A stretch of DNA of 64,000 nt. It comes from an uncultured Gemmatimonadales bacterium (GTDB lineage: Bacteria > Gemmatimonadota > Gemmatimonadetes > Gemmatimonadales > GWC2-71-9). The notes under the pieces are model-generated. The model was given only the letters and a program-made list of their open reading frames with translations, had not been told where the DNA came from and did no database searches. Both the position numbers and the translations under genes were made by a program. The stretch spans positions 431,490-495,489 of the forward strand of contig CAWGJN010000001.1 of assembly GCA_963822925.1 (NCBI GenBank), given 5' to 3'. Shown piece after piece: positions 1 to 64,000 of this stretch. Numbering within the stretch: the first letter of the stretch is position 1; every line of letters begins with the position of its first letter.

Positions 1-946
1 CGCTCGACCGTCCAACAAATGGACCGGTGTCCGGCGTTCCATTGGCCCAGTTGGCGTCCAGGTTGCACAGAGTGAGACAACGCGCGAATCGGATGAAGCT
101 GTTGATGCCATCGTAATAGGTGGCATTCACAATGCCATCTGGCGTCACGTAGATGGAGGGGTTGATGCCGATCAGGCTGCTCGAGTTATCCGCCGTGGCG
201 AAGGACCAGGATGTCAGCGTGGTGCACGCGGTCAGACAGGTAGCGTACTGAAGGGTCTGAAGCCGGTCACTTCGATACACCATGTGGACCCGGCCAGATT
301 GATCGACCCCGATCGCGCTGGAGGAACCGATGTTCCCCACGGTATCGACCGCGAGGACGTTCCAGCTGCCGGGAAGGGCGCAGTTCGTCGCGCATTCGGC
401 GTAGACGAGATCGCCGTTGACCGAGTCGGCGTAGACAGCATGGAGGCCGCCGGTCGAATCCTTGGCGAGGTCCAGGCGACCGAAGAAGCTGGTACCACTT
501 GCGAGCGGGAAGTGAACTATTGGTCGGGTTGTGAAGCTCCAGGTAAACGGCGCCGGGAGCGCGCCACCATTCGTGGAGAGAAGCGCAGTGGAGATCGTCG
601 CCCGGTACTTGGTTCCCGGAAGCAGTGATGCGGTTGCCTGCACCTGATTTCCGCCCGTCACCAGAATCCGGCGCGGTACGTCGAAACCGTCCGCGTCGGT
701 CACGATATTGAACGAGGTGACGGTGGCGGTGGATGTCTGAACCGGAGCGTTGGTGTTGACGAGGACCGGCAAGCCAAAGGGCGCGGCAAGTACGTCAGCC
801 GCTGGGGACGTCGACGTGATCGCCAGCGGAGTCGATCCACCTCCGCCATTGTCAGGAGGAGGAAGCGCCACGGGCTCTTCACATGCGGCCAGCCCGCACA
901 GGAGCAGCAGGACGGCGGCATTGCGCCGGTTCCAAAGTGAGCTCAT
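1..946 (-). CDS. Partial secreted lipoprotein (N-terminus in window, C-terminus off the left edge) with three ~50-aa Cys-pair repeats
   Basis: Minus-strand frame is open from ATG 946..944 to position 1; I checked every codon and found no stop. GGAGGG lies about 7 nt upstream. Lipobox LLLLCGLAAC. It is absent from the ORF track only because it has no in-window stop. Confidence 0.6.
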   Translation of the reverse strand, partial: MSSLWNRRNAAVLLLLCGLAACEEPVALPPPDNGGGGSTPLAITSTSPAADVLAAPFGLPVLVNTNAPVQTSTATVTSFNIVTDADGFDVPRRILVTGGNQVQATASLLPGTKYRATISTALLSTNGGALPAPFTWSFTTRPIVHFPLASGTSFFGRLDLAKDSTGGLHAVYADSVNGDLVYAECATNCALPGSWNVLAVDTVGNIGSSSAIGVDQSGRVHMVYRSDRLQTLQYATCLTACTTLTSWSFATADNSSSLIGINPSIYVTPDGIVNATYYDGINSFIRFARCLTLCNLDANWANGTPDTGPFVGRSS

Positions 947-1079
947 TCGTATCCCTCCGGCCGGCCGGCCTCGAGTTCGATTTGACCACATCCGCACGAA
1001 ACATCGCAAGCGACGAGCCGGTCAGGTATCCCCAAGCTTGTTTGCAAGAGGACGAGGAACGCAAGTCGCTGTGACGGGG

Positions 1080-2699
1080 CTACTTGCCCCCCTGCCCCGG
1101 CTCTAGCCCCCAGCGCTCCACGCCTTCAAGCCAGCTCCACGGATTGATGGATACCCCGGTGATTCGCCGGGACGCGACCGCGGTTTGCTCGGGTGTATAG
1201 AGGAACACAGCGGGCGCATCGGCGTTCATGGAATCGAGCACTTCATGCCAGTGAATGCGCGCCGTCGGCAGCGCAGACGTGCCCAACGCCACCTGGATCA
1301 GCGAGTCCACGACCTCGTTCGCGTAGTGCCCGTAATTGAGCGCGCCCCACCCGGCGCGGGTCCACTGATCGACGATCCCGCGCGGACTCGGCTCGTCGAG
1401 GTAGGCGCCGATGTACACATCGAACTTCCCTTGCGCGAGCCGCTGTTGGAACACCGGGAAATCGACGGCGTCGATGGAGACCTCCGCGCCGAGCCGGCGC
1501 CAGGATTCCTGCAGCGCCTCGGCGAGCAGCTTGCGGCTCGGGCTGGTGGCCGGCACCAGCAACCCGAACGCGAGGCGCGTGGCACCTCGGTGGCGCACAC
1601 CGCCGCCGTCGCGCTTCCATCCGGCCGAATCGAGCAGTGCCGCAGCCGCTGCCGTGTCATACGGCAGGGTGATGACACCGTCTCCGGCGATCCACTGCAG
1701 GCGGGAAACGGGACCTTCGGGCACGGCGGTTTTCGGTCCGAAGACCGCGCGCGCGATGCTGGCGCGGTCGACGGCGAGGGTAAGCGCCTGGCGCACGGCA
1801 CGATCGCTGAAGCGCGCATCGCGCCTTCCCTTCGCGCCCTCGATCTTGAACGCCGCGAAGCCGTACACCGCGGAGGAGTATGGGATCGCGCGGAGCATCG
1901 TGTCGCCTGCGGCACGCTGCGCCTGCGCCGGCGCACCGGCCTGCTCCAGCAACTCGGCTTCATCAGCGAGGAGAAGGTTGAGCGCGGCGTCTGGATCGGT
2001 CGTGAAGCGCCAGACGAGGCGCTGGATGGCCGGCGCCGGTTGCCACGTGGAATCCGCTTCGAGCGTGACCGACGTTCCGCGAACCCAGCTCACCACTCGA
2101 TAGGGTCCACTGCCGACGAGGTGCGCAAGCGAGGTATCACTGACCCAGGCAGCGGGCGGCAGGGCGGCCCAGACGTGCCGCGGCAGGATGCGCACGTGCC
2201 ATGTCGCGTCGTACAGCTGCTCCGGCGAGTATCTGGGGAAGCGCACCAGCACGGTAGCGGAGTCGATCACTTCTGCGCGCACTCCCTCCAGCGCTGAAGC
2301 CGCCCCAGTCTCGAGAGAAGAATCGGTATACGCCGCGAACGAGAAGGCGACATCGCTTGCCGTGACCGAAACGCTGTCATGCCAGAGGGCGCCGGGCCGG
2401 AGGTGAAAGCGCCAGCTTAGCGAGTCGACCCGGTCCCAGGAGATGGCGAGTCCCGGCCGGAACGCGGTGGGGTCGATGGTGGCGCCATTCGGCTCAAACG
2501 TGGCGAGCCGTTCGAACACCCGATCGCCGATATCGCGACCAACGGTCTCGAACACCAGCGGAGGGAAGATGCTGGCCGGCTCCCGCACGGCGGCGATGCG
2601 GACGGTGCGGCAATGCTCGCAGGGTCCGCGGGCCCGTTCGCACCCGGCGAGGATGCTTATAAAGGAGGCGGTCAGGAGTGACGCGATTCGACGGGTCAT
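1080..2699 (-). CDS. ABC-transporter substrate-binding protein, family 5 (peptide/nickel type), lipoprotein
   Basis: 558-aa track ORF. The likely start is MTRRIASLLTASFISILAGC (ATG 2699). Length and sequence pattern are typical of DppA/OppA-type binding proteins. No permease or ATPase genes are adjacent. Confidence 0.75.
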   Translation of the reverse strand: MTRRIASLLTASFISILAGCERARGPCEHCRTVRIAAVREPASIFPPLVFETVGRDIGDRVFERLATFEPNGATIDPTAFRPGLAISWDRVDSLSWRFHLRPGALWHDSVSVTASDVAFSFAAYTDSSLETGAASALEGVRAEVIDSATVLVRFPRYSPEQLYDATWHVRILPRHVWAALPPAAWVSDTSLAHLVGSGPYRVVSWVRGTSVTLEADSTWQPAPAIQRLVWRFTTDPDAALNLLLADEAELLEQAGAPAQAQRAAGDTMLRAIPYSSAVYGFAAFKIEGAKGRRDARFSDRAVRQALTLAVDRASIARAVFGPKTAVPEGPVSRLQWIAGDGVITLPYDTAAAAALLDSAGWKRDGGGVRHRGATRLAFGLLVPATSPSRKLLAEALQESWRRLGAEVSIDAVDFPVFQQRLAQGKFDVYIGAYLDEPSPRGIVDQWTRAGWGALNYGHYANEVVDSLIQVALGTSALPTARIHWHEVLDSMNADAPAVFLYTPEQTAVASRRITGVSINPWSWLEGVERWGLEPGQGGK

Positions 2700-2935
2700 G
2701 GGACTCCAGCAGGTGATCGAACGGCGCCATTGGCGCATCGGCGCCTGTCTCGCCATGATGTACCTGGAACAAAACGTTACAACACTACGATGCAGGCCTG
2801 ATTGAGTCTCTTGTGTAACTTATTACTCCAAAGCTACTTAGCAAATCGCGGAAGCGGGAACGGGACCTGCCCATAGAGGGGCGTCCGGGTCCAGCCATGG
2901 GACCATCTTCACCGCCCAGATCCAGAGGTATCCTC

Positions 2936-3862
2936 ATGAGAAATTTCAGTGCTGTTACTGTTGCCGCGGGTATGGTCCTTCTCGCCGGCTGTTCCGATTC
3001 AGGTACCGGCACCGCCGCCGATGCCACGGTGCGCTTCAACGTGGCGACCTCGAGTGCCGCGGCCGCGGCGGGCGTGGCCCTCGATGTAAGCGGCGGACCG
3101 GAGACGTTCACCGACGGCACCAACACACTGGTGGTCGAGAGCGCCCAGATGGTCCTGCGCGACATCGACTTCCACCTCGTCGAGACCGCGACCTGCACGG
3201 ATGACGGGTCCGACGACGGCTCGCCCGACGATGGCTCGGGCAACGGCTCTGACGATCCCAGTGGCGATGACCACGGTGGCAACAGCGGTTCGGATTCGCG
3301 GACGGCTGCCGTAAGCGGAACCATCGCGATGTCGCATGACGATGACGGCAACGATGACGATTGCGACGAGCTCCGCATCGGGCCGTACCTGCTCGACCTG
3401 CCGCTCGGCGCCGGCGCGTCGCGGGCCTTCTCGATCGAGCTTCCGGCCGGTAGCTATCGCGAGGTGAAGTTCAAGGTGCACAAGGCGACCCGCGATAGTG
3501 ACGCGACGTTCATCGCAGCGCACCCTGAATTCGAGCAGCGGAGCGTGCGGGTAGTCGGCACCTACAACGGCGTGGCGTTCGATTTCACCAGCGACGCGAC
3601 CGCGAGTCAGGAAGACGAGTTCAATCCTCCGCTCACGGTCGATGGGACGACGGCCACGGACCTGACGCTCTTCGTCGACCTGTCCACCTGGTTCCTGGTG
3701 AATGGCGTGCTGGTGGATCCGGCCCAGGCCAATGGCGACCAACCCTTCGCCAGCCAGGTGAAGGACAACATCAAGGCGTCGATCCGGGCGTTCGAGGATG
3801 ACGACCGCGACGGCGAGGATGATCACCATGAGAGCGGGGGCGACAATCAGGGCCACGGCTGA
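2936..3862 (+). CDS. DUF4382-like lipoprotein with a D/G/S-rich acidic insert
   Basis: Start MRNFSAVTVAAGMVLLAGC (lipobox). The central tract is DDGSDDGSPDDGSGNGSDDPSGDDHGG. The C-terminal half (LDLPLGAGASRAFSIELPAGSYREVKFKVHK) resembles DUF4382. Confidence 0.5.
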   Translation: MRNFSAVTVAAGMVLLAGCSDSGTGTAADATVRFNVATSSAAAAAGVALDVSGGPETFTDGTNTLVVESAQMVLRDIDFHLVETATCTDDGSDDGSPDDGSGNGSDDPSGDDHGGNSGSDSRTAAVSGTIAMSHDDDGNDDDCDELRIGPYLLDLPLGAGASRAFSIELPAGSYREVKFKVHKATRDSDATFIAAHPEFEQRSVRVVGTYNGVAFDFTSDATASQEDEFNPPLTVDGTTATDLTLFVDLSTWFLVNGVLVDPAQANGDQPFASQVKDNIKASIRAFEDDDRDGEDDHHESGGDNQGHG

Positions 3863-3880
3863 CCGGAACCGCGAGTACGG

Positions 3881-5212
3881 ATGACGCCGGACTGGAGCGT
3901 ACTGATGGTCACGCTCAGTGAGAGCTTCCGCACCACCCTGGACGGGATGGTGCGGGAGCTTGGCGCGTTACCGGTCCCGTGGAACCCGGCCGAGGGCCGG
4001 GCCAAGGTAGACGGTCCGGTGCTGGTGCTCGGCGGCGGGGTGGAGACTGATGCCATCGACCTCATCACCGAGCTCGACAAGGCAAACCCGGTGCTGCTGG
4101 TGGGCGCCTCCACCGATCACCGGCTGGGATCGGCCGCGGTTCGCGCGGGCGCGCGTGACTACTTCGCGCTGCCGGGCGACCTCGATGCGCTGCGCCGCAC
4201 GCTGGAGCGCGAGGGGCGCGAGCGTCGGGGCGCGAGCGAGGGAGGGCGGTTCGCCGCCGCGGAGCGGCTTGCCAGCGGCTTCGCGGCGATCGTGGGTCAC
4301 AGCGAGCCGATGCGTCGCGCGCTGGACCAGGCGCGGCGCGTGACCCGGCACGGCAGCGTGACGGTGCTGATCACGGGTGAGACCGGCACGGGCAAGGAGC
4401 TGCTGGCACGGGCGATCCATTACGAAGGGCCACGCGCTACCGGGCCATTCGTGGAGATCAATTGCGCCGCGATCCCTGCGTCGCTGCTGGAGAGCGAATT
4501 GTTCGGGCACGAGAAGGGCGCGTTCACCGGCGCCATCGCCACCAAGCCCGGGCTGTTCGAGCTGGCGCACGGTGGCACGCTGTTCCTCGACGAGATCGGC
4601 ACCATGCCGATGGAATTGCAGGCCAAGCTCCTGCGCGCACTCGAGAGCCGCGAGATCCGGCGGGTGGGCGGACAGCGCACCCACCGTCTCGAGGTGCGGG
4701 TGATCGCCGCGACGCATGGGGACCTTCGGAGCGCCATTGCCCGGGGTGAGTTCCGCGAGGACCTCTTCTACCGGCTCAACGTGGTGGCACTGTCACTGCC
4801 CCCGCTCAGGGAGCGGCTGCAAGACGTGGAGCAGCTGGCCGAGGTGTTCCTGGAGCGGCTGGCCGCAACGTACGGTATGCCAGTGCCGCCGCTCACGCCC
4901 GCTCTGCGTGCCGCGCTGCACGCGCATCGCTGGCCCGGTAATGTCCGGGAACTCCGCAACACGATCGAACGCGGCCTGGTGTTGTCGCCGCGGGGCTCGC
5001 TGGACACCGACGCGCTGTTCGCTTCGGATGCGCCGGCGTCTGCTCCCGCCGGATCCGGTGGCCTGCCCTTCCCCGCCGACCTCGCCACGATCAATCGCGC
5101 CGCGGCGCGGTCGATGGTTGAGTACACCGGTGGCAACAAGAGCGAGGCCGCCAGGCGCCTCGGGATTTCGCGTCCACGACTGAACCGACTGCTCGATGAT
5201 TCCACTCCCTAG
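3881..5212 (+). CDS. Sigma-54-dependent transcriptional activator (NtrC family) with a degenerate receiver domain
   Basis: AAA+ motifs GETGTGKE and GAFTGA-type loop (EKGAFTGA). C-terminal Fis-type HTH (GGNKSEAARRLGISRPRLNRLL). The N-terminal receiver-like fold lacks the acidic pocket and the phospho-Asp. Confidence 0.85.
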   Translation: MTPDWSVLMVTLSESFRTTLDGMVRELGALPVPWNPAEGRAKVDGPVLVLGGGVETDAIDLITELDKANPVLLVGASTDHRLGSAAVRAGARDYFALPGDLDALRRTLEREGRERRGASEGGRFAAAERLASGFAAIVGHSEPMRRALDQARRVTRHGSVTVLITGETGTGKELLARAIHYEGPRATGPFVEINCAAIPASLLESELFGHEKGAFTGAIATKPGLFELAHGGTLFLDEIGTMPMELQAKLLRALESREIRRVGGQRTHRLEVRVIAATHGDLRSAIARGEFREDLFYRLNVVALSLPPLRERLQDVEQLAEVFLERLAATYGMPVPPLTPALRAALHAHRWPGNVRELRNTIERGLVLSPRGSLDTDALFASDAPASAPAGSGGLPFPADLATINRAAARSMVEYTGGNKSEAARRLGISRPRLNRLLDDSTP

Positions 5213-5240
5213 ATCCGGCCGCCGGCCGGAAGGATCCCGC

Positions 5241-5888
5241 ATGTTTGCCAGCGCCCGCGTCCGGGCCATGGTGACCAGCATCGCGCTGGCACTCGCCATC
5301 GGCTGTTCCTCCGACACCACCTCCCCCAGCTCACCGGGGTCCCCCAGCTCACCGGGGTCGGAACGGCCGCCCGAAGGCCTCAACGTTGCCCGGCTCGCCA
5401 GCTCGGCGCCGCCGCTCGAGGAGAGCACCGTCTCGTTCTGGGCGGTCAAGGGCCGGGGCGTGGAACAGAAGCTCTACTTCCTCGATTCACAGGGCCAGCG
5501 CGGGGAGGAGTATCTCGCGCTCAAGCTGGACAACGAATCGCTGAGGCTTCGCCCGGACGGGACGGCCATCGCCGAAGGCGACTCGGTGCTCATCACGATC
5601 ACAGTAGAGGATCCGGCCCTGTTGCTCTTCGAGCTCCAGCCGACTGGCCTCAAGTTCAGCGCCGCCGCGCCGGCGGAACTCAAGATCCGCTACGACCATG
5701 CGGACGACGACCTGAACGATAATGGCAAGGTGGACGGCGAGGACGACCATCTGGAGACGATGCTCGGCATCTGGAGGCAGGAACAGCCTGGTGACCCGTT
5801 CGTGCGGCTGGGTAGTGTGAAAGTTGAAGGCGTGGAAGAACTCGAGGCCGAGCTCGAGGGGTTCAGCCGCTACGCGATCGCCTATTGA
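5241..5888 (+). CDS. Hypothetical lipoprotein
   Basis: MFASARVRAMVTSIALALAIGCSSD lipobox. It follows the activator gene on the same strand. Confidence 0.55.
   Translation: MFASARVRAMVTSIALALAIGCSSDTTSPSSPGSPSSPGSERPPEGLNVARLASSAPPLEESTVSFWAVKGRGVEQKLYFLDSQGQRGEEYLALKLDNESLRLRPDGTAIAEGDSVLITITVEDPALLLFELQPTGLKFSAAAPAELKIRYDHADDDLNDNGKVDGEDDHLETMLGIWRQEQPGDPFVRLGSVKVEGVEELEAELEGFSRYAIAY
5323..5358 (+). repeat. Perfect 18-nt tandem duplication (cccccagctcaccggggt x2) encoding SPSSPG x2
   Basis: Read directly: 5323..5340 equals 5341..5358. Confidence 0.9.
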
Positions 5889-5898
5889 GGATGGATTA

Positions 5899-6894
5899 AT
5901 GATCGCGCCCAACGCCGAACCCGACTTCGTCGCCACCCTGCGCGCGCTTCTCAGCGCGGGCCGGTATCGTGATGTCGTAGCGTCGTGGCTCGACGCCCCG
6001 GCGGCGGAAGCGCGGCGCAGCGAGGCGCTGCTGCTGGCGGCCACGGCGTCGATGCGCCTGGGCGAGGTGGCACGGGCGGGGGAGCTGGCCGCCGAGGCGG
6101 CGGAGGGATTCCGGCAGCGCGCCGACCAGGATGGCCGACTGCGCGCCCTCAACCTGCTTGGCGCGGTCGCGTTCGAGCAGGGAGCGCTCGACGATGCGGT
6201 GAGCCAGTTCGAGATGGCGCGCGGCCTGGCCCGTCAGCTCCAGGATACGCTCTTCGAGGCACATGCGGCCAACAACCTGGCCTCGGTGGCCCACCTTCGA
6301 GGCGATGCGGTTTCGGCGCTGAGCCTCTATCGCGCCGCGCTGCTGGGTTACCAGCGCCTCGGCGACCGGCGTGGCACCAGCCAGACCTACCACAACCTGG
6401 GCCTCGCGTTCCGGGAACTGGGCGCCTGGCAGGATGCCGACGAGGCGACGGTGCAGGCGGTGCGGCATGCGCGGCTGGTGGAGGACGCGGCACTCGCCGC
6501 ACTGGCAGTAACGGGTCGCGCGGAGCTGGACGTGGCACGCGGCGCGCTCGACGTCGCCGCACGCGAACTCGATCGCGCCGATGAGCTGGCGCGGCAGGCC
6601 GGGGATCAGCTGGGCATCGCTGATGTCGGCCGGGTGCGCGCAATGGTGGCGCTGCAGTCGGACGACGCCGCCGGGGCACTCGTATCGGCACGAGCTGCCG
6701 GCGCCATGGCGGAGGAACAAGGTTCGGCGCTTCTCGCGGCGGAGTGCGCCGCCGCAGAGGCACTGGCCCTCTGGCGCCTGGCGCGGCGGGATGAGGCTGA
6801 GGCGCGCCGGCGGAGCGCAACCGACGGCTTCGCGCGTCTCGGAGCCACGGCGCTGGCCGAGCGATTGAGCCGTGAGTGGGAAACGCGGGCCTAG
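5899..6894 (+). CDS. TPR-repeat protein
   Basis: ATG 5899 with GAGGA 8 nt upstream. Repeated A/L/R-rich helical pairs (e.g. AANNLASVAHLRGDAVSALSLYRAALLGYQRLGD) are typical of TPR proteins. Confidence 0.6.
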   Translation: MIAPNAEPDFVATLRALLSAGRYRDVVASWLDAPAAEARRSEALLLAATASMRLGEVARAGELAAEAAEGFRQRADQDGRLRALNLLGAVAFEQGALDDAVSQFEMARGLARQLQDTLFEAHAANNLASVAHLRGDAVSALSLYRAALLGYQRLGDRRGTSQTYHNLGLAFRELGAWQDADEATVQAVRHARLVEDAALAALAVTGRAELDVARGALDVAARELDRADELARQAGDQLGIADVGRVRAMVALQSDDAAGALVSARAAGAMAEEQGSALLAAECAAAEALALWRLARRDEAEARRRSATDGFARLGATALAERLSREWETRA

Positions 6895-7943
6895 CGAGGC
6901 GTGGACAAGGGCTCGCGTAGCGACGCGATGTCGGCCCGCCCATAGCGATCCAGGAGCTGCCGCACTACGAGCGTCAGCGGCACGGCCAGGATGGTTCCCA
7001 CCGGTCCAAACACCCAGCCCCAGAAGAGCAGCGAGAAGAACATCTCGACAAAGTTCATCTCGAACCCGTGCTTGATGAGCCGGGGCCTGACGATGTTGTC
7101 GTTGATGAAGCTGATGATCACATACCCAGCGACCACCATCAGGGCGCGATCCCAGCCGTATTCGAGCAGGGCGATGAGAGCCGGCGGCACCATCGCGAGC
7201 ACGAACCCTACCACCGGGATGAAGGAGACGAAGAAGGCGAGCACGCCCCAGGTGATCGCGAAGTCGATCCGCAGCGCCTCGAGCAGGAGCAGGTTGGCCG
7301 CCGCGCCGATGAAGGCCATCAGCGCGGTCAGGCGCATGTAGGAGCGGATTTCGCCGCCGAAGACCTCCGTCTGCCGCATCCAGCGCAGCCCCGGCAGCCC
7401 CGGCGTGCGGCTGTCGCGCACCGCAAGGTCGATCAGCATGAACACCACGAGCAGCAGAACAAAGATGGCGCGCCCCAGCGTCAGGATGACGCTGCTCGCC
7501 ACCGAGGTCGCCGTGCCGACCAGGCGGCCGGGATCCAGGAAGCCGAGAGTCCTCAGGTGGCTGGTATCGACGTGGGCGCGCGTGAGCAGTCCCGTGATGG
7601 TGTCGCCGATCGCGGCCAGCTGCTGCTGGTAGTTCGGCAGCGTCTGCACCAGCCGCGTAAGCGAGTTGATCAGGAGGCCGATCAGCACCACGCCGCACAC
7701 CACCGTCAGCACCAGCGTGAGGATCGCCGATGTCGCGTTGCTCAGGCCCCGGCGCATGAGCCACTGCATCACCGGTGCGAGACTCTCGGCGACCACGATG
7801 GCCACCATGAAGACGGTGAGTACGGAGGCGAGAGCGCGGAGGCCCAGCACGATGACCACCACGGCGGCGGCGCCGACGAGCAGCCGCAGCAGCGGAGTCA
7901 TCGCCAGGCGGCCCAGGCCGGGGCCCGGATCGGCGGGTGTCAC
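6891..7943 (-). CDS. AI-2E family transporter (PerM/UPF0118)
   Basis: 350-aa polytopic membrane protein. The C-terminal GTILAVPLTLVV pattern is typical of the family. Confidence 0.75.
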   Translation of the reverse strand: MTPADPGPGLGRLAMTPLLRLLVGAAAVVVIVLGLRALASVLTVFMVAIVVAESLAPVMQWLMRRGLSNATSAILTLVLTVVCGVVLIGLLINSLTRLVQTLPNYQQQLAAIGDTITGLLTRAHVDTSHLRTLGFLDPGRLVGTATSVASSVILTLGRAIFVLLLVVFMLIDLAVRDSRTPGLPGLRWMRQTEVFGGEIRSYMRLTALMAFIGAAANLLLLEALRIDFAITWGVLAFFVSFIPVVGFVLAMVPPALIALLEYGWDRALMVVAGYVIISFINDNIVRPRLIKHGFEMNFVEMFFSLLFWGWVFGPVGTILAVPLTLVVRQLLDRYGRADIASLREPLSTPR

Positions 7944-7950
7944 CGGCGCA

Positions 7951-9021
7951 TCAGGCGACGGTGATCTCCTTCGCGAGATAGACGTCCTGGATCAGGTTGA
8001 GCAGCTTGACGCCCTCGGCCATGGGCCGCTGGAACGCCTTCCGGCCCGAGATGAGGCCCATGCCGCCGGCCCGCTTGTTGATGACCGCCGTCTTCGCCGC
8101 CTCGGCGAAGTCATTCGAGCCCGAGGCACCGCCGGAGTTGATCAGCCCGGCGCGTCCCATGTAGCAGTTGGCCACCTGGTAACGGGTGAGGTCGATGGGA
8201 TGGTCGGTGGTGAGCTCGGAGTAGATGCGCGGGTCGGTCTTGCCGTACGGATTCTCCTTGCTGTTGAGCGCGGTGAACCCGCCGTTGTTTTCCGGCAATT
8301 TCTGCTTGATGATGTCCGCCTGGATGGTGACGCCGAGGTGATTGGCCTGCCCGGTCAGGTCGGCGGAGACGTGAAAGTCCTTGTCCTTCTTGAAGGCGCT
8401 GTTGCGGAGGTAGCACCAGAGCACGGTGGCCATGCCCATCTCGTGCGCGATGGCGAAGGCCTGGCTCACTTCCACGATCTGCCGCCCTGACTCGGCCGAC
8501 CCGAAGTAGATGGTGGCCCCCACGGCGACACACCCCATGTCCCGTGCCTGCTTCACGCTGGCGAAGGCGATCTGGTCGAACTTGTTGGGATAGGTGAGAA
8601 ACTCGTTGTGATTGAACTTGACCATGAAGGGAATGCGGTGCGCGTACTTCCGCGCGACCGAGCCGAGCACGCCGAGCGTGCTGGCCACCGCATTACATCC
8701 ACCCTCCATCGCCAGCTTCACGATGTTCTCGGGATCGAAGTAGATCGGGTTCTTGGCGAACGACGCGCCCGCCGAGTGCTCGATGCCCTGGTCTACGGGA
8801 AGAATGGAGACGTAACCGGTGCCGGCGAGCCGGCCGTGGCCGGTCAGCGACTGCAGGCTCCGAAGGATCGGCGTCGGGCGATCGGACACGAGGTGCATCC
8901 GGTCCACCCAATCCGGCCCGGGCAGGTGCAGGGACTCCTTGGTAATGCCGGTACACCGGTGCTCCAGCAGGCTCTTCGCGTCGCTGCCCAGGAGCTCGGT
9001 GATCGCTGACAATGGGGCCAT
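7951..9021 (-). CDS. fbaB: Class I fructose-bisphosphate aldolase (FbaB/DhnA type)
   Basis: 356 aa. It is collinear with my memory of E. coli FbaB ([75 protein letters not shown]). Confidence 0.9.
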
Positions 9022-9221
9022 AAGTCCCTTCTCCGTAGTGCTTTATGCAGATTGAACAGCCGGGGTGACCGGACACGTGCGACGTGCCCGGGGCAGTATC
9101 CTATGGCGCGAACGGCCCCGGCGCCACCGTCGCATTGGCCCAAACTTCCTCTGGACAGGGGAACAGGGGTTCACCATGTTTCTCAGCCCTTACCTGCCTA
9201 ACCCGTTCAGAGGATGCTCTC

Positions 9222-9909
9222 ATGCACCGTTTGTTCGTCCGTACCGTTGCTGCTGCTGCAGTGCTGGCCGCAGCAAGCACCGCGCCCGCTGCCGCACAGA
9301 TCCCAACGTCGTCCTTCGAGATCACGCCCCTCGCTGGCTATCTCTGGGGTGGTGGTTTCCAGACCCCGGCAAACGGCGTCTTCCCCGCCGGCAAGATCGC
9401 GATCCAGCCGAGCTTTGCCTGGGGCGCTGAGGTCGGCTACACGCCCAGTGGGTCAACCTGGTTCGAACTTACCTACCTGCACCAGTCGACCGACGCCAAC
9501 TTCGAGCCCAGCTCTGGCACGTGTTCGTTGGCTAGCTGCACGGCGACCTTCTCGACCAACTACATCCACGCCGGCGCTCGATGGGAGTTTGGAAACCGTA
9601 ACATCAAGCCGTTCATCGGCGGAGGCCTTGGTGTGACGATCTTCGATCCCGGCCAAACTTCCACTGGCATCGATCTCGGCAGCAACACCGATTTCTCGAT
9701 CTCGGGTGAGGTTGGCTTCCGTTACATGTTCGGCAAGAAGCCGGAGGACCAGCGCTTTGGGCTCCGCGGCACCTTCCGCGGCTGGTGGACGTTCGTGCCC
9801 AGCGGCCAGTACGTCTGCGTGGTGCGGATACTACGGCTGCTATGCGGTCGAGGAGTCTGCGACCGTGGCGCAGGGCGAACTCACGGGCGGCCTCGTCATC
9901 ACGTTCTAG
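9222..9909 (+). pseudogene. Outer-membrane beta-barrel protein whose frame breaks near 9810-9825 (true frameshift or sequencing indel)
   Basis: ATG 9222 with AGAGGA upstream and signal peptide [26 protein letters not shown]. The frame of 9084 becomes Arg/Cys-rich nonsense after ...[11 protein letters not shown]. The +1 frame (track ORF 9706..9909) ends ...[13 protein letters not shown]-stop, a typical OMP C-terminal Phe. Confidence 0.6.
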
Positions 9910-9932
9910 TCGAACTCCGAGGCAGCTGCAAA

Positions 9933-9959
9933 GAAACCCCGGGCGGTGCCCGGGGTTTC
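9933..9959 (+). terminator. Stem-loop: 11-bp perfect stem gaaaccccggg / cccggggtttc with loop cggtg
   Basis: Read directly. It lies 24 nt after the OMP stop (9907..9909) and is followed by tctctcgtt. Confidence 0.6.
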
Positions 9960-10022
9960 TCTCGTTATGGGGTGGTGGCCGTGGGGCCGATCGAACTGTT
10001 TCAAGCCGACAATGCGAGGCAC

Positions 10023-10277
10023 ATGATGACACCAGACGAGCCACTGCCGGATTTCTCCGACGTCGAGGGCGGCAGTTCCTCTGCCGCGGCGGTGCCGGGT
10101 GCGAAGAACGCGCCGCGCACCTATGAGGTGAAGAAGGGTGACAGCCTCTCCAGGATCGCGAAACACGTGTACGGCGACGCGAACAAGTGGAAGCAGATCT
10201 TCGAGGCCAACGGCGACAAGCTCAAGGATCCTGACAAGATCTATCCCGGTCAGGTTCTCACCATTCCAGACGCCTGA
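10023..10277 (+). CDS. Small LysM domain protein
   Basis: ATG 10023. The C-terminal [50 protein letters not shown] is a canonical LysM domain. Confidence 0.75.
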
Positions 10278-10294
10278 TCGGGCGAGGAGCCATC

Positions 10295-10747
10295 ATGCAG
10301 ACGACCCGCACCCTGTTCACATTCACCCTGCTGGCGGCGCCGCTGTTCGGTCTCGGGTGCAAGAAGGAAGCGCCACCACCACCGCCGGCCGAAACCGTCA
10401 CGCCCCCGCCACCGACGCCCCAGCCGGCCGTCAGCAAGATCGAACTCGGCAGCTCGGTGGGCGCCGACAAGCGCGTCCTGGCACCGCGGTCGAGCTTCGG
10501 GGTGAAGGACAGCATCATCGCCTCGGTCTACACCGAGAACACGGCCCCGAACTCGACACTGACCGCGAAGTGGACTTTCCAGACTGGACAGACGGTCGAT
10601 TCCACCAGCCAGACGGTCGCGGCCTCGCCCGGCATCACCGAGTTCCACATCGTGAAGAAGACCGCGTGGCCCGTGGGCCGGTACAAGGTTGAGATCTCTC
10701 TCAACGGCACTCCGGCGGGATCGCAGGAGTTCGATGTAACGAAGTAG
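10295..10747 (+). CDS. Hypothetical lipoprotein
   Basis: MQTTRTLFTFTLLAAPLFGLGCKKE lipobox followed by a Pro-rich linker. Confidence 0.6.
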   Translation: MQTTRTLFTFTLLAAPLFGLGCKKEAPPPPPAETVTPPPPTPQPAVSKIELGSSVGADKRVLAPRSSFGVKDSIIASVYTENTAPNSTLTAKWTFQTGQTVDSTSQTVAASPGITEFHIVKKTAWPVGRYKVEISLNGTPAGSQEFDVTK

Positions 10748-10759
10748 AGGGTGGGACCA

Positions 10760-10778
10760 GGGGCGCCGCTGGCGCCCC
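10760..10778. terminator. GC hairpin between convergent genes (ggggcgcc gct ggcgcccc)
   Basis: 8-bp perfect stem and 3-nt loop, read directly, between the stops at 10747 (+) and 10796 (-). Confidence 0.45.
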
Positions 10779-10795
10779 GCATCCCGCCACATCCT

Positions 10796-11332
10796 TCAGA
10801 GCACCACCACCGCCGCCGTCCATTCCGCAGGCTGCTTGTCATTCCGGTACAGTACGTCGAGATCGACCTGGACTTCTACGCCGTCGTGCTTGATCGCGTA
10901 TCGATCCATGTTGCGTGTGGCCCGGCCGGAAATGAACGTGCCATCCGGCTGGTACTTCGACTTGTGCTTGGGACACTGGAAGCGCCCCTCGTCGACCCAG
11001 CGAAGCGCCGTATTCTGGTGCGGACAGGACAATGCGAAGGCGTAGACGTGACCCTGGTTGCGCACCAGGATGACCTCCTGATCCTTGTCGAACTGCACCC
11101 CATCCTCTGCGGGCACGGGGAACGCCGTCACGCCCGCGCCCAGCTTCCTGCCGGACGGCGTGGCGCTCACACGACGGGTGAGCGCCATCACGACGCGGGG
11201 AGCGATCCCCTCAGCGAGGAGGGCAATGGCTACACCGGCCAGGGCGCGGTTGAGGAGATCCCGGCGCGTCAGTGGGCAGGCGCCGCAGTCCGGGTCAGTC
11301 GATCCATGGGGTTCGTCGAGCATCGGGTGCAC
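10796..11332 (-). CDS. Rieske [2Fe-2S] domain protein with a Tat-type signal
   Basis: CPH...CPKH (SCPHQNTALRWVDEGRFQCPKHKSKY). N-terminal TRRDLLNRALAGVAIALLA twin-arginine motif. Confidence 0.8.
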   Translation of the reverse strand: MHPMLDEPHGSTDPDCGACPLTRRDLLNRALAGVAIALLAEGIAPRVVMALTRRVSATPSGRKLGAGVTAFPVPAEDGVQFDKDQEVILVRNQGHVYAFALSCPHQNTALRWVDEGRFQCPKHKSKYQPDGTFISGRATRNMDRYAIKHDGVEVQVDLDVLYRNDKQPAEWTAAVVVL

Positions 11333-11339
11333 TCCAGAA

Positions 11340-11837
11340 TCAGGCCGCGTTGTTCAGTACGGTGCCGAGCAGGGTGGTCAGGAACCAGAGGGCGACGCTC
11401 GCACCTGCGGAAAATCGGAGGTGACGCCAGGCCCGATCGTCCGTCGGATACGTGATGCAGGCGCGTTCCAGCCGCAGCATCCAGGTGCCGTTGGCGAGGA
11501 GCGTGGCAACGGACCCCATCTTGAGCCAGAACGGCAGCGACGAGAGATAGGTGTCCCGATCGGCAAGGAAGAAGGCTGCGCCGCTCGCGACGACCACCGT
11601 GAGCGCAATGAGCACCCAGATGTGGATGCTTCGGTGAGCGAGCACGGCGGTGCCTCTTGCCTTGATGTTGTGCCGCGGCACCAGCAACGTCTCGCGATCG
11701 GTAGCGAGCGCCAGCCCACCCGCCGCGAGCAAGCCACCGATGTGCAGGAACTGGATCGTCACCTGGGTCGCGGTGTGGTCCTTGTAGTAGTCGGCCCAGC
11801 GATCGGCCAGCCCGGCGAGCGATACGGCGAGCATCAT
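11340..11837 (-). CDS. Hypothetical 4-TM membrane protein
   Basis: 165-aa hydrophobic ORF, 7 nt upstream of the Rieske gene start. Confidence 0.5.
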   Translation of the reverse strand: MMLAVSLAGLADRWADYYKDHTATQVTIQFLHIGGLLAAGGLALATDRETLLVPRHNIKARGTAVLAHRSIHIWVLIALTVVVASGAAFFLADRDTYLSSLPFWLKMGSVATLLANGTWMLRLERACITYPTDDRAWRHLRFSAGASVALWFLTTLLGTVLNNAA

Positions 11838-11840
11838 GGT

Positions 11841-12542
11841 TCAGTCCTTCCAGACGAGCATCATGAGCCAGGAGGCGGTTGCAACCGCCATTGATGTGAT
11901 GGCCAGGGTTTTGTGTGTCGTCGCATTCCCGCCCTCTCCGACCTCACCATCCTCGATCTCGGGTGCCGTCGCGCCCGTGGCCACGAAGCCGGCCTCGGCC
12001 ACGAACATCGCGATCGAGTGGACCCAGCGACGGGTGCGCCCCGCGGGATCGTGCCGGCTCTCGACGAGGTTCCACACCCCAGTCACCGTATTGACGGCAA
12101 AGAGGGCGGCGGTTGCACCGGCGAAGACGCCATGCCAGTCCTTGGAGAAGGACGAGGCGTTGTTACCGTTGTTGATCAGGTCGGTTCCGGTGGCATACGA
12201 CCCGATGAAGAACGGCAGCATGGCCCAGCTGGCATACTGGTGGATCTTGAGCCGCACGTAGTAGCCATTGGAGTACTCGATGGACTTCTTGCGGGTGGTG
12301 TCCGCGAATGCCGCGCGCACGCCGGGCTCGTAGCGTGCGTCCTGGAACGTGGTCGGGGCGATCGCCTCGACGGTGGGCGCGAGGCTGGGACCCTCACTCA
12401 CGACCGGTACCGGAGCCCGAAAGGCGCCGGCGGTGTCGGCCATCGGGCCCGCCAGGGCGGCAAGCGACACCTGCAGTAGTGCCAGCATCGTGAAGCTCCG
12501 GCGAACGAGGGGGCGCGACCAGTTCAGGGGGAGTTTGAGCAT
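11841..12542 (-). CDS. Hypothetical membrane protein with several conserved-looking His residues
   Basis: 233-aa ORF with a 3-nt gap to the next gene. It has a signal/anchor and TM segments with His residues (KIHQY, WHGV, VHSIAM). Confidence 0.5.
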   Translation of the reverse strand: MLKLPLNWSRPLVRRSFTMLALLQVSLAALAGPMADTAGAFRAPVPVVSEGPSLAPTVEAIAPTTFQDARYEPGVRAAFADTTRKKSIEYSNGYYVRLKIHQYASWAMLPFFIGSYATGTDLINNGNNASSFSKDWHGVFAGATAALFAVNTVTGVWNLVESRHDPAGRTRRWVHSIAMFVAEAGFVATGATAPEIEDGEVGEGGNATTHKTLAITSMAVATASWLMMLVWKD

Positions 12543-12745
12543 AGGCCGCCATCATGAATGATCGATGAACGCGGGGTGAATCATAGGCATACCCGATGCC
12601 AACTGGTGCAGCGTGGCGCGCGATGCAGATTGAGGATGCCATCAGGGGAATGAGTGAACGCCCCCGGGGTCACGCGATGCGCGTGTCGCGCCGGTGCCTG
12701 TAACGGCGCAATTCAACTGCAACGCCACGATGCAGCGGAGCCACC

Positions 12746-14686
12746 ATGTCCCCGAATCCCCGCGACGCCCTGCGCGCCTGGTTCCTGGGCCCGCGCGCCG
12801 AGAACGCCGACCTCATGGAGCGGCTCATCACCGAGTCGTTTCGCGACCACGTGTTCTGGCGGCGCAACTACCGGCCGGAGGACGGGGTCACCATCCGGGA
12901 AGTTGACCGGCGGCAGGAGGGATACGAGGACGCGATCGCCACGCTGACGCAGGAGCTGATGGCGCTCCTGGCCCAGCTCAAGCGTGACGTGCCCTTCTTC
13001 AGCGGGCGCTACCAGGGGCACATGGTATGCGAACCCACGATCGCGGCGCAGGTGGGCTACTTCGCGGCGATGCTGTACAACCCGAACAACGTGACCCGCG
13101 AGGCCGGTCCGGTCACGACCCGCCTCGAGTTCGAAGTGGCGGAGCAGCTGGCGCGCATGATCGGGTACGATCCCCGGGACACCTGGGGTCATCTCACGTC
13201 GGGCGGCACCGTTGCCAACTTCGAGGCGCTCTGGATCGCACGGAGCCTCTTCTACCTGCCGGTGGCGGCGGCGATGGCGACGCGCGCCGGCGCACCCGAC
13301 GTGGAAGTGACACGCCCTGGCGGGTCGCGAACGCCCATCTCGTCAATGGGGCTCTACGACCTGCTGAACCTGCGCGGTACGGCCGCGCTCGATGCGTGGG
13401 TCGCATTGCGCGAAGGGGTGCCGCGCGCCGGCTGGCCTGACGTGATCGACCGGCACACGCTCGCGCATGCCGGCTACCAGGAGTACACCCGGCGGCTGTC
13501 GCGGCACTGGGGCGACCCGCTCCCCGACAGCGTGGTGCTCGTCGCCGCCACAGCGCACTACTCCTGGGAGAAGATCGTGCGCGCGCTCGGCATCGGGGCG
13601 GAACAGCTCTCCTTCGTGCCGGTTGACCGGCACTGTCGCATTGATCCCGACGCCCTGTGGGAACGGATCGAGCAGCTGCACGCGCGACGGGCGCCGATCC
13701 TGGCCTGCATCAGCGTATGTGGCACCACCGAGGAGGGCGCGATGGACCGGCTGGACCGCGTGCTCGAGGTGCGGGCACGGGCTGAGCAGGAGCTGGGGGT
13801 CACCTTCCACCTCCACGCCGACGCGTGCTACGGTGGCTATGCCGCGGCCGTCACGCGCCGCACCGACGGGGCCCATCGCACCGGGAAGGAGATCCGTGCA
13901 TCCACCGGCATCAACTGGCCGTCGGACGACTGGGTGCAGTCTATGGTGGCACTGGGCTGGTTCGACTCGGTGACGATCGACCCACACAAGCTCGGGTTCG
14001 TTCCGTATCCCGCCGGCGCGATGCTGCTGCGCGATCGCCGCGCGCGTGACCTCGTCGCGGTGGAACCACCCTATCTCGCTCCCGCGGCCGACCCGACCCA
14101 GGACGCAACCTTCCTGGGGCAATTCATTCTCGAAGGATCCAAGCCTGGCGCCGCTGCCGCCGCAGTATGGCTGGGGCAGAAGGTGCTCCCGCTCGATGAG
14201 CGAGGGTATGGCTACCTGATCGAGCGCACCGTCATCGGGGCGCACCGACTCTACGACGCCATCCACGCGGCCAACCTGTCACCTTTTCGCGTGGTGATGT
14301 TTCCCCGGCCCGACCTCAACATCGTCTGCTTCGTGGTGACCCATCCGTCGCTCAGCAGCCTGCCAGGGGTGAACCGGCTCAACGAGGGGGTCTACCGGCA
14401 GATGAGCCTGGGCGGAACCGATCAGATGCCGGACTACATGATCACCCGCACGCGGCTTACGCATCCGAACTACGATGGCGCGGTGCCCCCATTGCTCGCG
14501 GCGCTCGGTATCGAGGACGCGGGGCTATGGGAGCGGGACACTGAGGGGCTGGTTGTGCTTCGCTCGACAGTGATGGACCCGTTCCTCACCGGCGATGCGG
14601 GGGGAGCGGATCATGTGGCGGGATACGTCGCCGCGCTGCTTCGCGCCTGCACCGCAGCGATGGACGAGATGACGCCCGAGGGTTGA
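12746..14686 (+). CDS. Group II pyridoxal-dependent decarboxylase (long form)
   Basis: 646 aa. TSGGTVANFEAL, HADACYGGY and TIDPHKLGFVPYPAG (PLP-lysine) motifs. Confidence 0.75.
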   Translation: MSPNPRDALRAWFLGPRAENADLMERLITESFRDHVFWRRNYRPEDGVTIREVDRRQEGYEDAIATLTQELMALLAQLKRDVPFFSGRYQGHMVCEPTIAAQVGYFAAMLYNPNNVTREAGPVTTRLEFEVAEQLARMIGYDPRDTWGHLTSGGTVANFEALWIARSLFYLPVAAAMATRAGAPDVEVTRPGGSRTPISSMGLYDLLNLRGTAALDAWVALREGVPRAGWPDVIDRHTLAHAGYQEYTRRLSRHWGDPLPDSVVLVAATAHYSWEKIVRALGIGAEQLSFVPVDRHCRIDPDALWERIEQLHARRAPILACISVCGTTEEGAMDRLDRVLEVRARAEQELGVTFHLHADACYGGYAAAVTRRTDGAHRTGKEIRASTGINWPSDDWVQSMVALGWFDSVTIDPHKLGFVPYPAGAMLLRDRRARDLVAVEPPYLAPAADPTQDATFLGQFILEGSKPGAAAAAVWLGQKVLPLDERGYGYLIERTVIGAHRLYDAIHAANLSPFRVVMFPRPDLNIVCFVVTHPSLSSLPGVNRLNEGVYRQMSLGGTDQMPDYMITRTRLTHPNYDGAVPPLLAALGIEDAGLWERDTEGLVVLRSTVMDPFLTGDAGGADHVAGYVAALLRACTAAMDEMTPEG

Positions 14687-14691
14687 ACCGC

Positions 14692-16746
14692 TCAGGCGTG
14701 CTGCAACTCGGCGCGCTCCTTCGACTCGCTCGCGACCTTGGTCGTTACCTCGGGCGGTGCCTCGGCGAAACCGTGGAATTTTTCCTTGTGGGTGCCCCGT
14801 CCGTGAGTGATCGAGTGCAGCGCAGTGGAATAGCGATAGAGTTCGGCCGCGGGCACGATCGAGCGCACGCGGGTGAGCCGCCCGTCGCGATCGGTGCCGA
14901 GGATCTGGCCGCGGCGGGCGCTCAGGTCGCCCATGACGTCGCCCAGGGTTTCCTCGGGAGCCCACGTGTCCACCTCCATGAGGGGTTCGAGCAGCACCGG
15001 CCTGCAGTTGGGCGCTACGTTCCTGAAGGCCTGGATGCCCGCCATCTTGAATGACATCTCGTTCGAGTCCACGTCGTGATAACTCCCGTCGAAGCATTCC
15101 GCCTCGAAGTCTACCACGGGATGTCCCGCGAGCACGCCGCGCAACGCCGATTCCTGAATGCCGCGGTCCACGGCCGGGATGTACTTGTTGGGTATCACGC
15201 CGCCCACCACCTTGTCGACGAAGCGGTATCCCTCGCCGCGGGCGAGCGGCCGGATGCGGATCCAGCAGTCGCCGTACTGTCCCCGGCCGCCGGTCTGCTT
15301 CTTGTGCTTGCCCTGCCCCTCACCCCGTGCCCGGAAGGTCTCCCGGTAGGCGATGCGCGGGCGCGCCAGCTCGGCGGACACGCCGTAGCGCCGCGCGATG
15401 CGGCCGAGGATCGTCTCGAAGTGCCGTTCGCCCATGCCGTGTATGAGCGTCTGTCCCAGTTCCGAGTTGTACTCGAAGTGGAATGACGGGTCCTCTTCGT
15501 GCAGCCGGTGCAGCGCCGAGGCCAGCTTGTCCTCGTCGCCCCGCTTGGTGACGAGCGCGGCGGTCGCCACCGCGTCGGGGAACTCGATCGCCGGCAGCCG
15601 CACCGGCGCATCGCGCCGGCAGAAGGTGTCGCCGGTGTGGGTGTCCTTGAGCTTGGCGACGCAGCCGATGTCGCCCGACATGAGGCGATCCACCTCGACG
15701 CGGTCGCGGCCCTGCGGAATCGACAGGTGGTTGATCTTCTCGGCCACCCCGTGCTCCGCGTTCCACACCTCGTCGCCGTTCTGCATCTCGCCGCGGTAGA
15801 GCCGGAAGTAGGTCACGTCACCCACGTGCGGCTCGGAAACCGTCTTGAACACCCGGCCCAGCAGCGGCAGGTTCTCGTACTCTCCACCGGGCGGCATCGG
15901 GGCCTCCGCGGCCGACGGCAGCAGCTCGACGATCTCCTTGAGCAGGGTACGGGTGCCGTAGGTGAGATCGGAACTGCAGCAGAAGAGCGGCACCACCGCC
16001 CCCGTGACCACTGCGTGCTTCATCGCCGCTGTGAATTCTGCGCGGGGAATCTCCTCACCGCCGAGATAGCGCTCGATCAACCCGTCGTCGGTAGCGGCCA
16101 CCGCCTCGATCAGCTGGTCACTGTACTGCTTTACCTGCTCCGCGAGCTCCTTCGGCACCGGCACCACTTCATACTCGCCGCGGCTGCCCTTGTACTCGTG
16201 GCAGTGCCCGGAGAAGAGATTGACGATCCCATGGAACCCGCGTCCGTCGCCCACCGGCACCTCCACCGGCACGACCCTGGGCGTGAGGTGCGTGCGCACG
16301 GCCTCATACACCCGCGCAAAGTCGGCGTTGTCCTTGTCCATCGCGGCCACCACCAGCATGCGCGGCAGGTGGAAGTGGTCGCAGAGCTCCCAGATCTTCT
16401 CGGTGCCGACTTCAACCCCGGCGGTGGAATTCAGGACCACGAGCGCGGCGTCGGCCACGCTCAGCGCGGCGACGGCTTCACCCAGGTACTCCAGGTAACC
16501 GGGCGTGTCGAGCAGGTTGATCTTGGTATCGAGCCACTCCGCGTACGCCGGGCCCAGCGTGATGGAATGTTGCCGCTCGATTTCGTCGGGGGAGGTATCA
16601 GTGAGGGTACTGCCGTCCTTGATGCGACCGTGGCGGCGGCTCGAGCCCGATACAAAGGCGAGCGCGTCCACCAGGCTGGTCTTGCCACTGCCCCCGTGGC
16701 CGGTCACCGCCACGTTTCGCAGGGCGTTGGGGCCATAGACTTTCAT
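14692..16746 (-). CDS. Elongation factor G family GTPase (orphan paralog)
   Basis: P-loop GHGGSGKT, DTPGY, five-domain EF-G length. The likely start is ATG 16746 with GAAGGAGG upstream (the track start at 16755 is GTG). There is no str-operon context. Confidence 0.85.
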   Translation of the reverse strand: MKVYGPNALRNVAVTGHGGSGKTSLVDALAFVSGSSRRHGRIKDGSTLTDTSPDEIERQHSITLGPAYAEWLDTKINLLDTPGYLEYLGEAVAALSVADAALVVLNSTAGVEVGTEKIWELCDHFHLPRMLVVAAMDKDNADFARVYEAVRTHLTPRVVPVEVPVGDGRGFHGIVNLFSGHCHEYKGSRGEYEVVPVPKELAEQVKQYSDQLIEAVAATDDGLIERYLGGEEIPRAEFTAAMKHAVVTGAVVPLFCCSSDLTYGTRTLLKEIVELLPSAAEAPMPPGGEYENLPLLGRVFKTVSEPHVGDVTYFRLYRGEMQNGDEVWNAEHGVAEKINHLSIPQGRDRVEVDRLMSGDIGCVAKLKDTHTGDTFCRRDAPVRLPAIEFPDAVATAALVTKRGDEDKLASALHRLHEEDPSFHFEYNSELGQTLIHGMGERHFETILGRIARRYGVSAELARPRIAYRETFRARGEGQGKHKKQTGGRGQYGDCWIRIRPLARGEGYRFVDKVVGGVIPNKYIPAVDRGIQESALRGVLAGHPVVDFEAECFDGSYHDVDSNEMSFKMAGIQAFRNVAPNCRPVLLEPLMEVDTWAPEETLGDVMGDLSARRGQILGTDRDGRLTRVRSIVPAAELYRYSTALHSITHGRGTHKEKFHGFAEAPPEVTTKVASESKERAELQHA

Positions 16747-16755
16747 GGCCTGCAC

Positions 16756-16797
16756 CTCCTTCGGCTGGAGTCATCTGCATCATGCAGGCGGAAGGAG
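16756..16797 (-). promoter_or_regulatory. Leader with a perfect 7-nt anti-SD (CUCCUUC) complementary to the SD (GAAGGAG) of the EF-G paralog
   Basis: mRNA sense: GGG-CUCCUUC-CGC-CUGCAU-G-AUGCAG-AUGACUCCAGCC-GAAGGAG-GUGCAGGCC-AUG, read directly. Confidence 0.4.
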
Positions 16798-16844
16798 CCC
16801 CTGTCAAATCGGGCTGCCACACCGTGCGATCGCGTGAAGCTGGC

Positions 16845-18008
16845 CTACTGCGGACTTCCCAGTGCCCCACGGGATCTGAGGATACCGAGCACCTCATCCA
16901 CCGGAATGCCGGCGACGGTGTGGCCATTGGCGGTCTGGGTGGTCGCCATGAAGAGGCTGTTGTAGATCGCTTCTTCCGTCGCTTCGGCCACGCCCTGGAA
17001 GAGCGGCGACACCGCGTCGTTACCGACATCGGCCTGGGTTATGCGTGCCGCGCCGCGGAGCCGGCGCACCGCCTTGCTGGTCGAGAATGCGATGACGTAG
17101 TCGCCCGATCCGTTATCCACGTTCGAGCCGGTACGCGCGATGCCGAGCATCGCGCGGGACGCGAGCCGGCGCAGGTTGCGGTCACTGAGCGGGGCATCTG
17201 TGGCCACCACGACCATGATCGAGCCAAGCGGGCCCTTCGCCGGGGCGAGGGCGGAGAGCCCCGATTTGCCAAGCGCGCGGCCGACCGGAACGCCGACGAT
17301 GGTGAGCTCGGAGGCACCACCGAAGTTTGACTGCACCAGTACGCCGACGGTCCACGTGCTGTCGCCTACCTTCACCTGCCGCGACGACGTGCCGATGCCC
17401 CCTTTCCACTCGAATGCGATCGTTCCAGTTCCGGCACCGACGCTGCCCTCCGCCACGGGGCCGCCAGTTGCCGATGTGAGCGCATGGCGCACATCGGCCT
17501 CGGAGACGAGACGGGAGCGGATGGCGTTGAGCACGTAGCCGTCGTTGGTCTCGCCCACGACCGGATTGATCGAGCGCACCTTCTCCATGCCGGGCTGCTC
17601 GAGCATCCAGGTCACCATCGCGTCGGCGGCGCGCCACACGCACAGCGTGCAGGTGAGGAGGATCGGGGTTTCGAGTTCGCCCAGTTCCACCACCTGGGTA
17701 ACGCCGAGCAGCTTGCCGAACCCGTTGCCCACGTAGATCGCCGCGGGCACACGCTCGAGAAAGAGGTTCTCCGGAGTGGGCCGGATCGCGGTGACGCCGG
17801 TGCGCACCGAATCACCGATCGTCACCGTGGTCTGGCCCACGAGCACGCCGGGCACGTCGGTGATCGTATTGAGGGGCCCCACCGGCATCACGCCGGTAAT
17901 GATGCCGAGATCACGCGCCCGCCTCGGCGTCGCCTGGGCGGCGGCACTGGAGGCAAGCAGCGCAAGCAGGAGTGCCAGGGTCCGCAGCGACCGCGTCGTC
18001 ATCGCCAC
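16845..18008 (-). CDS. P1/S58 family peptidase (DmpA-type L-aminopeptidase / D-esterase)
   Basis: Signal peptide, then GPLNTITDVPGVLVGQTTV...RTGVTAI and GSVGAGTGT motifs. Confidence 0.75.
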   Translation of the reverse strand: MAMTTRSLRTLALLLALLASSAAAQATPRRARDLGIITGVMPVGPLNTITDVPGVLVGQTTVTIGDSVRTGVTAIRPTPENLFLERVPAAIYVGNGFGKLLGVTQVVELGELETPILLTCTLCVWRAADAMVTWMLEQPGMEKVRSINPVVGETNDGYVLNAIRSRLVSEADVRHALTSATGGPVAEGSVGAGTGTIAFEWKGGIGTSSRQVKVGDSTWTVGVLVQSNFGGASELTIVGVPVGRALGKSGLSALAPAKGPLGSIMVVVATDAPLSDRNLRRLASRAMLGIARTGSNVDNGSGDYVIAFSTSKAVRRLRGAARITQADVGNDAVSPLFQGVAEATEEAIYNSLFMATTQTANGHTVAGIPVDEVLGILRSRGALGSPQ

Positions 18009-19168
18009 ATGACCTCCGACACGAAAGGCAGGTGGTCCGAACCCCAGTCGTCACCCACGTGCGCGCTCGCCGCCTTGAGATCCGGGGTGAGGAGGATGTG
18101 ATCGATCCGCACCTTGATCCAGCCGTTGAGCCGGGTGTATCCCCAGCCGTTGCCGGCCGTGCCGAAGGCGTCGTCGAGCGTGCCCCAATAGCGCTGCCAG
18201 ATCACGCTCTCGACGGGCAGGTTGAAGTCCCCCATGACGATGCGCGGCCCGGTGGTGGAGTCGACCCACCGGCGCACGACGCGCGACTCGGTATCGCGCA
18301 GGAGGTTGTTGGCGTCGATGGCGCGCGGCGCATTGGATGGATCGCTGAGCAGGTGCTCCACGCCATGGCGCGGGGTCTCCAGGTGCAGCACGAAGACCGC
18401 CACCACCCCGCCCGGTGTGAGCACCTCGTAGCGCGACACCGCCGCCGAGCCACCCGCGGCCTGGAAATTCCGCGCGGGCATGATGACCGGTGGCGCGCGC
18501 AACGGATAGCGGCTGAGGAAGCAGTTGGTGTACGCGGTGTCGATCACCGCCCAACCCTCCAGGGTGGCCAGCGCATCGCGCATTAGCTTGCCGCACTCCT
18601 GGAACCCGGCGATATCGGGCCGCGTGGCGGCGAGGATCTCACGAAGCCGGAACGCCACCACGTTGCCGGTCTCCACGTTGTAGGTGAGGACGCGCAGCGG
18701 CCGGATGTCGCCCCGCGGCCAGAGTGGTACGGTGCTCATCGTCCCGCCCATGATCGGTCCCATCACGACCAGTGCCGCGAGGCCGACCGGCACCAGCGCG
18801 GTGCGCCGCCAGGCGAGTGCGGCAATGGCAGCGGCCCCGACGGGCAATAGCCAGGGCCACCGCCCGCTATAGATGAGCACCGTACCCCACCAGGTGCGAT
18901 CACCGGCAAGACGGTACACCAGTGCCACGAGCAGGATGGCGAGGAGCAGGAGCCAGCCGGCGCCATCGAGCGGCGTCAGCACCAGCCGGCCGACTCGGAG
19001 CCGCGAACGGGGAGCGGCTCCACGGATCCACTGCCGAAGGCGCGCGGATCGCGTCCGGTCTACGGGCGACTTGCAGATCGGGCAGCGGGCGGCAGCCCAG
19101 TAACGGGTCGCGTCGACAGCGACCTTGTGGCGTCGCGAACAGGAAAAAACGTAGCGGGGTGAGGTCAT
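17999..19168 (-). CDS. Membrane-anchored endonuclease/exonuclease/phosphatase (EEP) family protein with an N-terminal Cys/His knuckle
   Basis: N-terminal CSRRH...CPIC, then TM segments. EEP motifs LRVLTYNVE, GDFN, SDHLP. Confidence 0.7.
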   Translation of the reverse strand: MTSPRYVFSCSRRHKVAVDATRYWAAARCPICKSPVDRTRSARLRQWIRGAAPRSRLRVGRLVLTPLDGAGWLLLLAILLVALVYRLAGDRTWWGTVLIYSGRWPWLLPVGAAAIAALAWRRTALVPVGLAALVVMGPIMGGTMSTVPLWPRGDIRPLRVLTYNVETGNVVAFRLREILAATRPDIAGFQECGKLMRDALATLEGWAVIDTAYTNCFLSRYPLRAPPVIMPARNFQAAGGSAAVSRYEVLTPGGVVAVFVLHLETPRHGVEHLLSDPSNAPRAIDANNLLRDTESRVVRRWVDSTTGPRIVMGDFNLPVESVIWQRYWGTLDDAFGTAGNGWGYTRLNGWIKVRIDHILLTPDLKAASAHVGDDWGSDHLPFVSEVMWR

Positions 19169-19216
19169 GAGCGACGAAAGGTAGAGCCGTGCTCACTAAA
19201 GCCGGTATACTCAAAC

Positions 19217-19927
19217 ATGACTCGATCCCGCGTCGCCCTCGTTACCGGCGCCACTGAAGGCATCGGGCGTTCCGTCGCCTTCACCCTCGGCCGTGCCGGC
19301 TGGTCGGTAGGTGTCTGTGCCCGCACACCCGAGCGCCTGGAGCGCCTGCTGCTCGAACTGCGCGGTGCCGGAATCACGGCCGATGGTCTGCCGGCCGACG
19401 TCGGCAACGAGGAACAGGTGCGTGCCCTCACCGCCCACGTCGCCCAGGCGCTCGGCCCAGTCGACACCCTGATCAACAACGCCGGCGTGCTCATCGCGAG
19501 GCCGTTCAGCGAACTCAGCGTGGACGACTGGGACGCCACGATGCGCACCAACGTGCGAAGCCTCTTCCTCGTGACGCGCGAAGTGCTGCCCGGAATGCGC
19601 AACGCCGGCCGGGGCGACATCGTGAACATCGCGAGCCTCGCCGGGCGGAACGGCTTCGTGGGCGGCACTGCCTACGTCGCCTCGAAGCACGCCGTGCTCG
19701 GCTTCAGCAAGGCGCTCATGCTGGAAGAACGGAAGAACAACATCCGGGTGATCGCTGTCTGTCCCGGTTCGGTGGCCACCACGATGCTGGAGAATCAGCC
19801 CCTCCTCCCTTCCAACGCGGAGAAGATCCTGCGGCCAGAGGATGTCGCCGACACGATCCTCACCGCCCTCCGGCTGCCGGGCCGCGCACTCGTGAGCGAA
19901 CTCGACATCCGTCCCACGAACCCGTGA
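19217..19927 (+). CDS. SDR family oxidoreductase
   Basis: TGATEGIGR and YVASKHA motifs. Confidence 0.9.
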   Translation: MTRSRVALVTGATEGIGRSVAFTLGRAGWSVGVCARTPERLERLLLELRGAGITADGLPADVGNEEQVRALTAHVAQALGPVDTLINNAGVLIARPFSELSVDDWDATMRTNVRSLFLVTREVLPGMRNAGRGDIVNIASLAGRNGFVGGTAYVASKHAVLGFSKALMLEERKNNIRVIAVCPGSVATTMLENQPLLPSNAEKILRPEDVADTILTALRLPGRALVSELDIRPTNP

Positions 19928-20133
19928 GCCGGATTCCGGACCGGTGGGCCGTGACCCGCTGCGTCTGCCAGCGCATGACCTTCGACAGCCTCCTGCGCCT
20001 GTCACGGGAGTATGACTGGACGATCGAGGAACTGGTGGCGAACACCGGGTGCGGCGACCAGTGCGGGATGTGCCACCCCTACCTGGAGCGGATGCTGGAG
20101 ACCGGCGAAACCCGGTTTGCCCCGTTCCCGTAA
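19924..20133 (+). CDS. BFD-like [2Fe-2S]-binding protein
   Basis: CVC...CGDQCGMC pattern. GTGA overlap with the SDR stop. Confidence 0.7.
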   Translation: MSRIPDRWAVTRCVCQRMTFDSLLRLSREYDWTIEELVANTGCGDQCGMCHPYLERMLETGETRFAPFP

Positions 20134-20170
20134 CGGTTGCGCCGGACTTTCCCTGGACTACTTTGACAGC

Positions 20171-20517
20171 ATGCACCGCCGTCCCCTGCTGACCCTGCTT
20201 CGTGGTTTCCTGCTGAGCCTGTTCGTGCTCGGCGGCCCGGGGCTCCCCCTGATCGATGCAGTGTTGTGGCATGGGTCGGGCACGCAGCGGTGGCTGGCTC
20301 GCGGGTCAATGCTCAGGGTGCCCCGCGGACGCACGCCGATGTCTGCGCGCTCGCTGCTCCGCTTCCAGTTCCCGGCCCGGTGCCGTGCACCGTGCAGCCG
20401 ACAGGCGCTTCTGAGGCAGCCCCGCAGGCGCCCCTCGGCGTTCTACACTTGGTCCGCGTCACCTTCACCCCCGATTCCAGCGCACGCCCGCGAGCCCCAC
20501 CCGTCCTCTCCGCCTGA
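20171..20517 (+). pseudogene. Possible DUF2946-like small secreted protein, apparently split between two frames near 20265
   Basis: ATG 20171 gives MHRRPLLTLLRGFLLSLFVLGGPGLPLIDAVLWHG and then Arg-rich nonsense. The frame of track ORF 20266..20517 reads HAAVAG...HADVCALAAPLP...ARPRAPPVLSA, a family-like tail. Weak call. Confidence 0.25.
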
Positions 20518-20636
20518 CACCAGAAGCACCCTGACATCGCGCAGTCGCTGATGCCCCGTCCTGACGGGCCGTTGGCGCTGCTGGCTGCTCATTTCACCGT
20601 CCTCGCGGGCGGTTCAATCGTGCCTGGAGATCCCGC

Positions 20637-22931
20637 ATGTACGCACTGCTGCTCGCCGCGGCAATGGCATCCGCGGCCGTGTCTGATACACCCGCGTCGG
20701 CGCCCCTGCGCGACGCGGGCCGCCTCCATGGAAAGGTGACCGACTTCCACGGAAACCCGCTCGCCGGCGTCCGCGTGACCGTCGCCGAGTTTTCCCGGCT
20801 GGTGGTGACCGACCAGGAGGGCAACTACGCCCTGGTCAATCTTCCGGGCGGCACGTACAACGTCACGTTTGCGCTGCTGGGCTTCGGGCCGCAGTCGCGG
20901 CGCGTCACCCTGGGCGCGGATGACCTCACCCTCAACGTCACGCTCAACGAATCGCTCGTCGAGCTGCCGCCGCTGCAGGTCACGGCCAGTCCCAACGCGA
21001 CGACGGCCCTGACCTCCCCGCAGCCCGTGGCGGTTCTCGGTGGCGCCAAGCTCGAGGCCGATCACACGGCGAACCTGGGCCAGACAATCGACAAGATCCC
21101 GGGCGTCACCGCGTGGACCACCGGTGCCGGGATCGGCAAGCCCGTCATTCGGGGCCTGTCGGCAAACAACGTGCTGATCCTCGCGAACGGCCAGCGCACC
21201 GACACCCAGCAGTGCGCCGACGAGCACAGCCCCAACATCGAGACCTCCGACGCCGAGCGCATCGAGGTCATCAAGGGCCCGGCCAGCGTGCTGTACGGCT
21301 CCGACGCCGTCGGCGGGGTCGTCAATGTCATTCCCCCCGCGATTCCCGATGCCATCGGCACCAAGGCGACGGTCGGCGGCAAGATCCTGGGAGCGTACGG
21401 CACGAACAACATCAACCCCGACGGCACGCTGATGCTCGATGGCGCGAGCGGCGGCTTCGGATTCCGGGCGGCGCTCGTCGGGCGGAACGGGGACAATATC
21501 GTGACACCGGTCGGCACGCTGTACAACACCGGGTTCTCCACCGTGGACGGCAGCATCGGCCTGGGCTATCACGCCAAGTGGGGCACGCTCACCGGCTCCT
21601 ATGTCCATCGCTATGAGACCCTGCAGCTGATGGACGAGGATCCCGCGGCCACCCCGTTTCAGCACGTCACCGACAACCGCTTCAACATCGGCCTGGTGGC
21701 ACCGACCGGTGGCGCCTCCCGCGTCGAGGCCAATGTCGGGTACGACAGCAACCGGCGGCGGGAGTTCGAGGAGGCAGGCGACACCGAGGCCGAGGTCGCT
21801 TCAGGACTGCAGAATGGCCTGTGGACCAGTGACGTGCACTACCACAACAACCCGCTCGGCCCGTTCGTGGGCACGATCGGCGTGCAGGGCTACCACAACG
21901 GCTGGGACCGTTTCGGTACCGAGAAGTTCCTGCCCCCCAACCAGGCGTTCGGGATCGGCGTCTTCGGCTTCGAGCAGGCGGATTTCGGCCGCTTCACCCT
22001 CTCGCTCGGGCTCCGCTACGATTTCCGCCAGCTCGATGTGGACGAGGCCGAGGTGGGACGGGAAGGCCGGAATCGCATCGTCCCGCAGCAGACCCGCACC
22101 TACAACTCCATCACCGGCAACATCGGCGGCCTGTATCACCTGAGCGAGCCGGTGGCTCTCGTCGTGAACGTCGGGCACGCCTTCCGTGCGCCGACCATCT
22201 TCGAGCTGTTCGGATATGGGGTCCACGAGGGGGTGCCGCAGTTCCTCATCGGCAACGACTCGCTGCAGAACCAGACCTCCTGGACCACCGACCTGGCGTT
22301 GCGGGTGCAGAGTGGCCATGCCCAGCTCGAGGTTGGCGGGTTCTACACGCCGATTCACAACTTCATCTACTCGAATCCCACGTCGGGGCTGGACACGAAC
22401 TCAGCCGACCCGGAGGCGTCGGGGCTGCAGGAGTACGAGGTGACGCAGGGGAACGCGGTGTTCTACGGGTTCGAGGCCGGCGTCGACTACCACCCGACCC
22501 ACTGGCTGGAACTCGAAGGGGGCGGTGATTACACCTACGCGCAGAACCAGGTGCTGGACCAGCCGATTCCGTGGATCGCCCCGCTGCGGATCCGATATTC
22601 CGCCAAGCTGATCGGCGGCGACGGCAAGTGGTACCGGGCACCCTACTTCTCGGTCGGCGCCTCGACGGTCACGGCAAAGGTTGCGTCCCGCGTCGACCCG
22701 AATGAGCTCGAGCCGGGCACGCCGATTCCGGGCGGGTACACCCTGGTCAACCTCGGCGCCGGCGCCCAGTTTCCGGTGGGCGGCCAGCTGATCTCGCTCA
22801 ACCTCGATCTGTTGAACGCGTTCAACCAGCAGTACGTCTGGTTCCTCAACCGCTATCGCAACTTCGTGGAGGACAGCCGGAATCTCGGCATGGGCAGGAA
22901 CTTCATGGTGCGGTTGGCGTGGGCGTTTTGA
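20637..22931 (+). CDS. TonB-dependent receptor with an N-terminal carboxypeptidase-regulatory-like domain
   Basis: GKVTD..GNPLAGVRVTV...TDQEGNYALVNLPGGTY, plug domain, C-terminal ...MVRLAWAF. Confidence 0.9.
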   Translation: MYALLLAAAMASAAVSDTPASAPLRDAGRLHGKVTDFHGNPLAGVRVTVAEFSRLVVTDQEGNYALVNLPGGTYNVTFALLGFGPQSRRVTLGADDLTLNVTLNESLVELPPLQVTASPNATTALTSPQPVAVLGGAKLEADHTANLGQTIDKIPGVTAWTTGAGIGKPVIRGLSANNVLILANGQRTDTQQCADEHSPNIETSDAERIEVIKGPASVLYGSDAVGGVVNVIPPAIPDAIGTKATVGGKILGAYGTNNINPDGTLMLDGASGGFGFRAALVGRNGDNIVTPVGTLYNTGFSTVDGSIGLGYHAKWGTLTGSYVHRYETLQLMDEDPAATPFQHVTDNRFNIGLVAPTGGASRVEANVGYDSNRRREFEEAGDTEAEVASGLQNGLWTSDVHYHNNPLGPFVGTIGVQGYHNGWDRFGTEKFLPPNQAFGIGVFGFEQADFGRFTLSLGLRYDFRQLDVDEAEVGREGRNRIVPQQTRTYNSITGNIGGLYHLSEPVALVVNVGHAFRAPTIFELFGYGVHEGVPQFLIGNDSLQNQTSWTTDLALRVQSGHAQLEVGGFYTPIHNFIYSNPTSGLDTNSADPEASGLQEYEVTQGNAVFYGFEAGVDYHPTHWLELEGGGDYTYAQNQVLDQPIPWIAPLRIRYSAKLIGGDGKWYRAPYFSVGASTVTAKVASRVDPNELEPGTPIPGGYTLVNLGAGAQFPVGGQLISLNLDLLNAFNQQYVWFLNRYRNFVEDSRNLGMGRNFMVRLAWAF

Positions 22932-23046
22932 TGTTTCCCGGCCGCTCCCGACCTTCGGGCAGCTGTGAAGTTGTGGAGCGCCGGGACGTCATAGGATCAG
23001 CGCGATGATGTCTTGGCCGAGGCGCTTACTCACGAGGGGCGGATCA

Positions 23047-23568
23047 ATGTCGATGCGGCGCGCTGACGCGGTCGGACCCGCCCTCCTCGGCCTCATCGTG
23101 GCCGTGCTCCGCCACTGCTGTCGCCGGGTGCAACGGCGAGAGCCCGGGCGACGCGCCGGGAGGAGTCGGAGTTCATCAACGAGGTGACGCTCACGCTCAT
23201 GCGGCGCCAGGACAGCACGTTCCAGAGTGCGGTGATCACCGATCCCGATGGGCCGGGCCCGTTGCCCGCCGCGCGCCCAGTCCGGGAACCCTGAGGCTCG
23301 TCCCGAACAGCTACCTACACCGCGACCGATCACGCTCACCAACTCCAGCGTGACGCCACCAGTCGATGTCACCCCGCTCATCAACGCGCGAAAGCTGCAG
23401 CACCGCTTCTTCTACACGATGCTCCCGGAGGGAGGCGTCCTCGCCACCGACCTGACCATCGACGGCAACAGCGCCTGGTACGGCGAGGCGTTCGCCATCC
23501 ACGTGCCGGCCGCGGTGGAAGCGCGGGAGTGGACGCTGAGGATGCAACTGAGCCACTACGAGGGCTGA
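23047..23568 (+). pseudogene. Receptor-associated lipoprotein whose reading frame changes at least 3 times
   Basis: The sensible text is spread over three frames. These are MSMRRADAVGPALLGLIVAVL (phase 1), ATAVAGCNGESPGDAP (phase 2, lipobox), EESEFINEVTLTLMRRQDSTFQSAVITDPDGPGPLPAARP (phase 0), then ITLTNSSVTPPVDVTPLINARKLQHRFFYTML...HYEG-stop (phase 1). Confidence 0.5.
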
Positions 23569-23641
23569 TACCAAGGGAGATGGAATGACTCCGGCACCGC
23601 TGACCGACGTGGAGGTCACCTTCGTGCTCGAGACCTGACGC

Positions 23642-24189
23642 CTACTGCAGGGTGACCTGCTGGACCCTGGAATTTCCCGGCACGAAGTAGAACGAGAAGC
23701 GCCGGTCGTCCTTGACGCTCAGCACGTTGACGATGTTCTGCTGGCTGGGGAACATCTCGAACAGCAGGTCGTTGCGGATGCCGAGCTGCTTCGGCGGAAC
23801 GGAGGTGGCGTACTCGACCACGAACCACATCATGGGCTGACCCTGCTCATCGACCTCGACCCCGGACGCCTGGACGATGCCCTTGAGCCGGATACCGTCG
23901 GCCTCTACCCAGACCCGCTCCGCGAGGTACCCGGAGAAGAGGGAGTCGGCATCCTTGCTGGTGCCGAGGTCGAGTTTGCGAAGGTTGTGGAACTTCATCA
24001 ACCCGAGCTGCAGGTCATCCTTGAAGCAGCGGATGCGGGAGACGATGGCCCCGCTGTCCACTGCCATGCGGGTGAGGGTGACGTGGACGTCGTGCCGGGC
24101 CACAGGCGGTGCGGTTGGCGCGCTCGCGGTCATCACGAGCGCGAGCGCCCCAAGCCGCCACGGCTTCCAATGGCGGGCCGCCGACAATC

Positions 24190-24193
<4 letters not shown>
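23642..24193 (-). CDS. DUF6702-like secreted protein
   Basis: Signal peptide then HDVHVTLTRMAVD....IVSRIRCFKDDLQ, resembling the H-x-F/V-H-V-S start of that family. ATGA overlap with the M1 peptidase gene. Confidence 0.5.
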
Positions 24194-26289
<2,096 letters not shown>

Positions 26290-26304
26290 GCAGGCATCCG
26301 TTGG

Positions 26305-26892
26305 TCAGGAGACGGGGTTGAGTCGGTCGACGATCATGGTCAGCGCGACGGCCATCGTGCCGCCGCACAGGATGAGCACCCACTCGCGCCGGGTGAGGCC
26401 CACCACCCGGACAGCGATGACACCCACGAGCATTACCAGGCCGACGATGAAGAGCTGGCCGATTTCGAGGCCGACGTTGAAGGCCAGGAGTGGCTTCGCG
26501 ATCGACTCCTCGCCGCCGAGCAGGCTGCGCAGGAAGGTGGAGAATCCGAGCCCGTGGATCAGCCCGAACGTGGACGCGAGCACGTACTGCGGCAACTGGG
26601 AGCGCGTGGGGCCGCTCTCCTCGGAGTCGCCCTTTGAGAACGCGATTGCCGCGATGCTGGTGAGTACAATCGTCACCGGGATGAGCACCTCGACCAGCTG
26701 CGTCTTCACCCGCACGAGATCCAGCGTAGCCAGCGCCAAGGTCACCGAATGCCCGAGCGTAAAGGCCGTCACCAGCCACACCAGCCGACGCCAGGCCACC
26801 GGCGGGTAGGCCGCCGTCAGTGCCGCAACGAAGAGGATGTGGTCATAGGCCTTCGGGTCGGCGATGTGGCCAAAACCAAGGCGGAGATACAC
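26305..26892 (-). CDS. HupE/UreJ family membrane protein
   Basis: LGFGHIADPKAYDHILFVAALT N-terminus and a 6-TM profile. Confidence 0.7.
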   Translation of the reverse strand: MYLRLGFGHIADPKAYDHILFVAALTAAYPPVAWRRLVWLVTAFTLGHSVTLALATLDLVRVKTQLVEVLIPVTIVLTSIAAIAFSKGDSEESGPTRSQLPQYVLASTFGLIHGLGFSTFLRSLLGGEESIAKPLLAFNVGLEIGQLFIVGLVMLVGVIAVRVVGLTRREWVLILCGGTMAVALTMIVDRLNPVS

Positions 26893-27008
26893 CAGGAACT
26901 CGGACAGTCAGGCTCCTCGCGCTGGCTGTGGGGGTATTGTAACAAACGCCAAAGTCACGGGGACGACTTGCGGTACGTACGCCCGCCACCCCGGCTCGGT
27001 TTCGTGAA

Positions 27009-29102
27009 CTACAGGATTCCCCACAAGAATCGGCCCGCGTCCACTCCGAATCGCCAGCCGCCCTCCCGGAATCCGTAGGCCACGTCGAAGCGCAACACAT
27101 CGAAGAGCATGAGGAAGCCCAGGCCTACCGACGGATAACAGCCGTTGGCGGAAGATCCCCCCGCTTGTGCCACCCGATCCGCCACGCACACCAGAGTGCC
27201 GTACGGCGCCAGCGTCGCCCGCGCCGGGCTCTTGCCGTACTTGAGCAGGGGCAGTGAGACGAACGGCACCGGGATTCGCAGTTCGGCGCGTTGCGAAATG
27301 CCGTAGCGCGCGGCGAACGCGTGATACGAATCGCCCGGTCCCGTCACCATGCCACCCAGCCGTACCAGCTCCTGGCTCGGGACGGTGCCACCACCAACAG
27401 CCCCGGCGTGCGTCTCCAGGTGCAGCAGCGGCGGGCCGACCGGGCGATCGTAGATGAGCGACGCCGCCGCGCGCGCTATCACCGCATTCGGCGATCCGTC
27501 CCGCGGATCGATCGCCTCGAGCCGGCCACTGACGCTCCACCCGAGGGTACTGCCGCTGCTGCCGACCGCGTCGCGCTGCCGCGTGAGCGTCAGGTCGAGA
27601 CGCAGCGCATCGAGTTCCAGCGCCGGTATCGTCGGCCCATACGTGCCGCTCCAGGGCGACGCGTTGACGCTCAGGCTCTCTTGCCGCTCCGCCGAGAGGC
27701 GCGCCTCCCACGTGTATGCGCCACCCGGTTCCACCCGCAACGCGAGGCCGGCAGCGTACACGTCGTACGGATCGGTGTCATCGTCCCCCAGGATTTGCGC
27801 CGCCAGCGTATTGCGCACTCCCGACACCTCGGCGACATCGCCCGCATCGCGATACGCGCGCCCGCCGAATGCCGACAGCCGCATCGTCGGCGTGGCTCGC
27901 CACGAAATGTCGAGCCCACCCTTGAGCTGCTCGTCGCTGAAGCCGTAGGCCACGCGCGCCCCGGCACGCCAGGCACCGCCCAGCCCGACGCGGCCGTCGA
28001 TGCCGAGTCCGAGCCCCTCCACGCGGTTGACGTGGGCAAAGTCGGAGATGCCGCGGCCGCCAATCGATGCGTGCGTCGCGCGATCCAGCACGCTCTGCTG
28101 CACCAGCTTCTCCGCCTGTTGCTGCACCGACTGCACTTCGGCGGCGGTCACCGCCTGCTCCGTTGGGCCGAGCGCACTCAAGATCGGCTCGTGCCACTCG
28201 TAGGTATCGCGCTCCTCCGGCGGGGCGAGCGTGATGCGGGTCGATGAATTGGCCACGACGGGCCGGCCGTTCGTGGAAAGCAACGGCGGTGGGGTGGCAC
28301 TGTCGGCGTAGGCTATGTGATTGGTCACGAGCCACCGCGCGCGCACGATGCCCTCGACCGGGAAGTCGAACCACGTGCTGCCGCGCACCACCTCCATTTC
28401 CTGGCGGTACGGCAGCCAGTAGCGCCCTTCCACCAGCAGGTTCTCCAGCACCAGCGCGAGGCGCTCGATACGCTGGTCCAGGATCGCCGCGCGGGTAAAG
28501 GTCACCGCCAGGCGCACGAGGTCACCCGTTTCGCGATCGAGGTACATGCTGCCTACCATGCCGGGAGCGTCAGGGTCGCGCGGCCGCAACAGGAGTTCGT
28601 ACGCCTCTACCTTGCGTCCCGGTACGGCGATCGAGATGGAATCGGAAATCGCGAAGGCGTACGTCGGCCGCCCGGACGGCGAGAGCGGATGGGGCAGGTC
28701 GCGCACGTCGTGTCCGTCGCCCAGCCGGATCTTGTCGCCCAGGTTGTTGGTGACGACGCCGTACCGGTCATTATAGAAGCCGACGTCGCCCGGGAGCAGC
28801 ATGGTGTCCCGCCGCCCGATGATGCGCTGCTGGGTGATGCCCGGGGCCTGCCAGCGAACCAGCGATGCCAGCTCCACCAGCTTCACCACCCGCGGTGGCA
28901 AGACGGTGGAGTTGCCGAGCTCTACCAGGAACTGCAGCGTGCCCGTGGCGTCGCCGGTCCACGCACGCAACGTCGAGTCGACGTGCGCCCGCCGCGCCAC
29001 CGCGCGGTTCACCAGAGCGTCGGCGGCCGGGCTGTCCCACGCCTGTGCCCGGAGTGGCCGACCCCAGAGGGCAGGCATGATGGCCAGTAACAGGGCCGGC
29101 AT
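27009..29102 (-). CDS. Large outer-membrane protein, possibly Omp85/BamA-superfamily
   Basis: 697 aa with a signal peptide. The beta-rich C-terminal half ends GFLMLFDVLRFDVAYGF...; the product call is tentative. Confidence 0.45.
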   Translation of the reverse strand: MPALLLAIMPALWGRPLRAQAWDSPAADALVNRAVARRAHVDSTLRAWTGDATGTLQFLVELGNSTVLPPRVVKLVELASLVRWQAPGITQQRIIGRRDTMLLPGDVGFYNDRYGVVTNNLGDKIRLGDGHDVRDLPHPLSPSGRPTYAFAISDSISIAVPGRKVEAYELLLRPRDPDAPGMVGSMYLDRETGDLVRLAVTFTRAAILDQRIERLALVLENLLVEGRYWLPYRQEMEVVRGSTWFDFPVEGIVRARWLVTNHIAYADSATPPPLLSTNGRPVVANSSTRITLAPPEERDTYEWHEPILSALGPTEQAVTAAEVQSVQQQAEKLVQQSVLDRATHASIGGRGISDFAHVNRVEGLGLGIDGRVGLGGAWRAGARVAYGFSDEQLKGGLDISWRATPTMRLSAFGGRAYRDAGDVAEVSGVRNTLAAQILGDDDTDPYDVYAAGLALRVEPGGAYTWEARLSAERQESLSVNASPWSGTYGPTIPALELDALRLDLTLTRQRDAVGSSGSTLGWSVSGRLEAIDPRDGSPNAVIARAAASLIYDRPVGPPLLHLETHAGAVGGGTVPSQELVRLGGMVTGPGDSYHAFAARYGISQRAELRIPVPFVSLPLLKYGKSPARATLAPYGTLVCVADRVAQAGGSSANGCYPSVGLGFLMLFDVLRFDVAYGFREGGWRFGVDAGRFLWGIL

Positions 29103-29193
29103 CCGGAAAAATACGGATTGCCGGATGCCTGCTCGGAGGTATCCTTCTCGTCCCTTGGTCAGTGTCTCAACCTCAAGCTGCTACGGGATTTAC

Positions 29194-30309
29194 GTGCGAA
29201 CCTCGAACCCGGGAACCGCCCGAGCTGCCCTTGTTGTGTCCATTGCCGCGTCGCTGCTGGTCGCGTGCGGTGGCAAGTCGAACGACAGCGCGGCAGCCCC
29301 GACGCCCGTAGCCACGACACCGGCCTCCAGCACGTACTGGAAGCCCGACTCCGGTGAGCGTCACCTGCGGAACATCCGCCAGCTGACGTTTGGCGGCAAC
29401 AACGCCGAGTCGTATTTCTCGCGCGATAGCAGGCAGCTGGTCTTCCAGCGGCAGGAACAGGTGGATGCCGGTTGCGATCAGCAATACCTCATCAATGCCG
29501 ACGGCTCCAACATGCGCCGCGTCTCGAATGGAGAGGGTCGCACCACTTGCGGCTTCTTCTACGACGGCGACAAGCGGATCCTCTACAGCAGCACCTTCAG
29601 GCACGACAGGGCCTGCCCCACGCCGCCCGACAAGTCCCAGGGCTATGTGTGGCCCCTTGGCTACCTGGAGATCTACACCTCGAAGCTCGACGGCTCCGAC
29701 CTGCGCCAGCTCACCAATAATGGTGCGTACAACGCGGAGACCACCGTGTCGCCCGATGGGAAGAAGCTGATCTTCACCAGCACGAAGGACGGGGACATCG
29801 ATTTGTACACGATGACCCCCGACGGCAGCGACGTGAAGCGCATCACCGACCGCATTGGCTACGATGGTGGGGCCTGGTTCTCGCCCGACGGCAAGAGCAT
29901 CGTGTGGCGCGCGGCGTACCCCAAGACCGCCGCCGACACTGCCGACTATCTGCGGCTGCTCAAGCAGCGGCTGGTGCGCCCGTCGCGCACCGAGGTGTGG
30001 ATCGCGAACGCCGACGGCAGCAGCCCACGCCAGATTACCAATCTCGGCGGCGCCAATTTCGCGCCGGTGTTCACGCCCGATGGCAAAAAGGTCATCTTCT
30101 CCTCCAACTACAGGAGTCCGCGCAGCGGGGCGTTCGATCTCTACCTGATCAATCTCGACGGCACCGGCCTCGAGGCAGTGACCACGAACCCGGAATTCGA
30201 CTCGTTCCCCATGTTCAGCTACGACTACAAGCACCTGGTCTGGGCGTCGAACCGCCATGGCCGCCAGCCGGGCGAGACGGACTTGTTCATCGCGGAGTGG
30301 GTGGAGTAG
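29194..30309 (+). CDS. TolB-like PD40 beta-propeller lipoprotein
   Basis: Probable GTG start (VRTSNPGTARAALVVSIAASLLVACGG). Repeated SPDGKK/FSPDGKS PD40 motifs. The upstream part of the track ORF overlaps the divergent gene. Confidence 0.8.
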   Translation: MRTSNPGTARAALVVSIAASLLVACGGKSNDSAAAPTPVATTPASSTYWKPDSGERHLRNIRQLTFGGNNAESYFSRDSRQLVFQRQEQVDAGCDQQYLINADGSNMRRVSNGEGRTTCGFFYDGDKRILYSSTFRHDRACPTPPDKSQGYVWPLGYLEIYTSKLDGSDLRQLTNNGAYNAETTVSPDGKKLIFTSTKDGDIDLYTMTPDGSDVKRITDRIGYDGGAWFSPDGKSIVWRAAYPKTAADTADYLRLLKQRLVRPSRTEVWIANADGSSPRQITNLGGANFAPVFTPDGKKVIFSSNYRSPRSGAFDLYLINLDGTGLEAVTTNPEFDSFPMFSYDYKHLVWASNRHGRQPGETDLFIAEWVE

Positions 30310-30318
30310 ACTCTCCTC

Positions 30319-30543
30319 ATGCCCACGTACACCTACGAGACTCTCTCCCCCACCCCGCGCCGGTTCGACGTGCGCCAGTCGTTCAGCGATGCGCCGCTCG
30401 AGCAGGATCCCGAAACGGGGGAGCCGGTACGCCGGGTGATCAGTGGTGGAGCGGCACTGCTCACCTCGAAGGAGAGCAGCAAGGTTGGTGAGCTGCCGGT
30501 CTCAGGCGGAGGATGTGGCAACAGCTGCGGCTGTGGCCACTGA
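30319..30543 (+). CDS. FmdB-family-like small protein lacking the zinc-ribbon cysteines
   Basis: MPTYTYE...FDV..SFSDAPL..DPETGEPVRRVIS follows the FmdB pattern, but both CxxC pairs are replaced. The C-terminal tail is GGGCGNSCGCGH. Confidence 0.55.
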   Translation: MPTYTYETLSPTPRRFDVRQSFSDAPLEQDPETGEPVRRVISGGAALLTSKESSKVGELPVSGGGCGNSCGCGH

Positions 30544-30565
30544 GCCTACGCCGCTCCGTCGATTG

Positions 30566-31195
30566 ATGCCTCCGAGGGCGCTCCTGGCGAGCGCCCTTCT
30601 TTTTGCCCTCGCGTGCGCACTCGACGGATGGGCATGGCAGCACCTTCGCGTGGACGACGTCTACGGCAAGGACTGGGGACGCCTCTTCCGCATCGCCGGC
30701 TTCCTCCCCACCTGGATGCTGGGGTCCGTGGCGCTCATCCTCAGCGATCGCGGCACCGGTTCACCCGCGCCACGCCGCTTCTGGTGGCGTGGCATGCTGC
30801 TCACTGTGGCGCCGCTCGTGGCAGGGATCGTGTGTGAGCTCCTGAAGGTCCTTCTCCGGCGCGAACGACCCAACCTGCACGACGGCACCTATTTCTTCCG
30901 CGGCTTCAGCGACCACCCCTGGAGCACCTCGGCGATCGGGCTGCCGAGCAGTCATACGATGGTCGCGTTCGCCGGAGCCGGCATGGCGAGCTATCTGTTT
31001 CCGCGGACCTGGCCCGCGTGGATGCTGCTGGCGGGCGGCTGCGCCTTCACCCGAGTCGCGGCGCAGGCGCATTTCCTGAGTGATGTCATGCTGGCGGGAA
31101 TTGCGGGGTTGTTCGTGGCACGGCTGGTGTGGCTCTGGCCCGGACCGTCGGGCTCACATACGCCGAACCGTCCTCGTCGCGACGGAAGGGGCTAG
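30566..31195 (+). CDS. PAP2 family phosphatase
   Basis: KVLLRRERP, PSSHT and RVAAQAHFLSDV correspond to the three PAP2 motifs. Confidence 0.85.
   Translation: MPPRALLASALLFALACALDGWAWQHLRVDDVYGKDWGRLFRIAGFLPTWMLGSVALILSDRGTGSPAPRRFWWRGMLLTVAPLVAGIVCELLKVLLRRERPNLHDGTYFFRGFSDHPWSTSAIGLPSSHTMVAFAGAGMASYLFPRTWPAWMLLAGGCAFTRVAAQAHFLSDVMLAGIAGLFVARLVWLWPGPSGSHTPNRPRRDGRG
30941..31138 (+). repeat. Copy 1 of a ~198-bp direct repeat (the PAP2 3' end); partner at 43621..43818
   Basis: Gap-free alignment at an offset of 12680. I counted 29 mismatches, about 85% identity, including a 47-bp perfect block. Confidence 0.85.
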
Positions 31196-31810
31196 CTGGC
31201 CGAGTAATCCCTCTGCTGCCTGCAAGTACTCCTCGATGTCGAAGTGCTCAGGATCGATCATTGCCTGAACTGCACAACCTTTGATGAAGCTGACTGCGAC
31301 CGCCGCCAATCCGTCGGGCGTGACGTGGGGGAAGCGCAGGGGCTCGGCCTCGAGTACTTCCCCGGCCATTGGACGGAATGCCTCCCGATACCGCGACAGC
31401 TCGCCCCGCATCTTGGTCCCGATCGCCTTGTGCCGGCCGCCCATGACCCAGAACTCGAAGAACAACCTGAGCCGCATCGGCTCCCGTGAGAGGCGGTCCA
31501 TTTCCTGTCTGAGCAGCGCGACCAGGCGCCGGAGCGGGGCTGCGACAAGCCGGATCTCCGGGCCGATGTGAAGGACCGTAGTTGTCGCAAGAAGCCAATC
31601 GAGGAGCGCGACGATGAGCCGGTCTCTCGACCTGAAGTGAAACAGCACCAAGCCAGTGCTCAGCCGCGCCTTGGCCGCAACGAGCCGTACGGTAAGGCCG
31701 TGAAGCCCCTGAGTGGCGGCAACCGCGTACGCCGCTTTGATGATCTGGTCCCTGCGGGTCGTTTCCGACGCCTTGCGTCCCGGCATGTGAAGGCCTTGGA
31801 GATCGTACAA
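31154..31810 (-). CDS. TetR family transcriptional regulator
   Basis: RRDQIIKAAYAVAATQGLHGLTVRLVAAKARLSTGLVLFHF HTH. Its 3' end overlaps the PAP2 3' end by 42 nt (convergent). Confidence 0.85.
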   Translation of the reverse strand: MYDLQGLHMPGRKASETTRRDQIIKAAYAVAATQGLHGLTVRLVAAKARLSTGLVLFHFRSRDRLIVALLDWLLATTTVLHIGPEIRLVAAPLRRLVALLRQEMDRLSREPMRLRLFFEFWVMGGRHKAIGTKMRGELSRYREAFRPMAGEVLEAEPLRFPHVTPDGLAAVAVSFIKGCAVQAMIDPEHFDIEEYLQAAEGLLGQLAPSVATRTVRRM

Positions 31811-31853
31811 GCCAGAGCCGGAGCCTCAACCCACCGGCCAGTGGACTGATTGG

Positions 31854-32243
31854 TCACTCCATCGACCTGCCTATGTCTCCCCGCTCACTCGGCCGGAAAC
31901 TCAGGTCGAACGCGAGGAATAGCGTCTTGGAAAAGGGATAGAAAAACACAGGCATGGTCAGCGCCTCAACCGGACCGACATACTGCAACTGGTCCCAGGG
32001 CGGATTCGGCCACGTCGCCATGACCACGCCAACGAGTACCGTAACAGAGAACGCTTCGGCAGCCAGGAGGTTGAACCAGACGGCGCCAACGCCATAGCCG
32101 TCCTCCCCACGGGAGAATACCAGCCCGCAGCCGGGGCACCGCGCCGTCATAGAGAGCCAGCGCGTGAAGATCGGCCCTCCGCCGCAACGAGGACAGCGAC
32201 GGCGGAGCGCGCGGTAGAGCATCATTCGCTTCGAGGGCAGCAT
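31854..32243 (-). CDS. DUF983 family membrane protein
   Basis: RCPRCGGGPIF...RCPGCGLVF double CxxC followed by two TM helices. Confidence 0.6.
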   Translation of the reverse strand: MLPSKRMMLYRALRRRCPRCGGGPIFTRWLSMTARCPGCGLVFSRGEDGYGVGAVWFNLLAAEAFSVTVLVGVVMATWPNPPWDQLQYVGPVEALTMPVFFYPFSKTLFLAFDLSFRPSERGDIGRSME

Positions 32244-32372
32244 CGTCACTCGAATCGACCGACAGGTGAGTTCACGAGATTGCACGTCATCGCGGCGCTT
32301 GGGTATCGCCCGGTTGAGTTCGGGGGCGCGCCCATGCGCTCACCGGATTGACCGAGGCCGCAATGGATTCTA

Positions 32373-32398
32373 CATTGACCAAGCGTTCAATGTCAATG
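32373..32398. promoter_or_regulatory. Inverted repeat CATTGAC-N12-GTCAATG; an extra ATTGACC lies at 32347
   Basis: Read directly. It shares CATTGAC and GCGTTCAA strings with the 43524..43578 region. Confidence 0.35.
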
Positions 32399-32470
32399 CG
32401 ATGGCACCTCGCATACGCGATTGCGAAGCGACCCTGAGACGCGATCCGCCGCCCGGCAAGGCATATCGCC

Positions 32471-32869
32471 GTGTCATCTCACGATGCGCCAGATGAACCC
32501 ACGAGCGACTCAGGCCCGCTTGGCGAACGCGAGCTTGGCGTGGAGTACTGGCGGGCCCCCGAACTCTTCCTGCTTGATGCGGTCCTGACGCTGTTCGGGG
32601 TGATGGAGGCCGCGGGGACTCGGCCGCGAGTGTTCGTGTGCGACCTGCGAGCCGTGCCCATTCTCGATGCCCACGCGTGCCGTGTTATCTCCGTGCTGCT
32701 CGGACGCTGCCGGCGGTCGCGGATGGTGCTGATCCTGAGCGGCGTCGGGCCGACCGCCCTCCGCACCCTCGGAGCCGCCGGGACGCTCGACGAGTTGGGG
32801 CCCAGGAACGTGTTTGCGCATCTGAACGACGCGATGTCGCGCGCGCGCATACTGATGAACGATGACTAG
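32471..32869 (+). CDS. Stand-alone STAS domain protein
   Basis: YWRAPELFLLDAV...VFVCDLRAVPILDAHACRVISVLL...MVLILSGVGPTALRTLGAAG resembles SulP/SpoIIAA-type STAS. Its stop overlaps the convergent NuoB-like gene by 4 nt. Confidence 0.55.
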   Translation: MSSHDAPDEPTSDSGPLGERELGVEYWRAPELFLLDAVLTLFGVMEAAGTRPRVFVCDLRAVPILDAHACRVISVLLGRCRRSRMVLILSGVGPTALRTLGAAGTLDELGPRNVFAHLNDAMSRARILMNDD

Positions 32870-33669
32870 GTAGAGGCGTCGCCGGATCTCGCGCCAGGCG
32901 CACTCTGCCCGTCCAGTTGCCCCAGGAGCCGCAGCAGGCCATCCAGTACGGTCAGCGGATGCGGCGGGCACCCCGCGATCCACAGATCTACGGGCAGGTC
33001 GGCCGGTACTCCATTTCCCACCTCCGGGCTGTCCCGAAAGGGACCGCCATTGATCGCGCACGCGCCCACCGCGATCACCAGTTTTGGTTCCGGGATCGCG
33101 TCGTAGGTGCGATACACCGCGTCCCGCATGTTCCGGCTCACCGCCCCCGTGATCACCAGGCCGTCAGCGTGCCGGGGCGACGCGACGAACTGGATGCCGA
33201 ACCGCGCCATGTCGAAGACGACGTTGCCCAGGGCCACCAGTTCCGACTCGCATCCGTTGCAGCTTCCGGCCGCGACCGAGCGCAGACGCAGCGACCGGCC
33301 GAACAGCGTTCGGATGCGTTGCCCCAGCGCCTCGACGGCGGGGAGCTCCCCCGCCTCGCTGACCAGGCCGGAGCGCTCTCGTGCCGACAGGCGCGGATCG
33401 GCCGTGAAGGTGACGGCCCCATGGCGGCAAGCTGTTGCCTCCTCGGGCGCGAACAGGCACGCGCCAATGTCGAGCGATGCCCGGCCTTCCGGTGTCACGA
33501 CGAGCAGTGTGGAGGGCATAGCTGCCTGACACTCGTGGCAGGTCTCCAGGCATCGGGCGGCATCGAGCACCGGCCTGCCGCGAAAGCGCTCCGGGAACTC
33601 CGCGGCCCCGCCGGGAAATGCCGATGTCCGGGTGCCCTGCGCAAACCGGGTGCGGAGGAAGTCAAGCAT
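32866..33669 (-). CDS. NuoB/HycG/HyfI-like small subunit with a fused, degenerate ferredoxin-like N-terminal ~100 aa
   Basis: GSCNGCE, GACAINGG and GCPPHP (all four proximal-cluster Cys are present). The N-terminus has CLETCHEC...C-x10-C. Confidence 0.85.
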   Translation of the reverse strand: MLDFLRTRFAQGTRTSAFPGGAAEFPERFRGRPVLDAARCLETCHECQAAMPSTLLVVTPEGRASLDIGACLFAPEEATACRHGAVTFTADPRLSARERSGLVSEAGELPAVEALGQRIRTLFGRSLRLRSVAAGSCNGCESELVALGNVVFDMARFGIQFVASPRHADGLVITGAVSRNMRDAVYRTYDAIPEPKLVIAVGACAINGGPFRDSPEVGNGVPADLPVDLWIAGCPPHPLTVLDGLLRLLGQLDGQSAPGARSGDAST

Positions 33670-35180
33670 TAGAGGTCATGCCCCGCGTACGACAGGTTGA
33701 AGCTCTTGTTGCACAGCGGAAAGTCCGAGATCTGGTTTCCCGGCATCGCCGCTGCCAGCGCGCTCCAGTTGTGGAACGACGGATCCACCACCTTGTGCCG
33801 GCGGATCCCCCCGGCCTCGTCGGTGATCACCACGTGCGCGACTTCCCCCCGCCAGCCTTCTTCCAGCGCCACCACCAGTTCCGCGGGCCTGAGCGCGTCG
33901 CATGGCACCTGCGCGGCGCCCTTGGGCAGCGCGCCAACTTGCTCGATCACGAACTCGAGCGAGCGCTGCACCTCCAGCCAGCGCACCAGCGTTCGCGCCA
34001 GGACGTCGCCGGCCCACGCGGTGGACACCGGAATGTGGGCGAACCGGAACACCCCGTACGGGTGGTCGTGCCGCACATCCCGCGACACCTTGCACGCTCG
34101 CGCCGCCACACCGACCAGGCCGAGCTCGAGGCACTGCTGGGGCGTTACGGCACCGACGCCTTCGAGCCGCGCCTGCACCGAGGCGTTCTTGAGCAGCAGG
34201 TGTCCCACCGGGAGCAGCTCCTCGGCCAGCACCGCCAGGCGCGCGCGCATCTCGTCCGCCATCCCGGCCGGGATGTCGAAGAGCGCGCCCCCCGGTCGGA
34301 TGAGGCCCCGTCCGTAGCGGTTGCCCGAGAGGGTCATCAGGAGGTTCAGGCACTCACCCCGCATCCGCCCGAAGTACGCCGCGGCAGGCTGGTATGCGAT
34401 GTCTCCCGCAATCGCGCCGAGATCTCCGATGTGATTGGCCAGGCGCTCCAGCTCGAGGGCGATGCCGCGGATGGTCTGCGCCCTGGGCGTCTTGCGGCTC
34501 CGGGCCAGCGCCTCGATGGCACCGCAGGCGGCGCTCGCATGCGCGATAACGGTATCGCCGGCGATCGACTCCGCGATCAGGACGGCGTCCGGCCATCGGC
34601 GCGTTTCCAGCAGACGCTCGACTCCCCGATGTTGATAGCCGAGCATGATCTCGAGGAAGAGCACCTCCTCACCGTGTGCCTGGAAGCGGAAATGCCCCGG
34701 TTCGATGATGCCCGCGTGCACCGGTCCCACGGCGACCTCGTGAACCTCGCTGCCGTGGATCTGGAAGAATGGATACTCCTCCCGCTCCGCCGTCCCCCTC
34801 GACACCTGCCGACCCGCCTCGTCGGGTGGATGCCGGCGGACCGGCTTGAGCCACGGGTGCCCCTCCGGAACGACGCCGCACTGCTCCGCGATCTCCCGCT
34901 CGAACAGATGTGCCTCCGGGCACTCGGGAGTGAGCGCCGGATACGATCCATCCACCAACGTGGTCAACGCGCCGAGTTGACCGCGCTCATCCTGCGCCAG
35001 GATGGCCACCAGTTGGATCCGGTCCGCGAAGCCGGGCATGCCGAAGAACGCGACGAGCCGCCAGCCGTCCCGCACCGCCTGGCACACCGTGTCCCGGAAG
35101 CGTGGCACCGTCTCCATGGGGAGTGCCGCGAACGGGATGGTGCGGCGGTTGCGCAGGCCCAGTCCATCGAAGGCCGTCAT
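33669..35180 (-). CDS. NuoC+NuoD / HycE / HyfG-like 'large subunit' lacking all four [NiFe] cysteine ligands
   Basis: ATG 35180 overlaps the upstream stop (ATGA). EPGHFRF...YQHRGVERL are family motifs. SIAGDTVIAH replaces R-x-C-G-x-C-x3-H, and the protein ends NLSYAGHDL in place of DPCxxCxxR. Confidence 0.85.
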   Translation of the reverse strand: MTAFDGLGLRNRRTIPFAALPMETVPRFRDTVCQAVRDGWRLVAFFGMPGFADRIQLVAILAQDERGQLGALTTLVDGSYPALTPECPEAHLFEREIAEQCGVVPEGHPWLKPVRRHPPDEAGRQVSRGTAEREEYPFFQIHGSEVHEVAVGPVHAGIIEPGHFRFQAHGEEVLFLEIMLGYQHRGVERLLETRRWPDAVLIAESIAGDTVIAHASAACGAIEALARSRKTPRAQTIRGIALELERLANHIGDLGAIAGDIAYQPAAAYFGRMRGECLNLLMTLSGNRYGRGLIRPGGALFDIPAGMADEMRARLAVLAEELLPVGHLLLKNASVQARLEGVGAVTPQQCLELGLVGVAARACKVSRDVRHDHPYGVFRFAHIPVSTAWAGDVLARTLVRWLEVQRSLEFVIEQVGALPKGAAQVPCDALRPAELVVALEEGWRGEVAHVVITDEAGGIRRHKVVDPSFHNWSALAAAMPGNQISDFPLCNKSFNLSYAGHDL

Positions 35181-36601
35181 CGCGCCCCTCCCCCGAGACC
35201 CCAGGCTGCATCGGTGAGCACCTGCTGCAGTGCTGGCGGGATGTACACCCCGAGCAGCAGGACCAGCGCCAGCAGGACGATCGGGCCCGCGACCAGGAGG
35301 ACGCTCTCTCGTACCGGCGGCACCTCGGTTACCGGCGGGTCGTAGATCACCTCCAGGACCACCGCCGCCATGCCGACGAAGATCAGTGCGAGGAACGCGA
35401 GCATCGCGACGGCCACCCACGGGTGCCCCTGCCCGATGGCCGCGTTCAGGATGGTGAATTCGCTGAGGAACAGCCCGAATGGCGGTGACCCGGTCACGGC
35501 GAAGAGTCCGAGAAGCAGCAGCACCCCTGTCACCGGGGCGCGCCGGAGAATGCCGCGCGCGGCGCCCGCATGCGATGACCCGGTCGCGAGCACGACGTTC
35601 CCGACGGCGAGAAACATCAGCCCCTTGATCAGCCCGTTGTTGACGAGGTGAAGGACCGTCCCGTACCGGCCGACGCCGCCCAGCCCCAGGCCGAGCACCA
35701 ACAGGCCCATGTGTTCCACGCTCGAGTAGGCCAGCAATCGCTTCAGGTCCGACTGGCCGATCATGAAGGCCGCCGCCACCACCAGCGACATGACGCCGAA
35801 CGCCACGAGCAGGGGCTGCACGAACGCCGCCTGTCCGGCGGCCATCGTGATCTCGGTGATGCGCGCGAGCCCGAGGAACGCGCAGCTCGTCAGCGCGCCC
35901 GCCATGAGCCCCGCGACCAGGCTGGGCGCCTCACCATAGGTATCGGGCTTCCACGAGTGCAGCGGCGCCAGTCCCATCTTGGTTCCGTAACCGACCAGGA
36001 GGAAGATGAACGCCGTCTGCAGCAGCGCCGGGTGAAGGCTGCCACTTCCGGCGATCAGGTCCTCGAGCAGGAGAGGACGCCCTGAGGTCTGCGCGGCGGC
36101 CAGGAAGAACGTGCCGAGCAGCGCCAGCGCGATCCCCACGGACGACAGCAGCAGGTACTTCCACACCGCCTCCAGCGATCGGCGGTCGTGCCGATGGTAC
36201 ACGAGGGGCGCGAGCGCGAGAGTGGTTGTCTCCATGCCCACCCACAGGAGCGCCATGTGGTGGCTCACGGCCACCAAGGTGGCCGCGGCCAGGAATGCCA
36301 GCAGGCAGCTGACGAAGACCCGCCCTCCGCGCGGGGGCTCGGTTTGCAGGAACCCCGCCGCGTACACCGCGATCACGAAGAAGAGCAGGCTCACCAGCGA
36401 GACCACGAGGAGGCCCAGCGCGTCGATCGCGAGCCATCCGCCGACTTCCGGCGCGACCGGACCGCGCCAGAGATATCCCGCCGCGCCCAGGTGCAGGACC
36501 GAGGTCACGACCAGCAGGCCGAGACGCACGCTCAGCGGCCGCACCAGGTAGGCAGCCACCGCAGCGGCGATCGGGACCAGCACCATCGGCAGGAGGATCA
36601 T
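35177..36601 (-). CDS. HyfF/NuoM-N-like antiporter-type subunit
   Basis: 474-aa polytopic protein starting MILLPMVLVPIAAAV. TGATG overlap with the upstream gene. The longer track ORF is a shadow extension. Confidence 0.8.
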   Translation of the reverse strand: MILLPMVLVPIAAAVAAYLVRPLSVRLGLLVVTSVLHLGAAGYLWRGPVAPEVGGWLAIDALGLLVVSLVSLLFFVIAVYAAGFLQTEPPRGGRVFVSCLLAFLAAATLVAVSHHMALLWVGMETTTLALAPLVYHRHDRRSLEAVWKYLLLSSVGIALALLGTFFLAAAQTSGRPLLLEDLIAGSGSLHPALLQTAFIFLLVGYGTKMGLAPLHSWKPDTYGEAPSLVAGLMAGALTSCAFLGLARITEITMAAGQAAFVQPLLVAFGVMSLVVAAAFMIGQSDLKRLLAYSSVEHMGLLVLGLGLGGVGRYGTVLHLVNNGLIKGLMFLAVGNVVLATGSSHAGAARGILRRAPVTGVLLLLGLFAVTGSPPFGLFLSEFTILNAAIGQGHPWVAVAMLAFLALIFVGMAAVVLEVIYDPPVTEVPPVRESVLLVAGPIVLLALVLLLGVYIPPALQQVLTDAAWGLGGGAR

Positions 36602-37239
36602 CAATCCTTCAACTCGGTCAATCGGGTCGAGTCCAGCGAGTCGAATGCGCGATTGATGTGGAAGACCACGATGCCCATGATGAAGATGCCGACGAAGATG
36701 TCCAGCAGGACGCCCAGCTCGACGAGGAAGGGCACGCGCTCCGCCTGGCTCAGCCCGAAGACGTAGATCCCGTTCTCGAGGATCAGGTAGCCGACCACCT
36801 GCGTCAGCGCCTTGTTCCGCGTCGTCAGCACGATGAGGCCGATCATCACCGTCGCCAGTGCGACCGGGATGAGGAGGCCGCTCTCCGATTCCGGCAGGGG
36901 AATGCGCTGGGCAATGCCGAACGACAGGGCCACCACGATCGTCCCCAGCAGGAGCGACCCGGAGAATCCGATCAGGGGTTCGATCTCCCGGCGTACGGCC
37001 GCCTCGCGGATGGCCCAGGAGAGGAAGGTCGGCAGGAGGATCGCCTTCACCAGCAGCGTGCCGACCGCGAGCCCGATGATGTGCAGCGACCATCCCGGGT
37101 GCAGCGCAACGGGCAGCGCTGCCAGCAGCGCTCCCTGAATCGCGGTGGCGCGAATGGCCGAGCTCAACCGCGTGGTCCCCAACACCCAGAAATTGGTGAG
37201 GACCACGCCGAGGAGGAGCAGCTCATGCAGGTCTGACAT
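36601..37239 (-). CDS. HyfE-like membrane subunit
   Basis: 212 aa. The TRNKALTQVVGYLILENGIYVFG motif is typical of hydrogenase-4 component E. Confidence 0.75.
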   Translation of the reverse strand: MSDLHELLLLGVVLTNFWVLGTTRLSSAIRATAIQGALLAALPVALHPGWSLHIIGLAVGTLLVKAILLPTFLSWAIREAAVRREIEPLIGFSGSLLLGTIVVALSFGIAQRIPLPESESGLLIPVALATVMIGLIVLTTRNKALTQVVGYLILENGIYVFGLSQAERVPFLVELGVLLDIFVGIFIMGIVVFHINRAFDSLDSTRLTELKD

Positions 37240-37242
37240 GAT

Positions 37243-38154
37243 TCACCGCAGCAGGAGGATCACGCCGACGACGGCCAGGGCACCGGCCGCCACGAGGAAC
37301 TGGGGAAGCCGGTTCATCCGCAGTCGCGCCATGCTTGCTTCGACGATGCCGACGCCAACCGCCACTGCCACGAGTCCGCCGAGCAGGATCAGCGCCGCCA
37401 GCGGGGGCGACACCAGTGCGCGCGGCACCACGAGGCTCACCACCAGCGCGCCGAAGAGCGCGAGCTTGAGGGCGCTGCCGAACAGGATCATGGCGAGCTC
37501 CGGCCCGCTGTGATCGAGCACGATCACCTCGTGGATCATCGTGAGTTCGAGATGGGTCCCGGGATCGTCTACCGGCACCCGGGACGTCTCCGCGAGCGCC
37601 AGCATGAACAGGGCGACGGCCGTGAGGGCGAGCGATGGCAGGGTCAGGACCCAGACCGCCGCGAGCCGCTCTCCCAGCATGCCGGCAAGCGACAGTTCAC
37701 CGGTGGCGAGGACCAGCACCGTGAAGCAGAGGAACAGCACCGGCTCGGCGAAGGCGGAGACCGTGACTTCCCGGCTCGCCCCCATCCCCTCGAAGCTCGA
37801 CCCCGTATCCAGACCGGCGAGCACGAGCGCGAAGCGGCCCAGTGCCAGTAATCCGGCGAACGCAACGAGATCTCCGGAGAAGCTGAGCAGTGCCGAATGA
37901 CCGTCCAGCGGGAGGAGCGCAGCGGCGACGAGCACCGTCGCGAGGACCACGATCGGCCCGATGCGGAACACCGCCGTCGTAGTGCCGCTGTAGACGACAT
38001 TCTTCCGGAGCAGCTTCGCCAGGTCCCGGTACAGCTGCAGCACGGGTGCTCCCCGGCGCCCCGTCAGAAACGCCCGGGTGCGCGTCGCGATACCGGGCAA
38101 GGCGGGAGCCACGGCCAGGACCATCACCAGCGTCACGAAAGGCCAGGGCGTCAT
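37243..38154 (-). CDS. HycD/HyfC (NuoH)-like membrane subunit
   Basis: RRGAPVLQLYRDLAKLLRK and AETSRVPVDDPGTHLELTMIHEVIVLDHSG. ATGA overlap upstream. Confidence 0.85.
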   Translation of the reverse strand: MTPWPFVTLVMVLAVAPALPGIATRTRAFLTGRRGAPVLQLYRDLAKLLRKNVVYSGTTTAVFRIGPIVVLATVLVAAALLPLDGHSALLSFSGDLVAFAGLLALGRFALVLAGLDTGSSFEGMGASREVTVSAFAEPVLFLCFTVLVLATGELSLAGMLGERLAAVWVLTLPSLALTAVALFMLALAETSRVPVDDPGTHLELTMIHEVIVLDHSGPELAMILFGSALKLALFGALVVSLVVPRALVSPPLAALILLGGLVAVAVGVGIVEASMARLRMNRLPQFLVAAGALAVVGVILLLR

Positions 38155-40124
38155 GCTCCGCCCTGCCACTTCATCAGGTGATAAAGCAGAAGAAGCAGCG
38201 TGGAGACGACGGCCAGGAGGTACCATCGGATGCGCGCGCCCGGCCATGCTCGCAGGTGCCGGCTCCAGTCATCCAGTGCCCGCCACGCCGGCAGTACCAC
38301 CTGGTCCTGAACCAGGTCCACCGGGTGAGAGTGAAAGCTCGTCGGCTTTCGGGCCTCCCACACTGCGGCGAGCGGTCCGAATGCGGACAGCAGCGGCGCC
38401 GCAAAGGACGACGCGGTGTACTGCATTCTCGGGGTCAGCCCCGGCCCCGCGCACGCCCACGTCGCGCCGGCGCGGACCTCCCCCGCTCGGCCCAGGTACC
38501 CGCGGAAGAGCAGCACCGCGCCCCCAACCAGGATGAGTGCCGCGGCCACCGTGGAAACGCCCGTCGCCCCGGCGGCCCACGTCTGCACCCCGGTGCTTCC
38601 GTCCATCATTCGTGCCACGCTTGCGGCGACCAGCCGGACCGGCGCCAGCACCAGCGTCGGCACGAGGCCGATGACTGCGCAGAAGCCCGCGAGGACCAGC
38701 GCCGGCACCACCATGCCCGCCGTCGGTTCGCTCGCAGCGAGGCCATCGCCGAGGGGCGCGCGCGGCAGCCCGAGGAAGAGCACGCCATCGAGCTTGCTGA
38801 AGCACGCCAGCGCGAGCCCGCCGATCAGCGCCAGTCCCGCCGCGCCGAACACCACGAACCGCATCGCCTCCGTTGACTCCGCGGCCGTGAAGAGCGCGCC
38901 GAACACGACCCACTCGCTCACGAAGCCGTTGAGCGGCGGCAATCCCACGATGGCCACCGACCCGATGCCGAATGCCACCGCCGTCAGCGGCATCCGGCGC
39001 GCGAGACCGCCCAGCCGGTCGATCTCCCGCGTGCCCGTCGCCCGCACCACCGCCCCCGCGCCCAGGAACAGCAGACTCTTGAACAACGCATGGTTCAGCG
39101 TGTGCAGCAGTGCCCCCATGAACCCCAGCAGCGCCACCACCGGATGGCCATAGACCATCCCCAGGACCCCGACGCCCATGCCCAGCAGGATGATTCCGAT
39201 GTTCTCGACGCTGTGGTAGGCAAGCAGCCGCTTGAGATCGTGCTGGCCCAGCGCCCACAGCACGCCCAGCACACCCGACACCAGTCCCAGCCCGAACAGG
39301 GTCCACCCGAACCAGGCCGGCGGGGAGCCCAGGAGGTTGAGCACCCGGAGCAGCCCGTAGATCCCCATCTTGAGCATGACGCCGGATAGCACCGCGGAGA
39401 CGTGCGACGGGGCCGCGGCGTGCGCGCCCGGCAACCAGAAGTGCAGCGGGACGGCGCCGGCCTTGATGCCGAATCCCACGAGCGCAAAGACCAGCGCGAG
39501 CGTGCGCCCCGTGCTCGCGGCCTGGCTTCCGGCGGCGAGGTCGGCGAAGCTGCGGCCTTCGGCATGCGCGCTCAGGGCGGCAAACATCCCGAAGAGCGCG
39601 AGGAGGCTCGTATGGGTGAGCACGATGTAGACCAGGCCCGCGCGACGAACCTCGCCCCGCTCACTCTCGAACACGACGAGCAGGTACGCGCTCACCGCCA
39701 TCACTTCCCAGGAGGCGAGGAACGGCATCATCGCCTGCGACGTGACCACCCCGACCAGGGCCACCAGGAGCAGGGCGAACAGGCCGTGCACCACGTGGAC
39801 ACTGCGATGCGCGCGCTCCGGCGCCAGGTACGCCGTCCCGAACACTCCGGCGGCGGCCCCGACAGGGAGAATGACCAACACGAACCAGGCCGAGAGCGGA
39901 TCGAGACCAAAGCTCCACGGACCACCGGGCAGTGACCCCGCAAGTGCGGCGGTCGGCACCGGTGCGCCACCCAGCACACGGATCGCTGGAATTACTCCCA
40001 GGACGCACCCGGCGAGGAGCAACACGGCGTAGAGTCGGTCGGCTGCGGTGCTCCATCGCCGAAAGAGCACCGCGCAGACGGCGCCTGCCAGAATGCAGCC
40101 CGCGCCCCAGATGAGCCCGCTCAC
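38151..40124 (-). CDS. HyfB/HycC (NuoL)-like antiporter-type subunit, copy 2
   Basis: 657 aa. WLPGAHAAAPSHVSAVLSG core and a C-terminal TWACAGPGLTPRMQYTASSFAAPL extension. GTGA overlap upstream. Confidence 0.85.
   Translation of the reverse strand: MSGLIWGAGCILAGAVCAVLFRRWSTAADRLYAVLLLAGCVLGVIPAIRVLGGAPVPTAALAGSLPGGPWSFGLDPLSAWFVLVILPVGAAAGVFGTAYLAPERAHRSVHVVHGLFALLLVALVGVVTSQAMMPFLASWEVMAVSAYLLVVFESERGEVRRAGLVYIVLTHTSLLALFGMFAALSAHAEGRSFADLAAGSQAASTGRTLALVFALVGFGIKAGAVPLHFWLPGAHAAAPSHVSAVLSGVMLKMGIYGLLRVLNLLGSPPAWFGWTLFGLGLVSGVLGVLWALGQHDLKRLLAYHSVENIGIILLGMGVGVLGMVYGHPVVALLGFMGALLHTLNHALFKSLLFLGAGAVVRATGTREIDRLGGLARRMPLTAVAFGIGSVAIVGLPPLNGFVSEWVVFGALFTAAESTEAMRFVVFGAAGLALIGGLALACFSKLDGVLFLGLPRAPLGDGLAASEPTAGMVVPALVLAGFCAVIGLVPTLVLAPVRLVAASVARMMDGSTGVQTWAAGATGVSTVAAALILVGGAVLLFRGYLGRAGEVRAGATWACAGPGLTPRMQYTASSFAAPLLSAFGPLAAVWEARKPTSFHSHPVDLVQDQVVLPAWRALDDWSRHLRAWPGARIRWYLLAVVSTLLLLLYHLMKWQGGA
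38905..39455. repeat. Near-identical segment shared with 40872..41422 (offset 1967)
   Basis: 213 bp with 1 mismatch (38905..39117), a diverged ~110 bp, then ~149 bp with 1 mismatch (39231..39379). Read directly. Confidence 0.85.
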
Positions 40125-42100
40125 GGCTGCCGCACGATCGCGGCGAAGAGCGCGCCCAGGAGAAGCACCACCGTGAGCACCATGTACTGGAGGTACCGCG
40201 TGATCCGCCCCTGCTGCAGCGGGCGCAGCACCTCGGTGAGGGCGCGGACTCGCTGCCAGACGGGAGCGGCCACCCTGGCCAGGACCAGGTCGCCCGGGTC
40301 GGTGCTGAGCGAGGTCGCATCACGCTTGACCCGAGGTGCCGCGACGCTGCCGAACGCGCGCAGCACCGGCGCGCTGAACGACGAGGCGGTGTACTGCATC
40401 CGGCCGTCCGGACGACCATAGGCGCATCCCCACGTCATCCCGATGACCGGCTCTTGCAATCGGCCGGCGCGCAGACGCAGATACCACAGCAGCACCAGCA
40501 GCATTGCCAGCAGTGCACCGAGGGTGCCAAGGAAAGGGAGGGCGCTCGTAACAGCAGACCCGGCCTCGGTGATTCCCTCGGTGCCCCCCGCTACAATCGT
40601 CCCGACGACGATAGCAGCGGGCCGCACGGCAATCGCAGGGAAGGCGCCGAGCCCGACGCACAATACCGCCAGCGCAAGCATGGGAACCACGAGGCCCGGT
40701 TCATCCCGCACCTCGGCCTCCGGTGCACGCGGCCGGCCCAGGAACACCCCGCCAGTCACCCGGCTGAAGCACGCCAGGGCAAGCCCGCCGATCAGGCCGA
40801 GGCCGGCAATGCCGAGAGCCACGAAGGCCGGCAGCATCCGGTTCTGCACCCCGCGCAAGAGACCTTGCGCTACGACCCACTCACTCACGAAGCCGTTGAG
40901 CGGCGGCAATCCCACGATGGCCACCGACCCGATGCCGAATGCCACCGCCGTCAGCGGCATCCGGCGCGCGAGACCGCCCAGCCGGTCGATCTCCCGCGTG
41001 CCCGTCGCCCGCACCACCGCCCCCGCGCCCAGGAACAGCAGACTCTTGAACAACGCATGGTTCAGCGTGTGCAGCAGTGCCCCCGTGAACCCGAGCAGCG
41101 CCACCACTGGGTGGTCGTAGGCCACTCCCACGACCCCCAGCCCCATGGCCAGCACGATGATCCCGATGTTCTCGACGCTGCTGTAGGCGAGAACACGCTT
41201 GAGATCGTGCTGGCCCAGCGCCCAGAGCACGCCCAGCACACCCGACACCAGTCCCAGCCCGAACAGGGTCCACCCGAACCAGGCCGGCGGGGAGCCCAGG
41301 AGGTTGAGCACCCGGAGCAGCCCGTAGATCCCCATCTTGAGCATGATCCCGGACAGCACCGCGGACACGTGAGAGGGAGCCGCCGCGTGCGCGCCCGGCA
41401 GCCAGAAATGCATGGGCACCACACCCGCCTTCATCCCGAACCCGACCAGTGCGAGCAGTAGTACGAGCCCACCTCCCCACGGAATCGCGGGTGCCGCCGC
41501 GGCCAATGCGTCGAAGGTGAGGTCGGGAGTGCTGCGCCCCCAAACCAGGAACATGGCGATCAGCGCGAGTGTTCCGGTATGCGTCAGCACGAGGTAGATC
41601 AGGCCGGCGCGACGGACCGCTTCGCGGTCCCCATCGAACATGATGAGGAAGTACGCGCTCAGCGCCATGATCTCCCATGCCAGCAGGAAGAGCACGGCGG
41701 CATGCGCCACGACGACCATCACCATCGCGGCGAGCAGAAGCGCAAACACCGCATGCACCCACGCGACCTGCCGGTGCGCGCGCTCCTGCGCGAGGTAGCT
41801 CGTGCCGTAGCTGGTGGCTGCCGCCCCGGCGACGCCGAGCACGACCAGGAACCACCCCGCGAGGGGATCGACCAGAATGGCCCACGGCCCCCCGGGCACG
41901 CGCGGCTCAACCGACAGTGCGATGGGCGATCCACCAAGCAGGACCGCCCCGCCCGCCCCGGCGCAGGCGAGCAGGCCCGGAAGTACGAGCATCTCGTGGA
42001 TGAGATCAGCGAGCCGGGGAGCCCGCGCGAACACCAGCGACGCGACGCCGCCCAGGAGTACCAGCCCGACACCACTGATCAGGAGGGCGGCCGGATTCAT
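40121..42100 (-). CDS. HyfB/HycC (NuoL)-like antiporter-type subunit, copy 1
   Basis: 659 aa with the same core and a TWGCAYGRPDGRMQYTASSFSAPV extension. ATGA overlap with the upstream HTH-EIIA gene. Confidence 0.85.
   Translation of the reverse strand: MNPAALLISGVGLVLLGGVASLVFARAPRLADLIHEMLVLPGLLACAGAGGAVLLGGSPIALSVEPRVPGGPWAILVDPLAGWFLVVLGVAGAAATSYGTSYLAQERAHRQVAWVHAVFALLLAAMVMVVVAHAAVLFLLAWEIMALSAYFLIMFDGDREAVRRAGLIYLVLTHTGTLALIAMFLVWGRSTPDLTFDALAAAAPAIPWGGGLVLLLALVGFGMKAGVVPMHFWLPGAHAAAPSHVSAVLSGIMLKMGIYGLLRVLNLLGSPPAWFGWTLFGLGLVSGVLGVLWALGQHDLKRVLAYSSVENIGIIVLAMGLGVVGVAYDHPVVALLGFTGALLHTLNHALFKSLLFLGAGAVVRATGTREIDRLGGLARRMPLTAVAFGIGSVAIVGLPPLNGFVSEWVVAQGLLRGVQNRMLPAFVALGIAGLGLIGGLALACFSRVTGGVFLGRPRAPEAEVRDEPGLVVPMLALAVLCVGLGAFPAIAVRPAAIVVGTIVAGGTEGITEAGSAVTSALPFLGTLGALLAMLLVLLWYLRLRAGRLQEPVIGMTWGCAYGRPDGRMQYTASSFSAPVLRAFGSVAAPRVKRDATSLSTDPGDLVLARVAAPVWQRVRALTEVLRPLQQGRITRYLQYMVLTVVLLLGALFAAIVRQP
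40872..41422. repeat. Partner of the 38905..39455 repeat
   Basis: See the partner feature. Confidence 0.85.
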
Positions 42101-42804
42101 TGCCCGGGGCGCTTGTTGACCGCGAACGACCCGGTCGTCTGCACCTCGAGGTCGCGGATGCGCTCCAGCAGTTGTTCCGTCGAGGCACGATCCTTCAGCA
42201 ACCGCCGCAATTCCGGGTTGCGCAGCGCGAACGCGAGCTGGGCGAGAATCCGGAGGTGCGAGGGAACCGTGGCGCTCACCACGAGGAAGACCGCGTGCAC
42301 CGGCAGGCCATCCATCGCGCCGAATTCGACCGGCCGGCGCAACAGGCAGAGGGTGACGAACGGCTGATCCACGTGAAGCAGGATTGGATTGCGCACGTGC
42401 GGGATGGCGATGCCATCGCCGATGGCGGTCGACCCCATCGCCTCGCGCGCTTCGAGCACGGCCAGCAGGAAGTCACGGTCCACCTCGGCCGACAAGGGCA
42501 GCCGCGTCACGATGGCGGCCAGTACCGTGTTCTTGTCGTCCCCCTCCACATCCCGATGGATGCCGCCCGTCTCGAGCAATCGCGAGAGCGGCGGCACCTC
42601 CTCCGGAGACCGGCGGGCCTCCTCCAACAGACCCCGGGATGCGGGAACCCCGTGCTCCACCGCCCACTGCCACACCTCGATCGCATTCAGGTGCAGGCGT
42701 TCGTTCAGGCGGTGCACCGGGAGGTCGCGCTCCTTGATCCACCGGCGGAGCGTGGACTCGCCCACGTTGAGGTAGGCTGCGGCCTGTCGAATGGTGATCT
42801 GCAT
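42097..42804 (-). CDS. HTH (excisionase/MerR-like) plus PTS EIIA type-2 (PtsN-like) fusion protein
   Basis: N-terminal ITIRQAAAYLNVGESTLRRWIKERDLPVHR. EIIA core GSTAIGDGIAIPHVR with the phosphorylatable His. Confidence 0.75.
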   Translation of the reverse strand: MQITIRQAAAYLNVGESTLRRWIKERDLPVHRLNERLHLNAIEVWQWAVEHGVPASRGLLEEARRSPEEVPPLSRLLETGGIHRDVEGDDKNTVLAAIVTRLPLSAEVDRDFLLAVLEAREAMGSTAIGDGIAIPHVRNPILLHVDQPFVTLCLLRRPVEFGAMDGLPVHAVFLVVSATVPSHLRILAQLAFALRNPELRRLLKDRASTEQLLERIRDLEVQTTGSFAVNKRPGQ

Positions 42805-42808
42805 GAGA

Positions 42809-43522
42809 TTATCGGCCTGTTGCCCCGGCGTCGCCGAGCAGTACGTGCTCGGTGTCGCGCACCAGGGTGACGACGGCAGCCGCCGCGGTCGCGCTCCGCA
42901 CGCCCTCCAGGAACCCGGGATGGCGACAGAGGCTCGCCACTCGCGCGAGCAGGATCAGGTGGCGACGGGGATCGCGCGCCAGCAGCAGGAACAGGAGATC
43001 GGTCGGGATGGCGCCAAACGCGTCGAAGCCCACCGGCGCCGGGAGCCGGCCGATCGCGAGCAGGTCACCGCGGCGCAACGCGCGACCCTCCCACCGTGCC
43101 GTATGGAGCAGCGCGGCGCCACACTCCGTGGCCGTGCTCGCCAGCTCCTCCCGCTCCCACACCCGCCGCACGACCTCGTCGACGTCGACCGGCTCGGGAA
43201 ACGTGACCTTCCGGATCAGGCTCTCGATCATCGCACGCCGTGACCCGGCCTGGATCGGGAGAAGCGCGTTCTCCGGCGCGAGCGCCTCACTCAAGGAGCA
43301 CCCGGACGTCCGCCATTCGGCTTCCATCGCCCGCAGGTGAGGCGGGCTGATGCGCTCCATCCGGAGGTCCATCCAGTAGTCGACGACGGCTCGCCGGAAC
43401 CGCCAGTGCCCGCCGACCTTGAAACCCGGGAGTTCGCCCCGCCCGAGCAGCCGGTACACTGTGCGCTCCGAGAGCTGGAGATGCTCCGCCAGCTGCTTCA
43501 GCGTCAGGACGTCCGCCTGCAT
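42809..43522 (-). CDS. HTH (excisionase/MerR-like) plus degenerate EIIA-like fusion protein
   Basis: N-terminal LTLKQLAEHLQLSERTVYRLLGRGELPGFKVGGHWRF. The C-terminal half parallels the neighbouring protein, with GAALLHTAR in place of GIAIPH. Confidence 0.65.
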   Translation of the reverse strand: MQADVLTLKQLAEHLQLSERTVYRLLGRGELPGFKVGGHWRFRRAVVDYWMDLRMERISPPHLRAMEAEWRTSGCSLSEALAPENALLPIQAGSRRAMIESLIRKVTFPEPVDVDEVVRRVWEREELASTATECGAALLHTARWEGRALRRGDLLAIGRLPAPVGFDAFGAIPTDLLFLLLARDPRRHLILLARVASLCRHPGFLEGVRSATAAAAVVTLVRDTEHVLLGDAGATGR

Positions 43523-43533
43523 GCATTGACCGT

Positions 43534-43551
43534 GTTGAACGCGCGTTCAAC
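43534..43551. promoter_or_regulatory. Perfect 18-bp palindrome GTTGAACGCGCGTTCAAC, 12 nt upstream of the operon's first start codon
   Basis: Read directly. It is flanked by CATTGAC (43524, 43566) and TTGACTGTCAA (43568..43578; TTGACA on the operon strand). Confidence 0.45.
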
Positions 43552-43610
43552 GTATCGGGACATGACATTGACTGTCAACCGCTGCCACCGGTGACGGGCG
43601 CTCGCCCGGA

Positions 43611-43863
43611 GGCCGTAGGCCTGCCGAGCAGCCATACCATGGTGGCCTTCGCCGGAGCGGGCATGGGAAGCTTTCTCTTTCCGCGGACCTGGCCCGCATG
43701 GATGTCGCTCGCGGCAGGGTGTGCGTTCACCCGCGGCGCGGCGCAGGCGCATTTCCTGAGTGATGTCATGCTGGCGGGAATTGGAGGGCTCTTCGTAGCA
43801 CGGCTGGCATGGCACTGGGGCGCTTGGCTATCCCGCCGGCCGACGGCCAAAGAGGATTATTGA
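43611..43863 (+). pseudogene. 3' fragment of a second PAP2 phosphatase gene (motifs 2 and 3 only)
   Basis: GLPSSHTMVAFAGAGMGSFLFPRTWPAWMSLAAGCAFTRGAAQAHFLSDVMLAGIGGLFVARL is about 88% identical to residues of the 30566..31195 protein. The N-terminal two thirds are absent. Confidence 0.8.
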
Positions 43864-43888
43864 CAGAACAACTATACAACTATATAGT
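43860..43888 (+). promoter_or_regulatory. Sigma-70-type promoter TTGACA-N17-TATAGT in an AT-rich island
   Basis: TTGACA 43860..43865, a 17-nt spacer, TATAGT 43883..43888. The 10-bp palindrome ACTATATAGT (43878..43887) overlaps the -10. Confidence 0.5.
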
Positions 43889-43895
43889 AATGCAT

Positions 43896-45272
43896 ATGAG
43901 GACACCTCCCAGCGACGACCGGCAGCCCCGGACCAGCCTCGCTCTCGCGGCCCTGACGCTCTTGTCCGTGTCGAGCCTGGCCGCCCAGCAGCCGCTGACC
44001 CTGGCCGACGCCTTCCGCCGCGCCGACTCGGCCGCGTTCGCCAATCGCATCGCCGCCGGCGATGCCCGCATCAGCAGCGCCGGGGCCACCGCGACGCTTC
44101 AGGGGATCCTCCCCACGGTCCGTGCCGTGGCGGGCTACGTCCGGTCCAACGACCCGCTCGCTGCCTTCGGGTTCACCCTGCAGCAGCGCGCCGTGACGCT
44201 TGAGTCCTTCAACCCGGCGAGCCTCAACTACCCCGCCCCTGTCACCAACTGGAATGGCGGGTTCGTCGCTGAAGTCCCTCTCATCAATGTCGACGCCTGG
44301 TACGGCCGCGCCGCCGCCTCGAGCGCCGCCGCCGCCGCGACTGCGAGTACCCAGTGGACTCGCGAGGTTACCCGCGTCAACATAGTTCGTGCCTACTTCG
44401 GCGCTGTCCTCGCCGGCGAGCAGGCCACGACCCTCGTCAGCTCCGCGGAAGCCGCCCATGCCCACGTGCGCCAGGCGGAATCGATGGTCGCCAACGGCAT
44501 GGCCACGCGCTCCGACGCCCTGCTCGCCTCGGTGCAGGCCGGCCAGGTCGACGCGCAACTCATCGGCGCAACGGGCGAGGCGCGCATTGCCCGCCATCGC
44601 CTGGCCGTCGTCCTTGGCCAGCCAGGAGACACCAGCTTCACCCTGCCCGATTCGCTGCCGTTGGCCGCAACCATTCGCGCCCTGCCTCCCGACTCCGGCC
44701 CTGACTCCGCCAGCGCACGCCTCGACGTGACGGCCGCCCGGCTCGGCGTCGAAGCCGCGCAGCGCGACGTGCGCCGTGCCAACGCGAAGTACCTCCCCCG
44801 CGTCAACGGCTTCGGTCGCTACGACTGGAACAGCCCCGACCAGCCATTTGGCGGTCAGGGCAGTTACACCGTTGGCATCATGGCATCGTGGTCACCCTTC
44901 TCCGGCGCGTCCGAGATCGCGGCTCGGCAGGAGGCGCGCGGCCGTGCTGAGGCCGCGAGCGCCGGGGCCGAAGCCGCCGCGGCGACCGCCAATCTCGAGC
45001 GGCAAGCCACCGCCACCCAGCGTGAGGTAGCCCTCGTCCGGCTCGACATCGCCGAGACCGCGGTGGTGCAGGCCGCGGAGGCACATCGCATTGTCGCCCG
45101 GAAGTACGCCGGCGGGCTCGCGACGGTCGCAGAGCTCCTCGCGGCCGCCGCGGTCGAGACCCAGGCGCGCCTCGCACTCTCTGAATCCCGGTACCAGGTC
45201 ATCGTTTCCGACGCTGCCGCCCGGCAGGCGACCGGGCGCGACCTGATGGCCCTCACTGCGCTGGAGAACTGA
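43896..45272 (+). CDS. TolC-family outer-membrane efflux protein
   Basis: Signal peptide LALAALTLLSVSSLAAQQPLTLADAF. Two-repeat OEP pattern. An alternative ATG lies at 43890. Confidence 0.8.
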   Translation: MRTPPSDDRQPRTSLALAALTLLSVSSLAAQQPLTLADAFRRADSAAFANRIAAGDARISSAGATATLQGILPTVRAVAGYVRSNDPLAAFGFTLQQRAVTLESFNPASLNYPAPVTNWNGGFVAEVPLINVDAWYGRAAASSAAAAATASTQWTREVTRVNIVRAYFGAVLAGEQATTLVSSAEAAHAHVRQAESMVANGMATRSDALLASVQAGQVDAQLIGATGEARIARHRLAVVLGQPGDTSFTLPDSLPLAATIRALPPDSGPDSASARLDVTAARLGVEAAQRDVRRANAKYLPRVNGFGRYDWNSPDQPFGGQGSYTVGIMASWSPFSGASEIAARQEARGRAEAASAGAEAAAATANLERQATATQREVALVRLDIAETAVVQAAEAHRIVARKYAGGLATVAELLAAAAVETQARLALSESRYQVIVSDAAARQATGRDLMALTALEN

Positions 45273-45273
45273 C

Positions 45274-46293
45274 ATGCGAACGCTGATGCCGGAATCCGGC
45301 CTCCTGCTCGCGACGCTGGTACTCGCCGCATGCGGCGCCGATGCCGCCCCCGCGGTGGTCGAACGGACCGCGGTCACCGGGACGCCCGTCGCCGTGATCG
45401 ATACGCTGATCCCCGATGTCCTCGAGGCGTCCGGCACCGCAACGCCGATTCGCGCCGCCACCCTGAGCACCAAGCTCATGGGATCGGTCACGACCGTCCT
45501 GGTGCATGAGGGGGATCGAGTCGCCTCCGGCCAGTCGCTGGTCCGGCTCGATGCGCGCGACCTCGAAGCGAAGCGGAGCCAGGTCGAGGCCGGGCTCGCC
45601 GAGGCCACCGCGATGCGCGTCGAGGCGAGGGCACACGCCGAGCGCATCCGCGGGCTCTATGCCGACAGCGCCGCCACGAAGGCGCAGCTCGACCAGGCCG
45701 AGACCGGCCTCGCGCGTGCTGATGCCGCCACGGCCTCGGCCCGCGCCATGGCCACCGAACTCGCCGCGACCGCCTCCTACGCCGACGTGCGCGCACCCTT
45801 CGGCGGCATCGTCACCCGGCGATTCGTTGACCCTGGTTCCTTCGCGGCGCCGGGGACTCCGCTGATCACAGTGGAGGACGCCTCCACGCTGCGGGTCACG
45901 GTGAGCGCGGCACCCGATGCGGTGCGCGGCCTGCGGCGTGGCAGTACCATCGCCGCGGTGATCGGCGATTCGGTCGCGGCCGCCACCGTGGAGGGCGTGG
46001 TCCCGTCCGGCGCCAATCTCTACACGGTGAACGCACTCGTGCCCAACGCGACCGGGAGCTTCCAGAGCGGGAGCTCAGCCTCGCTCGCGTTGCCACGCGG
46101 CACCCGGCGCGCTCTCCTCGTGCCCACGGCCGCGATTGTCCGTCAGGGTGACCTCGCCGGCGTCCGTCTCGCGACGACCGGTTCCTCTTCCCTCCGGTGG
46201 ATCAAGCTTGGCCGCAGTACTACCTCGCTGGTGGAGGCGCTGTCGGGCCTGGCCGCCGGCGACACCGTCCTCGTGCCGGCCGGGACTCGCTGA
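45274..46293 (+). CDS. Efflux RND periplasmic adaptor (MFP/HlyD family) lipoprotein
   Basis: Lipobox LVLAACG. The family pattern GQSLVRLDARDLEA...YADVRAPFGGIVTRRFVDPG is present. Confidence 0.85.
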   Translation: MRTLMPESGLLLATLVLAACGADAAPAVVERTAVTGTPVAVIDTLIPDVLEASGTATPIRAATLSTKLMGSVTTVLVHEGDRVASGQSLVRLDARDLEAKRSQVEAGLAEATAMRVEARAHAERIRGLYADSAATKAQLDQAETGLARADAATASARAMATELAATASYADVRAPFGGIVTRRFVDPGSFAAPGTPLITVEDASTLRVTVSAAPDAVRGLRRGSTIAAVIGDSVAAATVEGVVPSGANLYTVNALVPNATGSFQSGSSASLALPRGTRRALLVPTAAIVRQGDLAGVRLATTGSSSLRWIKLGRSTTSLVEALSGLAAGDTVLVPAGTR

Positions 46294-46296
46294 GCC

Positions 46297-49200
46297 ATGG
46301 GCATTGCCGGCCGGGTCGCGCAGGCTTTTCTCCGTTCCAAGCTCACGCCGCTGGTGACGGTGGCGTCACTCGCCGTCGGCGCCGTGGCGATGCTCGCCAC
46401 GCCGCGCGAGGAAGAGCCGCAGATCTCCGTGCCGATGATCGACGTGATGGCCACGCTGCCCGGCGCGTCGCCCACCGAGGTCGAGAACCTCCTCACCCGG
46501 CCGATCGAGAAGCTCATGTGGCAGGTTCCGGGCGTCGAGTACGTGTACTCCATGGCCGGCGAGGGCATGACGCTTGTGACCGTGCGCTTCAAGGTCGGTG
46601 AGGACCAGGATCGCGCCGTCAGTCGCGTCTTCGCGAAGATCGGCGCGGAGGCCGACCGCGCTCTGCCCGGCATCATGCCGCCGCTCATCAAGCCCCACTC
46701 GATCGACGACGTGCCGATCCTGGCGCTCACGCTTCATGGCGGTGGCTACGGCTCCGACGCCCTGCGCGCCCTGGCCACCCATCTGGCCGACGACCTCGCC
46801 ACCATCCCCGACCTGGCCCGCATCGACCTGATCGGCGGCGAGCCCACCCAGTTGCGCGTGACGCTCGACCCGTCGCGACTGGCCGGCAGCGGCGTCACCC
46901 CGGGCGAGGTGATGCAGGCGCTGCGCGCCGCCAACGTACAGTTGCCCGCCGGCGAGTACGCCACCGCCAACGAGGTGTTCCTCGTGTCGGTGGGCGCGCC
47001 CATCCGCACCGCGCGTGATGCCGGCGACGTCGTGGTGGCCAATCGCACGGGACCCGTCTACCTGCGCAATGTGGCCACGGTCGTCGAGGCGCCTGCCGAA
47101 GCCGCCGACTACGTGAGCCACACGGCACGCGGTGAGTCCGGCGAGCAGGCCGTCACTCTTGCCATCGCCAAGCGGCCCGGCGTCAACGCCACGGACATCG
47201 CCCACCTCGCCCTGGCCCGGGTGGAGGAGGTGCGCGGACGGCTGCTGCCGGCCGACGTCCGCGTGAACGTCACCCGCAACTACGGCGAGACCGCGAACGA
47301 GAAGGCCAATGAGCTCATGCTCCACCTGCTCATCGCGACCCTCTCGGTCACGGTGCTCATCGGGCTCTTCCTGGGATGGCGGGAGGCGGTGGTCGTACTG
47401 GTCGCGGTACCGGTCACCCTCGCGCTGACGCTCTTCGTCTACTACGTGCTCGGGTATTCCCTCAACCGGATCACCCTCTTCGCGCTGATCTTCTCCATCG
47501 GCATCCTGGTGGATGATGCCATTGTGGTGGTAGAGAACATCTACCGTCACCTGCAGATGGGCGACCGGGAGCCGGAAGTCGCAGCGGTCGAGGGCGTCGA
47601 CGAGGTGGGCAACCCCACGATCCTCGCCACCTTTACCGTCATCGCGGCGATCCTGCCCATGGCATTCGTCTCCGGTCTCATGGGGCCCTACATGCGGCCC
47701 ATCCCGGTGGGCGCGTCCGCCGCAATGCTTGCGTCGCTCGCAGTGGCGTTCATCATCACCCCGTACCTCGCATTGCGCCTGCTCCGCGGCCACGTCAAAC
47801 AGGTGGCCACACCTCATGATGCCACCCACGAGCCGGGGGAAGCCTCGCGGTTCGCGAAGTTGTATGACCGCATCATGGCGCCGCTGATGGACCGCCCGCG
47901 CCTGCGCACCGGGTTCTACGCCGGGATAATGGCGCTCCTCCTCGGTTCGGTCAGCCTCCTGGCGCTCAAGCTGGTCGAGGTCAAGATGCTGCCCTTCGAC
48001 AACAAGTCGGAGTTCCAGGTCGTGCTCGACCTGCCGGAGGGCGCGACGCTCGAGACCTCCAATGCCGCCGCGCAGGCGGTGGCGACGTACTTGGGCACCG
48101 TGCCGGAGGTCGTGAGCACCGAGAGCTACGCCGGCACCGCCGCGCCCTTCAACTTCAACGGCCTGGTGCGGCACTACTTCATGCGCCGTGCTCCCAACGT
48201 TGCCGACGTGCAGGTGAACCTGTTGCCCAAGGGCGATCGCCGCCGCCAGAGCCACGCCATCGCCGTTGTCGGTCCGCCCGGCAGTGGACTCGATCGCCCG
48301 GGCCTTCGGCGCAAATGCCAAGATCGCGGAGATTCCGCCCGGTCCACCCGTCCTCTCCACCCTCGTGGCCGAGGTCTACGCCGCCGACGACAGCACCCGG
48401 CTCGTGGCGGCGCGAGCATGTCAAGGCGATCCTGCTCGCGACACCCGGCGTGGTCGACGTGGACTGGACCGTGGAAGCTCCCGAGGCGAAGCGCCTCTTC
48501 CGGGTGGACCGGGTGCGTGCGGCCGAGGCCGGTGTGTCGGTGGAACAGGTGGCCCAGGCGCTCACGATGTCCCTGTCGGGCGCCGGCGCCGGGCTGGCCA
48601 GCGTGCCGACGGCCCGCGAGGGTGTGCTCATCGTGCCGCGGCTCGGCCTCGCGAGCCGGAGCGGCGTCGAGGCACTGCTCGCCGTCCCGGTCGCGACGCC
48701 GCACGGGCCCACGCCACTCGCGCGCTTCGTCACGGTGGATTCCACCACGCGCGAGCCGCTGCGCATGCGCAAGAACCTCCGCCCCGTCATCTATGTCACG
48801 GGCGACGTCGCCGGCACCATCGAGTCGCCGGTGTACGCGATCCTGGCCATGAACCGCGCGCTCGACACGCTCCGGGTGAATGGGGCCGCGATCAAGCGCT
48901 ACAACGCCACCGCGCCGACGCGCCTCGACGAAACCGCCATCAAGTGGGATGGCGAGTGGCAGGTCACCATCGAGGTGTTCCGCGACCTCGGCATCGCCTT
49001 CGCCGCGGTGCTGGTGCTGATCTATGTGCTGGTGGTGGGCTGGTTCCAGTCGTTCAAGGTCCCGCTCGTCATCATGGCGCCGATCCCCTTGACCCTGATC
49101 GGCATCCTCCCGGGGCATGCGCTCACCGGCGCCTTCTTCACCGCCACGTCCATGATCGGGATGATCGCGCTCGCCGGGATCATCGTCCGGAACTCGATCC

Positions 49201-49454
49201 TGCTGGTGGATTTCATCCAGCTCGCCGAGGAGCGCGGCCGGCCGCTGCGCGAAGCGGTGCTGGAGGCCGGGGCGGTACGGTTCCGCCCGATCGCGCTGAC
49301 CGCGGCGGCGGTGGTCATTGGCGGGCTGGTGATGGTGCTGGACCCGATCTTCCAGGGCCTCGCGGTGGCCCTGATCAGTGGCGCGATCGTCGCCACGCTG
49401 CTCACGATGGTCGTGGTCCCGCTGCTCTACTGGGAGATGGGCCGCGAGCGCTGA
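46297..49454 (+). pseudogene. RND efflux permease interrupted by two +1 frame changes (~48266 and ~48412)
   Basis: Phase 1 reads to ...RRQSHAIAV. Phase 2 reads SVRPAVDSIARAFGANAKIAEIPPGPPVLSTLVAEVYAADDSTRLVAA. Phase 0 reads EHVKAILLATPGVVDVDW... through to the natural C-terminus at 49454. Confidence 0.8.
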
Positions 49455-49490
49455 TGTGTACTCGAGGGACTGATTGAAGGGAGACAGGCC

Positions 49491-49697
49491 ATGTGCAGTG
49501 AAATGCTTATCCGGCGTATCGCCGGGCTGTTCGTACTGGGGTCGCTGGCACTGGGAGCGTGGGTGAACCCGGCGTGGTTGCTCTTCACCGCCTTCGTCGG
49601 GCTCAACCTCTTTCAGTCGAGCCTGACCGGGTTCTGCCCCCTCGAGCGCATGTTGGGGCGCGCGCGGTTGTTCGGCTGCACCCCGCGGAAGGCCTGA
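49491..49697 (+). CDS. DUF2892 (YgaP C-terminal-like) small membrane protein
   Basis: RRIAGLFVLGSLALG....FVGLNLFQSSLTGFCPLERML pattern. Confidence 0.7.
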   Translation: MCSEMLIRRIAGLFVLGSLALGAWVNPAWLLFTAFVGLNLFQSSLTGFCPLERMLGRARLFGCTPRKA

Positions 49698-49699
49698 CC

Positions 49700-50026
49700 C
49701 TAGCGGCGGCGGAGGAGCTTGCGCTTGCGCCCCAGTTCCTCCTCGAGCCCGCCGCACACCAGTTCACACATGGTGAACACCTCCGGGTCGGTGATGCGGT
49801 ACCAGCTGGTGGTGCCCTCCTTCCGTCGGTCCACGAACCCCTGCTGCAGGAGGACCTGGAGGTGCTTCGACACGTTGGCCTGCCCCCCGCCGGTTCGCTC
49901 GGCCAGCTCGCCGACCGAGCGCTCCCCGGCGCGGAGTGCCTGGAGCAGGCGCAGCCGCATTGGGTCGCCGAGGGCGCGGAACCGCTCGGCGATGAACTGC
50001 GCATTGACGTCACTCAACTCCGCCAT
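49700..50026 (-). CDS. ArsR/SmtB family metalloregulator
   Basis: FRALGDPMRLRLLQAL....SVGELAERTGGGQANVSKHLQVLLQQGFV. ATG 50026 with GAGGAG upstream. Confidence 0.85.
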   Translation of the reverse strand: MAELSDVNAQFIAERFRALGDPMRLRLLQALRAGERSVGELAERTGGGQANVSKHLQVLLQQGFVDRRKEGTTSWYRITDPEVFTMCELVCGGLEEELGRKRKLLRRR

Positions 50027-50146
50027 CTTCACTGCTCCTCTGCTCTATGACTATACGGTAATATAATGCAAGTGGCCGGAAACTTCATGCACCGGCGTGG
50101 TCCGCGCTGCCATATTTCACGTCAACTTCAATCTCGGGGACCCGTC

Positions 50147-52255
50147 GTGAGGATCCGCTCATTCCTGGCACTCGCCGCCCTCCTCGTCGCCGCAACACCC
50201 TCACCGGCACAGCAGGCTTCGCCCCGGGAGTACCCCGGTCTCGAGACCGGCAAGATGTGGCAGTTCGACGTGCCGCCCCTCGAGTACTGGAACAAGCGCT
50301 ACGGGTTCCAGCCGACCGCCGGCTGGCTCGACCACGCCCGCCTCTCCGCCCTGCGCTACGCCGGCAACTGCTCTGCGTCATTCGTCTCCGCCCAGGGCCT
50401 GGTGATGACCAATCACCACTGCGCCCGGGAGTGCATCGAAAGCGTCACCGAGAAGGGTGAAGACCTCCTCGCCAACGGCTTCGTCGCGCCCACCATGGCC
50501 GACGAGCGGCGCTGCAAGACGGTCTTCCTCGACCAGCTCCAGGAAATCACCGACGTCACCGCAAAGGTGCAGGGCGCCATCGGCAGCGCGAAGCCCGAGG
50601 AAGCGGCCCGGCTCCGCGCCGCAACCATCGCCGCCATCGAGAAGGAATGCATCGGCGCCGCGACCGACATCTTCTGCCAGGTGGTGACCCTCTATCGCGG
50701 CGGACAGTACAAGCTCTACCGCTTCCGCCGGTTCAGCGACGTGCGCCTGGTCATGGCGCCCGAGAGCCAGATGGCCTTCTTCGGCGGCGATCCCGACAAC
50801 TTCACCTACCCGCGCTACGACATCGACATGTCGTTCGTTCGAGCCTATGTCGACGGCAAGCCCGCCGCCATCGAGCACCACTTCGCCTGGAGCAAGGCTG
50901 GGGCGAAGGAGGATGACCTCGTCTTCGTCATCGGCAACCCCGGCTCCACCGGCCGGCTCAATACGATGTCCCAGCTGAGCTACCTCAAGGAAGTGTCATA
51001 TCCGGCGCAGCTTGCGACGCTCGACCGCCGCATCGGCGTCGTCGAGCAGCTCTCGGCCATCAGCGACGAGCGCGCCAAGGCACTTCGCAACCAGTACTTC
51101 AGCCTGCAGAACTCCCGGAAGGCCATCGGCGGATACCAGTCGGGACTCCTCGATCCGCGGCTGATGGCACAGAAGCGCGCCTGGGAAGCCGACTTCCGGA
51201 AGCGCGTCGCCGCCAATCCTTCCTACCAGCTCAAGTATGGCAAGGCCTGGAGTGAGGTGGCGCTGGTGCAGACCGAGCTGCGCGCCAGTGCGGTGAAGCG
51301 GCGCTACTACACGTTCAACGCCGACCTGAGCCGGCTCCTTCCCATTGCCGGCATGTTCGTGCGCTACAACGACGAATTGGCCAGGCCCGACTCGGCGCGG
51401 CTGCCGGCCTACAAGGAGGCCAACCGCAAGCAGCTCGAGATCGCCATGGTGGCCGGCGCGCCGATCGACACCGTCGCCGAACGGCTCTGGCTCACCGCCT
51501 GGTTCACCGCCATGGAGAAGGAACTGCCCGCCACCGATCCGGTGCGCCGCGCCGCGCTCGGCGGGCGCGCGCCGGCAGCCGCGGCCGAGGCGATGCTTGC
51601 CTCCACTACGCTCGTCGATCCGGCACAGCGCGTCGCCCTCTTCACCAGTGGTGAGGCGGGTATCACGGCCTCGAAGGATCCGTTCATCGTGCTCGCGCGC
51701 GTCATCGATCCGCTCGATCGCAGCCAGACGAAGCTGGTGCAGGCGCTCGCCAGCCGGGAGAGCGCGGCGACTGAACTCATCGCCCGGGCCCTGCTCGCCA
51801 CCTATGGCAACAGTGTCGCGCCCGACGCCACCTTCTCCCTCCGCATCAGCGATGGCGAGCCCAGGCGCTATCCGATGAACGGCACCTTCGCGCCGGCGTT
51901 CACCACCTTCTACGGCCTCTACGACCGGAGCATCGGGTTCGAGTCCAAGGGTGCATGGACCCTGCCGGAGCGGTGGCAGCAGCGGAAGGATTCCCTCGCC
52001 CTCGCCACTCCCTACAACGTCGCCTCCACCAACGATATCATCGGGGGCAATTCGGGCAGCCCGGTCATCAACAAGAACGCCGAGGTGGTGGGACTCATCT
52101 TCGACGGCAACATCGAGGGTCTGCCCAATCGCTTCCTCTTCACCGAATACCAGGCCCGCTCCGTCTACCTCGATTCACGCGGCATCGTCGAGGCGCTGCG
52201 GAAGGTCTATGGGGCCGGGGCGCTTGCCGACGAATTGACCGGCGCGACGAACTGA
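50147..52255 (+). CDS. S46 family serine peptidase (DPP7/DPP11-like)
   Basis: CSASFVSAQGLVMTNHHCA (His) and GGNSGSPVINKNAEVVGLIFDGN (Ser). The start is uncertain: GTG 50147 gives the signal peptide, and ATGs lie at 50066 and 50087. A perfect TATAAT sits at 50062..50067. Confidence 0.8.
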   Translation: MRIRSFLALAALLVAATPSPAQQASPREYPGLETGKMWQFDVPPLEYWNKRYGFQPTAGWLDHARLSALRYAGNCSASFVSAQGLVMTNHHCARECIESVTEKGEDLLANGFVAPTMADERRCKTVFLDQLQEITDVTAKVQGAIGSAKPEEAARLRAATIAAIEKECIGAATDIFCQVVTLYRGGQYKLYRFRRFSDVRLVMAPESQMAFFGGDPDNFTYPRYDIDMSFVRAYVDGKPAAIEHHFAWSKAGAKEDDLVFVIGNPGSTGRLNTMSQLSYLKEVSYPAQLATLDRRIGVVEQLSAISDERAKALRNQYFSLQNSRKAIGGYQSGLLDPRLMAQKRAWEADFRKRVAANPSYQLKYGKAWSEVALVQTELRASAVKRRYYTFNADLSRLLPIAGMFVRYNDELARPDSARLPAYKEANRKQLEIAMVAGAPIDTVAERLWLTAWFTAMEKELPATDPVRRAALGGRAPAAAAEAMLASTTLVDPAQRVALFTSGEAGITASKDPFIVLARVIDPLDRSQTKLVQALASRESAATELIARALLATYGNSVAPDATFSLRISDGEPRRYPMNGTFAPAFTTFYGLYDRSIGFESKGAWTLPERWQQRKDSLALATPYNVASTNDIIGGNSGSPVINKNAEVVGLIFDGNIEGLPNRFLFTEYQARSVYLDSRGIVEALRKVYGAGALADELTGATN

Positions 52256-52269
52256 CGGGAGATATTTCA

Positions 52270-52761
52270 ATGCGTCACCTGCTCATTCCCGCAGTCGCGC
52301 TTGTTGCGCTGCTCATTCCCGGCACCGGTTCGGCGCAGGAGGCGAGCCCCCTGGCCATGCCGCAGATCACCCGCGTCGATCCCGCCATCGAACAGCAGAT
52401 CGTCGCCATCCGCGACACGGCATGGCAGGCGTACTTCGCCAACGACCAGGCCACGATGTCGCGGCTCTTTCCCCCCAACTTCATCTCGATTGGCTGGAGC
52501 GGCGGTCCCTGGCTCGATCGCGCTGGTACGCTCGCCGATGCCGCGAGCCTCGCCTCCCACGGGGGCAAGCTGGTGGCGCTCGAGTTCCCCCACACCGAGA
52601 TCCAGCTCTTCGGCGATGTGGCGGTGGTCTACAGCCTGTATGTCGTGGAATTCAACTACGACGGGATCACGACGCGTCAGTCAGGCCGCGCGACGGAGGT
52701 GTTCCAGCGGAAGGATGGTCACTGGATCCACCCTTCCTGGCATCTTGACTCGGGAAGGTGA
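52270..52761 (+). CDS. Secreted NTF2-fold (DUF4440/SnoaL-like) protein
   Basis: Signal peptide MRHLLIPAVALVALLIPGTGSAQE. The C-terminal ...ATEVFQRKDGHWIHPSWHLD is typical of DUF4440. Confidence 0.5.
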   Translation: MRHLLIPAVALVALLIPGTGSAQEASPLAMPQITRVDPAIEQQIVAIRDTAWQAYFANDQATMSRLFPPNFISIGWSGGPWLDRAGTLADAASLASHGGKLVALEFPHTEIQLFGDVAVVYSLYVVEFNYDGITTRQSGRATEVFQRKDGHWIHPSWHLDSGR

Positions 52762-52768
52762 TGGACGC

Positions 52769-54238
52769 TTAGCGCCGCATCGCACCTGACGTCGACTCTG
52801 ACGGCGCCAGGCGTAGCAGCTCGACCCACGGCGCGATCCCGTCCGCCACCTGCTGTGCCATCGCGAGATGCAGCCGGGTGAAGGCATCGGCCGCACCCGT
52901 GGTCAGGATCAGCGCTCCGCTGATCGCGCCCCCGGCACGAAGCGGAAACACCAGTTCGATCTCGGCCCCACCTCCCATCACCCCGTGCGGCGCTTCGCCC
53001 GCGATCACCTTGCTCACCACCGCGTTGCTCACGGGCGTCGACGTGATCTCCCCCAGGTGCCGATGATCGCCTGGTACCAGCAGCAGCACGCGATCCGGCT
53101 GTTCCGTCCGCAGGGCCAGACGCACGCGGTGAAACGGCAACAGTGCCGTCGCTTCCGCCATGTATTCGCGCAGGCCGGTCGAGAAGTCCGGCACCGTCGC
53201 AAGGATCGTCGCCATCCGCCGCAGTTGTGTCGGGATCGCGTTCGCCGATCCCAACTGCGCCCGGATGATCTTGAGCTGGTGTGACTGCACCAGCGCCTCC
53301 ACCCGACTCGCGATCCAGGGCGCCAGGCGATTCAGCAGTTCCGCGTCGTGTGCGTCATAGACACCCACGGCATCGGCGCCCAGCAGCAGGTATCCCACCA
53401 CCCGGCCCGCCACCACCAATCGCACGCCCAGGGCCGAGCGTATCGCACCGTGACGGTCACTCTCAGCCCAGCCCGTCCAACCGGCCTCCACGAGCGCGTC
53501 ACCCATCAGCACACCATCGCGCCCGCTGAAGGCGGAGGACGGGTCGAAGAGGTCGCGCGGCACGATGAGCGAGCTGTCGCTCCATAGCCCACCATCCTCA
53601 TGCTCGCTCAGCCGATATATCTGTTCCGGCGATGCGCCCGGCACGAAGATGTCGAGCCGTTCGTGCGGAACCAGCCGGTCCAGTGCGACGCTCGCACCGC
53701 GCGCGAATCCCCGCGGCGTATGCCCTTGCCGCGTCGCGGCGGCGAGCGCGTCGATCACGCCGAGTTCGGCCATCGGCTCTACGTCGGGCCGGTCCGGATC
53801 AGCCAGGCGCCCGAGCGTCGGCGCGATCCGCCGTGCAACGGCGGCGAGGCGGTTGCGGGTGTCGGCGTCATGCATGTCGGGCGCGAACGACGCGACCAGC
53901 AGCAACCCCACGTCATCTCGCTCGGTGCGGCAGGCAAAGCAGGAGACGGATCCGTACCCGGCATCGCGGATCACCGCCTCGAGTAGCGTGAGCTGCGGAG
54001 CCGCGATACGCGGCGCCGGCAGCGGCACCCGCAACTCATCCTCGGCGAGCGCCGCCGGACCCACCAGAGCCGAGCCGCCCGACACCGGGAAGTGCCAGAT
54101 GGCGAGCAGGTCGTGCGGGATCTCCACCCCCACCACGTTGCTCAACGCCTCGTACCACGTCGTGAGCGTCGAAGCCTCACGGAGTGATTCCTCCGGGCCG
54201 GGAACGGGTACTACGAGTTCGCCAAGGTTTGTCTGCAT
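52769..54238 (-). CDS. Multi-GAF-like domain protein (tentative)
   Basis: 489-aa soluble ORF with three repeats of similar length and pattern. The family call is weak. Confidence 0.35.
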   Translation of the reverse strand: MQTNLGELVVPVPGPEESLREASTLTTWYEALSNVVGVEIPHDLLAIWHFPVSGGSALVGPAALAEDELRVPLPAPRIAAPQLTLLEAVIRDAGYGSVSCFACRTERDDVGLLLVASFAPDMHDADTRNRLAAVARRIAPTLGRLADPDRPDVEPMAELGVIDALAAATRQGHTPRGFARGASVALDRLVPHERLDIFVPGASPEQIYRLSEHEDGGLWSDSSLIVPRDLFDPSSAFSGRDGVLMGDALVEAGWTGWAESDRHGAIRSALGVRLVVAGRVVGYLLLGADAVGVYDAHDAELLNRLAPWIASRVEALVQSHQLKIIRAQLGSANAIPTQLRRMATILATVPDFSTGLREYMAEATALLPFHRVRLALRTEQPDRVLLLVPGDHRHLGEITSTPVSNAVVSKVIAGEAPHGVMGGGAEIELVFPLRAGGAISGALILTTGAADAFTRLHLAMAQQVADGIAPWVELLRLAPSESTSGAMRR

Positions 54239-54359
54239 ACCCCCGGCAGGTGCACGAGGTATGCCGAGGGGGACGGTGTGCTTAAGATTTGTATTTGCAG
54301 GGAGTTATGGACGTCAAACCAGTCGATGAATACCGACTGGGCGAGTTCGCTGCCGCGTC

Positions 54360-54388
54360 TTGCGCGATATACCCCCTCCCCCTATCTT
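54360..54388 (+). promoter_or_regulatory. Candidate copZA promoter TTGCGC-N17-TATCTT with an ATACCCCC-T-CCCCCTAT box in the spacer
   Basis: Read directly. The box (54367..54385) is 30 nt upstream of copZ; its left half matches the CsoR half-site ATACCCCC as I remember it. Confidence 0.35.
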
Positions 54389-54414
54389 TTCTCCGAGCGT
54401 CATCGGAGAGGCAC

Positions 54415-54627
54415 ATGACCCCCCTTGTTCTCAGTATCAATGGCATGTCATGCGGACACTGTCTCAACGCAGTGCGGCGCGCGCTCAGCAACACGCCCGG
54501 CGTGGCCATCGAGTCGGTGCGCATCGGCCGCGCGGATGTGCTGTACGATCCCGCGCTGACTTCGCCGGCGCGTGTTGCCGCCGCTGTCACCGACGCCGGC
54601 TACGAAGCCGCCGCCCATGTCGGATAA
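54415..54627 (+). CDS. copZ: Copper chaperone, HMA domain
   Basis: [24 protein letters not shown] (MxCxxC). GGAGAG lies 5 nt upstream. Confidence 0.85.
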
Positions 54628-57061
54628 TCACGGAACCCACACGCATCCCGCTCCCGGCGGGACGGGCACGCCTGCGCACGCAGCAACGGAAGCTGCGCAA
54701 CAGCGCCTCCGCCTCGACGTCACCGGCATGACCTGCGCCGCCTGCAGTTCGCGCGTGCAGCGCGTGCTGGAGCGCACTCACGGCGTGAGCGGCGCCAATG
54801 TCAATCTCATGACGAAAACCGCTGCCGTCGATTTCGATCCTGCTGTCACGTCGCCGGAAGGACTGGTGGCCGCGGTCGAGGGCGCCGGGTACGGTGCCTC
54901 GGTTGATCCTGACAGCATGCCGGCGCTGCGCCACGTGCATCGTCACGAACGCGCCGCGACGCCCGCCGAGGCAACGGCACCGGCGGCCAGGCACGTCCAC
55001 CAGCACGCGGCCGGCATTACTCCCTGGGTGCCGCTCGCGTTCTTCGCGCTGTCGATGATCATCTCGATGCTGCTCGACGCCATCCCCGGCGGATCGGGTC
55101 ATGTCATGAACGATCCGCTGATGCACCTCATGCAGCCGGTCACGGTGCTCCTGCACCGGTGGATTCCCGGCGTCGCCGCGGTGCCCGCGCCAACCTGGCG
55201 CTGGGCCCTTCTCGCGCTCACGCTTCCCGTGGTGCTGGTGCACGGCCGTCACTTCTACGTCCGGGCGTGGGCCGCCGCGAAACACCGTGCCGCGGACATG
55301 AACACCCTCATTGCCCTGGGCACCGGCGCGGCACTGCTTTTCAGTATCGCGACCACGGTCGCCGGGCCCTGGTTCGAGCAGCAGGGCGTGGCGCCCGCCG
55401 TCTACTACGAGGCGGTCATCGGCATCATCGCACTCATCGTGACCGGTCAGTGGCTCGAGGAGCGCGCGAAGGGCCGGGCATCGGCGGCGCTCGACCGGCT
55501 CCTCGCTCTCCGCCCGCAAAACGTGCGCGTGGTCCGGCCCGGTGGCGACATCGAAGTCCCCATCACCCAGCTCGCGACCGGCGACGAGTTCCGCGTGCGC
55601 CCCGGCGAGTCCATTGCCGCCGACGGCGTCATCGTCGAGGGCCAGGGCAGCGTGGACGAGTCCATGCTCACCGGCGAACCGGTGCCGGTCGAGCGCCGCG
55701 CGGGTGACGAGGTCGTGGGCGGCACCGTGAGCCGCACCGGTGCGCTTCGCGTACGCGTCGTCCGCACCGGCGCTGATTCCGTGCTCTCTCGCATCATCCG
55801 CCTTGTGCGCGAAGCCCAGGAAACCCGCGCCCCCATCCAGCGGCTGGCTGATCGCATTGCGGGCATCTTCGTGCCGGTGGTGGTGCTCATCGCCATCGCC
55901 GCCGCAGCCGTCTGGTATCTTCTCGGGCCCGAGCCCCGTCTCCTCAATGCGCTCGTGGCGGCGGTCACGGTCCTCATCATCGCCTGCCCCTGTGCCATGG
56001 GACTTGCCGTTCCAACGGCCGTGATGGTCGGTACCGGCCGTGGCGCCGAAATGGGGATCCTGGTGCGCGGTGGCGAGGCGATCGAGCGGGGCGAGAAGAT
56101 CGACCTCGTGCTGCTCGACAAGACCGGCACCGTCACTGAGGGCCGCCCTCGCGTCACCGCCGCGGTGATGGCGGCGGGCGCCCCCATCGATCGCGATGCA
56201 CTCATTGTCCTGGCCGCCGCCGTCGAGCAGGCAAGCGAGCATCCGCTCGCCGATGCCGTGCTGGCGGCAGTGCCTCCGGGCAGTACCCTGCCCGAGGTAC
56301 GCGACCTCGATATCGCCGCCGGTCGTGGCATCGCCGGGACCGTGGCCGGCCGTCGCATTGCCATTGGCAATGCCGACTTCATGCACGCCAGCGGTGTCAC
56401 CACGACCGAGCTCGATGCGGTCGCGTCGGAACACGCCGCCATGGCCGCGACTCCGGTCTTCATCGCGGTTGACGGTGCATTGGCCGGCATGCTCGCCATT
56501 GCCGATCCCGTCCGTGCCACCAGTGCCGCCGCGATCCGCACGCTGCGCGAGCGCGGCCTCCAGACCGTCCTTCTCACCGGCGACCGGCGCGACACTGCCG
56601 ATGCAGTTGCACGCCAGGTGGGGATCACTACGGTCGAGGCCCAGGTATCACCCGACCGCAAGCTCGATGTCGTGCGGAAGTACCAGGAACAGGGCTGTCG
56701 CGTGGCCATGGTGGGAGACGGGCTCAACGATGCGCCGGCGCTCGCCCAGGCCGATCTCGGGGTGGCGATGGGTGGCGGCACCGATGTCGCGCTCGAAACC
56801 GCCAGCGTCACTCTCCTGCGCAATGACCTCCGCGGCGTCGGTGACGCCTTCGCGCTTGTGAAGCAGACCATGCGGGTCATCCGCCAGAACCTTGGATGGG
56901 CCTTCATCTACAACATCATCTGCATCCCGGTCGCCGCCGGCGTGCTCTATCCCGGCTTCGGCATCCGCCTCACACCGACCATGGCCGCGGCCGCGATGGC
57001 CTTGAGCAGCGTAAGCGTGGTGGCCAACAGCCTGCGGTTGAAGCGGTTTACATCCGCGTGA
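54617..57061 (+). CDS. copA: Copper-translocating P1B-type ATPase
   Basis: [23 protein letters not shown] and [11 protein letters not shown] motifs. Its start overlaps the copZ end by 11 nt. Confidence 0.95.
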
Positions 57062-57085
57062 ACGCAGTTCGTTACGGAGCGTCTC

Positions 57086-57388
57086 ATGAACACGGAATCC
57101 CGTCACGCCGACATCGACCCGGCCACCAAGCAGTCGCTGCTCAACCGCCTGCGCCGCATCGAGGGGCAGGTCCGCGGGCTGCAGCGCATGGTGGAGGAAG
57201 AGCGCTACTGCGCCGATGTGCTCACCCAGGTGCAGTCGGTGCAGGAAGCTTTGCGTGGGGCGGGACGGGAGCTGCTGGAGAATCACCTGCGGCACTGCAC
57301 CACGGCGGCCTTGCGGTCCAACGACCCCGCTCGCGCGGAAGAGATCTACCAGGAGCTGCTCGAACTCGCCTGGCGCTCCGCCCGCTAG
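57086..57388 (+). CDS. csoR: CsoR/RcnR/FrmR family metal-sensing repressor
   Basis: LLNRLRRIEGQVRGLQRMVEEERYCADVLTQV....HLRHC (C-H-C ligand pattern). Confidence 0.85.
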   Translation: MNTESRHADIDPATKQSLLNRLRRIEGQVRGLQRMVEEERYCADVLTQVQSVQEALRGAGRELLENHLRHCTTAALRSNDPARAEEIYQELLELAWRSAR

Positions 57389-57406
57389 CGCCGACTTCAC
57401 TCTTCC

Positions 57407-57459
57407 CGCAGTCGCAGTTCCTCCTCCGCAGTCGATGTTCCCCTCACCCCCACGCAGTC
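57407..57459. repeat. Tandem ~20-nt repeats CGCAGTCG..GTTCCTCCTC; same family as 62279..62373
   Basis: CGCAGTC recurs at 57407, 57427 and 57453. Unit 1 plus its flank is 21/25 identical to the 62.3-kb unit. Confidence 0.6.
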
Positions 57460-58942
57460 TTGGTCAGCGCCCCCACATCCCTCACCACGCTCCTTGCCGC
57501 CATAAGCACCAGTACCCCTCCCAGCAGCGCCACCACCGGCAGCAGGAACATGGCGTACTCCAGCCCGAACCGGTCCGACAGCGCCCCCACCAGCGGGAAC
57601 GCGATCGCATCCCCCGCGAGATGAATGAAGAACAGGTACGCCCCCACCACCGTCGCACCCACCTGCGGCGGCACCACGTCGAAGATCGTGGCGCTCAGCG
57701 GCCCATTGTACCAGGAGAGGAAGAAGAAGGACGCCGAACAGAACACCGGGATGAACACGTCGATGTCCCGGATCGTGAGCAGCCAGATCGCGAGGGGTGC
57801 CCCGATCAGGAGACCGCCCCCGCCACCAGCGGCCGCGCCGCCGGCATTCCGTCTTCCGCAGGTAGTCCGCGATCGCCCCGCCCGCGAGCGTCCCTGCGAT
57901 CCCGAAGATCAACCCGGTCACTTCCCCAGCAGCAGCGTTACCTCGCCCGATGACAACCCCAGCTCCCGCGACATGAAGCTCGGCGCCCAGCCGATGATCC
58001 CGTTCATCCCGAACGAGATGAGCGCCCCGCCGCGAACACGTACAGCAGCGTCGGGGTCTTGAGCACCATCTGGGCTGCCTCGGCGAGTCCCGCGACGCCG
58101 TCGTGAACGCCGCATCCTCGTCGCTGCCGTCTGGCGTCGTCCAGCTTCCCATCCGGACGACCGCACCCACCGCCGCACGTCGAGCACGAGCCCGATCGCC
58201 GCGAGCGTGCCGAGCGCCGCCGCGTCGGCTGAGGTGGTTTCGCCGAGGGACAGGTGAAAGCCGAAAGCCGCCACCGACCCCAGACCAGCCCGAGCAGGAG
58301 GTAGCGGATAGAACTGCAGCACCGGGTGACGCCCGCCCTCGCTCCTGCAGTGTCGACCCCAGCGACAGCAGCGAGCCACCCCGCGAGGGGTCGATCAGTC
58401 GCGCTGCGAGCGCGCCATCACGAATCCCGGCAGCCCGACCACCAGGAAAGCCATCCGCCATCCGTACGCAACGCCCAGCTGACCCGCGATCAGGATGCCG
58501 AGCACGCCCCCCAGCGGAATCCCGGCCTGAACACGCCCATCGCGAGCGCTCGGCGCGGTCCTTCGAAGTAGGTGGCCACCAGCGACGTCGACGCCGCACG
58601 CGCCGCCGCACCACCGAGCCCCACTCCCGCGCGCGTCAGCAACAGCGGCAAGAACCCCCGCACCAGGCCACCGACGCTGGTGCAGATGCTCCAGAGCCCC
58701 ACCCCGGCCGCGATCACCGCTGGCCGTGAGCGCATGTCGCTCAGCACCCCGAGCGGCAGTGACGCGATGGAGAAGATGAGGACGTACGCGGAGGCGAGCC
58801 ACCCGAGATGCGCGTCCGTCGGTGACAGGTCGCGCTTGAGCGGCTCGAAGAGCGCAAAGATCGCGTTGCGCTCCACATAGTTGAGGAGGTTGATCGCCGT
58901 CAGCAGGCCGAGTGCGTAACCCGGGTGTCGCCGCGCCGCCAC
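57444..58942 (-). pseudogene. MFS transporter fragmented by at least 5 frame changes
   Basis: Sensible MFS text is scattered over all three minus frames. It runs from the N-terminus MAARRHPGYALGLLTAINLLNYVERN... through QAGIPLGGVLGILIAGQLGVAYGWRMAFLVVGLPGF and ALISFGMNGIIGWAPSFMSRELGLSSGEVTLLLG. It continues through VTGLIFGIAGTLAGGAIADYLRK to the C-terminus FIPVFCSASFFFLSWYNGPLSATIFDVVPPQVGATVVGAYLFFIHLAGDAIAFPLVGALSDRFG. Confidence 0.75.
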
Positions 58943-58981
58943 TACCCGCCCACCCGCCCACCCGCTACCCGCCTACCCGCA
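58943..58981. repeat. Five tandem octamers YACCCGCY; the minus strand carries seven GGG runs
   Basis: TACCCGCC CACCCGCC CACCCGCT ACCCGCC TACCCGCA, read directly. Confidence 0.85.
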
Positions 58982-58989
58982 GGCACTGA

Positions 58990-60006
58990 TCAATCCCCCA
59001 GTACGTACGCGAAAATCAACGGCACCACGATCGTCGCATCCGACTGGATCATGAACTTGGGCGTGTCCACGTCGAGCTTGCCCCACGTGATCTTCTCGTT
59101 CGGTACTGCGCCCGAGTAGCCGCCATAGCTCGTCGACGCATCGGAGATCTGCGCGAAGTAGCCCCAGAATGGCACGTCGTCCATCTGGAGATCCTGCACC
59201 ATTGCCGGTACTGCGCAGATTGCGAAGTCGCCCGCGATCCCCCCGCCCACCTGAAAGAAGCCGACGCTCGGCCGGTCCAGCACCGCGTCGCCGCCCTTCG
59301 CCTTCTTCTTGGCCGCGTTGTACCCGCTCGCGTCCAGGTACCAGCGCATCAGATGTTCCATCTGCTCCGTGCCGCTCTTCACGCACTGATGATGCTTCAC
59401 CTCGCCCCGGAATACCGCCGCCGCGAACATGTTGCCGGTGGTGGAATCCTCCCAGCCCGGGTGATACACCGGGATCCCCTTCTCCCACGCCGCCAGCAGC
59501 CACGAGTTCGCCGCCGGGATCTGGTAGAACTTCTCCATGGCGCCGTTGGCGAAGATGTCCTGCAGGAACTCCGCCTCGAATTTCCGCTCCCCCGAATCAG
59601 CCGCCGCCTTCCACCGGTCGATCAGCTTCCGCTCCAGGTTCCGCATCACCGTCTCCGGGATCGCCGTGTCGGTCACCCGGTTGAAGCCCGCATCGTACAG
59701 CTCCTTCTCGTCCTGCACCGAGAGCGCGCGGTAATCCTCGATGATCTTGTAGTCGTTGTAGGCGAGGAGGTTGAAGAGGTCTTCTTCCAGATTGGCACCG
59801 GTACAGCAGATGCCGTGCACCATATCCGCCCGGATCATGCGCGCCAGGATCTGCCCCAGCTTGGCCGTGCTCATGGCGCCCGCCAGCGTCACCATCATCT
59901 TCCCGCCCGCCTTGATATGGTCCTCGTAGGCGCGGGCCGCCGCCACCGCCTCCCGGGCGTTGAAGTGCAGGAAGTGCTGGTCGAGAAAGCTGCGAATGGA
60001 GCCCAT
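58990..60006 (-). CDS. Deoxyhypusine synthase family protein (bacterial DHS-like / homospermidine-synthase-like)
   Basis: 338 aa. MVTLAGAMSTAKLG....HGICCTGANLEEDLFNLL and C-terminal WGK motifs as in the DHS family. Confidence 0.75.
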   Translation of the reverse strand: MGSIRSFLDQHFLHFNAREAVAAARAYEDHIKAGGKMMVTLAGAMSTAKLGQILARMIRADMVHGICCTGANLEEDLFNLLAYNDYKIIEDYRALSVQDEKELYDAGFNRVTDTAIPETVMRNLERKLIDRWKAAADSGERKFEAEFLQDIFANGAMEKFYQIPAANSWLLAAWEKGIPVYHPGWEDSTTGNMFAAAVFRGEVKHHQCVKSGTEQMEHLMRWYLDASGYNAAKKKAKGGDAVLDRPSVGFFQVGGGIAGDFAICAVPAMVQDLQMDDVPFWGYFAQISDASTSYGGYSGAVPNEKITWGKLDVDTPKFMIQSDATIVVPLIFAYVLGD

Positions 60007-60036
60007 CGGTCGATCTCCGGACGTGTGAGTGTGTCG

Positions 60037-60786
60037 CTACTCCCGGCGGGCCCGGGCATCGAGGACGATCTGTACCGCTTCCTTCGGGTCGTCCGTGACG
60101 TGGAACAGGTTCAGGTCTGTGGCGCCGATGTTCCCGGCGCCCATCGCCGTCTGGCGCAGCCAGTCCACCATTCCCTGCCAGTAACGCTTGCCGAACAGGA
60201 TTACCGGGAAGTTGCTCACCTTCCCGGTCTGGATCAGTGTCAGCGCCTCGAACAGCTCGTCGAGCGTGCCATAGCCGCCGGGGAACACGATGAACGCCGT
60301 CGAGTACTTCACGAACATCGTCTTCCGCACGAAGAAGAACTTGAAATAGAGCGCGCGGTTGGCGAACGCGTTGCCGCGCTGCTCGAAGGGCAGTTCGATG
60401 TTGCAGCCGATCGAGAGGCCGGAACCCTCCGCGGCGCCCTTGTTGCCCGCCTCCATGATGCCCGGTCCGCCGCCGGTGATCACCGCGATCCGCTGCTGCG
60501 CCAGCAGGCGCCCGGTTTCCCGCGCCTGCTCGTAGTACGGTGTCCCTTCCTTGGTGCGCGCCGAGCCGAAGATCGTCACGCCGTCCTTCACGTCGGCGAG
60601 GTTGTCGAAGCCCCACACGAACTCGCCCATGATCCGGAGCACCCGCCACGACTCGCTGACTCGCACCGCCTCTTCCCGCTCCTTGGGCGACGGCAGCTGC
60701 TGCAGCAGCTGCTCGTCTTCCGTGCCGAGGGGGGTAGCGGAGCTGAGGCGGAAGGGCATTGGGGTCGGCGTGAACGCGTCGCTCAT
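60037..60786 (-). CDS. LOG family / TIGR00730 Rossmann-fold nucleotide-binding protein
   Basis: VITGGGPGIMEA and PGGYGTLDELFEALTLIQTGK motifs. Confidence 0.85.
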   Translation of the reverse strand: MSDAFTPTPMPFRLSSATPLGTEDEQLLQQLPSPKEREEAVRVSESWRVLRIMGEFVWGFDNLADVKDGVTIFGSARTKEGTPYYEQARETGRLLAQQRIAVITGGGPGIMEAGNKGAAEGSGLSIGCNIELPFEQRGNAFANRALYFKFFFVRKTMFVKYSTAFIVFPGGYGTLDELFEALTLIQTGKVSNFPVILFGKRYWQGMVDWLRQTAMGAGNIGATDLNLFHVTDDPKEAVQIVLDARARRE

Positions 60787-61979
60787 GGGGCCAGGTGCTC
60801 CAGGAGTGCCCGGTAATCGTCGGGCACGTTGTAGAAATACGGTGACACGCGGACGTGGCCGGGCCGCGCATCCGTGATGATCCCCGCAGCCGCCAGCGTG
60901 CGCACATCGCGCGCCGGATCATCGCTCGGCAGCATCACGATGCCGCTCCGTTCGGCCGCGGTGTTCGCCACCTTCGGCTTGAATCCGCGTTCCCGCGCCA
61001 GCGCGATCAGGTCTTCGGTCAGCGCGGCCGTCTCCTGCCGCACGGCTCCGATGCCGATCTCCTCCAGCAGCTCGAGTCCGCCCAGCTGCGCGTACACCGG
61101 CATCAGCGCCGGCGTGCCGCTCTCCAGCCGGCGCGCGTCATCGTGCAGCTCCAGCGCGTTGGGATCGAAGCGGAACTGCTCCCGGTGACTGAACCATCCC
61201 GCCGCCCTCGGCGAGAGCGTCGGCAGGAGATCGGCGCGCGCATACATGAACGCAATGCCGGTGCCGCCCAGCAGCCACTTGAGCCCGCCGCTCGCGTAGA
61301 AGTCGGCGTCCATCGCCGCGACATCCACCGGGATCTGTCCCGCTGCCTGGTATCCGTCGATCAGTGCCAGCGCCCCGCGCCGGTGCGCAATCTGCGCGAT
61401 CGCCGCAGCATCCTGGATGCAGCCACTGGTGAAGAAGACGTGACTCGTCGCCAGCAGCGCCGTTCGCTCGTCGATCGCCCGCTCATACAACTCCAGCGGC
61501 ACTCGCACCCCGTCGGGACTCTGCAGCACCACTACTTCCACCCCGTGCGGCACCCGCGCCAGCCACTGGTACGCGATGGTGGGGAAGTCGAGCGATGTCA
61601 CGACCACCTTCGGGCGCCGGGAGTAATCCAGCGATTCCGCGATGCTCGTGAGTGCGCTCGAGATGTTCGGGTGGAGCGCGATCGTGCCCGCCGGCGCTCC
61701 CACTACCAGGCCGTAGGCGGCGCGCAGGTCGGCCAGCGCCTGCCACCAGGTGTCGTACCACGCCGACGCCCCTCGCGTCTCCCACTGGTCGAGGTACGTG
61801 TTCACCCGCGCCCGCGATCGCCGCGACAGCGCTCCCAGCGAACAGCTGTTCAGGTACACCGACTGCCGGAAGATCGGGAATTCGTCGCGATACCGTACGG
61901 CGAGCGATGTGTGGAGCGGGCGCACGGTCATAGGGTGCCAAATATACCCTGCGTTATCTTGTTGGCTCATGGCCGCCAC
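60783..61979 (-). CDS. Class V aminotransferase-fold PLP enzyme
   Basis: 398 aa with the fold-type I pattern (..TSHVFFTSG.., ..DFYASGGLKWLLG.. PLP-Lys region). ATGA overlap with the LOG gene. Confidence 0.75.
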   Translation of the reverse strand: MAAMSQQDNAGYIWHPMTVRPLHTSLAVRYRDEFPIFRQSVYLNSCSLGALSRRSRARVNTYLDQWETRGASAWYDTWWQALADLRAAYGLVVGAPAGTIALHPNISSALTSIAESLDYSRRPKVVVTSLDFPTIAYQWLARVPHGVEVVVLQSPDGVRVPLELYERAIDERTALLATSHVFFTSGCIQDAAAIAQIAHRRGALALIDGYQAAGQIPVDVAAMDADFYASGGLKWLLGGTGIAFMYARADLLPTLSPRAAGWFSHREQFRFDPNALELHDDARRLESGTPALMPVYAQLGGLELLEEIGIGAVRQETAALTEDLIALARERGFKPKVANTAAERSGIVMLPSDDPARDVRTLAAAGIITDARPGHVRVSPYFYNVPDDYRALLEHLAP

Positions 61980-62274
61980 ACCAGGAACACCGCATGAGGG
62001 CTGGGAGGGACGCTACCCCGGCAGCTGGCCTGTCCTCAGCGGAACGCTCGCCCTTCGCGGGCTCCTCAACCCCCGCGTCGGCATCGACCTCATGCGCACC
62101 GCCTGGGCCTTTCGCCGCCGCCGCTGGTGGGCCCAGTTCCCCTGGCTTCCCCTACCCGACCAGGCCTACCTCCGCTGGCGCATGTACACCGCCTATGGTG
62201 ACGAGGCCGCCGTGCCACCCGCCGAAGACGTGATCCGCTTTGCCCGTTGGCGCCGGGAGACGATGCACCTGTAG
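61969..62274 (+). CDS. Hypothetical small protein
   Basis: ATG 61969. 101 aa (…WAFRRRRWWAQFPWLPLPDQAYLRWRMYTAYGDE…). It overlaps the divergent aminotransferase start by 11 nt. Weak. Confidence 0.3.
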   Translation: MAATPGTPHEGWEGRYPGSWPVLSGTLALRGLLNPRVGIDLMRTAWAFRRRRWWAQFPWLPLPDQAYLRWRMYTAYGDEAAVPPAEDVIRFARWRRETMHL

Positions 62275-62278
62275 TCAC

Positions 62279-62373
62279 CTGACCGTCGTTCCTCCTTACG
62301 CTGTCGTCGTTCTTCCTTCGCTGTCGCCGTTCCTCCTTCGCTGTCGCCGTTCCGCCTCGCGCTCTTGTCACCT
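62279..62373. repeat. Four tandem ~20-nt repeats (consensus TGTCGCCGTTCCTCCTTCGC) bracketed by GTCACCTGNCCG direct repeats
   Basis: Read directly, between the stop at 62274 and the ndh ATG at 62395. Confidence 0.8.
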
Positions 62374-62394
62374 GCCCGCCTTTATCTTTCCCCC

Positions 62395-63687
62395 ATGGCT
62401 CACACCCACCCCAAGGTCATCATTATCGGCGGCGGCTTCGGCGGCCTGTATGCCGCGCGCGCGCTCTCCCGGACCCCGGTGAAGATCACCCTCATCGATC
62501 GGCACAATCACCACCTGTTCCAACCCATGCTCTACCAGGTGGCGGGGGCTGCGCTCAACCCGTCGGATATCGCCATACCCATTCGCCGCACCCTCCGCCG
62601 CGAGTCGAACACCGAGGTCATCCTCGCCGATGTGGCGCGCATCAACCCCTCGGATAAATCTATCGTGCTTGTGGATGGTAGTAGCTTGTCATACGACTAC
62701 TGCATTCTGGCCCCTGGCATCGAGACTTCCTATTACGGCAAGGATGAAGCGTGGGCGCCACTTGCCCCTGGCCTCAAGACCCTCGACGACGCGCTCGATA
62801 TCCGACAGCGGGTCCTGCTCGCCTTCGAGCAGGCCGAGCGGGAGGCTGACATTGCTCGGCGTCATGCCCATCTCACCTTCGTGGTGGTGGGCGGTGGCCC
62901 GACGGGCGTTGAGATGGCCGCCACCATCGCCGAACTGCGGAGATACACCCTGGCGCGCGATTTCAGGCACATCGACCCGCGTGAAGCCACCGTGATGCTC
63001 CTGGAGGGTGGGCCTCGCATCCTTCCGACCTATCCCGAGGAACTGAGCGCCGCTGCCAAGGTGAAGCTCCGCGGGCTTGGTGTCGAAGTGCGCGAGAACA
63101 TGATGGTGAGCAGCATCAAGCGCGGCTGCGTCGAGGCCGCCGGCTGGACCATCCCGACGCACACCGTCGTGTGGGCTGCCGGCATGAAGGGATCGCCGTT
63201 GCTGCAGACGCTCGATACGCCGCTCGACCGCATGGGCCGCGCGATCGTCGAGCCCGACTGCACCATTCCCGGACATCCCGAGCTCTTCGTCATCGGCGAT
63301 GCGGCGCACTTCGAAGACCCCGTGCAGGGCATCCTCCCCGGTGTCGCACCCACCGCAATGCAGATGGGCCGCTACGTCGCGCGCGCCATTGCCGGCGACC
63401 TTCAGGGAAAGCCGCGCGCGCCGTTCAGGTATTTCGACAAGGGCCAGCTCGCCGTCATCGGCCGCGGTCAGGCGGTGGCTGACATCTGGAAGCTGCGCTT
63501 CTCCGGGTTCATCGCCTGGTTCATCTGGGCGTTCGTGCACATCGCGTTCCTGATCGGCTTCCGGAACCGCGTCCTCGTCATGCTCCAATGGGCCTGGTCC
63601 TACTTCAACTATGAGCGTGGTGCCCGGCTCATCACCGGCACGGAAGAGTTCCCGGTCCAGACCGCCCATCGCGAAGTGCGCGGATGA
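62395..63687 (+). CDS. ndh: Type II NADH dehydrogenase (NDH-2)
   Basis: KVIIIGGGFGGLYAAR and a second VVVGGGPTGVEMA dinucleotide fold. GDAA motif. Confidence 0.85.
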   Translation: MAHTHPKVIIIGGGFGGLYAARALSRTPVKITLIDRHNHHLFQPMLYQVAGAALNPSDIAIPIRRTLRRESNTEVILADVARINPSDKSIVLVDGSSLSYDYCILAPGIETSYYGKDEAWAPLAPGLKTLDDALDIRQRVLLAFEQAEREADIARRHAHLTFVVVGGGPTGVEMAATIAELRRYTLARDFRHIDPREATVMLLEGGPRILPTYPEELSAAAKVKLRGLGVEVRENMMVSSIKRGCVEAAGWTIPTHTVVWAAGMKGSPLLQTLDTPLDRMGRAIVEPDCTIPGHPELFVIGDAAHFEDPVQGILPGVAPTAMQMGRYVARAIAGDLQGKPRAPFRYFDKGQLAVIGRGQAVADIWKLRFSGFIAWFIWAFVHIAFLIGFRNRVLVMLQWAWSYFNYERGARLITGTEEFPVQTAHREVRG

Positions 63688-64000
63688 CCATTGCGCCGGC
63701 TCCCTTCCCGGTCGACGAGCTCAAGGCGTTCGCCCTCTCACTCGGTTTCATCGCCTGCGGCATCACCGACCTCTCCCCCGCCCCGCACGGCGACGTGCTC
63801 GATCGCTGGCTGAAAGCCGGATACGGCGGTGTGATGCGCTACCTCAATCGCCAGGCAAGGAAACGCAAGGATCCTCGCGGAATCGACCCAAGAGGAAGAT
63901 CTGCCGTTATTGTTATCGATAGCTACTACTATAGGGAAAATACGGAACAGCAACATTTTAAGATTGCTCGATATGCCCGAGGCCAGGACTACCACATCTC
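63684..64000 (+). CDS. queG: Epoxyqueuosine reductase, N-terminal part (runs off the window)
   Basis: ATGA overlap with the ndh stop. My translation reads MTIAPAPFPVDELKAFALSLGF..CGITDL...WL..GYGGVMRYL......RKDP.....ARYARGQDYH, matching the QueG N-terminus. It is not in the track because it has no stop. Confidence 0.7.
   Translation, partial: MTIAPAPFPVDELKAFALSLGFIACGITDLSPAPHGDVLDRWLKAGYGGVMRYLNRQARKRKDPRGIDPRGRSAVIVIDSYYYRENTEQQHFKIARYARGQDYHI

Follow-up and report, generated by a model that had tools for sequence, protein, structure and literature searches.

The window, by which we mean the whole 64,000-nucleotide stretch analysed here, from an uncultured Gemmatimonadales bacterium, carries on its minus strand an operon of complex-I-like genes headed by two genes that we call A1 and A2. 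Directly downstream of A2 are two HyfB/EhrA-like antiporter-type subunits of 659 and 657 aa (40121..42100, Pfam Proton_antipo_M 2e-54, and 38151..40124, matched in Pfam and NCBIfam), whose genes overlap by 4 nt; the first scores 555 bits against the NCBIfam hydrogenase 4 subunit B model, which is under its cutoff. A NuoH/HyfC/EhrB-like subunit follows (37243..38154, Pfam NADHdh 2.7e-33), whose probable start is the ATG at 38154, in an ATGA overlap with the stop of the second HyfB-like gene, the reading frame being open to 38247. The remaining genes encode a HyfE/EhrC-like membrane subunit of 212 aa (36601..37239; NCBIfam hydrogenase 4 membrane subunit 7.8e-27, with a weak Oxidored_q2 match), a HyfF/EhrD-like antiporter-type subunit of 474 aa (35177..36601; Pfam Proton_antipo_M, NCBIfam hydrogenase 4 subunit F 9e-92), a NuoC-NuoD/HyfG/EhrL-like "large subunit" of 503 aa (33669..35180; Pfam Complex1_49kDa and Complex1_30kDa), and a fusion of a HyfH/HycF-like ferredoxin half to a NuoB/HyfI/EhrS-like small subunit (32866..33669; Pfam Oxidored_q6, NCBIfam NuoB). 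In this last protein the ferredoxin half (residues 1-105; NCBIfam formate hydrogenlyase Fe-S subunit 2e-8) is degenerate and the NuoB-like half retains CxxC...C...CP, with four Cys.

The large subunit has AGDTVIAH at the place of RxCGxCxxxH and a single Cys, near its C-terminus. The operon thus combines a group-4-hydrogenase-like gene set with a large subunit devoid of [NiFe] cysteine motifs, the combination by which Ehr operons are recognized. It is co-linear with the Ehr cluster of Geotalea daltonii and with the published gene list of Geobacter sulfurreducens (ehrA-ehrS; GSU0734, GSU0739-0745), sharing with Geobacter Ehr the gene set, the gene order, and the missing [NiFe] ligands. A search of the whole window with Rfam returned no RNA family, and hence no known riboswitch or leader.

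A1 (237 aa, 43522..42809, minus strand) and A2 (235 aa, 42804..42097, minus strand) had been described, from the letters and open reading frames alone, as tandem HTH + PTS-EIIA fusions leading the operon, and Pfam bears this out. In A1, HTH_17 is matched at residues 5-51 (E 4.4e-15) and PTS_EIIA_2 (PF00359) at residues 83-221 (E 5.2e-14); in A2 the corresponding E values are 6.7e-8 and, for residues 77-217, 4.4e-25, with NCBIfam matches as well. Both proteins pass the cutoffs of PF12728 (HTH_17; 56.1 bits for A1 and 33.1 for A2, cutoff 27) and of TIGR01764, "excisionase family DNA-binding" (47.5 and 34.5 bits, cutoff 28.8), whereas their matches to the Pfam models MerR and MerR_1 fall under cutoff. 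The HTH motifs that had been read by eye, LSERTVYRLL...GGHWRF in A1 and VGESTLRRWI in A2, are present. The two proteins are only 22% identical to one another. Their genes are separated by 4 nt (TAA TCTC ATG), and the claimed ATGA overlap between A2 and the next gene can be read directly from the plus strand, where 42097..42100 is TCAT: the stop of A2 (TGA) overlaps by 4 nt with the start codon (ATG) of the gene for the 659-aa HyfB-like subunit.

The proposal that both proteins continue into an EIIA type-2 fold is supported by these domain searches and also by structure prediction. The AF2 models are confident (pLDDT 86.2 for A1 and 91.6 for A2), and the top Foldseek matches of each are PtsN structures, with a TM to target of 0.8-0.86 against 3urr, 2a0j, and 1a6j and of up to 0.86 for A1. 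R120, H136, and H183 of A2 correspond to R57, H73, and H120 of E. coli PtsN, at a constant offset of 63 taken from the 1a6j match. All of 29 compared representatives of the A2 family (32-60% identity) have H136 and H183, and at least 90% of them also have R120; the A1 family never varies at R124 or H140 and has H188 in at least 90% of its sequences. The sequence-only reading was right that A2 has GIAIPH and A1 GAALLH, the A1 family having G-x-A-[LF]-L-H-T-A-R-W in place of the usual G-I-A-I-P-H with the fold still kept, but it was wrong to call A1 degenerate. Because the Arg/His/His of the PtsN catalytic site is retained and the EIIA-Ntr fold is confidently modelled, A1 is, as judged from sequence and model, divergent rather than degenerate.

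The resemblance to EIIA-Ntr (PtsN) thus extends to fold and to the identical spacing of the three residues; PtsN also has a regulatory role rather than one in sugar transport, and a known thematic tie to cation and proton transport (TrkA, KdpD, YcgO). There are also differences. PtsN is a stand-alone protein of ~160 aa usually encoded beside rpoN/hpf, whereas in A1 and A2 the domain is joined to a DNA-binding domain and the genes head an Ehr operon rather than lying in an rpoN cluster. Scores against PtsN equivalogs are far under cutoff (61.4 bits for A2 and 40 for A1 against 138.7 for TIGR01419; 49.5 against 221 for NF008145). Finally, the presumed output of A2 is the transcription of one operon, whereas PtsN exerts protein-protein control over many targets.

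The sequence-only reading had made its proposal hang on whether related genomes also pair such genes with Ehr-type operons, and they do. A genome scan with an alignment of seven closer sequences as query contributed to a set of 131 related loci whose downstream DNA was long enough for the test, and in 125 of these a homologue of A2 lies directly upstream of the Ehr gene set, in the order HyfB-(HyfB)-NuoH-HyfE-HyfF-NuoCD-NuoB and down to ~30% identity to A2; the pairing holds in 11 of the 12 loci with less than 35% identity. It spans at least 13 phyla, among them Gemmatimonadota, Verrucomicrobiota, Planctomycetota, Desulfobacterota, and Acidobacteriota, and an HTH-EIIA gene precedes Ehr in Geobacteraceae MAGs and in the cultured Geotalea daltonii FRC-32 (Desulfobacterota); the system is probably present in G. 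sulfurreducens too. At E<1e-30 the A2 family comprises 242 clusters (50% identity); of the 150 that were listed, almost all have the full length of ~230 aa. When the ORFs of the first 84 loci (those from the genome scan and four context loci) were clustered, no gene beyond the operon itself was conserved across phyla, nor was any electron-input module, such as formate dehydrogenase, conserved nearby.

A1, in contrast, is by its sequence distribution an extra paralogue limited to Gemmatimonadota. Its family has ~137 clusters, all Gemmatimonadales where named, and the gene is absent from one related locus (L002) and deleted in another, from a close relative (L005). A1 may be seen as a divergent, dispensable second copy of the A2 design, which in some Gemmatimonadota would supply another input or a partner for a heteromer.

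Upstream of A1, a perfect 18-nt palindrome, GTTGAACGCGCGTTCAAC, at 43534..43551 lies 11 nt before the ATG and is a candidate operator. It lies against or partly over the -10-like hexamer of a promoter-like region on the minus strand (43549..43578), which consists of TTGACA (43578..43573), an 18-nt spacer, and TACGTT (43554..43549) and which contains a second small palindrome, TTGAC-N-GTCAA (43568..43578). The same layout of TTGACA, 17-18 nt, and TACGTT is found in L002 and L005. Between 42000 and 43900, a consensus scan for promoters and terminators returned nothing on the minus strand; a strict scan misses this promoter because its -10 matches at only three of six positions, and the promoter call is therefore tentative. 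Six of the 24 Gemmatimonadota regions (the window, L002, L005, L006, L021, and L025) have, upstream of A2, a repeat of the type TTGAAC-N4-GTTCAA, in the window GTTGAAC-N4-GTTCAAC, against a background of 0.001 per 160 nt.

Outside Gemmatimonadota the element is a direct repeat, TGTCC-N5-TGTCC, immediately 3' of the -10 box. The strict form TGTCY-N5-TGTCY was present in 48 of 130 such upstream regions and a relaxed form in 12 more, with ~10 further regions having the repeat on the opposite strand within the promoter spacer; elsewhere there are ~5 matches in 3 Mb. The repeat begins 28 nt after the TTGAC -35 box and so covers the transcription start. About half of the loci gave no match to the simple patterns used. 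At one locus (L160), where the Ehr operon is divergent from A2, the repeat sits after the promoter that points into Ehr. We also note that HTH sequence classes track operator types. An operator that is conserved over the operon promoter and changes with the HTH indicates ordinary DNA binding and autoregulation, although the candidate operator might instead be the site of some regulator encoded elsewhere.

These observations bear on two further suggestions of the sequence-only reading. It had taken the start-stop linkage of A2 to the antiporter gene as unusual for a pure regulator, but tight linkage is common (overlap or a gap of at most 15 nt in 103 of 129 loci, with an NTGA overlap in 52 of the 129), and yet an HTH-matched operator overlaps the operon promoter. 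Its hint of a stoichiometric accessory subunit likewise finds no support, since the conserved, HTH-tracking operator points to DNA binding and autoregulation.

With A2 leading the Ehr operon beside a matching operator in at least 13 phyla, it is likely to be a dedicated switch of the membrane complex. We therefore favor, with a probability of roughly 0.6, the view that A2 is a transcription factor dedicated to, and autoregulated within, the Ehr operon that it heads, with the EIIA-Ntr-type domain as its input. The N-terminal excisionase/MerR-type winged HTH would bind repeated half-sites overlapping the core promoter, TGTCC-N5-TGTCC in most phyla and the palindrome GTTGAAC-N4-GTTCAAC in Gemmatimonadota, a geometry that would most simply fit a repressor. 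As A2 is first and translationally coupled, levels of regulator and complex would move together. The C-terminal domain would receive the signal, and given that its phospho-acceptor His is retained along with the Arg and His on either side, histidine phosphorylation is the likeliest input: an HPr/NPr-type carrier might reversibly phosphorylate A2 and so change its DNA binding. Residue conservation makes such PTS phosphorylation plausible; we infer it, as we do the binding of the candidate operator by A2 itself and the sign of regulation. Pfam annotation of all ~47 likely window genes revealed no EI, HPr, HprK, or EIIB/C gene, tblastn with an E. coli HPr sequence gave no match to the window or to any of the retrieved loci, and no PTS component was seen near any of ~165 loci, which is a weak negative because such genes need not be linked.

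That last result would sit comfortably with a transcription factor whose EIIA-like domain is not phosphorylated by the PTS and instead detects its signal directly, be it a small molecule, ion, or partner protein, through a ligand site made up by the conserved His and Arg residues. We regard this as unlikely. The A2 family does stand well apart from true PtsN, as its NCBIfam scores indicate, its hosts are very diverse lineages, in part anaerobic and uncultured, and the A1 family has replaced G-I-A-I-P-H without loss of the fold, but both paralogous families retain all three phosphotransfer residues of PtsN in exactly the PtsN spacing, as phosphotransfer predicts, and a new ligand site would not require this. 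An excisionase of a mobile element, or an HTH protein of the anti-phage MADS system, with the gene pair as unrelated cargo, is suggested by the names of the models matched: HTH_17 and TIGR01764 are excisionase families, and the top NCBIfam match of A1 is the MADS1 HTH model. That match, however, scores 59 bits where the cutoff is 80 and spans only the 49-residue HTH, and neither an integrase nor a tRNA nor repeats of a mobile element accompany the gene pair in the window. The Ehr synteny kept across at least 13 phyla effectively refutes this extremely improbable reading of the A1 and A2 HTH, and we rejected it on that ground.

It also seems distinctly unlikely that A1 and A2 act post-translationally, with the EIIA-like domain docking on the Ehr complex or on a SulP/STAS transporter and gating ion translocation, in a manner resembling the action of unphosphorylated PtsN on TrkA, KdpD, and the K+/H+ antiporter YcgO; the protein would then be an accessory or regulatory subunit produced in step with the complex. 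Control of cation transporters by direct binding of PtsN is established (PMC11808508), SulP-STAS transporters recurrently adjoin the operon, SLC4 anion exchangers share the EIIA-type fold in their cytoplasmic regulatory domains, and, by the counts given above, the gene is tightly coupled to the first antiporter-like gene at many loci. Ordinary autoregulators often show head-of-operon overlap too, however, and docking leaves unexplained both the strongly conserved N-terminal HTH of every family member and the matching repeat on the promoter; it may rather be an extra role beside transcription, such as sequestration of the regulator at the membrane.

As an autoregulated transcription factor, A2 would resemble several known types without belonging to any. 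The PRD activators MtlR, LicR, and ManR are also transcription factors with an EIIA (Mtl/Fru-type) domain, switched via PTS histidine phosphorylation, but they are proteins of 600-700 aa with a Mga-type HTH, two PRDs, and an EIIB-like domain that act on sugar operons in Firmicutes, whereas A2 is a 235-aa HTH_17 + EIIA protein with a respiratory-complex-like operon as its presumed target; Pfam found no PRD or EIIB match in A1 or A2. ArsR-, CsoR-, and TetR-type autoregulators share the position of the coupled regulator gene at the head of the operon and an operator over -10/+1, and differ in that A2 has an excisionase/MerR-like winged HTH fold and a PTS-type sensor domain rather than a metal or drug site. 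MerR-family activators have their own C-terminal coiled-coil dimerization helix with an effector site, where A1 and A2 have the EIIA domain, and bind inside an over-long spacer of 19-20 bp, whereas the spacers here read 17-18 nt.

Related to both complex I and group 4 hydrogenases, Ehr complexes are widespread and their function is openly called unknown, and the papers on them treat only the membrane and "hydrogenase-like" subunits (PMC12342949, PMC6349859, PMC7894505). The HTH-EIIA regulator is not mentioned in the Ehr literature searched, which likewise contained no description of such a regulator with complex I or hydrogenase 4, in agreement with the statement of the sequence-only reading that it knew of no characterised link between EIIA(Ntr)-like domains and this family. 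A regulator that leads the operon in nearly all loci, with a recognizable operator and a PTS-type sensor, offers a direct experimental handle on Ehr: the signal that switches it would tell when the cell wants Ehr, and its loss should force Ehr expression on or off. The presence of the system in G. daltonii, a cultured relative of Geobacter (and probably in G. sulfurreducens), makes it testable now. EIIA-Ntr-type signalling would also be extended to a minimal one-component transcription factor.

A more speculative arrangement, to which we give little credence, is a two-way coupler, in which the HTH-EIIA protein would be phosphorylated by a PTS-Ntr-type relay and would also dock on Ehr, on a SulP-STAS transporter, or on both. 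Carbon, nitrogen, and K+ status and the working state of a cryptic ion-translocating module would then jointly set complex activity and transcription, for example via a regulator sequestered at the membrane. If true, this would be the first case of a complex-I-family machine under PTS-type control, and the SulP link would be a lead on the role of Ehr, possibly in energising anion or bicarbonate handling rather than as a hydrogenase.

Most of the exceptions to the A2-Ehr pairing, and many of the neighboring genes, involve SulP anion transporters, a recurrent link that may bear on the physiological role of Ehr. In the window, a stand-alone STAS-domain ORF (32471..32869, plus strand; Pfam STAS 1.8e-6) is convergent with the end of the operon. 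It is 27% identical by tblastn to the C-terminus of the SulP protein at locus L036, and it occupies the place of a full SulP transporter in related loci.

A1 (43522..42809; 237 aa) and A2 (42804..42097; 235 aa) are separated by 4 nt on the minus strand and, in DNA of 67% GC, head a run of tightly packed genes. Both products score above the curated Pfam cutoffs for HTH_17 and PTS_EIIA_2 and match the TIGR01764 excisionase-type HTH; together with AlphaFold2 models and Foldseek searches, this upholds the sequence-only reading that each protein joins an excisionase-type HTH to an EIIA type-2 domain. The two are only 22% identical. The best solved relatives of A2 by sequence are PtsN/EIIA-Ntr proteins (E about 1e-11), and its alignment with E. 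coli PtsN (1a6j) keeps a constant offset of 63, so that R120, H136 and H183 of A2 correspond to R57, H73 and H120 of PtsN. H73 is the phosphorylation site of PtsN; the E. coli residue numbers were cross-checked only against the alignment ranges. Among 29 A2 representatives (32-60% identity), G131, P135, H136 and H183 are invariant and R120 and E121 nearly so. The A2 model built on this 29-sequence alignment (pLDDT 91.6) consists of a winged HTH (residues 1-50), two linker helices and an EIIA domain, for which PtsN structures rank first in Foldseek (TM to target about 0.8).

A1 carries GAALLH where GIAIPH is expected, and it had been described as degenerate. This was not borne out: R124 and H140 are invariant in the A1 family, H188 is kept in at least 90% of its members, and the A1 model is confident (pLDDT 86.2), with an EIIA-Ntr match even better than that of A2 (TM 0.86 to 2a0j). 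The histidine of GAALLH lies inside a family-specific motif, LHTARW. A1 is thus divergent, not degenerate.

The genes that follow, all on the minus strand and with inferred starts, encode two HyfB-like antiporter-type subunits (42100..40121, directly after A2, and 40124..38151), a NuoH-like subunit (probably 38154..37243), HyfE-like (37239..36601) and HyfF-like (36601..35177) subunits, a NuoC-NuoD-like large subunit (35180..33669) and a NuoB-like small subunit (33669..32866). These genes form what, in Geobacter, is called an Ehr (Ech-hydrogenase-related) operon. The ORFs, the Pfam domains and the ATGA overlap of the A2 stop with the ATG of the next gene (42097..42100) all bear out the earlier sequence-level observation. 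As read from the sequence, the large subunit lacks the [NiFe] cysteine motifs, and the small subunit (32866..33669, minus strand) has an N-terminal half of the HyfH/HycF-type 2x[4Fe-4S] ferredoxin kind fused to a NuoB-like part that retains the four cluster cysteines. The degenerate cysteine motifs of the ferredoxin half (C-x3-C-x2-C...MP; C-x10-C), the missing [NiFe] ligands and the lack of a conserved electron-input gene nearby make the redox competence of the predicted complex questionable.

The HTH-EIIA fusion is a large family: an exhaustive HMMER search with A2 against 50%-identity representatives gave 242 clusters at E<1e-30, and nearly all of the 150 clusters listed are full-length, at about 230 aa. 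Exact copies of the window proteins are present in public assemblies, and those close relatives that carry a name are called Gemmatimonadales or Gemmatimonadota. Loci for comparison came from two scans, one of a single genome per species (pattern GDGIAIPH) and one of metagenomes for a more distant 'AIPHPR' subgroup (G[IV]AIPHPR[SNT] and a second pattern). We analysed the best 80 of 587 confirmed relatives from the former and the best 80 of 579 from the latter, and the resulting locus counts include close relatives of one another and are not independent events. The genome-scan loci comprise 22 from Gemmatimonadota, with others from Verrucomicrobiota, Lentisphaerae/Victivallales, Planctomycetota, Desulfobacterota (including Geobacteraceae), Acidobacteriota, Myxococcota, Spirochaetes, Omnitrophota, Eisenbacteria, Fermentibacteria, Methylomirabilota and one betaproteobacterium.

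Pairing with Ehr was scored by tblastn with the window Ehr proteins in loci that extend 700 nt or more downstream, counting a HyfB-like gene that starts within 900 nt on the same strand. Such a gene follows the A2 homologue in 125 of 131 loci, and NuoH-, HyfE-, HyfF-, NuoCD- and NuoB-like genes then come in the same order wherever the contig extends; the pairing is kept in 11 of the 12 loci with less than 35% identity to A2. The linkage to Ehr-type operons noticed in the window is therefore conserved in related genomes. Clustering of ORFs from the first 84 fetched loci (the genome scan plus four context loci) revealed no further gene conserved across phyla, leaving the regulator and Ehr as the conserved unit. 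Ehr clusters of the Mycobacterium type have other regulators. The cultured Geotalea daltonii FRC-32 has an HTH-EIIA gene heading a six-gene Ehr cluster, named by NCBI 'helix-turn-helix transcriptional regulator, MerR family, PTSIIA domain-containing', and the domain architecture has thus already been recognised by genome annotators. Complete genomes with the system include CP001390.1 (G. daltonii), OY969426.1, OY759590.1 and OY821638.1. A Nitrospirota contig (L166) has a split arrangement: the regulator and one HyfB-like gene occupy one strand, the six remaining Ehr genes are transcribed divergently, and the two parts are separated by a small ORF and a gene for a PemK-type toxin. An excisionase or defence-system reading of the HTH-EIIA genes was ruled out by the synteny with Ehr. 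One distant family member, 31% identical to A2 (L121:9446-12162), has a stand-alone EIIA_2 gene before it and, in Ehr's place, an amino-acid permease gene after it; the HTH-EIIA design has thus been re-used for another transporter.

The start-stop coupling of A2 to the first HyfB-like gene had been taken as a hint of a subunit role. When the first possible HyfB start no more than 10 nt before the A2 stop was used, the two genes overlapped by 4 nt (NTGA) in 52 of 129 loci and by 1 nt in 6, were 0-15 nt apart in 45 and had a larger gap in 26. These counts indicate that co-transcription and, probably, translational coupling are typical of the A2 family rather than a peculiarity of the window, and the hint loses its force, as coupling alone does not discriminate between a regulator and a subunit.

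A1-type genes (at least 37% identity) are confined to some Gemmatimonadota loci. A2 alone, without A1, precedes Ehr on a 3.6-Mb Gemmatimonadota contig (L002). L005 has an A2 90% identical to that of the window, and there the last roughly 45 nt of A1 remain between the promoter palindrome and A2 (L005:9840-10000), and the palindrome is retained despite the loss of the remainder of A1, which looks like a recent deletion. The loss of nearly all of it there shows that A1 is dispensable, and its limited distribution and this 3'-end remnant mark it as an accessory, lineage-specific paralogue. In tblastn, A1 is about 30% identical to A2 proteins from outside Gemmatimonadota and about 22% identical to its neighbour A2.

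In phyla other than Gemmatimonadota, a candidate operator was recognised within the 160-200 nt that precede the regulator gene: a direct repeat with the consensus (A/T)TGTCCA-N3-(A/T)TGTCCAA, present in 28 of 57 genome loci. Searched with simple patterns over both scans, its strict form (TGTCY-N5-TGTCY) is found in 48 of 130 non-Gemmatimonadota loci and a relaxed form in 12 more, as against about five occurrences of the strict repeat in 3 Mb elsewhere; in about ten additional loci the repeat sits within the promoter spacer, in the opposite orientation. The repeat mostly starts 28 nt after a TTGAC(A) box, which places it immediately past the -10 and across the expected transcription start, and it is often exactly 49 nt before the ATG. 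In L160, where Ehr and the regulator gene diverge, the repeat follows a TTGACA/-10 pair pointing into Ehr, suggesting that the element travels with the Ehr promoter. In seven loci (L027, L029, L030, L034, L035, L039 and L057) the 49-nt leader is of conserved length and, besides the two direct TGTCC repeats, the 5' UTR contains an inverted half-site, TGGACA or TGGGCA, about 20 nt further on, possibly acting as a third operator site or as a leader element.

The TGTCC-type repeat is absent from all 24 Gemmatimonadota upstream regions. Six of these, including that of the window (43534..43551), have a palindrome of the type GTTGAAC-N4-GTTCAAC (background 0.001 per 160 nt), which overlaps the 3' end of a promoter-like TTGACA / 17-18 nt / TACGTT layout in the window, L002 and L005 and occupies the promoter spacer in L021 and L025. 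The window promoter is weak by consensus and was not called in a strict consensus scan. The HTH changes along with the site: the signature SEKT[IV]YRWI...QYRFNRAELLEWA accompanies the TGTCC repeat, the Gemmatimonadota A2 signature ESTLRRWI...ERLHLNAIEVWEWA accompanies the palindrome, and the Geobacteraceae HTH differs from both classes, with TGACA/TGTCA half-sites in G. daltonii. This co-variation, with HTH-EIIA as the only non-Ehr gene conserved across loci, is our main argument that A2-type proteins would bind the promoter from which their own operon is transcribed.

The best-supported model from these comparisons is an autoregulated one-component transcription factor, in which the HTH would occupy sites over the -10/+1 of the Ehr promoter, with repression as the simplest reading of that position, and the EIIA-Ntr-type domain would take in the signal. 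The signal may be histidine phosphorylation by an HPr/NPr-type protein, a PTS-type step that we infer only from the three phosphotransfer residues kept identically in the A1 and A2 families. No general PTS components were found in the 64 kb of the window or in any fetched locus. That the protein regulates transcription but uses its EIIA-like domain to sense something other than PTS phosphorylation seems to us unlikely. A mainly post-translational or accessory-subunit role, by analogy with PtsN, which acts on TrkA, KdpD or YcgO (PMC11808508), is quite improbable; it may coexist with DNA binding but leaves the strictly conserved HTH and the operator unexplained.

Compared with known systems, the putative one-component regulator has an EIIA domain that is PtsN-like in its predicted working residues, yet the PtsN equivalog tests fail, the NCBIfam cutoffs being reached by neither A1 nor A2, and no NCBIfam model was found that describes an HTH-EIIA fusion. 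PRD-type PTS-controlled activators have a similar overall logic and also an EIIA domain, whereas the HTH-EIIA protein has neither PRDs nor EIIB and differs in its HTH and its target. The regulated operon is the Geobacter-type Ehr, whose function is described as unknown (PMC7894505, PMC12342949, PMC6349859) and whose abundance in G. sulfurreducens is higher on formate (PMC7894505). Our literature search found no paper on the regulator or its link with Ehr, in line with the earlier statement that no characterised example is known to tie EIIA(Ntr) to a complex-I-family module. We therefore see in the protein a probable one-component regulator of minimal HTH-EIIA(Ntr) build that would serve a complex-I-family operon exclusively.

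Genes for anion transporters of the SulP family (Sulfate_transp + STAS) are repeatedly found beside the HTH-EIIA/Ehr unit, as in L007, L008, L009, L010, L011, L014, L015, L019, L021, L025, L036, L040, L131, L156 and L161. The SulP gene lies between the regulator and Ehr in L036, after the regulator and in Ehr's place in L131 and L161, and, in many Gemmatimonadota loci, directly upstream, divergent, or convergent behind the NuoB-like gene; at the corresponding spot in the window there is just a lone STAS ORF (32471..32869). This recurrence may hint at what Ehr does in the cell. In Foldseek, the EIIA domains of the A1 and A2 models also match the cytoplasmic regulatory domains of the eukaryotic SLC4 anion/bicarbonate exchangers Band 3, AE2 and NDCBE (E about 1e-4), a match worth noting beside these anion-transporter neighbours.

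After the window Ehr operon come a DUF983 gene and a TetR-family gene (31154..32285, minus strand), the latter being at the same position in L002, L021 and L025 (82%, 64% and 68% identity), hinting at another, lineage-specific regulator near Gemmatimonadota Ehr. L002 also has a canonical nuoA-N complex I operon (L002:1-8469), divergent and about 1.5 kb upstream of the regulator-Ehr operon, which is not so in the window. An AcrB-type RND pump gene of the window (46297..49454, plus strand) is split over two frames near 48300, an 851-aa ORF covering ACR_tran positions 11-630 and ORF 48315..49454 the remainder; the gene is either frameshifted, a pseudogene or misassembled. A sigma-54-dependent activator (3881..5212), a copper P-type ATPase with a CsoR-type repressor (54572..57388) and an NDH-2-type NADH dehydrogenase (62365..63687), all on the plus strand, are ordinary neighbours.
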